A stretch of DNA of 64,000 nucleotides from Felis catus (taxonomy: Eukaryota): assembly GCF_018350175.1 (NCBI RefSeq), contig NC_058368.1:10292001-10356000 (forward strand), in the 5' to 3' direction. The position numbers were made by a program, and so were the translations under genes. Below are positions 1 to 64,000 of this stretch, piece by piece; the first letter of the stretch is position 1; every line of letters begins with the position of its first letter. The notes under the pieces are model-generated. The model ran no database searches and was not told where the DNA came from. It saw nothing but the letters and a program-made list of their open reading frames with translations.

Positions 1-851
1 GGATTTGGCAGAAGATTGTGGGAAAGAGAGAGCCATTGACCTTCTCTTTTCCAACTGTCTTATGCCACCACCTTCCCAGCCACTTTCAGGCAGAAGGGAC
101 ATCTTAGATGACATGGACAGGTCCCCAGGGGACACTCTGTGGAAAGTATGTGAGAGCAAGGGAGAAATGATGCCTCTACAGCACCAGGAGAAGCCAAGTC
201 TCTTCACATGGAAACTGTACCCCAATGAGGATGTTGAGGGACTGTGGCCGGGAGCTCTTTAAGCTCTCTGCAGCACTGCCCTCAAAAAACTCCATTTTGG
301 TTTCTCATCTTTCTTAAGGATCCATATCCAAATCCTCCTTTCGAGGAGAGTAGGTGATCTAAATTCCTAACTGCATGTGTAAGCCGCAGATGGGAGCCCT
401 GTAGGAATCAAGTCAAGGGACAGCACACTCTGGAACTTAGAACTGAGCTGTTGGGAAGCCAAATCACCTTGGCCCAGAGCTGGTTTCCATTATCCCATTG
501 CCATCACCATTTCAGCCCCAAACAGGGCTCCCTGCAAACACTCCATTTGTCAGCTGTGTGGGGAGGTCAGGAAGCTGCTAGGATTATCACTTCCCTGGGG
601 AAGGTAGTAGAACTGACCCAAGGAGAGGCAGCACCTCTCTGGCTGACCTGTACACAGACTCCTGCCTGGAAGGATGCCCTGATCCTTGGGGCTGGGTCAT
701 GAGGTTCTAGGTGAGTCTCCATCGTGGGCAAGCACAGGAGGAGGAACCCGTCTGCATCCTCTGTCTTAGGGATCAGAGGAAGGAGAACTATCTATGGGTG
801 ATTGGGAATTTGATTTCTTACCCTGTCCCTCTCCATCTCTCTCCTTCTCAG

Positions 852-1018
852 AACCATGGGCACAAAGAGGACATCCTCTGTGTGGCTCAATGCCCACCTT
901 TTCTTCTCATGACTTCCAGTTACGACGGAGAGGTCATCATTTGGAACGCCATCTCAGGCCACATTTACTGCAAGCTGAACACTCCCAGCCCCTCTCATGG
1001 TTGCAGAAGAAAGAAAAG
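852..1018 (+). pseudogene. WDR95: WDR95-like exon A (167 nt; probable +1 frameshift near 1001)
   Basis: ttctcag|NHGHKEDILCVAQCPPFLLMTSSYDGEVIIWNAISGHIYCKLNTPSPSHG..AAAG|gtaggt; ends phase 2 whereas exon B needs phase 1. Confidence 0.85.
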
Positions 1019-4000
1019 GTAGGTGAGGGGCAGGCTCCATGGCCGTTCCGCACAGGCCCCAGCAGGCTTGGACTCCTGGCTCATCGGCTAAAGAAATCTC
1101 AGTTCTGGACAGCATCCAGGTGAGAAGGGATTAGCCTGGTTTCAGGTTTAACCTGTCAAATGGAAATTCCCAAAGCTGGGAGGGAGCTTAAGAGTTTAGC
1201 TAGCTCAGTCCATATCCCAGGCACTCATCCATCAGAGCCTATCTCACAGCCTTGCCCACTACCTTTGGGAGCCTTGTCTCATCCACTGTCCACATGAAGG
1301 ATTGTCTCTCCTGCTGAGCCCCTTGGTCTCTGCTACAGTGCCAATTTTAGCCCTGTGTCTTTAATACCACTCTTTATGGGCTCCTTTTCCCAGCTATCAC
1401 TCCTGTCCCCCATCCCACCTCAGACGTCATCTCCCGATGTGTCACTCAGCTGTGTGCCCTCACCACACGCTTAATGCCACCCTCACCACACGCATTAGCC
1501 CTTCGGGTGCCCCCAGGGTCCCACGATCCCCCACACGCCCCCACATGGATCAGTCCTTACTACTTGTATATTTTATTGCAAAACTTTTCCCCACTCTCCC
1601 ACCCCATTCTCTCTAATTTCTCTACCCTGGTTCCATTTCTTCAAGACCCCCTCTCTCTGCTAATGTGATCATGGGCCCATTCATTCACATCTTCATTCAA
1701 AACATATTGATGAGCTCCTGCTATGTGCAGGTCCAGGGCTGGGTCCTGGGGCTGGTAACCACACCCCTCTCCCTCCAAGTCATGAACCATTTGAAAAACA
1801 CACTAATCTATCAGTTTCATGGCTGGCTGTGCTGGATGGAAAACCGTGGGAACCCACAGCCGCCAAAGGCTTCCTACCAGTCCTTGCCCTTCCTCCAGAG
1901 TCCAGGCTTATTTTTCCCAAGTCGCAGTCTGCAGCCACTCATCTGCCAACAGCCAGGGGACCCACTACCTCATACCCATGGAGCCCCAACAGGGGAGACA
2001 CAAGGCACTGGTGATTTTGCATAAAACTGGTAAGTTCTTGCATTTCCTGAAACCCAAGCAGCAAACCTTCAGAGAACCCTACCCTGCAATCCCTGCTTTA
2101 GGCATTTGATAACTTACTAGCCAAGGAAAAGTTCTAATGACTTACTTGATCAGAAAATATCTTTGAACCATTCCCATGGGCATAACCCTGAGGGAGATGC
2201 ATAGAAAAGATGAGAGAGAGATGCGAGGCCTGACCCTGCCTTCAGGGGGCTCACAGTCTAAATTCAGAGGCAAGATATGAATGCCCAGTAAGTAAGATAA
2301 TGGTAAAGCAACGTGATCAGCCTCTGGACTGCGAGAGAGACACTCCGGAAGGCAGCGGCTAGCAACGGAAACCACTAAGCACCATGAGATTAAAAAGAAA
2401 TTCTTACCTATAGACTTATTATCCAGTCTATTCCTACCCCCTTTACTATAACAGAAAAGATTCTTCTATGAAGCTCTTTCCCAGAGTGCCTAAAAGTTTT
2501 AAAAACCTTTGGGGAAAAAGTGATGGCATTTCCTTCTGAAAGATTATTTTCATTGCCATTAAAATGAAAATAAAGTCACTGGCCAAGAATGCGATGTTGA
2601 CCTTTTAGCCAGCAGCTCTAATTTAAAACCCTGTTTGCAGCAGCATTTATTGCTTCAAGTTATGTGACTGTTGGCTTTGAGAAACTCCTTTTCTGCTCCC
2701 CAAATGCAAAGCCAGCCATCGTTACCAATAATTCACATTTCTACATTGCAAAAAACGAGGTGAAAGTATGTGAAAGCTCCCCACCCTTCCAGGAAAGAGC
2801 AGTCCTGGCTCTTCTGGAAGGTCAAAGAGCCCAGTGGTCTTTTTCACATGGGATTGGTTAAGAGGTCATCATCTTATTTGGAAAACTGTCTGGACAATTC
2901 TTCTGAAGTCATTCTTAGTAGAGAGGGGAGCTGAGAGAGAGAGAGGCAATTGAGCAGGCAAAGCCAAATGAACTGAAAACACATCCTTTCTGCTGACTTT
3001 CCAACATTTTAGCTTCGTTCTTCCTTATATTCGGGATCGTTACATCTTCCTTCACAACAAAGAGAAAGAATTTGAGAGTGAAAGAGAGAGGCAGATTTCA
3101 ACCAGGCTAAAATCCAGGAAAGCAGTGAGCTCACTGGGAGACTAAGGCTTTTTCTCTCTGCTCCTCCGCTTCCCTTTCCTCCCCCTCCCTCCCCTCTGCC
3201 TCCTTTCCTCCTCCTCTTTGTTTATTGTGGTAAAACACACACACACCAAAACTTAAAGTTGGGTGGTATTAAACACAATCACGTGGCTGCGCACCATCAC
3301 CACTTCCTGTCCGCAGAACCTTTCATCATATCCAACCGAAACTGTCACCCCTAAACACTAACTCCCTATTCTCCCCTCCCCGCATCCCCTGCAACCACCA
3401 TGATACTTTCTATTTTTACGATTTTGACTACCATAGGTCCTTCGTGTAAGTGGAATCATACGGTATGTGTCTTTTTTGTGACTGCCTTATTTGGCTTAAT
3501 GTAATGTCCTCAAGTTTCACCCTGTTGCAGCATATCACAGAATTTCCTTCCTTTTTAAGGCTGAATAATATTCCATTGTGGGTGTACCACAGTCTGCTTA
3601 TCCCTTCTCCCATTAGTAGCCGCTTGGGTTGCTTCTGCATTTTAGCCACTGTGAATAGCGTTGCCGTGAGCATGGGTGTGCCGGTATCCCTCCAAGACCC
3701 TGCTTTTCAGTTCTTTTGGGTACACGTCCAGAAGTAGAATTACTGGATCGTGTGGCAGTTTTATTTTAGATTTTTTGAGGAACCTCTGTACTGTTTTCCA
3801 CAGTGGTTCTGTCATTCTCCATGGCCACCGACAGTGCACAGGTTTCCAAGTTCTCCACGTTCTCACCAACCCTTGTTATTTCATTTGTTTGTTTGTTTGT
3901 TTGTCTTAATAGCCATCTTAATGGGTATGAGGGGGTATCTCATTATGATTTTGATTTGCATTGTCTTAAAGATCAGTGATGTTGAGCATCTTTTCATGTG

Positions 4001-4199
4001 CATGTCAGCCACTTGTATATCTTTATTGGAAAAACATCTGTTCAAGTCCTTTGCCCATTTTTGAATCAGGTTGTTTGGGGTTTTTTTCTTGTTGTTGCTG
4101 AGTTTTAGAAGTTCTCTATATATTCTGGATATGAATCCCTTACCAGATATGTGATTTGCAAATATTTTCTCTCATTCTTTTTTAAAAAAAAAAAAAATT

Positions 4200-4436
4200 G
4201 GGGGGCGCCTGGGTGGCGCAGTCGGTTAAGCGTCTGACTTCAGCCAGGTCACGATCTCGCGGTCCGTGAGTTCGAGCCCCGTGTCGGGCTCTGGGCTGAT
4301 GGCTCAGAGCCTGGAGCCTGTTTCCGATTCTGTGTCTCCCTCTCTCTCTGCCCCTCCCCCATTCATGCTCTCTCTCTGTCCCAAAAAATAAATAAACGTT
4401 GAAAAAAAATTAAAAAAAAAATAAAAATAAAAAATA
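4200..4436 (+). mobile_element. Feline CanSINE (SINEC_Fc type)
   Basis: GGGGCGCCTGGGTGGCGCAGTCGGTTAAGCG head, (CT)n tract, AATAAA and A tail. Confidence 0.95.
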
Positions 4437-4649
4437 ATTTTTTTTTAACGTTTATTTATTTTTGAGACAGAGAGAGACAGAGCATGAACGGGGGAGGGGC
4501 AGAGAGAGAGGGAGACACAGAACTGGAAGCAGGCTCCAGGCTCTGAGCCATCAGCCCAGAGCCCGACACGGGGCTCGAACTCACGGACTGTGAGATCGTG
4601 ACCTGGGCTGAAGTCGGACGCTTAACCGACTGAGCCACCCAGGAGCCCC
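4437..4649 (-). mobile_element. Feline CanSINE
   Basis: Reverse-complement SINE; 16-bp TSD TATTTTCTCTCATTCT at 4163-4178 and 4650-4665. Confidence 0.95.
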
Positions 4650-5819
4650 TATTTTCTCTCATTCTATAGGTTGCCCTTTTACCCTGGGTAGTGTCTTCTG
4701 ATGTACATTTTTCAAAATTTTCACAAAGTCCAAATTGTCTATTTTTAATTTTGTCCCTGTGCCTTTAGTGTCATAGCCCAGAAATCATTGCCACATTCAA
4801 CGTCATGAAATTTTTGGCCTGTGTTTTCTTCCAAGAGTTTTTCTCGTTTAGGTTTTACGTTTAGTCCTCTGATCTATTTTGAGTTAATTTTTGTATATGG
4901 CGTTAGATAAGGGTCCAACTTCATCCATTTGCATGTGGATATTCCAGTTTCCCCACACCATTTGTTGAAAAGACTCTCTTTTCCCCATTGAACAATCTGG
5001 GCACCCTTGTCAAATATCATTTGACCATAAACGTCAGGGTTCATTTTGGGGATCTTTATTCTATTCCATTCATCTACATGTCTGTCTTTATACCAGTGCC
5101 ACACTGTTTTGATTCCTGTGGTTTTACAATAAATGTTAAAATCAAAAAGTGTGAGTCTTTCAATTTTGCTCTTTTTTTTTTCAAGATTAGAAAAATCTTG
5201 AAAAAATTTTGGCTATCCGGGGTCCTTGAGATCCCATACGAATTTTAGGATAGGTATTCTATTTCTTTAAAATCATCACTGGGATTTTGATAGAGATTGC
5301 ATTGAGTCTGTAGATCACTTTGGGTAGTATTCACAATATTAAGTCTGCCAATCCACGAACATGGATATGTTTCCATTTATTTAGGTTATCAATTTCTTTC
5401 ATAACATAAATAAATGTTTTGAATTTATTTGTCGTTTTCGTTGTATAAGTCTTTCATTTCCTTAGTTAATTCCTAAGTGTTTTATTCTTTTTTAATCTAC
5501 TGGGGTTGTTTTTGCAATTTCCTTTTCAGAGTGTTTCTTGTCTGTGTATAGAAATGCACAGATTTTTGTGTGTTGACTTTGTATCCTGCTATTACGCTGA
5601 ATTCATTTATTAGTTCTTAGATACTAAGGCTTTTTAACTAGGAAAACAATATAATAATATTTTCTTGTTTGTAAATAATGATATTTGTCTATTATAACAA
5701 TATAACATTTCATAAATATAATAACTTAAATAGTATCTACTATTTAATAATAGAATTATAATTAATATAACAATATAAAAATATTATATAAATAATATAT
5801 TTAATCCTGTATGTATTTT

Positions 5820-5935
5820 CCTGAGTGCTTTTAATATTTTACCTCATTTAGCATTCACATTAACCCTAAGAGATAGGTGCTATTGTACCCGTTTTCACAG
5901 ATGAGGAAACTGAGGCCAGAGAGTTCAGTAACAAT
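5820..5935. mobile_element. MIR fragment
   Basis: Core CCCGTTTTCACAGATGAGGAAACTGAGGC. Confidence 0.7.
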
Positions 5936-6454
5936 GATTATGAAAGCTACCATTTGTTGAGCATCTCTGTGCCATGAACTGTAGGTTCATTGTCCCCTTT
6001 CAGCTATCTCTGCAAGGTCATGTAGCGCAATTCACATAGTGTCTCACTTACTCCTGGCCAAACTCTATGAAATAGGAAGTATTGTCTCCATATCACAGAT
6101 GAAGAAGATTGAGGTTTAGGGAAGTGAAATGCTCCCTGAGGAAAGTAGGAAAGTGCCATGCAGACCCATTTCTTGGGACTGCAGGCCCTCTGCAGGATGA
6201 ATGTGGGCAAAGTGAAGGGACTTTATCTTTGTTGCATATCCCCCTCTTTTACCTGCCCCCCATCTTGCCCCCCCCCCTTGTGTCAATAATCCCAAGGACG
6301 TGATAAACTGAGAGTAAGGTAACACTTAGCCTAATCACTGTAGGTATATCCCAGGCATTGGGTACGGGCAAGAGCCATACCGCCATGTGGGTGGACCCTC
6401 CATCCTGCTTCTAAGAATCCTCAGCCTTCCAAAGACAAGTACAAAATCCAATAT

Positions 6455-6675
6455 CAAGGGCATGGGCTTTGGATGTGAACACATCTGGGTTTGAATCTCA
6501 GCCCTTCTATGATTAACTTGTGTGCCTTAGGCAATGTAATTCTTTCTAAAACAGTCTCACCACCTGCCAAATCAGAAACATAATGTCTACCTAAGATTGT
6601 TGTGATGATTAAAGTACAGGAATGTTGAGAACATGCCTAGAACATGCCTGGCACATAGAAAGTGTCCACTAAATA
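6455..6675. mobile_element. MIR fragment
   Basis: CTGGGTTTGAATCTCAGC..TGTGCCTTAGGCAA..GTTGTGATGATTAAA..CCTGGCACATAG. Confidence 0.65.
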
Positions 6676-7550
6676 GATAATCTTAATTAGAATCATTTTC
6701 TGCTTGAGGGCATGGCCTGAGTCTATCATGTCCACTGTGGTGAGCTCAGAGGCCAAAATAAGTATTGCTGGATGATTAACAGCCTGGTTCACGGGTATCC
6801 CCATGGTAGTGAGACAGCACCCCTTGTATTTAACTTCAGCACCAGCCCCATTATTTATATAGTCCCTTATTTACATGAGACCATTCATGGCACCTTCAGT
6901 CTGGGCCACGTACCCCGATGCCCACAGACTCAAGGAGAAAAACGTAAAGAGAGCTCCTTGCTCACAACCTCAAGTAGCAACGCTCTTTGTGGTTCTCACA
7001 GGTTTCATCTAAGTTTGCAGGATTTTTATTCAACAGCAAATATTTGAGTTCTATGTAGTAAGCATGGTGAGAGGATTTACAGATAAGTGGCTTTAAAAAA
7101 AGACAGATGTGGCTCCTGTGTCGATGGTGCTTAAAGTATAGCAGGGGGAGTGGAAGACCAGGAGGAAGCAGGGAGGTGGACTTAGAACGTATCCCAACCC
7201 TTGGCTGTACAGAGAAGATAGAGTTTGATGACTTTTCCTAGACAGCCCTCTCTGCCCAGTGCCCGAGACATCTTTCAAGATTCCAGATTCAATGCTGCTT
7301 CCCCTCAGATGCCTTCTCTGACCTCTCCCTTCTCCATACACAACAAGTCCCGTCCTGCATGTGCCAGCAGCATCCTGTTCGTTCCTGGGAGTAGTTCTTT
7401 TGCCTCAGTGTGGCCCTCTGCCTCTCCTTCTATCCACTGCTCTCAGCACAACGTCGGGGCTGTACCAGAGATTTAACACATGTTCATCAAAAACAAGTGA
7501 ATGAAAGAATGGACATCTTTTTGGCCTTGAGCAAAGCTTTTGACTTTTCT

Positions 7551-7772
7551 TTTTTTTAAATTTTTTTTTCAACGTTTATTTATTTTTGGGACAGAGAGAG
7601 ACAGAGCATGAACGGGGGAGGGGCAGAGAGAGAGGGAGACACAGAATTGGAAACAGGCTCCAGGCTCTGAGCCATCAGCCCAGAGCCTGACGCGGGGCTC
7701 GAACTCCCGGACCGCGAGATCGTGACCTGGCTGAAGTCGGACGCTTAACCGACTGCGCCACCCAGGCACCCC
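7551..7772 (-). mobile_element. Feline CanSINE
   Basis: TSD AGCTTTTGACTTTTCT at 7535-7550 and 7773-7788. Confidence 0.95.
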
Positions 7773-8060
7773 AGCTTTTGACTTTTCTAAGTCTCCACTT
7801 TCTCTCTGACCATGGGACTAATAATCCAGTACCATAGGATTTCACATGGTTTTATATCTTGGTAAATGTAAGAGGTGACATAATGGTTAATTCATATTAT
7901 TTCAATCCAAGAATTTCTAGGGAGTGGGGACTTCTTGAGAAGCACCTGTAAAGTCCTGGGCAAAGCCTCCCAAATCCTTGTTTCTCTCCAAAAGTCCTAG
8001 GGTCCTGGGCGATGCCAGGGCCATCTGCCTTCACACCTGACTTTACCTGGGTTGGTTCTT

Positions 8061-8293
8061 TTTATTTAAAATTTTTTTTAATGTTTATTTATTTTTGACA
8101 GAGAGAGAGAGAGAGAGAGAGACAGAGCATGAGGGGGGAGGGGCAGAGAGAGAGGGAGACACAGAATCTGAAGCAGGCTCCAGGCTCTGAGCTGTCAGCA
8201 CAGAGCCCGATGCAGGGTTCAAACTCATGGACTGTGAGATCATGACCCGAGCTGAAGTCGGACGCTCAACAGACGGAGCCATCCAGGCGCCCC
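8061..8293 (-). mobile_element. Feline CanSINE
   Basis: TSD TACCTGGGTTGGTTCTT at 8044-8060 and 8294-8310. Confidence 0.95.
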
Positions 8294-8461
8294 TACCTGG
8301 GTTGGTTCTTAACCAGCGAGGACGCCAGCATGTCCACGCCCCTATGTGCACAGCTCCTGCTTCAGGCCCATGGTGGGGGAGGGGGTGTGCTGGGGGGCAG
8401 AGCTACAGAAGAAGGTGGGAGAAAGGGCTGTGAGCACACCCAAACTCTCCCTGGTCACCAG

Positions 8462-8557
8462 GCCCAGATCGGAGCGTTTCCTGTCTTGCCCTCTTGAAGA
8501 CTTGAGCAGCCAAGTTTGAATCAGTGGCCACTTCCTTAATCACCAATGGGCCCCAAG
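8462..8557 (+). pseudogene. WDR95: WDR95-like exon B (96 nt) with in-frame TGA at 8503-8505
   Basis: ccag|(G)PDRSVSCLALLKT*AAKFESVATSLITNGPQ(G)|gtaaga. Confidence 0.8.
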
Positions 8558-9917
8558 GTAAGAATAGCTTCCCACAGGGGCTGTGCTGCTCTTTTCTAAT
8601 ATTTGGCCACTGCAGGCCTGGATCTGGAAAGGGAGGGTCCCTAAGCACTCACTACTCCCCTCCACAACCTCTGCTATCTCTCCTTCCAGACTCTCTGTCC
8701 TTGGAGCCCAGGCTGACTAAGGCCCTTACCCTACCTGCTCTGGCCCCGGTCCTGCCAGCCAGGGAGGTGATCACCCAGGGAGTGAGGGCCTGACTCTCAC
8801 TTCCTCCAAATCAAGTTTCCTCGCCTCAGCTGCCCACTCAGAGGCCTCTACAAGTGAAGTGGGTCACCGAGGACATCATGTAGTCAGGCTAAATGAACAC
8901 CAAGCACAGCCTTTTAAGGGGAGAGCCACGAGTAAGCACAGGCAGCCTGACGGAAGAGCCTTAAGAAGAACAAAGCATCCTAAGTGTAGATCAGCTATGT
9001 ATCCTGCTCGTTTTAGGAGGAAGAAGCCAGGGCTCCCCTGAGAGCCTGAGGATGAGCTTCTGAATCCAGATCTGCCACAAGTGGGCCACAGTCCTGCTCC
9101 AAAGCTCCAGGATTTTAATTAAAATTGTGAGATGAAAAACAGCCAGCCACCTGTGTTGCAGAGGGGAAGCTCAAGTTGTGTGTACGGATCCCGGGGTGGT
9201 CATTCGCGTTCTCGTTAGGTAGTAAGGGAGGCTATGTCCTCTGGACTTTGGACCCATGGCCCCAGCCCCAAAGATGCAGATGCCCTTGGATGCTCCTCTC
9301 CACCCTCCACACTGAGGCATCCATGGCTTCTGCTTTGCCTGGTGGGATCACAGAGCCCCGTTGGCCCTAAGAGGAGGAAACTTCAACCTCGTAATTTAGG
9401 GAACTCCCAAGAGCAAGTGATATGCATGGGGTCCCCACTTCACAAAGGCTTGCTACACGAACACCCATGTGTAAAACACATTCAAGAATTGTGGCTGATA
9501 GGCGACAAAGACCCCCCTGGCCCAAGAATCCCTTTGACTAAGCAGGCCCCACAGTGTGTTTAAAATAAGTACTTACACACACATGCATGTGCGTGCACAC
9601 ACACGCGCGCGCGCACACACACACTGATTATTGCCACAGCTCTAACTTCCAGACCTTTCCTCCATAGCCGAATCTGCCCTTCTCATCAGGAAAGTTGCCT
9701 AGATTAGTGGAGACAGAAAAGGCCACGGAGCCCTTTGATTCAAAACCCACGAAGAGGACCCTCTTCCCCTATATTCACGGATAATTCTAGCCACGGGTAT
9801 AAGAAGAGGCCCCTGCTGTCACGAGGCTGCAGTGCCTGGCAGCAAAGTCTCAGGAGACTCGGAGGCACAGGCGAAGTGCACACCCCCGGTGGTCTTCCTG
9901 CTCTCCTCTCCTCACAG

Positions 9918-9983
9918 GTTCTGTCACCTTCTGGAGGCTCTTCGGTGTTCGGTGGGGCCCGTCCCATTGCAAACCTCACTCCT
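9918..9983 (+). pseudogene. WDR95: WDR95-like exon C with 7-bp duplication and dead donor
   Basis: ctcacag|(G)SVTFWRLF[TTCGGTG x2]GGARPIANLTP|ataagt. Confidence 0.78.
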
Positions 9984-10039
9984 ATAAGTTGGACAGTCGA
10001 TTGGAAATAACTTCCACGCTTGGGGTTTGTTTTTTTTTT

Positions 10040-10262
10040 TCCTTAAAAAAATTTTTTTTAATGTTTATTTATTTTTGAGAGAGATAGAGAGACAGAGTGC
10101 GAGCAGGGGAGGGGCAGAGAGAGAGGGAGACACCGAATCCGAAGCAGGCTCCAGGTTCTGAGCTGTCAGCACAGAGCCCGACTCGGGGCTCGAACTCACT
10201 TCTGTGAGATCGTGATCTGAGCTGAAGTCGGACGCTTAACTAGCTGAACCACCAGGCGCCCC
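10040..10262 (-). mobile_element. Feline CanSINE
   Basis: Poly-T, (GA)n tract and tRNA-derived head in reverse; short TGTTTTTTT flanks. Confidence 0.92.
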
Positions 10263-10457
10263 TGTTTTTTTCTTTATCGACACTAGCCTGACTGTGCAAC
10301 ACAGCGACTCTTCTGGGCTCCAAGTTTTTAGCTTGATTATCTATATAGCATACCCTATCTTGCTGAAAGATTAACACAGGCACAGTGATGAGTTCTTACT
10401 GCAAATGGGATGCAGCATTCCACTTGCCATTGTCTGACAAGTCAGCTTTATCGGCAA

Positions 10458-10483
10458 TGGGCCCCGTGTGCATCTGTGATGGG

Positions 10484-10522
<39 letters not shown>

Positions 10523-10566
10523 ATGGACCCAATGTGTGTGTGTGTGATGGACCATGTGCATGTGTT
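10458..10566. repeat. (TG)n microsatellite within a degenerate GATGGRCC-(TG)n repeat
   Basis: About four ATGGRCC motifs separated by TG runs; longest run ~16 TG. Confidence 0.85.
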
Positions 10567-10572
10567 TTTCAG

Positions 10573-10714
10573 TCCAGAGACAAAGCACAGGTCAGCAGCA
10601 TCACAGTGACAGCAAGAGATGCCCTCGCCTACGTGGCCGACCAGGAAGGCTTTGTGCACGTCTATGACATCAAAGAATATGGCCTGCAGGGACCCGAGCT
10701 GCAGTCCCCCAAGA
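10573..10714 (+). pseudogene. WDR95: WDR95-like exon D (142 nt)
   Basis: ttttcag|SRDKAQVSSITVTARDALAYVADQEGFVHVYDIKEYGLQGPELQSPK|gtagac (weak donor). Confidence 0.82.
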
Positions 10715-10869
10715 GTAGACAATAAACACTTCATGTTAAATACCATAATGAGCACAGCTTCAGTTTTAACTTAATATTCTGGTTGGTAAGATGAAATTGT
10801 ACCAGTGAGGATGGGGGGTAGGGGGAGGCGGTCTATAAAACCCTTTAAGAATGGGTTTAGAAACAAATA

Positions 10870-11470
10870 TTTTTAGCTTGGCAAGGATACAGGAAAATGG
10901 GCACTCCTATATGCTCTTGGCTAGGAAGCAAATTGGTGTATGCTATCGGAAGGGTAAGTTGACTCTACATATCGAAAGCTTCAAACCGGCAATCCTACTT
11001 CTAAGCATTTGGCCATAAGAAATAATAAGACATGCGCACAAAGATTTAATTATCAGGTGAATCAATACATTGTTTGTAAGGGAGAAAGAGAATAATTAGA
11101 AGCAACCTAGATATCCAACATAAGGAGAATTGATTCAGTACATGATGGTATGACAAATACACTGGAATACCATCCAATCTTTGAAGAGCAGTGCTGTCAA
11201 TGAAGGTGTATTCACAGGAAAAATATTCTCGGTAAATTATTAAATGAAAACATTCAGATCGCAAGACAACATTAAAGTATGAATCTTAAAAATAAAAAGA
11301 GTATGATTCTTTGTTAAAATGAAGAAATACGTAGATTGAAAGTCTGGAAAGACACACACCGAGGCTTTCACAAATGTTATCTCTTGGTAGATGAGATTAT
11401 AAATGTGCATTATTTTTTATTTTTGGAAATCTGTATTCCAGAAATTCTGTCTTATGGAAACATTGCTTTG
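10870..11470 (+). mobile_element. Degenerate old L1M fragment
   Basis: GGCAAGGATACAGGAAAATGGGCACTC..GCAATCCTACTTCT.. resembles L1 ORF2 end/3'UTR; A-rich. Confidence 0.5.
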
Positions 11471-11670
11471 GTGGTACAAAAATGTTTAAAAATTTAAAAC
11501 CCTCTCATACAATTATAAAAATGCTCAAGATTAGCAAAAAATCAGACAGCACAAAAGAATGGAAAATGAAAAGCACTAGTTGCTACTCTGACCTCTTTTA
11601 CCACCTGACCTGCCATTTCTGCCTCCTGGGAACACTGTGAATGAATCTTAATTTTCTTTCAGAAGGTTTC

Positions 11671-11674
<4 letters not shown>

Positions 11675-11720
<46 letters not shown>
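11675..11720. repeat. (TA)n microsatellite
   Basis: About 23 uninterrupted TA units. Confidence 0.95.
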
Positions 11721-11723
<3 letters not shown>

Positions 11724-12367
11724 GGGCACCTATATCCCACTACATAATTTCCAGAACTTGTTTTTTACCTTTGCATCCCTTAGACAACTTTCCAAAAAAG
11801 CACATGTAACTCCATTCAGCATATTTAGAATCTAACATATTTAAATGGCTATATAGAATCCCAATAAACACGTTTCTGGAAGGCCAATATAGAGGTGAAT
11901 ACAGACTTCCATTTAGTCACCTTTTCCTGTTCCCCACAGAAGTTTAAACGCTACAGCAAGAGAAATTGGAATTTAGAAGTAAGAGCCACCTGCCTAGCCT
12001 CCGTCTTCTATTCCAAGTACTGGGTGCATAGCACTTGCCAGCCTACTTTACCAATCACTTTTGATTACTTGTCTACTCCTGCGTGCTTTCCAAACCCTAA
12101 GCACTGAGGGAAACCATAGCATAAGCAGCTTGCAAGGGACCCATTTTATATGTCTTTGGACCTGGCACGGGGTCTTTCACGTAGCTAGGTGCTCAATAAA
12201 CACTTAGCAGTTAGTGTAGCAAAACCAATGACTGCCACACGGGTACCTCTCCCTTGCTGGACACTCATCCAGATCTGACCCCATCCCATGAAACTGCTGT
12301 ATGGCATCTAACATTGTGGTGATTAATTCTCCCACTGTACTCAGGTGTGTTCTTTCTTTTGATTTAG

Positions 12368-12407
12368 ATGTGACCTTCCGCACGGCCCATGTCAGTGTTG
12401 TGACGTT
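12368..12407 (+). pseudogene. WDR95: WDR95-like exon E (40 nt)
   Basis: tttag|(N)VTFRTAHVSVVT|gtgagt; phases 1/2 bridge exons D and F exactly. Confidence 0.75.
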
Positions 12408-12699
12408 GTGAGTACCGTCTATTTTAGAGTTCAAGAACTTGTAAGAGTTAAAATACTTCCCATTGCTTTGATCAAATCAACCCTCTCAAAAGGCCTCTGA
12501 ATTAGTCAAAATAGGAAAACGGGATTGTAATCCCGAATCCTACTGTTGGGGAAAACAAGATGTATGTACCGCTTGCACAGGACTAAAGGAAGCCATTGGA
12601 AGTCTTCATTTTTTCTTGTAAATGGATCATCGTCTTCCGTGAATTGGTCTGGTATTTTCCTTTAAGTTTAGACACTTAGTAAACTTAATCTTTTTATTA

Positions 12700-12910
12700 C
12701 TTTTTAAATTTAAATTTATTTTTTGAGAGAGAGAGAGAGAGAGCACAGGTGAGAGGGGCAGAGGGAGAAAGAGAGAATCTTAAGCAGTCTTCACGCTTAG
12801 CACAGAGCCTGATACAGAGTTTGATCCCACGAACCTGACTTGATTGTGACTTGATCGGAAATCAAGAGTCAGACACTCAACCTACTGAGCCACCCAGGTG
12901 CAGGTGTCCC
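12700..12910 (-). mobile_element. Older CanSINE
   Basis: Diverged (GA)n tract and ...CTGAGCCACCCAGG head in reverse. Confidence 0.8.
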
Positions 12911-13251
12911 CCCACCTTTTTTTCTTACTGAATTGAAAGGATTCAGTGCTAAGGGCACAACCTGAACTCTGGTGGGGCTGTTCTTTACAATATCTTGATC
13001 TTTCCCCCAGACCCATCACCTGTAAGATGGTTTTCGGCGTATTTTGTTTGATATCTTGGGACTGGCGCTGGAGAACTTGGAGGGTGTGATGTGGTAGGAG
13101 GTAGGGAGAGAATGGTACCAAGGATAATTCAGAAGATTGACCTGCCTTCTACATTCCAACCATCATTAATGGAGCATTGACATATTGATTCAATGTCCCT
13201 TTCATGCTGGAACAGCTTTGGAGCATCTTTCCTCCCTTTTTATCTCATTAG

Positions 13252-13337
13252 TTTAGAGCTGATAGAAGAACAGTTTCTGCTCTCATCCTCCCTTGACTGC
13301 ACCATGTGCCTATGGAGCAGAGATGGGGCATACATAG
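13252..13337 (+). pseudogene. WDR95: WDR95-like exon F (86 nt)
   Basis: cattag|LELIEEQFLLSSSLDCTMCLWSRDGAYI(G)|gtatgg. Confidence 0.85.
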
Positions 13338-13405
13338 GTATGGAATATCCCACCTGGCTGCCTCCTCAGTCTCAGTTCAGGGCTACATATCTTCTCTAAG
13401 GCCAA

Positions 13406-13768
13406 GTGTATTAGTCAGCTCAAGCTGCCTAACAAATACTGTTGACTGGGTGACTGAAACAATAGGCATTTCTTTTCCTACATCAGAATGGTTCTGGAGA
13501 CTGGAAGTCTGAGATCAGGGTGCTGACATGGTCGGGTTCTGGAGAGAACTCTCTTCCTGGCTTACAGAGGGCCATCTTATTGTATCCTTGCGTGGCAGAG
13601 GGATGGCTCTGGTGTCTCTTCTTATCAGATCGCTGTCAGATCAGGGTCCAACCCTCATGAGCTCGTTTTAACCTTAACTGCTTCCATACAGGCTTTATCT
13701 CCAAATATAGTTACACTGGGGGTGGGGCTTTAACATGTGAGTTTTGCAGGAAACAAAATTCAGTCTAT
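13406..13768 (-). mobile_element. MaLR LTR (MLT1 family)
   Basis: TGTATTAGTC..GGTTCTGGAGACTGGAAGTCTGAGATCAGGGTG..AATTCAGTCTATA. Confidence 0.8.
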
Positions 13769-14285
13769 ACCTTAACATCAGCCTACGTTCACAAAAATTG
13801 GCAAAATTAAAGACATTTCAACTTAGAGAGCTCAACTAGACTCAGTGCAGTGAGTTTGGTAAGGAAATGTGTTATCATAGGGTCATATCTTGGTTGGAAC
13901 AATTCAGAACACAGGGAAGGGCCTAGCCTGAGTGGGCTAAAGTAATGAGATTCACCTGACTCACTATGTAGAGACTCTGTACCTATTTCAGCAGGTCAGC
14001 TTGTCTCCCTAGCTGATATTCCTTGAAGCAAGTGCTAAAACTAGAATTTATCCTGTCCGTCCTTAGTTTAGTACTGAGTAACTTATGCACCCATGTGATG
14101 CATTCTGTAGGAGGCATTCCAGGCTCAAGTCTCCAGAGCCAACTGCCCTGGAGTTGTTTCTTACAGAACCACAGAAGCAGAACTAAATTTGATTAGGTTG
14201 ACCTAACAACCTTAGCAGTAAGCTTTGCTCTGATTAGAAGATAGGTTAGCTTCTGTACTATGCTTATTTGTCTCTATTCCTCCAG

Positions 14286-14470
14286 GAACCTTTGGGCAGC
14301 ATAACCCCTGGGCTATTTTCATTCCTGCCCCCGGGAGCCACCCTAGAGTGCCCTATGAAATTTTGACAGATCCCCAGAGCATGCCTGCTCCCCCAGTGGT
14401 GGAAGGGGATGTTGCTGCCATGCACAAAGGAAAGGAGGAGCGAGACAATGTGGTGGAGGAAAAGGCTAAG
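14286..14470 (+). pseudogene. WDR95: WDR95-like exon G (185 nt)
   Basis: ctccag|(G)TFGQHNPWAIFIPAPGSHPRVPYEILTDPQSMPAPPVVEGD...EEKAK|gttggt. Confidence 0.8.
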
Positions 14471-16426
14471 GTTGGTCCTGGTCCATCCAATTCACCTGCA
14501 TTTTCGGATTTTGTGGCTTCCAGGCAGATCAGCATGGAATACAAACTGCAGACTGAAAGAGTCAGGGGATGACCCAGAGAACAAGTAAACATAGAGATTT
14601 AAAGTGTGTCCCGAGATCGTGCTTCCGACCAGGTAGGGTGGGGGAGGGGGTGGTTGTGGGTGCATCTGTGGGAATGATTGAAGCTCATCCCCCTAGCGTC
14701 GCTTGACTTTGTCCTCCTTTGACTGATAAAAAGGCAATTATTCATGGCCTTGGAAGGTAAGGAGACCCAGGATCATGCTCAGCCCAACTGTCACATCTGA
14801 GAAGGACAGACACTGCAAATTCAGCCCACGGCACACACTCTCTATTAAGAAACACACACAGAAGCTTGGCTTCCAAGTGAAAGGAAGAAATGAATGAGTT
14901 AGTGCCCCAGTCTATGAAAGTCAAAACTGGAGAAAGAGATTTTAAGAGGGCCCTGGTAGATGCAGTCTTGATTTAGAGCTTAGTGAAAATATATGGATTT
15001 CCAAGAAATGCTTGCCCTTTAATAAATTGAAAAGAAGGTCATTTCATGAGCTATTGCTCACTGGTTATGTTACAACTCAAAGCAGAACACCTGCTCTGCC
15101 AGCAAAATAATGTGTCTCGGGTTTTTCCTTGGCAGCCTCCTAGAATACTGATCACACGGTATGACCTCGTCGCTGACTTTTGTGTAGAGCCCCAAACACG
15201 TTCAAAATAGGAAATAAAGGGACTGGGCAGGCATAGATCAAGAAAACCTTCTGTCTTGTCAGAGGCCTCTCACATTTCCACGATCCTGTTCTCATAAGCA
15301 TTCCCAAGGTAACAAAGAGGTGCGGTGGTAGCCCTCAGGAGATCAGAATGTGTCTACCCAGCACCATTGGTCTATTTAGAAATACAATAATTTCAGTGCG
15401 CGTTTGATACGGAGCAAATAAATGAGTTCATTAATTTTGATGGGCCCGCCATTTGAAAACAAAAGCCCAGAGGGCGGAGGGAAGAGAGGAAGGCCAGAGG
15501 AAGGGAAAAATGCTGATGTGCTCAGAAGCCAGGCGAGTGCTTGGCTGGAAGGCGAAATCCCACTGCAAGTGGAATGTAGGAACAGGAAGGGAGCGGAGGG
15601 AGGGCAAGGCAGGAGGAAGAGGGAGAAGAGGAGGAAAAGGAAGAGGCAGGGTGGGGAGGAAGCCGCTCGGTTCCAGAAATCAAAACAGATCATTGACATG
15701 ATGTTGGTTCTCTGAGGGTGAAAGAGAGTGGGGCAGTCGGTTCCAGGATGGATTTTGGTCTTCGCTGGTAGACCATCAGGCGCATCTGTGTTTATTTTTC
15801 TGTCCAATTTGACTGCTGGTACCCCCAGGAAACAGTCTGCAAATTCTTTCCCAGAGAAATAGGGCAAAAGGAAAGAACCTGAGCCCTTATATAGTGTATT
15901 TGGACCATTCGATGGGACCCCAAACTGTGAAATTGCAGAATAAAGTGTTTATGAGGTAGGGTCGCCGGAGTTCTGCTGTTAAATTCACCTTCATTAGTTG
16001 CGTGACCTCCAGCAATCACTTCCATTAATCTGTGAAATGAGAGGCGGGATTAGCTGATCTGTGAGTTTTATTCCAGCTCTAAAAATGTTACGTTTCTCTG
16101 AATGTCTGTTTTGCAAAACCGAATGTGTTGATTGGATTCTGGGTGTCAGTAGCGATTCTTCCCGAATACCAGCAGATCAAACACAACCACAACTGAAGTA
16201 AGTTGATGGAATGCAGAAAATCATTCACCTGGAAAATATCACATAGGAGTTGGTGGTTTCAAATTTGAGTAAAAGCTCGGGGGAAAATGCTCTTGTTTTG
16301 TAACAGATTCAGCCAGCCTGTATCTTGTTCCAACACAGAAAAATGCATGTAACTGACAAGCTATCTCTGTTCCCTGTCACCATTATGATCCTGGGTTCCC
16401 ATTCCCACAAGTGTTCCTTCTCCCAG

Positions 16427-16524
16427 CCTGAAAAAACCCCTAACCCTTGCTCTCCAGAAGACTCCATCCTTGAAGTTGAACTGAAACAAGACATAAATCA
16501 ATGGTATGCATTTTGCAACGGCAG
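16427..16524 (+). pseudogene. WDR95: Probable WDR95-like exon H (98 nt)
   Basis: ttctcccag|PEKTPNPCSPEDSILEVELKQDINQWYAFCNG|gtgagc; phase 0 matches exon G; low-complexity region so homology is not verifiable by eye. Confidence 0.55.
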
Positions 16525-17461
16525 GTGAGCCGAACCGGAACAGCCAGGTCAAAGCGAGGGCCCCCTTGAAGTAAGGCAGCCTTTCCTGGCTGAGGCATCC
16601 TGGGCTACTCTGCCATCAGCATGAGTCACTTGTCCCTAAGCCCCGCAGCCTGTGAGTATAATGAGGTCACCATTCAAATCTCACCAGTTTAACATCCTGC
16701 CTGCATGATTTAGATCTAGGCCGTGGGGCTGTGTGAGTGACGACACCATCCCGACATGCCCAGTTCCTTGGTGCAGTGGCTCTAGGTCATCAGCAGCCCA
16801 GGCGCCTTCTTCATACTTCTACCCACTATCTTAGCTCCGGTTTCTGTCTTCCCTATCACCTTATAGCTGCCAGGGCCTCCCACCTTCCAGACAGTGTGAA
16901 GAAACTGAGGCATGGCAAACAGAGGTCCAAGACAAAGGGGAGGCACCTCCCAGCCAGATCAGCAACCTTTATGGACTTTTCTAGAAGGTCCCATACACTG
17001 CTGCTTACACCCTGTTGGCCAGAACGCAGTCACGTGGGCCACACCTAGCTGCAAGAGGAGTTCAGAGTTCTGTAACCAAGGAGGAAAGGAACAAAGGATT
17101 TTTGGTAGACAACTAGCAATCTCTATTTCAGGGGGTCACATAGGAACATGTCTCAGATGCTATCAAAATTGGAGAGCATCACACACAGAAACACCATCCA
17201 TCATGGGCATCATTTAGCCACGAATCTAAAGTTGGCTTTGGGAGAATTTTTGGCCAGTTAGAAAATGACATGGACTAGGATTAGAGTTACAGGTCTGTCT
17301 TTGAAAACAGTGTGACCTCAGGCAAGTCACTTAAACTTCCTGTTATACACATGGAGATCTCCTCTGTCCTCAGACACGTGGGGTTTGAGCAGCAGAATCG
17401 GTGTCATTCTTTATTCACCTTCGCAGAACCTGCTTGGGTTTTAGTTTCCCCTCCTGGGAGC

Positions 17462-17797
17462 ATTAGTCTGCTCAGGCTGCTGTCACAAAATATCAGACTG
17501 AGCGGCTTAAGCCACAGGCATTCATTCACGTAGCTCTGGAGGGTGGAAGTCTGAGATCAAGGTTCTGGACAATCCTGTTCCAGGTGAGGGCCTTCTTCCT
17601 GGCTTTCAGTTGCCACCTTCTCACCGTGTCCTCATGGGGTGGAACACGAACAATGTCTCTTCCTCTTCTTGTGAAGGCACCGATCCTATGACCTCATCAA
17701 CCCTAATTACCTCCCAAAGACCCCGTGTCCAAATACCATCACACTGGGGATTAGGGCTCCAACATCTGAGCTTTGAGGGACACCTTGCAGTCCATCA
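17462..17797 (-). mobile_element. MaLR LTR (MLT1 family)
   Basis: ATTAGTCTGCTCAGGCTGC..CTCTGGAGGGTGGAAGTCTGAGATCAAGG..CCAAATACCATCACACTGGGGATTAGG. Confidence 0.8.
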
Positions 17798-18288
17798 CCG
17801 GAGACTGTTATGGGTGTGGGGCGGGGCAAGGCTTCCAAACAGCATAAGCCAGCAGTAAGATGCCACCGACACTCGCTCCGTCCACTCCGAGTGGGCTGGC
17901 ATGGAAGCTGGCTCTGGACACAGAGCTGATTTTCTACCTCTTTCTGTTGACTGGCCTCAAGAATGGAATGCAAAGGGGGAGCTGTGAACAGTGAAGGAAA
18001 GAGGCCAGAGCGGGGCTGCCTCGCAGGTCCCAACCAGGAAGGGAACCAGTGGAAATACTCTCATCCAACTGGATCAACACCTGTGGTTGTTGGGCTACTG
18101 AAAAACGTATGTTTTCTAAGGCAGGGAACCGACGTACGTACAGTAAATGTTTTATTTCAACTTGCAACAGTGAAATGTACACCCATTCCCCAATCTTTGG
18201 ATGTTGGGCCAAGGCTTTTTCTTCAACTAAGAGATGAGTTCAGCACAGTCTTCCTTAAATCCATTACATATGACTTTCAGGTTTTGCT

Positions 18289-18502
18289 TTTTTTTTTTTT
18301 TTTTTAATGTTTATTTTTGAAGGAGAGGGACAGAACATGAGCGGGAGAGCGGCAGAGACAGAGCGAGGCACAGAATCCGAAGCAGGCTCCGGGCTCTGAG
18401 CTGTCAGCACAGAGCCTGACATGGAGCTCGAACTCACAATCTGTGAGCCCGTGACCTGAGTGGAGTCAGTCGCACAACAGTCTGAGCCACCCAGGCACCC
18501 CC
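18289..18502 (-). mobile_element. CanSINE
   Basis: Poly-T, ACAGAATCCGAAGCAGGCTCC...GAGCCACCCAGGCACCCC. Confidence 0.9.
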
Positions 18503-20199
18503 TTTTTTTGCTTTTTTTAAGTTGAGCAAGAACCCGAAGGTATTTGCAAAACAATATGAGCACAGCGGACTCCTAGATTTTTTAGAATTTTCCGCCAAGC
18601 TTTAAAAGTTGTCCCATCTATCCTCAATTCAATATCACCCTTCCTCTAGTCTTTCCAAAGAATTCATCTCAGTTCTTACAAGGTTTTGGGCACATTTTCA
18701 TCTCATTTAAATAAATATATAATTGCAGTAAAATGTCCCACTGGCATAAACAGGGCTGGGAACACACACAGCAGGTCCTTGTTAAGTGTACAACTCAACC
18801 CTCGACCATTGGGAGCAGACGTGCCATCTGCCAGATGTGATCGTTGGGAGGCTGCGGGCATCTGGCAGGGTGTTTACAGAGTCAGTCAGTCAATCCACGA
18901 GTTCTGTCAGGAGGGCGTCTGTTATATGTGAGCCTTGGAGCGGCAAGGATTCACCTACAAATCACACTGACGCTTTCCCTGGACGGCTTGGCTGTAGCAC
19001 TGAGGACAAGAAGCAGAGACCACGAGCAGCAAGGGGGAGGGAGAAGATCCTGTCACTGCACTACCTGCGTCGGTGCTACCTCACCTACATTCTCTGAGTG
19101 GGGCCCGGCCTTCTCCAATAGCACACGCCTTACTCAACGCCAAAAAATGTTGAGGGTCTTCTGTCCGGGGCCACCTCTGACAGTCAGGTGGGAATCACGA
19201 AATTATTTTGTTTGGTCCTCACAACATCCTGGAGAGGTACGACGTGTTATCCACACTTACGGATAAGGAAACCGAGGCTTCGAGTTTGCCCAAAGTCAGA
19301 CCACTGTTCGGTGGTGAGGCAGGCGTGTGGTGCCACTGCTCTGTGAAAGGCCATACCGCAGAGAAGGGCTCAGGTCTGAGCACAGAAAGGAAAGCATAAT
19401 TTTTAAATGCTCCAGACGCTACGTAGAAGCTGTTGGCTGGGGGCAGATTATCGTGGAATCAAGCGTCCTCCCCCGAATGCGGGCCCGAGTGACGGCGCTA
19501 GTGTTAACTTGCTGAAACACACGCTGGCTGGAGTTCACTTACACGGAGAGGGGTGGCCAAGCGGCCAAGAGTAGATGGCTCCCAGGCTGTGTAGGGCAAA
19601 GTGAGGCTGGGAGAGGCAGACTGGGAAATCATCTCCAGAGACACGGTACCAGGAAGGCGAGCGGATGACCCAGTGGCTGTGCATGGAGCGGAGAGAGGGA
19701 AAGGGTACCTTTGGGCTCTCAGAGACGTGGAGGGGGTGCTGCCTGAGGCCACGGAATCCAGTAGAGAGACAGAGAATGGCCCCACAGAGACAACCATGCT
19801 CCAGCAAAGCGTAGGTGAGTGTACCTCCTGTCCCTGGTAGATCAAGAACATTCAGGCTTGGTCTCGAGATTTTTTCTGAAAGTCGTCAGTGAGGACTTCC
19901 AAGGAGTTTGTTCAGCATTCATGCTGCACTATTCGTCGAGCACCGCTCTGTGCGGGACACGGTGGGAGTAGGAGGGAGTCTGTGACCCAAAGGAGTCCAC
20001 ACTCAGGGATGCAGGGCGTAGTCTCCAGGCTCCCCCACCCTTCACCGCTTAGCTGCCCCTTGACAGTAGGGGTGCAAAGCATTGTGGGAACATCAGTGTG
20101 GGGGCCCACGGAGGGGAGGGCTTCCTGGAGGAAAGGCATTCACACCCCGACCTGAAAGTTGAGTAGAACTCAGCCAATTGAAAGAGAACTTTTAGAAAA

Positions 20200-20535
20200 G
20201 GAATTGCCGCCACAGCACGGAGGCACCTTGAGGACATTCAGCTGAGTGAAATCAGCCAGACCCAGGAGGACGAAGACTATATGACTGCCCTTACATGAGG
20301 GACTGAGAGGAGTCAGATTCATAGGGACAGAGAGTAGGACGGTGGGTGCAGGGGCTGGGGGAAGAGGGGAGTACAGAGCTGTTGTCTAGTGGGGATCGAG
20401 TTTCCATTTTACGAGATGCGAGAGCTCCAGACATGGGTGGTGGTGAACGGGCTTAATGCCACCCAACTGTCCTGCAGTTAACGTGGGGCTAAGATGGTCA
20501 ATTGTGTGTTATGCATGTCTTACCGCAATTAAAAG
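20200..20535 (+). mobile_element. Old L1M 3'-end fragment
   Basis: CTTGAGGACATT..AGTGAAATCAGCCAGAC..GAGGAGTCAGATTCATAGGGACAGAGAGTAG resembles the L1MB/MC 3' end. Confidence 0.7.
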
Positions 20536-23500
20536 TGAAAGGCAGGGCGGACGGAGGGAGGCAGGAGCATGAGGCAAGGCCCAGGGCAAGAGAGAAAGGT
20601 GGAGGAGTTCTGGGAGTGTGAGAAGCTCCGTGTGCTGGCACAGAGTCTGGGGGGGAGGTGACCGTGGCCAGGACTTGACCACGGAAGGAAGGATTTTGAG
20701 GGGCGGAAGTAGAAGGCTCTCCAAGGTGTTTCAAATTCAGCAGGAGGGAGAAGAGCTGGTGATAGAGGGTCAAATCGAAGAGAGGAGCACGCGCATGTTT
20801 TTGCAAATGGAAGCGGTGCTGTGATGGGAAGGACCACCGTGCCGAAGGGGGGGCTTCCGGTTAAGCGGGAGGCAGCAGGTGCCTGAGGGATCCGCACGCT
20901 CATCTGGTCCTTCTCCTGCAAGCTGCCGCTGGAGCGGAACCAGCCTTCCCGGAGAACGCCTGAGCTGGGGTGGCCCGGCATCTACCAGACCCTCCGGTGC
21001 CACCGGGTCGCCTGCATGTCGGCTGTCGGGGAGAAGCCAGACTTGCCTATTATCGGCTCGGATTTGTTGAATTTAAATTGTCCTGCACAGGAAAAAGGAG
21101 GAAGCGAAGCCGCCCAGAAGGAGCACTGATCACCCAGCAGTTTCCGTGTCTGGGCTCTGAAGAGACCAGGGTGCTCTTTCCTTGGCAAATTCTTCTTCCC
21201 CAGTTAATCCAGTTGACTGACTCAGAGTAACCTTTGCCCGACGGGGCCCAAGAAGAACAAAACAAGAAATGATGTCTGCCAATGTGGGCTTCCTCCCAAA
21301 ACAATTAGAGCTTGAAGTGAAGCCCACGGGTCAGATTCGAGGTTTTTCTTCCTCGGAAGCCTCGATTTCACTGAGCGCAGACGGCACAGAGCCGATGGGC
21401 TGCAGTTCCGTCACGACCCAGGTGTCCCCGACACCTCCTGCCCCCAGGTGGGGTGGGACCATGGAGAGGAAAGGGACGCTGTTGGTAAAAAAAATAACTA
21501 ACAATTTTGAAAGTCTGTTTTGTGCCAGGCAAGCCTCAGTTAAGACCTTGGACGTATTATCTCCTTTATTCCTAATAACACCCCTATGGAGAGGTACTGT
21601 GATTATACCATTTCACCAACAAGGAAAGTGAGGTTCTGGGAGTTTTAAATGACCGGCTGATGGTTATCAGTTAAGTAAATGGCGCAAGAAAATTCAGAGG
21701 CCACAAGTTCTAACCAACAACGCAGACTCTCAGGGTAGAGAAAAGCAAGTTTCAGGAATAATATCAGAAGGCCAATTGCCGGGTCCTTTCCAAGCGTGGC
21801 TCTAAAGCAGCCATTTGAAAGCTCTCAGCCCCCTCAGAGATCCCAACAGTGGTAGAGAAAGAATAATGATGCAACTACCAGTTACAGAGCACTTGCTATG
21901 CTGATCTCTTCACAGGCATCATTTAACCTTGAAGCAGCCTAGGGAAGGTGCATCCCTCCTTGTTAGATGAGCAAACTGGTCCTCAGAGAGATTACGTTTT
22001 TTTTTTTTTTTTTCCTAAAGGCACCCAAGCCAAAATATCCCAACTTCAAACCTTAGTTTGGCCCCAGTCACTGGGCTATAAATCTCCACCCTTAATCCAA
22101 AGCCATCATTTTGCAAATGAGGACAGTAAGGGACAGAGTCCGTGACTGCAAACACAGGAAGTCTCTTGACCCTCCAGTCCGGTACTTGCCAGTACTGCTC
22201 ACCTGCTCTTTGGTCAGCCCATGACCTTCTTCACACTGGGGCAAGCGGGGCGCTGTCCTGGCCGTGCCCGTCCCCGTAGGGCAAGGGGTCTGCGGGACGA
22301 AGGAGAAGCGTCCCCCTTCTGGACCATGCTGCAGGTCCTGGGCCCTGGAGATGTCGTGCCCAGATGGCCCTGAGTCCGTGTCCAGGGCCATGAATGCAGT
22401 GTCTTCGGGGATTCATCCATCCGTGGAGAGACCACACAGTCCCAGCCCAGCAAGGGGGCAAAGGGGTGGGTGTTTGCTGGGGTGCAGACACACATTGGGT
22501 GTGCTGGCTGGGGGTGCCATCCACGCCCCTCATGGTGCAGGAGGAAGCTAAGGGTGGAGGGAGAAAGCGGGTGAGCTGCGGGCTGGGAGCCAGGGGCTGC
22601 CCTCCCTGCATTGTCACATAACCACGGAGCCACGAGGACTCCAAAATTTTACGCCCGTACTGGCCTTCTGGGGCCTTACGCACCTCCAAGGTGGGAGGAT
22701 AGAACATTTGTCACCTGCTGAACATTTTATTGGACACTTTGTTAACTTGATATTTAACTTTTCAAGACTGAGTCTCCATCTGTACTCTTGCCCTGGACTC
22801 CCAAGTAGAGGTGAGCCTGTGCCCACTTCTCTTTCACTTCTCCGACTCCTCCACTCCCAGACCTCAAGGCCCCCGGGGCCTTGTTCCCTATTCCACCTTG
22901 GCCAAGAATGCCGGATCCTCACTGGGCACGTTTCAGGAGCCCCGTCCCATCCCCCACCATGACTGGCATTTCACACGTGTCTATGTCCAGCCACTCCCGG
23001 GAAGAGGCTGCTCTTTCCGGTTAAGTTGCATGATCGTTCCCTGGGATTTTTCTGACCCAACCACACAGGAACCTCCAGCTGGTGCCGGTGGAGAACCCTC
23101 ACCTCAGTGAAGACTCCTGGCTACCCGTTAGGCAATCCAAACTTAGGCAAAACGAGAAATTTATTGGTTTGTAGAACCATGGGAAACATTATGACCAAGA
23201 ACTTAAAAGCCCCATCAGGGCTAACGTCCCATCCTTGTCCCTGTGATATTGTCTGTTCTCTCTCTGTCTGTCTCTCTCTGTCTGCAGACCAGTTCTGTCC
23301 ACGGTGCAGGAAACACGGCCACAACAGTCTCTGGGTTTAATTTGTAGCCTGAACTCCACAGAGAGACTGACGTCAGGTTCTCTTGGGGTTCTAAGTCTCA
23401 CATCCCTAGCAAAGGGACTTGCTGACATATCTTGAGTCAGCACTTACCTTGGCTCAGACCGAGTGAGGGCCGCAGCCTGGTTCCTTTAAAAATGGCTGGT

Positions 23501-24947
23501 CTCGTAGAGCCACAGTGATGCCAAGGACCGTTCCCTGGAGAAGAGGAGGGTGCTGAGTAGACAAACAATCCTCTCCGTGTCTCCGAAAGCTAGACAATTG
23601 ATTCCCACTGCCTCAGACTAGCAAACTATGCCTATCTGCCTGCCTTTCCCCCACCTTCCCTCTCTCCTTCCCTCCTTCCTTCCCTTCTTCCTGACATGGA
23701 TTTAAATCCCGAGTTTTCTCCTTCCTACTGAACCCAGGCTCCAGAGGCACAGAGAGGACCCACTCTCAGTTTTATCATCAGCTTGCGGATGGGCCAGAGT
23801 ATATTACTACTTATCCCTTAAGCCTGAATATCTTCCCCTGCTACAAAGGGTAGGGGGAGCTGTGTGCACCCCCACCCCCGGATTTTGCCCTTCCGTGTTG
23901 GAATCTTTGAGCCTCCTGAGCAACCAACCCACCTTGGCCGGACCCCTTTCCCCATCCTGCTTTATGTAAACCTTCCAACACTGGATCTCTCCCCATTTTA
24001 ATGAAGTACTCATTTTTAATCCTTTATTTTTGGACCATAACATTTCGAGTTTAATCCTCAGGGTTCTAGCCTGCCTACTTGGTACTATTTTAAATTGAGA
24101 GCTCTGCATTAATGCTGTTTTGCTGAGGGCAGTGTTCCCTCCATTAACTAATCCCTTGAGGAAATAATGCCATTATATGAAGTCAGCGGCGTTCAAAACA
24201 AAACCCTATCTTATAAATCACGTCAAGCGGGGTTCCAGATACCTCCAGGTGCAACTTCCAGTGGGTCTGGACTTGTTGGGAGAAAATGGGGCAAAGCAGT
24301 GGAAAACATCTGCCTTTTTTTTCTGACCCGGTTCTTCTTTCCCCCCTTCCCACTCTTCCTACCTCTGCAGCCAGAATCCTGCTTTCTCACCTGTCCACTG
24401 GCGGTCACAACGGGAGCGGAGATACGCCAGCCATTACCCACCGGTCCTTGCCGACGTAAGTTTGGGAAATGCTGGATTCATGATCGTTAAGCAGATTTGT
24501 TTACCTCTGACCCCACATCAAGCCGATCACCTCCAAAAGGCAGCACCTCCCACCACCCCCACAGGGCAGCCAGGGCTTCAGCCTATGGATGTGGGAGTGT
24601 TACCAACACTCAGTCCCTAACAGAGAGGCGACTTGCTCAGGATAATAAGCAAGAAGGTGGCAAGAGCCAGGTCTGGGACCGATGATGTCTCTAGATTCCT
24701 ACGTCTGTCCTCTTCCCTTTGTAAGTAAAGGACAGCGTGAGGCATCGTGGACCAGCAGGTGGGGTGGGCAGCTGGTAGGAAGGATGAGACTTGATACGAT
24801 CCGAGATGCTGATGATGCCTGGCATCTGAGCAGGGGCCCCGGGGGATCCAACTTCGGCCCGCCAGTAATCCCCCCTTCTGGTGAGATCCCAGAGGGAGAC
24901 CCACAACAGGGAATAATGGAAGATGGAAACAAGGGCCATTTTATTGC

Positions 24948-25021
24948 TAGCCGAGACGACTGGTTTTAGCCGAGATGACTGGTTTTAGCCAAGACGACTG
25001 ATTTTAGCCGAGACGACTGGT
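24948..25021. repeat. 19-bp tandem repeat, ~3.9 copies
   Basis: TAGCCGAGACGACTGGTTT repeated with 1-2 substitutions per copy. Confidence 0.9.
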
Positions 25022-25949
25022 GGTCCTTCAGACGGACTCTTCCAGCAAGCAGAGCTGGGATTATGACAGGCTCAGAGCCTGAGCGGTCTTTCCTTCTCCT
25101 GCCCAAGTCTTACCACCAGGTTTCAGGGAGCTGAGGACTCTGGACTGAGGGACCCACCGTAAGTGTGAAGCCCAGTCAGGACCCCAGTCTCTAACCAGCG
25201 GTATTAGAATAGCGGCACTGTCTTCTCTTCTCTGTTTGGGACAACTCAGCGTAGCACCACTTGGCTGAGCCTGGGAGCACAATCTGTCTGTCTTCTCAGG
25301 ATGCTCTGGGAGAAGGTAGGGGACCATCCAAGAGGAACCGGGGTCTTTTCTCCACTCCAGGCGCTCACTCAGGGGAGGCCAGCTATAGCTCCTAGATACT
25401 TGGCCAGATGCCCGTGAGATTCAGGACAGGGACAGGAATATTCCTCCAAACCCTGGAAGCCACTCTGTCCTACCTGAATCCTGACTACTCCCAGGTCCCT
25501 CCCTGAGGCCAGCCTCTACCCTCCATCCCTCAAACCACCTCTTGCCCTTTCTGCTCAGATGAAACCTGGGCCTGCCCTCCCCTTCCCGTCAGTTCCAGGA
25601 TCCCAAAGAGAATATTCTATAGTTTAGATGCTAGTCTGAAATAATTTGTCTGGCTCAATGTATCACGCCTTCCCGTACCTCCCATCCCGAAACACACTTT
25701 CCAGTCTCCCCTTTCATTTCTGCCTCCTGTTGTGGTGACTCTCACGAAGAAAGATGTCATTTGCGGACATCCTTATGACCATCAGAGGTATTTCGAAAGG
25801 CTTACAAATTTTAATTACCGGCTTCATATTCCTACACAACAACAAAGCAGGCACGTTTCATCTGGGAGATTTCTCTCTGGTGTAACACAGACAGGAAAAT
25901 ATTGCAAGAAAGACATAGGCAATATTTTTTCTCATCCACCGCGGGGCAC

Positions 25950-26335
25950 GGTAGTGGGCTGAATGATGGCCACCCAGAGCTAGCAAGTTCTAATCCCCAG
26001 AGCCTGTGGATGTGACCTTATTGGGAAGTGGGTCTTTGCAGATGTGATTAAACTCGGTATCATGAGAGGAGGAGATGACCCCAGATTACTCGGGTGGGCC
26101 CTAAATGCCATCACAAGTGTCCTTGAAGAGAGGTACAAGAGATCAAGGGACACGTGGGAAAGACGATGTGAAAAAGGGAGAGAGATGTGGCCGCAAGCCA
26201 ATGGACCCCTGGAGCCACCAGAAGCTGGGAGAGGAAAGGAAGGATCTTCCCCCCCCCGCCCCCCCCCAGAGCCCTCGGAGGGAGGGGGCACCCACCCCCA
26301 GCCTGATTTCAGACTGCTGGCTTCCGGGCCAGTGA
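25950..26335 (+). mobile_element. MaLR LTR (MLT1 family)
   Basis: GTAGTGGGCTGAATGATGGCC..CTAATCCCCAGAGCCTGTG..GGGTCTTTGCAGATGTGATTAA..GAAGCTGGGAGAGGAAAGGA. Confidence 0.8.
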
Positions 26336-27218
26336 GAGGGGAGCAACAGATGGGGGACACTGAGTGCCACAGAGCCACCAGCAGAGAGGAGGCCCGAAAG
26401 ATCACTCGACTTAGCCCCAGAAAGTTCACTAGTGATTTCTGAGAGCAGAGCGGTGGTAGCAAATGTAAGGAAACGACGGACATTGCGTTTGCAGAACATT
26501 CTCCCACACGTAAACTTAGGAAAGTGAGCAGTAAACTGGAACCCTAAATTACCTCTAGTGACTGCATGCGTCCCACGAGAGCCTGCAGGCAGAGGTCCGG
26601 CGGTGAGCGTCCTGTGGATCAAAGGAAGTTGGGTTTCTCCTTGTTCGACCCATGTCAGCCTTAGTATACGTATCTTTTGTCCCACTGAGGACACAGGCCC
26701 TGGAAATCAGAAGCACCTGTTTCAGCCACGAGCATGAAAACCAGCACGAACCCCGAGCATCCTGGGTGCTCCCTTCTGGCCATCTGGTGTCTCCCGGTCG
26801 TTGCCCCATTGCCTCCACCTGTTTCCTACTTGGGACCTTCCTGAATCTCAACGGCAGCCGAGCATTGACTCTTTTCCCTTTCCCGTGCTATCCAGAGTTT
26901 TAGCCAAGAGTGGATTTCAAACCCCATTCCTCACAGAAACTGTAAAGTTGTATGACAAAGACCTCTTCGGGATAACAGGGTTGGAAGTGGAAATCCACAC
27001 GTGGCCAGTCCTGGCTTTGCTTTGTTTCATAGTGTCAGGGGGAGGGCACGTGTGGGGCGGGGGCTGCCACTGGCCCCCGGAAACGAGCCTACAAAGGGGT
27101 CTGTCGGGCCACTGAGAACAACCCCAAGCTGAAGCCCACACAGATCATGTTCCTGACAGGGCTCCTCATTTCTTACATAAGCTAATAAATCTTCACTTGC
27201 TTTTCAAAGGAGAGGTCA

Positions 27219-27433
27219 GGGGTGCCTGGGTGGCTCAGTCAGTTAAATGGCCGACTTTGGCTCAGGTCATGATCTCAAGGTCCGTGAGTTTGAGCCCCGC
27301 ATCCAGCTCTGTGCTGACAGCTCAGAGCCTGGAGCCTGCATCGGATTCTGTGTCTCCCTTGCTCTCTGCCCCTCCCCGGCTCATGCTCTGTCTCTCTCGC
27401 TCTCTCTCTCTAAGAATAAATAAACATTAAAAA
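27219..27433 (+). mobile_element. CanSINE, first of a tandem pair
   Basis: GGGGTGCCTGGGTGGCTCAGTC head; flanked by GAGAGGTCAG. Confidence 0.93.
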
Positions 27434-27443
27434 GAGAGGTCAG

Positions 27444-27678
27444 GGGGCACCTGGGTGGCTCAGTCGGTTAAGCGTCCGACTTCAGCCAGGTCACGATCTC
27501 GCGGTCCGGGAGTTCGAGCCCCACGTCGGGCTCTGGGCTGATGGCTCAGAGCCTGGAGCCTGTTTCTGATTCTGTGTCTCCCTCTCTCTCTGCCCCTCCC
27601 CCGTTCATGCTCTGTCTCTCTCTGTCCCAAAAATAAATAAACATTAAAAGAAAAATTAAAAAAAAAAAAAAAAAAAAA
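27444..27678 (+). mobile_element. Young feline CanSINE, second of the tandem pair
   Basis: Near-consensus SINEC_Fc with long A tail; flanked by GAGAGGTCAG. Confidence 0.95.
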
Positions 27679-27734
27679 GAGAGGTCAGGATGTCATAGCC
27701 AGTTTGGGCAACCAAGGAGAGGAGTCTGAGGCTC

Positions 27735-29455
27735 TTCTCCTCATGTCCCTCAGCTCTCCTCACGCCCCCCTCAGGTCCCCTCGTGCCCCCCTCAGGTCCC
27801 CCCACACCCCCCTCAGCTCTCCTCACATCGCCCTCAGCTCTCCTCACGTCCCCCTCCGCTCTCCTCACGCCCCCCTCAGGTCCCCTCACGCCCCCTTCAG
27901 CTCTCTTTCCTCCCCATCAGCTTTCGTCACGCCCCCCTCAGCTCTCCTCACGCCCCCCTCTGCTCTCCTCACGCCCCCCTCAGGTCCCCCCACATCCCCC
28001 TCAGCTCTCCTCACGTCCCTCAGCTCTCCTCACGCCCCCCTCAGGTCCCCCCACACCCCCCTCAGCTCTCCTCACGCCCCCCTCAGCTCTCCTCATGTCC
28101 CCCTCAGCTCTCCTCACATCCCTCAGCTCTCCTCAGGCCCCCCTCAGCTCTCCTCAGGTCCCTCAGCTCTCCTCACGCACCCCTCAGCTCTCCTCACATC
28201 GCCCTCAGCTCTCCTCACGTCCCCCTCAGCTCTCCTCATGCCCCCCTCAGGTCCCCTCACGCCCCCTTCAGCTCTCTTTCGTCCCCATCAGCTTTCGTCA
28301 CGCCCCCTCAGCTCTCCTCACGTCCCCCTCAGCTCTCCTCACGCACCCCTCAGCTCTCCTCACGCCCCCCCTCTGCTCTCCTCACATCGCCCTCAGCTCT
28401 CCTCATGTCCCCCTCAGCTCTCCTCACACCCCCCTCAGGTCCCCCCACACCCCCTTCGGGTCTCCTCAGGTCCCTCAGCTCTCCTTTCGTCCCCCTCAGC
28501 TCTCCTCACGCCCCCCTCAGCTCTCCTCACCTTCCCCTCAGCTCTCCTCACACACCCCTCAGGTCCCCCCACACCCCTCTCAGCTCTCCTCACGCCCCCC
28601 TCAGCTCTCCTCACGCCCCCCTCAGCTCTCCTCACGCCCCCCTCAGGTCCCCCCACACCCCCCTCAGCTCTCCTCACGTCCCCCTCAGCTCTCCTCACGC
28701 CCCCCTCAGCTCTCCTCATGTCCCCCTCAGCTCTCCTCACACCCCCCTCAGGTCCCCCCACACCCCCCTCAGCTCTCCTCACGTCCCCCTCAGCTCTCCT
28801 TTCGTCCCCCTCAGCTCTCCTCACGCCCCCCTCAGCTCTCCTCACCTCCCCCTCAGCTCTCCTCACACACCCCTCAGGTCCCCCCACACCCCTCTCAGCT
28901 CTCCTCACGCCCCCCTCAGCTCTCCTCACGCCCCCCTCAGCTCTCCTCACGCCCCCCTCAGGTCCCCCCACACCCCCCTCAGCTCTCCTCACGTCCCCCT
29001 CAGCTCTCCTCACGCCCCCCTCAGCTCTCCTCATGTCCCCCTCAGCTCTCCTCACACCCCCCTCAGGTCCCCCCACACCCCCCTCAGCTCTCCTCACGCC
29101 CCCCTCAGCTCCCCCCAAACCCCCCTCAGGTCCCCCCACATCCCCCTCAGCTCTCCTCATGTCCCTCAGCTCTCCTCACGCCCCCCTCAGGTCCCCCCAC
29201 ACCCCCCTCAGCTCTCACGCCCCCCTCGGCTCTCCTCAGGCCCCCCTCAGCTCTCCTCACGCCCCCCTCAGCTCTCCTCACGTCCCCCTCAGCTCTCCTC
29301 ACACCCCCCTCAGGTCCCCCCACACCCCCCTCAGCTCTCCTCACGCCCCCCTCAGCTCCCCCCAAACCCTCCTCAGGTCCCCCCACATCCCCCTCAGGTC
29401 CCCCCACATCCCCCTCAGCTCTCCTCATGTCCCTCAGCTCTCCTCACGTCCCCCT
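27735..29455. repeat. Minisatellite/VNTR, 21-bp unit, ~80 copies
   Basis: Units CCCTCAGCTCTCCTCACGCCC and CCCTCAGGTCCCCCCACACCC, with occasional shorter variants; C-rich + strand. Confidence 0.97.
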
Positions 29456-30300
29456 CGAGCCCGGCCTCGTCCTGTGGGCTCCATTTTGAGGCATGGCACC
29501 CTTTTTCACTCTGACACCGAAGTCAGAGACCTGGGAGGCGGCCTGTCCCCGTCCCTGCCGTTCGTCGGGAGCGCACGGCACACGAGGGCCCAGAGGCGCT
29601 GAAGTGGCCCCGTGAGCGCGCAGAGATCTCAGGACAGGTGCTCCTTCCGGGGCAAAGTGCAAGGGCCAAGTCCGCAGAAGGGGATCCGTGAATCGCTCAG
29701 GTCGTTTGTGACGATTCCCAGCACGGCCTGCTTCCCTGTCGGCACCCCGGGCCGGCCTCTCTGTGTGGCAACCGGGGGACCGTCGCTGCCAGGTGGACCC
29801 CACAGGCCCCGGCCCGCCAGGCGCTGAAGAAGCCCCCTGGCCGCGGTCCTCCCTGCCGCGTCAGGGTGACGCATCCGCTCGGAGGTGCGGGGAGAGCCCA
29901 GGGAGGAGGTAGGAGCCGGCAGCCCCCGCGGGGCCGGGGGTGCCACACATCCTTCCATTCCTTCCGGAGCAGCAGCCCCTGTTTTAGGCAAAACATTTAT
30001 GTATAGCGTTGCTATAGAATGTCCAGAACCCTCAAACAACACTTAACATCGTTTAGAAAGGGTCGGGCTGCTTATGACAACCAGATGAAGTGATGAGGCG
30101 CGTCATCCTCCATCGGACGCTGGATCCAAACAACAGCCGCAAAGGACGTTTGGGGGACCGAGGTACCTGGTCGGGCTGTTGTGCGGAGGAGGGGTTCCTT
30201 GGGCGCGACAGTGGACTTGAGGGGTGGGAGGACGAGGTCCCCGTTCGGAGAAGGTATGGGCGGGAGAGGTGACTGTCGCTGTGACTGGTCAAGGGTTCAC
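29456..30300. other. Orphan CpG-rich segment
   Basis: High GC and many CpGs directly after the VNTR; no recognisable exon. Confidence 0.55.
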
Positions 30301-33300
30301 GGCACTGTTCTGCCAATTTTTCTAAATAAAAAGGGAGGGGCGTTAAAAAAAAAAGCTACTCTGGCATTTGTCGTCATTTAGTGGGAAAGGGATAGTATTA
30401 AGGCAACTCTCTCGGAGGTTTTCAGTGCCAGTAAACAGGACGATTCACTAATTTTGACAATCACCCCTTCTTTGGCCCTGGGCAAATAGTGTCCTTGGCC
30501 TATGGATTATAAAGTCATGGTCCCTCAGAGCCTTTTTTTTTGGCGCCATCTGGCTTCTAGAACATTCCCAAACCTGGAAGTGGTTAGCAAAGAGGTAGCC
30601 CTGGGCACCCAGTGATGATAAATAGACTGAATTTCCACTCACCCCACAGTGGCTGGTTGGTTCACCGAGCAGGAAGACAGGCATGCGTTGACTGCCCATG
30701 TCTATTTCAAAAGCCACGCTTTTCAGAGAAAACATGAAAGGGAAGAAATTAAAAAATATCGTGTGTGTGTGTGTGTGTGCACGCGTGTGTGCAGTGATAG
30801 CAGGTAGGAGTAAACAGTATATGCTGATGTTGGAAAAGAAACCTAGCAAAGAGGAAGCCCCTCCCTACTCTTGGTGCGGCCAGCCTTCACCGCATACCTG
30901 CTCTGTGCCAAGATCCCCAAACACGTCGTGTAGACCAACTCCTTTCGTCCTCAAGGACGACCACTTTGTAGAGGGAGAAACGGAGCTTACGGAGGAAATT
31001 GGCTGGGGGAGGTCAATGTCAAAGCCATGCTGATTGTAAAATGTGGAGCCGGAATGGAACCCCCAGTATGTTTGACTTAAAAGCTATGGAAGCACTTAAT
31101 TTGTCACCCAGTGCTATCCCCAACTGAGCTGGAGCCAGTATGGGGGATGTAGGGGGTTGTTTCCTGATTCTCTCCACTTTATTTGTTTTGTTTTTAATAA
31201 TAAAAGACGAAAGCATTAAAAAGGGAGCACATTTGTTGGAAATCTCTGGGCTGCAGTATGTGTGCAGAGGATGTTGGGGTGAGGGGTGGTGGTGATGCAG
31301 GGGAGGAGCCCCTACGAGGACCAGAGTAAATAACTGCTACCATTCATTCAGTGGGCTGCACGGGGGCTCATTCTCCATATGCCTCAAGCCTTAAGTGAGG
31401 AAAACAGAAACCATTAAAACGATACACACAGACCTACGGAAAGGTGCCGGTAACCGTATCACATCAATCCCCAAGTCCCCCTAGGGGGAAGCGACAGGAG
31501 AGGCGGAGTGAGGAAGTTGGGTAGCTTAAGGGAGAATTGAACATCCATAGCCAAGGAGAAAAGGCTAAGTATAGAAAAATGTAAATGGATGGGCATATAT
31601 CAGTTTATAGAATATAGCGTCACTGCTCGGAAAACGGAACTTCAGATACCTTGGCTGAAATATCAGCTATCACATACATCCTGTGTATAGTCAATAGCTC
31701 AATGGTTCTTGAGTTTGCAGGTTACACTCGCCTGGGAAGCCTTGCAAATCCTGATGCCCAGGCCCCATCCCAATCAGAATCTCTGTGGGTGTTTTCGTTT
31801 TTTGGTTTTTGTTTTTTTGTTTTTTTGTTTTTTTTTTAAACTTCTGGCATCTTTTAACTTGTAGCCTGCGTTGCAAATCACTGTTTCTGGGTCAGCGTTT
31901 AATGGAGAGGCAAGCTCGTTTTTCGGTTTTTGTTAAATTGTCTTGTTGTTTTAATGAACACTTGTAATTGTCTAACAGAACCAGTCCTCATCTTGATTCT
32001 TTTTATACACTGATACCTTGCTTAATCTTTCTCTCTCTTCTCTTCCTTTCTCTCTCTGCCTCTTTGTTTCTGTCTCGGTCGCAACCGGGGTTGCAAATAC
32101 TGGATTAAGAGACTGTATTTGGTGGTGAAAAGCTTTGGTGTGTCAAAGAAGCATGGGCTTAGAAAGCTCTCTACAGCCTGGTGAGAAAATAACACATCTT
32201 AATACGGTTGCATTCAATGGATGATTGCAGAGAACAGATTCGGAGGCCTCTCACGGAGCGTTTGCAATGATGATAAAAGTGTATTTTCACCGCGCTGACC
32301 AACTTTTACCCCTGGGTGAGTACATGCTAACTTTTATCCCTCTGCTGCCATAGGGAGAACACTGCCTTTGGAGTCAGTCAGATCTAAGTTCTGATGAACC
32401 TCTCAACTTGGTCGGACTGTCCTTCACCCCATTTCCCCACTGGTAAAATGGGAAACATACCCTCAGAGGAGTGTGAAGCCCGAGTAGGAGCACCTAGCAG
32501 AGGGCTGAGGCACTCGGAGGCAGGTAAGTGCCAATATCCCCCCTTCTCTTTGTGTGCGATTTGGAAGCTCGTCGCTTTCCCTAGAGAGGCTCTCAAGGGG
32601 CAGGGGTCCTCTCTGGTTGTCACAACAGGAGCACCTAGTGGCACCTAGTGGGTAGAGATGAGGGATGCTGTTGAACACTGTATGAGGCGCCAGGCGGTCC
32701 CCATAACACAGTGCCACCTGCCTTAAGTAGATTAAGAATCGTTAAGGGACCCATGCTGTACTACAGTTCTGAGAAAATGAAACCGCCAGAGACTGCAAGA
32801 GCTAATTATTCTGAAGCTTTCAAATATGTCACACATGCTCATATTATTTACAAAACACATGCAAATACAGACTCAAAAATAACCAATTTCGACTGGTTGT
32901 CTTTTAGGAAGTACCCAATGCTAGCGAAGCTAGGCCATGGAGAGAAAACCATAGCACATTTGCCACCGCTAGCTGGAATGGCACGGGGGAAACTTTCTCC
33001 TCACCCTGCCCACTGGAGGGGCGTAACCACGCCCACAGTACATAGTACTTTGGGAAAGTGAATCTCTCTCTCCAAATATCATTAGAAGACTCCATCTCCC
33101 CAGAAAAGCATGACAGGGTTGTTTTGTGTGGATTACACAGAGAGAGTGACGTATTCCTGCACAGCAAATACCATAGTCTGGATAGAAGTCTGGATGGAAG
33201 TGGTAATGTGAATATATATATATACATATACACATATATATATATATACAAATGCCGCTGATAAAAGCGAGTCATTGGCAACAACCAAAGTTTATTTTTT

Positions 33301-33489
33301 GGACTTTCTGAAAGTAACTCTTGAAAGGCTTTTGAAACGAGGCATATTACATTTTTTTGATGGGGAATCAAGGACAATAAAAAGTAAACATTGGGGATTT
33401 GACCCAAGAAAGCTAATCATTGCTCAGACTTCACCAATGTTCATGATGAACTAGATTCCAGGGGTCTACAAGGGTAGACATTTTTTCCA

Positions 33490-34640
33490 AGTTTTTATTT
33501 AAATCCCAGTTGGTTAACACATAGTGTGATATTAGTTTTAGGTGTACAATATAGCGATTCATCACTTATATACAATACCCAGTATATCATTACTAGTGCC
33601 CTCCTTAACCCATTACCCATTTAACCCATCCCAGACCCACCTCCCTGCCAGTAACTCTCTAGTCTATTCTCTATAGGTAAAGAGTCTGTTTCCTAGTTTG
33701 CTTCTCTTTTTCACATGTTCGTCTGTTTTGTTTCTTAAATCCCACGTGAGTGTAATCATGTTTGTCTTTTATTTTGCTTAGCATAATACTCTATAGCTCC
33801 ATACACATCATTGCAAATGGCAAGATTTCATTCTTTTTGATGGCTTATATTTCACTGTATGTATGTATGGGGGGTGTAATGTGAAATTTATTACATATAT
33901 ACATATACATGTGAGATATGGATCTCCCATCTTTATCCATCACTTGCTGGACATTTGGGCTCTCCATAATTTGGATACTGTTGATAATGTGCTGCTATAA
34001 ACAGTGAGGTTCATGTATCTCTTTGAATCAGTATTTTTATGTCCTTTGGATAAATATTTATAGTGCAATTGCTGGATCATGGGGTAGTTCTATTTTTAAG
34101 TTTTTGAGGATCCTCTATACGGTTTTCCAGAGTGGCTGCACCAGTTTGCATTCCCACCAGCAATGCAAAAGGGTTCCTCTTTCTCCACATCCTCACCGAC
34201 ATCTGTTACCTGTGTTAATTTTAGATACTCTGATGGGTGTGAGGTGGTATCTCATTGTGGTTTTGATTTAGGTTTCCCTGATGATGAGTGATGTTGAACA
34301 TCTTTTCATGTGTCTGTTGGCCATCTGTAGGTCTTCTTTGGGAAAATGCCTATTCATGTCTCCTGACCATTTTTTAACTGATTACTTTTTGGGGGGGCGG
34401 GGGTGTTGAGTTTGGTAAGTCCTTTAGGTGTTTTGGACACTGACCCTTTATCAGATACGTCATTAGCAAATATATTCTCCCATTCTGTAGCTTGCCTTTT
34501 GTTTCCTTTGTTTGGAGCTTTTTATCTTGATAAAGTCCCAATAGTTTATTTTTGCCTTTGTTTCTCTTGCCTCAGGAGACATATATAGTAAGAAGTTGCC
34601 ACAGCCAATGTCAGGTTACTGCCCATGTTCTCCGGTGAGT
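33490..34640 (-). mobile_element. LINE-1 3' fragment (carnivore-type 3'UTR)
   Basis: [39 protein letters not shown] antisense L1 sequence. Confidence 0.88.
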
Positions 34641-35186
34641 AGATATTTTTAGGAATAATTGTCAGAAAGTGACCATTTAAGTTAAAATTAAATATAAAAT
34701 TCCATGTTTTGTTAAATAGAGCATTTATCCAAACTACTCCATGCCTTGAGGATTCTAAGGGATTGCTAGATAAATCACAATTGTGTGATATTATGATATA
34801 TATTAGAATATTAACATGTATCATGAAGTAGTCAACGTTGACAATGTTGTTTTCCAACATCCAAAAATGCAATCTTCAGGTCTGCAAACTATAGCTAGTT
34901 GAGCCATTTAAAAAAACCCAAAAAACAAAAAACGACTTCATCTTTACAGACAAGTGATACTACAGAAAACTTCCCATCTTTAATACTGATTTAGGACAGG
35001 CTGATAGTTCCTCTGTCCTCAGGTACTATTTGGGGATGGAAGAAAAAAGTTTTCCCATTCTTGTTATTTTAAAATCTTTCATCTTTTACGAGCTTCCCAA
35101 TTGTACACAGAACACTAACCTACCTTCACCTGTCAATGGGGAACTGTACAATGAGCATGTATTAGTGTGCATTAAGAGAACAGAAG

Positions 35187-35405
35187 GGGGGCGCCTGGGT
35201 GGCTCAGTCGGTTGAGCATCCGACTTCAGCTCAGGTCACGATCTCACGGTTCGTGAGTTCGAGCCCCGCATCAGGCTCTGGGCTGATGGCTCGGAGCCTG
35301 GAGCCTGCTTCCGATTCTGTGTCTCCCTCTCTCTCTGCCCCTCCCCCATTCATGCTCTGTCTCTGTCTCAAAAATAAATAAACATTAAAAAAAAATTAAA
35401 AAAAA
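35187..35405 (+). mobile_element. Feline CanSINE
   Basis: TSD AGAACAGAAG at 35177-35186 and 35406-35415. Confidence 0.95.
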
Positions 35406-36437
35406 AGAACAGAAGAAAAACCACGAGGTCAACTCTACATGGAAAAACAAAGTTAAAAGAAATTGCAAAGTGGGAAAATGTTTGAATGTTGGCAAATGGT
35501 TAAGATCCTCAATAGTAACATGGAAAATCAATAAACACTACAAATAAGAACGAATAAAACCTTTACGAAACACACGTAGGCAAACAAATTCATAATGTCG
35601 GAAGTACAAGCCACACGTAACAAAAGACAAGTTACTTAGTGCAGAATGACTGTTGAGTGTGGGATTTAAGATTGGAGTAGCTGGAGTGCCGGGGCTGTTT
35701 TAAGGACTAAACTCTGAAAAGCCTGACACACAGTAGCTAAATAGATTATTGTAATAGACTGGCAGCACATAAAAGATGAATTCCGCCCCTTGGTGAGGGA
35801 AAATTGGTCCTCATTAAAAGAGCATAAAACTGCTGCCCTTAGTGGGTATAGCGTGGTTGTCATCTATCCTAAATGAGCATGTCTTCCCCACCCCACCCCC
35901 GACACTTCTTGTCCTTAGAAAATATGCAGATAGAGACAGGATTCACCGCGGGATTAATTATAGATTAAAAGACCCAGACAAACCGCTCTCCACCGGCACT
36001 GGGACCGGTTAAAGTAGTTTTATGTATGTCTTCACATTGGAACTCTGTAGAGCAGTAAAGTTACAACACCTAACTGTATTTCTCTCCTTGGTCACAGTTT
36101 TAGAAAACATCCTACACAACAGTGGAACACGCATACCCGTCCCCACACACACCCGTCATCAGGAGGAAAAGGCTCGAAAGATACGCAACAGGTTAATGTT
36201 TTCTTTTGGGTGTTGGGAGTTACATTCAACTTTATATTAAAGACCATGTTTAATATAATAAACATATGCTACTTTTCTATCGGGAGAAAGCATATGTAAG
36301 GGGTATCAGAAAAGGGAAAATTGGGATTTTTCATACGAAAGAACTTCATTTCTGCTACAGTTTACATGCTTTCCCTCTCCCTCAGTCCCATTTAAGTTAG
36401 TGACAAAACCGTTTAGAAATGACACCATGAGATGAAC

Positions 36438-36816
36438 TTTATTTTAAAGCTCATAAAAGCTTCACAATATCAGTGACAAACAGAATCCACATTTCTTCCA
36501 ATTTACGCCTTCACATGACAATGTGCTGTATAACAAGAGATAGAGTTGAAAGTTTTTGTTCTGCATGCTGCTAACACATTTCACTAGCTTTTGCTTTACT
36601 CATTGGATTTTTTTAATATCAAAGCAAAAAGTCATATTCTATTGGACAGAATTAATATTAGAAAGCCCTTATGAAATCAGACTTAGTCTTGTTTATAAAC
36701 ATCCACACCCACACACGTGCTGAAATGGAGAGCAAAATGCAAGAAAACTACCTTGGCAGGAACAAATGCTTCAAGATTTTAATCACAGCCCTCTTGAACA
36801 AGCAGTACAGTTTATT
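36438..36816 (-). terminator. HSPH1: Candidate HSPH1 polyadenylation signals
   Basis: Minus-strand AATAAA at 36811-36816 and 36438-36443, ATTAAA at 36778-36783, in an AT-rich 3'UTR; which are used is unknown. Confidence 0.6.
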
Positions 36817-37106
36817 TTCTCCAAAAGACAAAAGTCAAATTCATCCTCAGTGATGCAAATGGGAATACTGCACAGAAGCTTAGTATGAATTCACAATTCC
36901 ACAGGAATCTGAGAGTTACCAAGGCAATTTTCCCTTTTAGGATCATAAAGACTACAGACTGAAGCTTTTTTCTCTTTCCATATAATACACAAAATTTCTA
37001 AACATCCTTAAAAAAGAAAATATAAATAGTCTCAGTATGTTATGTAGAGTCACATACTGTGGCAGAAACATCTACTGACTGAAGGACGAAGCCGACGTAG
37101 TGTGCT

Positions 37107-60228
<23,122 letters not shown>

Positions 60229-60442
60229 TCACTCGGACGGAAACGCGAACGGCCCGCCTGCCGGCGCCTCCGGCTTCCCGGGGACAGTGGCAGCACTCGG
60301 AGGGCTAAGCACGGGAGAAAGCGGCGCTCGGTCTCCGCGGGGCGCTCCTCAAGCTCGGGAGGACTGTCTCGATCTGCACCCGCTGCTCACCGGCGCGGCG
60401 CTCAACTACCGACCCAAAAGGGGAGGTCCCAATTCCTCAGCC

Positions 60443-60449
60443 TTATGTA
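60443..60449 (-). promoter_or_regulatory. TATA-like element (TACATAA); implies TSS near 60415
   Basis: AT-rich TATA variant between the proximal HSE and an ATG-free ~320-nt GC-rich leader. Confidence 0.55.
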
Positions 60450-60460
60450 TCGCACTGATC

Positions 60461-60475
60461 AGAACTTTCCAGAAT
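60461..60475. promoter_or_regulatory. Proximal heat shock element (HSF1 site)
   Basis: aGAAc-tTTCc-aGAAt: three perfect alternating nGAAn units just upstream of a TATA-like element. Confidence 0.88.
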
Positions 60476-60535
60476 CTGCGGCATTTACTCACCGGCGCCT
60501 CCACCGGCCCCTCCACGTGCCACTTCCGCTTCCTT

Positions 60536-60555
60536 CTTCTCGAGCCTTCTCGAAA
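60536..60555. promoter_or_regulatory. Distal heat shock element
   Basis: cTTCt-cGAGc-cTTCt-cGAAa: four alternating units, one mismatch. Confidence 0.8.
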
Positions 60556-60913
60556 GATTCTACCCAATGGGTGGCTGGTCCCTCTGGGGTCGGCCGCGGT
60601 TGCCATAGTGGCAGAAGAGCCGCTCCGGCGCTATTGGCTCACGCCGGCCAGACTGACCCACCTACGTCCCCGCCCGCCCTAGCCACAGCTCTTTGCTCTC
60701 CGAATAAAACGGACAATGAAGACTGACCCCCAAAATCGTAATCTTCACGGTTTACTAGTGGGTGATGGTGTGCGACCCCGAGGGGCTGAGAGCGGGGAAA
60801 CAAACCCCACTTCTGCGGAGACCCTAGACCCCTACACCCTGAGGAGGCCGACCAGCTGTCAACAGAGCATGTCGGGAACCGTAGTCCGGCCGGGAGCCGG
60901 CGTGCGCCTTGTA

Positions 60914-60929
60914 TGCTGGGATATGTAGT
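60914..60929 (-). promoter_or_regulatory. ZNF143/THAP11-type ACTACAnnTCCCAG motif
   Basis: Minus strand reads ACTACATATCCCAGCA. Confidence 0.7.
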
Positions 60930-62584
60930 TCCGGCCGCAGTGCGTGCCGGGACCCGGCTTTGTTTTAGGGAGTTCGCGGGAGAGGCCCGGTTCCCCGTAC
61001 TGTGTTTGCGCGCCTTGTCCAGCAGCGGCATCTTGTTTGCTGTTTGGTGTGTATTCGCTTCTATTGTTGTACAGATCACTCCACAGTGAATCATGAATTA
61101 GAAGAAGGAATTTCCGTTGATGCGGCTAATAATAGGCACAGGGTGTGTGTTAAAAGTTCTTGTATTCATCAGCCGGCAGGATATTCTTTTTGTGGAATAA
61201 ACTATAAGAGGTTGTTGTTGTTGTTACTGTTTTCTTTGTAAAGGAAGCCCTTTTAAATGTGGCGTAATTTGGAAGGCTGTCTGTAGTATCCCTTGCTGCT
61301 TATTTTTGAAGTCTGACTTGAGCAGACCTCGTTTTACCCTGCCACTCCTGGCCATAAATTATTAAGTTTTGCTTCTTGTTTGATCTTGTTTCTTTCCCTG
61401 AACAGTGGTGTTGCTGTCAGCTTGTTTTCGGTAAAGAGACAAGGACGAAAAGGAAAAAAAAAAAAAAAAAAAAAGGTGGAATTACGTCTTTTACACACTT
61501 CTGTGTCTTTCAAGTTGTCCTGATAACTCCTTGCTCACTCTCCCCCCGGGCACGTAGAAATATAAGCACAGTTCACATGTGTGTAAGTGGATAAGGTAGT
61601 AGTAGTGAGCTGGGGATACAAAAATATGTCTCCTGAAGAGTATGGCAATTCTTAGAAGGTTATAATAGAAGCCTGGGAGGCCGGCTTTTGTTACATACAA
61701 AGTAAATTGCATGTGCGTTTCTGTGGTTGGCCCCGCATTTAGACGAACTACTTAACTTTTTAATTGCTTCAGTAGCTATCTAAAGGTGATTGTATTCTTA
61801 CCTTTGAAAATTGTTTAGCTGTACTGATTTTTTGTTTTGCCTTCCAAAAACTTCTCTCACCCCCACTTTGTTTGCGTAACAAAACCTTGTATTAAAATCA
61901 CCGGAATGGTAGCACCTTTGAACAGAAAGAAGGGAACAGTTCTTGCCTTTGGAGCTAGACAGTTTCAAGTCAGATTCAAATCCTGGGCTATCCTAAGATA
62001 CTTTATAGCACAGCTTGTAAGAGTACCAGCCTTCCAGAGTTAGACTTTATGGGCTTTGATTCTGGCTCTAGATACTTATGAATTTGCCAGCTGTGAGGCC
62101 TTGAGATAATTACTAAACCTTCTTGAGTTCCACCTCGTAGGTTGTATGTAATAACTGAGGATGTATGTAAACCACCAAACTTTATGTCCTTATTATGTGA
62201 TATCTGGGTAATCTTCAAATTGTTATTGGGGCTTTGGTTTCATTTGTAAAAATGGAGATAACTATCTTTGTTGGGAGTTTGGAAGGATTACATATAAATA
62301 CAACACCTACATGGTAGTAGGCATTCAACAAATTATAGTGGTAGTAATATTATTCAAGAAAAGCCAGCACCACAACTGCTATCTCAGCTCACGCTTCCAT
62401 GAATGCTGAGTTGTACATGTTCATAGCCCCCTTTTATTTAATCAGTTCACCTTAACTAATTATTGGGACAGGTGAGTAGGGGCCGTATGAACTATCACAT
62501 TATTATCTAATTAGATAATACGCTTATTATTTAATTAGAATCCTTGTTTATATTTATCCTATTTTACTATTTTATTTTGATTTA

Positions 62585-62814
62585 TTACATTTTTATTTTT
62601 TTAATTTTTTTACATTTATTTATTTTTGAGAGACACAGAGAGACAGAGCATGAGCAGGGGAGGGGCAGAGAGAGAGGGAGACACAGAATCGAAGCAGGCT
62701 TCAGGCTCCGAGCTGTCAGCACAGAGCCTGACGCGGGGCTCGAACCCACAAACCGTGAGATCACGACCTGAGCCAAAGTCGGATGTTTAACCGACTGAGC
62801 CACCCAGGCGCCCC
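62585..62814 (-). mobile_element. Feline CanSINE upstream of HSPH1
   Basis: Reverse-complement SINE ending ...CACCCAGGCGCCCC. Confidence 0.93.
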
Positions 62815-64000
62815 GATATATTACATTTTTAATACACATAACTTCTCACACTATTTCTGTCATAGTGTCAGAAATTTTAGGCTCAAATAAAGAACAGACA
62901 AAAATTATCCCAACACATCATTGCTAATTATGGAGCCAAAGGGAAACAAGGAATTAAGGTGACTTTATCCTAAATCTGCTAGCAGGTATCCTTGCAGTTA
63001 CTAGGGTTTTTCCCCCCATATTTGATGAGCAAGAGAGTCATCAACATTGGAAACAGAAATAGCTTCCCAAGAATAATAAAACAAAAATGCAAAGACGAAA
63101 GAAAAGCCCAAACAAAAATGCCATTCCGAGAGATCATGTGCTGTAAATATAAACAAACGTTGTGATGGGCTTCCTTAAAAGGAAGGAAGAGATGGGCAAA
63201 ACAATGGTCATGTAGGTAGAATAATGGACACGAAAGTGCCCATGATCTTCAACTTTTGGTGTGAGTCACTATTGTGGCTGCCTCTGTGTTCAGCCTGTGC
63301 CAGGTGCGGGGGGTTACAGAAGCAAAGAAAATTTGTTCCAAATCAGGAGGAGTTTTGCATAGCTTCTCTGTAGTCCCTGTGTATCTGAATGCTTAAACAC
63401 CTCAAATCTTGTCCATTTGAGTCTTTTCCAATATTTGCTTTCTAAAAGATTTTTTCTTCTCATATATTAACTTGAAAATTGTTCTTTGACAATTAGTTCT
63501 GATAAAACCTATTCTGTCTTAATTTTAAGTGATACTAGAAAGAATGATTACCTAAAAGTAGGAATGCATGGAAAAATCCTGAAGGAAATAAAGACTGGTG
63601 GGTTTTTTTTTTCCCTCCCAACTTACAAAGAATCACCATATAACAAATGTGGTTAGCAAAAACTCAAATTATAGGATAAAGTTCATATCTGCCCCTCCAA
63701 GCTTAGTGTGAACCACTTTCTCCTTGGAGGGCCAATGACCTCCTTTCGCTACCTCAAAGCTTTTGTGCACCCCGCCACCCCCAAGCTCTTCCTTGGGCTC
63801 TTGGCTAGGCCAGCTCTTTGTCAGTCTCCAAAACTGTGTTTGAATCTCATGTACAGAGAAAGTTTCTGAGTGCCCCCCAGTTAGGACATCACTCTTCCCC
63901 AAGAAACACCCAAGTGATTGTTTAGTTATTAAGGAGAAGCTGATGGCAGACCTTGCAGCCAAGGGTAGTCACTGTTTGGTTTAAGCCAATCAGCACATTC

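Follow-up and report, generated by a model that had tools for sequence, protein, structure and literature searches.

A stretch of 64,000 nucleotides of Felis catus DNA (the window) very probably carries the 3' third of a disabled, intron-containing orthologue of mouse Wdr95. We put the probability that this gene is a unitary pseudogene, jointly with the explanation proposed for it below, at about 0.82. It has a functional syntenic orthologue, retains its exon structure and carries lesions that splicing cannot bypass. A literature search found no paper on felid Wdr95 loss; the loss in felids thus appears to be new to the record, beside a human pseudogene already known. The felid case looks like a real, fairly ordinary repeated loss of a dispensable gene.

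Exon structure, neighbour and orthology

Nine exons on the + strand (852-21129) encode residues 723-1074 of a protein of ~1074 residues. Panda residues 723-1074, used as a tBLASTn query, matched the exons in collinear order (E 2e-28 to 7e-4); exon E did not reach E<1 owing to its shortness and was placed by local alignment. The first-pass annotation had described eight WD40 exons with intact acceptors between 852 and 16524. These were borne out by tBLASTn and local alignment, with an AG acceptor in all eight (A-H), and the gene extends beyond that range to a ninth coding exon at 20922-21129. Exons upstream of exon A were not found within the 64-kb window. The features are as follows.

852-1018, + strand: exon A, panda 723-777; WD40 repeat (PF00400, E 2e-4), AG acceptor, GT donor
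8462-8557, + strand: exon B, panda 779-809; phase 1-1
9918-9983, + strand: exon C, panda 811-829; 7 nt excess length
10573-10714, + strand: exon D, panda 830-876; open; weak donor matching 4/9 consensus positions
12368-12407, + strand: exon E, panda 878-889
13252-13337, + strand: exon F, panda 891-918; open
14286-14470, + strand: exon G, panda 920-980; open
16427-16524, + strand: exon H, panda 981-1006; orthologous acceptor at 16427, phase 2 end
20922-21129, + strand: exon I, terminal coding exon, panda 1007-1074; stop at 21127-21129
37800-60096, - strand: HSPH1 (HSP105), tail-to-tail neighbour; start codon near 60096, lower end approximate

The orthologue thus keeps its exon-intron structure, with nine collinear exons across 20 kb. 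HSPH1 lies beside it, as had been proposed, on the minus strand; its exon peptide matches human HSP105 at every residue of the aligned exon (E 6e-51). Two homologue models are named TEX26/C13orf26, a hint of TEX26 adjacency. A region near 9650 was weighed as an exon and rejected, and an Rfam search returned a single weak tRNA-like match and nothing else.

Orthology to Wdr95, which the first-pass annotation had proposed, was confirmed by phylogeny and by the HSPH1 neighbour. The lynx protein model, standing in for the window, grouped with mouse Wdr95 (SH-aLRT 100) and not with the sister or WDR49-like clades, and mouse Wdr95 gave the top non-carnivoran scores among 11 proteins compared. The mouse gene (NP_083716.2, XP_017176434.1, UniProt E9PUB4/D3Z7A8) is collinear with the window exon by exon. 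In contrast to the broken cat copy, it is intact and testis-enriched, and its knockout is fertile (PMC13253961).

Disabling lesions and their probable timing in felids

Five lesions of the reading frame or splice sites were read directly in the window DNA. Four of these, in exons A-C, had been noted in the first-pass annotation and all are present; the fifth is additional.

1001/1002, + strand: lesion 1, one extra T in exon A, +1 frameshift
8503-8505, + strand: lesion 2, TGA replacing near-invariant Arg792, exon B
8517-8519, + strand: first stop when the exons are spliced as they stand, in the frame shifted by lesion 1
9941-9954, + strand: lesion 3, perfect tandem duplication of TTCGGTG (7 nt), frameshift, exon C
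9984-9985, + strand: lesion 4, exon C donor AT (ATAAGT) where GT is expected
20920-20921, + strand: lesion 5, orthologous acceptor of exon I reads AA

Exon A, at 167 nt, is 1 nt longer than the frame requires, and the message, spliced as it stands, goes out of frame towards the end of exon A and then meets a stop in exon B. For exon I the nearest AG lies 1 base downstream and would shift the frame. When splice paths from exon A to exon D were enumerated, no open path listed retained exons B and C in the ancestral frame, in keeping with the pseudogene status first suggested. Near-invariant residues are also replaced, namely Trp881 and Arg882 (exon E) in the window and likewise in lynx and tiger, and Trp935 (exon G) in the window. 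Stops far upstream of the last junction trigger nonsense-mediated decay, an established rule, and the frameshifted message would be expected to undergo it. Any protein made would miss ~3/7 blades of the second beta-propeller.

Other species were compared as predicted protein models rather than DNA. Every felid protein retrieved (lynx, two tiger, lion and a cat fragment) was broken or partial. The lynx model carries the shifted peptide of lesion 1, and the tiger models end just before it. At the lesion 4 site the lynx model reads through (ISWT) and the tiger models skip exon C; the normal start of exon I (lesion 5) is also bypassed by the lynx model. The lynx and tiger models at this locus are annotation work-arounds, not real proteins. 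Among derived substitutions in the window, 9/16 are common to both lynx and tiger. Deeply conserved columns were changed at 13/97 in the window against 5/198 in hyena and meerkat together (Fisher p 5e-4).

Spotted hyena, meerkat, panda and ferret have intact models. Taken with the exon A and C defects and the nine substitutions that the window has in common with lynx and tiger, they make the felid stem the probable place of inactivation: later than the divergence of cats from hyenas and mongooses, but earlier than that between the lynx and tiger lineages, and so apparently before big and small cats separated. Two lesions appear to have arisen later. Residue 792 is Gln in the lynx model and Arg in tiger, so the exon B TGA is probably recent; the 7-nt duplication is missing from the lynx model, which likewise points to a recent origin for lesion 3. 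Dating of the loss by amino-acid counts was tried and judged too noisy.

Protein family, proposed dispensability and probable erosion in other mammals

An AlphaFold model of the panda protein (pLDDT 75.6, pTM 0.49) comprises a helical, EF-hand-like N-terminal region and two WD40 propellers. The same architecture is found in CFAP337/FAP337, WDR49, WDR64, EFCAB8 and Drosophila WDY, supporting a likely resemblance of intact WDR95 to the axonemal CFAP337/WDR49/WDR64 family. In Foldseek the panda model matched bovine sperm WDR64 best (E 2e-42), followed by a Tetrahymena N-DRC-associated chain. VIA-align against 8tid_Z gave Z 36.0 (rmsd 12.2, 615 aligned), less than 2 Z above generic propellers. WDR64 was also the best PDB sequence match of mouse Wdr95, and zebrafish WDR95 has been counted as a FAP337 homologue (PMC6761771). 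WDR95 nevertheless differs from the CFAP337/WDR64 family as a distinct, distant clade with 19% identity to WDR64 by structural alignment, and its axonemal place is putative. The link to cilia or testis raised in the first-pass annotation is therefore upheld at the family level and by mouse expression.

Our best reading of these data is that a redundant paralogue was lost neutrally. CFAP337, WDR49 and WDR64 occupy the CCDC96/113 coiled coil of the axoneme, and intact WDR95 is a testis-enriched paralogue of these proteins. WDR64 has been proposed as the sperm paralogue (PMC11779644). If it fills that seat in mammalian sperm, WDR95 would be nearly dispensable and would decay repeatedly by drift, a cause to which we give roughly even odds. 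In the tables of a mouse sperm proteome, 15 peptides are given for WDR64, and Wdr95 was not found by name or by three accessions (PMC11779644); the search database behind them may lack these entries. Searches of the supplements of PMC10195156, PMC7555810 and PMC3580494 did not yield Wdr95 either, one query being an unconfirmed Ensembl id. Male mice with a Wdr95 knockout that deleted only part of the gene are fertile (litter 10.2, p 0.11; PMC13253961). This points to plain dispensability rather than trait-linked convergence, and the lesson is then probably a modest one, of a redundant sperm paralogue being lost by drift.

Comparison of protein models suggests that the gene is also eroded in canids, pinnipeds, whales, ruminants and horses. 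Conserved columns were changed at 16-23% in felids, 8-9.5% in canids and 8.5-12% in pinnipeds, compared with 3.7-5.5% in intact carnivorans. Change was also raised in lineages with no known lesions (warthog 9/99, shrews 7-8%), so this measure is no clean classifier. In an out-of-frame scan of 57 models by nine exons, most exon C rows reflected the window's own duplication, and others, shrew exon H and platypus exon D among them, are probably chance; a canid exon F shift fell short of the score threshold and was picked out by manual inspection. Names of primates, bats or neognath birds were absent from the 98 matches, the best 120 of 1124 and the best 120 of 166 listed. X residues were present in 0/155 proteins checked, so the collection may lack models with corrected stops and these absences are at most a hint.

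Drift alone may not explain the losses, which could instead be linked by a common trait or an altered role, such as relaxed sperm competition or retention of the locus as a noncoding host of intronic piRNA clusters while its coding frame decays. Erosion of felids, canids and pinnipeds on at least three carnivoran branches, interleaved with intact ones, would fit this reading, as would the piRNA clusters in mouse Wdr95 introns (PMC13253961). We nevertheless consider it unlikely. The eroded lineages are biologically very diverse, the knockout is fertile, and a poly-A library of unknown tissue (X24) yielded 1 read in 1,934 million letters. A literature search for pachytene piRNA at 5-qG3 also gave nothing.

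Greater weight would attach to the felid case if losses tracked a trait. In the broadest form of that idea, which we find improbable, WDR95 would be an ancient third protein able to take the position of CFAP337 in the sperm axoneme. It would have been lost or eroded independently in at least eight mammalian lineages (felids, canids, pinnipeds, whales, ruminants, camels, perissodactyls, pangolins, primates and perhaps bats) and in neognath birds, unseen as gene-loss screens use the human gene set, in a pattern tracking a sperm or mating trait or conversion to a piRNA host. Were it true, the gene would offer a well-replicated natural experiment on axoneme simplification. The felid case also flags Wdr95 as a gene of repeated erosion that would escape screens referenced to human, because the human copy is itself dead. 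Comparable repeated independent erosion in mammals or birds is reported for dispensable genes such as COA1, GBA3, ATP1A4-type sperm genes and, in neognath birds, STK33. These are other genes, mapped at the DNA level, whereas WDR95 has so far been followed through protein models.

Possible residual products, sequencing support and the human pseudogene

Persistence of a useful product, either a short N-terminal protein (helical region and first propeller) or an exon-skipped form, is very unlikely. The first 722 residues are encoded outside the window, striped hyena models are limited to 282-356 N-terminal residues, no stop interrupts exons D, F and G, and some open splice paths exist. However, the open paths listed use weak cryptic sites and drop or misread exon B or C. 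Felid models are also eroded in the upstream exons, where conserved columns were changed at 20/127 in lynx, 25/106 in tiger and 14/74 in lion (partly a model artefact) against 2/133 in hyena and 1/133 in meerkat. Splice joints across the locus were absent from the RNA runs examined. Two RNA-run contigs, one of 182 nt spanning the exon B donor unspliced (X19) and one intronic of 155 nt (X20), may be DNA and are no sign of transcription. The small word share of organism B was considered as a spliced exon B+C message and rejected.

That the lesions are assembly errors or alleles of one animal is highly improbable. Two of them are missing from the lynx model and none of the assembled contigs reached exon C, but an independent sequencing run (X11) was identical to the window over 8340-9586, TGA included. 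The exon B TGA recurred in a second short contig (X19). This read-level check used assembled contigs, which drop rare alleles, and reached the exon B stop. All 176 sampled words of 8340-10015 were contained in 14/24 listed runs, of which 12 (six studies) were not flagged as a possible source. Lynx or tiger models also bear traces of three other lesions.

The human copy, which appears under the name RIKEN 4930434E21 in a list of human unitary pseudogenes, has been known since 2010 (PMC2864566); WDR95P adjoins HSPH1 at 13q12.3 (PMC7890067). A single ancient loss common to cats and humans, suggested by pseudogenes at the same locus in both, has a probability close to nil, as full-length conserved models of spotted hyena, panda, ferret and mouse lie between them on the tree and all of these would have to be wrong. 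Their lengths are 1020 aa in spotted hyena, 1074 in panda, 1082 in ferret and 1099 in mouse, where cDNAs and a knockout also exist; closer human relatives with intact models include treeshrew as well as mouse. Intact models in closer relatives of both cats and humans support an independent felid loss, as the first-pass annotation had anticipated. WDR95P is thus the same gene beside the same neighbour, disabled in place with its introns kept, and the cat loss appears to be a separate felid-stem event, judged from the intact intervening lineages rather than from the lesions.

A disabled Wdr95 orthologue beside HSPH1

The felid Wdr95 gene is a real unitary pseudogene, lost separately from its human counterpart and dispensable in mouse. 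Translated regions were aligned to carnivoran homologues, recovering all eight exons proposed by the first-pass annotation, each with an AG acceptor. These eight lie within its range of 852..16524; a ninth, terminal exon falls outside. The four lesions it placed in exons A–C were all found, and a fifth was identified at the exon I acceptor.

Coding exons and lesions of the Wdr95 orthologue (window coordinates)
852–1018, +, exon A
1001/1002, +, lesion 1, extra T in exon A
8462–8557, +, exon B
8503–8505, +, lesion 2, TGA in exon B
9918–9983, +, exon C
9941–9954, +, lesion 3, tandem 7-nt duplication in exon C
9984 (9984–9985), +, lesion 4, exon C donor GT replaced by AT
10573–10714, +, exon D
12368–12407, +, exon E
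13252–13337, +, exon F
14286–14470, +, exon G
16427–16524, +, exon H
20920–20921, +, lesion 5, exon I acceptor AA where phase requires AG
20922–21129, +, exon I, terminal

Panda residues 723–1074 matched these exons in order (tBLASTn, E 2e-28 to 7e-4), except exon E, which went unmatched because it is short. Residues 1–722 had no match in the window at E 0.01, and the window therefore holds the last third of the gene only. The exon A peptide is 98% identical to the predicted lynx protein. Unmodified splicing leads to a stop at 8517, 74 codons from the exon A start. By path enumeration, open A-to-D GT/AG splice paths run through weak sites only, and in the top three of each path type exon B or C is either lost or misread. 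The A–B intron carries, by eye, an L1-like sequence split by two opposed SINE-like copies (~3250–5600).

Sequencing runs were compared with the window. All 176 sampled words from 8340–10015 were present in 14 of 24 listed runs, or in 12 runs from six studies once two possible-source runs were set aside. The TGA stop was recovered in an independent run: X11 gave one contig identical to the window over 8340–9586 at depth 27, stop included, and X19 an identical 182-nt unspliced contig over the stop. Exon C had no covering record among the four runs compared over 8340–10015. The poly-A run X24 (tissue unstated) yielded one read from the locus in 1,934 million letters.

Several of the proteins retrieved with exon A, which range from mammals to fish, bear the name WD40 repeat domain 95, and the Mus pahari cluster includes mouse Wdr95 and RIKEN 4930434E21. 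A quick tree built from 111 family members, with the lynx model standing in for the window, grouped lynx, hyena, panda and mouse Wdr95 at SH-aLRT 100. This group belongs to one vertebrate clade; a separate sister clade of vertebrates holds monitor lizard, coelacanth, Xenopus and zebra shark, and the WDR49-named proteins, which here are invertebrate, fall in a distant clade. The downstream neighbour, on the minus strand, is HSPH1. The proposed Wdr95 identity is supported. Like the window gene, human WDR95P adjoins HSPH1 (PMC7890067) and is a unitary pseudogene, appearing as 4930434E21 in a supplementary list of such human loci (PMC2864566); the first-pass annotation too names it as a pseudogene.

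The interval between the pseudogene and HSPH1 contains a C-rich 21-nt minisatellite with strong strand skew (27747–29456, 82 copies). Also in the window are a 19-nt tandem repeat (24948–25021, 3.9 copies), a CpG island at the HSPH1 start (59001–61000) and a weak Rfam tRNA match (35193–35277), presumably the head of a carnivore SINE of tRNA origin.

Timing of the felid loss

The predicted lynx protein retains the shifted peptide at the exon A end, continues past the exon C donor (ISWT) and leaves out the exon I start; it has Gln at the window's stop and lacks the 7-nt duplication. In both tiger models exon A is cut short just ahead of the insertion, exon C is absent and Arg792 is preserved. Models of spotted hyena (1020 aa), meerkat (804), panda (1074) and ferret (1082) are unbroken at all lesion sites. 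Of 16 changes confined to the window relative to hyena and meerkat, nine are common to lynx and tiger. Deeply conserved columns were changed at 13/97 in the window, two near-invariant tryptophans among them, versus 3/99 in hyena and 2/99 in meerkat (Fisher p 5e-4, hyena and meerkat pooled). Read from predicted proteins rather than the species' DNA, this pattern would place inactivation on the felid stem, ~35 to 11 million years ago; the stop and the duplication would be later additions. With intact models on both sides of the tree, one loss common to cats and humans is excluded, bearing out the suspected separate loss.

Lynx P0001, tiger P0113 and lion P0282 all break at an exon starting near panda residue 609, upstream of the window, hinting at a further lesion common to felids. 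The near-invariant Arg792 (8503–8505), a stop in the window, is Gln in lynx, fox, sheep, takin and chinchilla and Trp in spotted hyena and yak; its codon is likely a CpG hotspot. Read-through at the exon C donor, as seen in cats (lynx), also occurs in goat model P0167 (ISWST) and suggests that GT>AT may have arisen separately in caprines. A CpG across the donor junction could cause such repeated change.

Erosion in other lineages

Erosion was scored in 65 mammalian models over 164 columns conserved in non-mammals. Changed columns made up 1–6% in panda, mustelids, hyena, meerkat, treeshrew, moles, marsupials and monotremes, and 4–7% in most rodents (chinchilla and porcupine 10%). Higher values were seen for felids (16–23%), whales (10–19%), camel (17%, 42 columns), bovids (8–13%), rhino (12%), pinnipeds (8.5–12%), deer (6–10%), canids (8–9.5%) and horse (9%). 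Shrews (6.5–8%) and warthog (7%) blur the boundary between eroded and intact. Shifted exon frames were detected in models of two toothed whales (exon B), pangolin (exon F) and goat (exon A), with 0/300 shuffles each. By eye, models of two foxes and raccoon dog read the exon F end in a shifted frame, at a site that the window keeps intact. A low-quality flag attaches to several models from the dog family, deer, whales, horse and sea lion. Together these leads from predicted proteins, short of DNA-level calls, hint at recurrent Wdr95 loss across mammals. Among the homologue matches listed, birds were palaeognaths only, with no primate or bat names. Striped hyena models P0116–P0121 comprise only the N-terminal 282–356 residues, versus 1020 in spotted hyena, reflecting either an assembly gap or a further loss.

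No title or abstract opening on felid or recurrent loss emerged from literature on WDR95, WDR95P, 4930434E21Rik, family names and gene loss outside subscription journals. The felid loss is apparently unreported, and mouse-referenced TOGA tables may already contain Wdr95 loss calls.

The intact protein and its dispensability in mouse

The AlphaFold panda model (pLDDT 75.6, pTM 0.49) comprises helices at 109–196 and two propellers, the second spanning ~579–925. On our own reading of the strand list, a stop after exon A would remove about three of its seven blades. In Foldseek the top rank went to bovine sperm WDR64 and the second to a Tetrahymena N-DRC-associated chain, which we take to be CFAP337. 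VIA-align placed the Tetrahymena chain first, but with a margin of <2 Z over generic propellers. CFAP337 contacts dynein d and has CCDC96 as a binding partner (PMC10504270); FAP57 is required for FAP337, whose tabulated homologues include zebrafish WDR95 (PMC6761771). WDR64 is a proposed sperm paralogue of WDR49 (PMC11779644). WDR95 was missing, by name and by three accessions, from the consulted proteome tables of that source, in which 15 peptides are assigned to mouse sperm WDR64; this counts against a proven axonemal role. The suggested cilia or testis link draws support at family level, from the WDR64/CFAP337-like fold, and from mouse Wdr95 being among genes expressed predominantly in testis or epididymis (PMC13253961).

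Males with a 25-kb deletion in mouse Wdr95 are fertile with normal histology (PMC13253961). Because of this and the family likeness to WDR64, the most likely cause of loss is that WDR95 would be redundant with WDR64 and then decay by drift, with about even odds on this specific mechanism. The mouse Wdr95 introns also hold piRNA clusters (PMC13253961).
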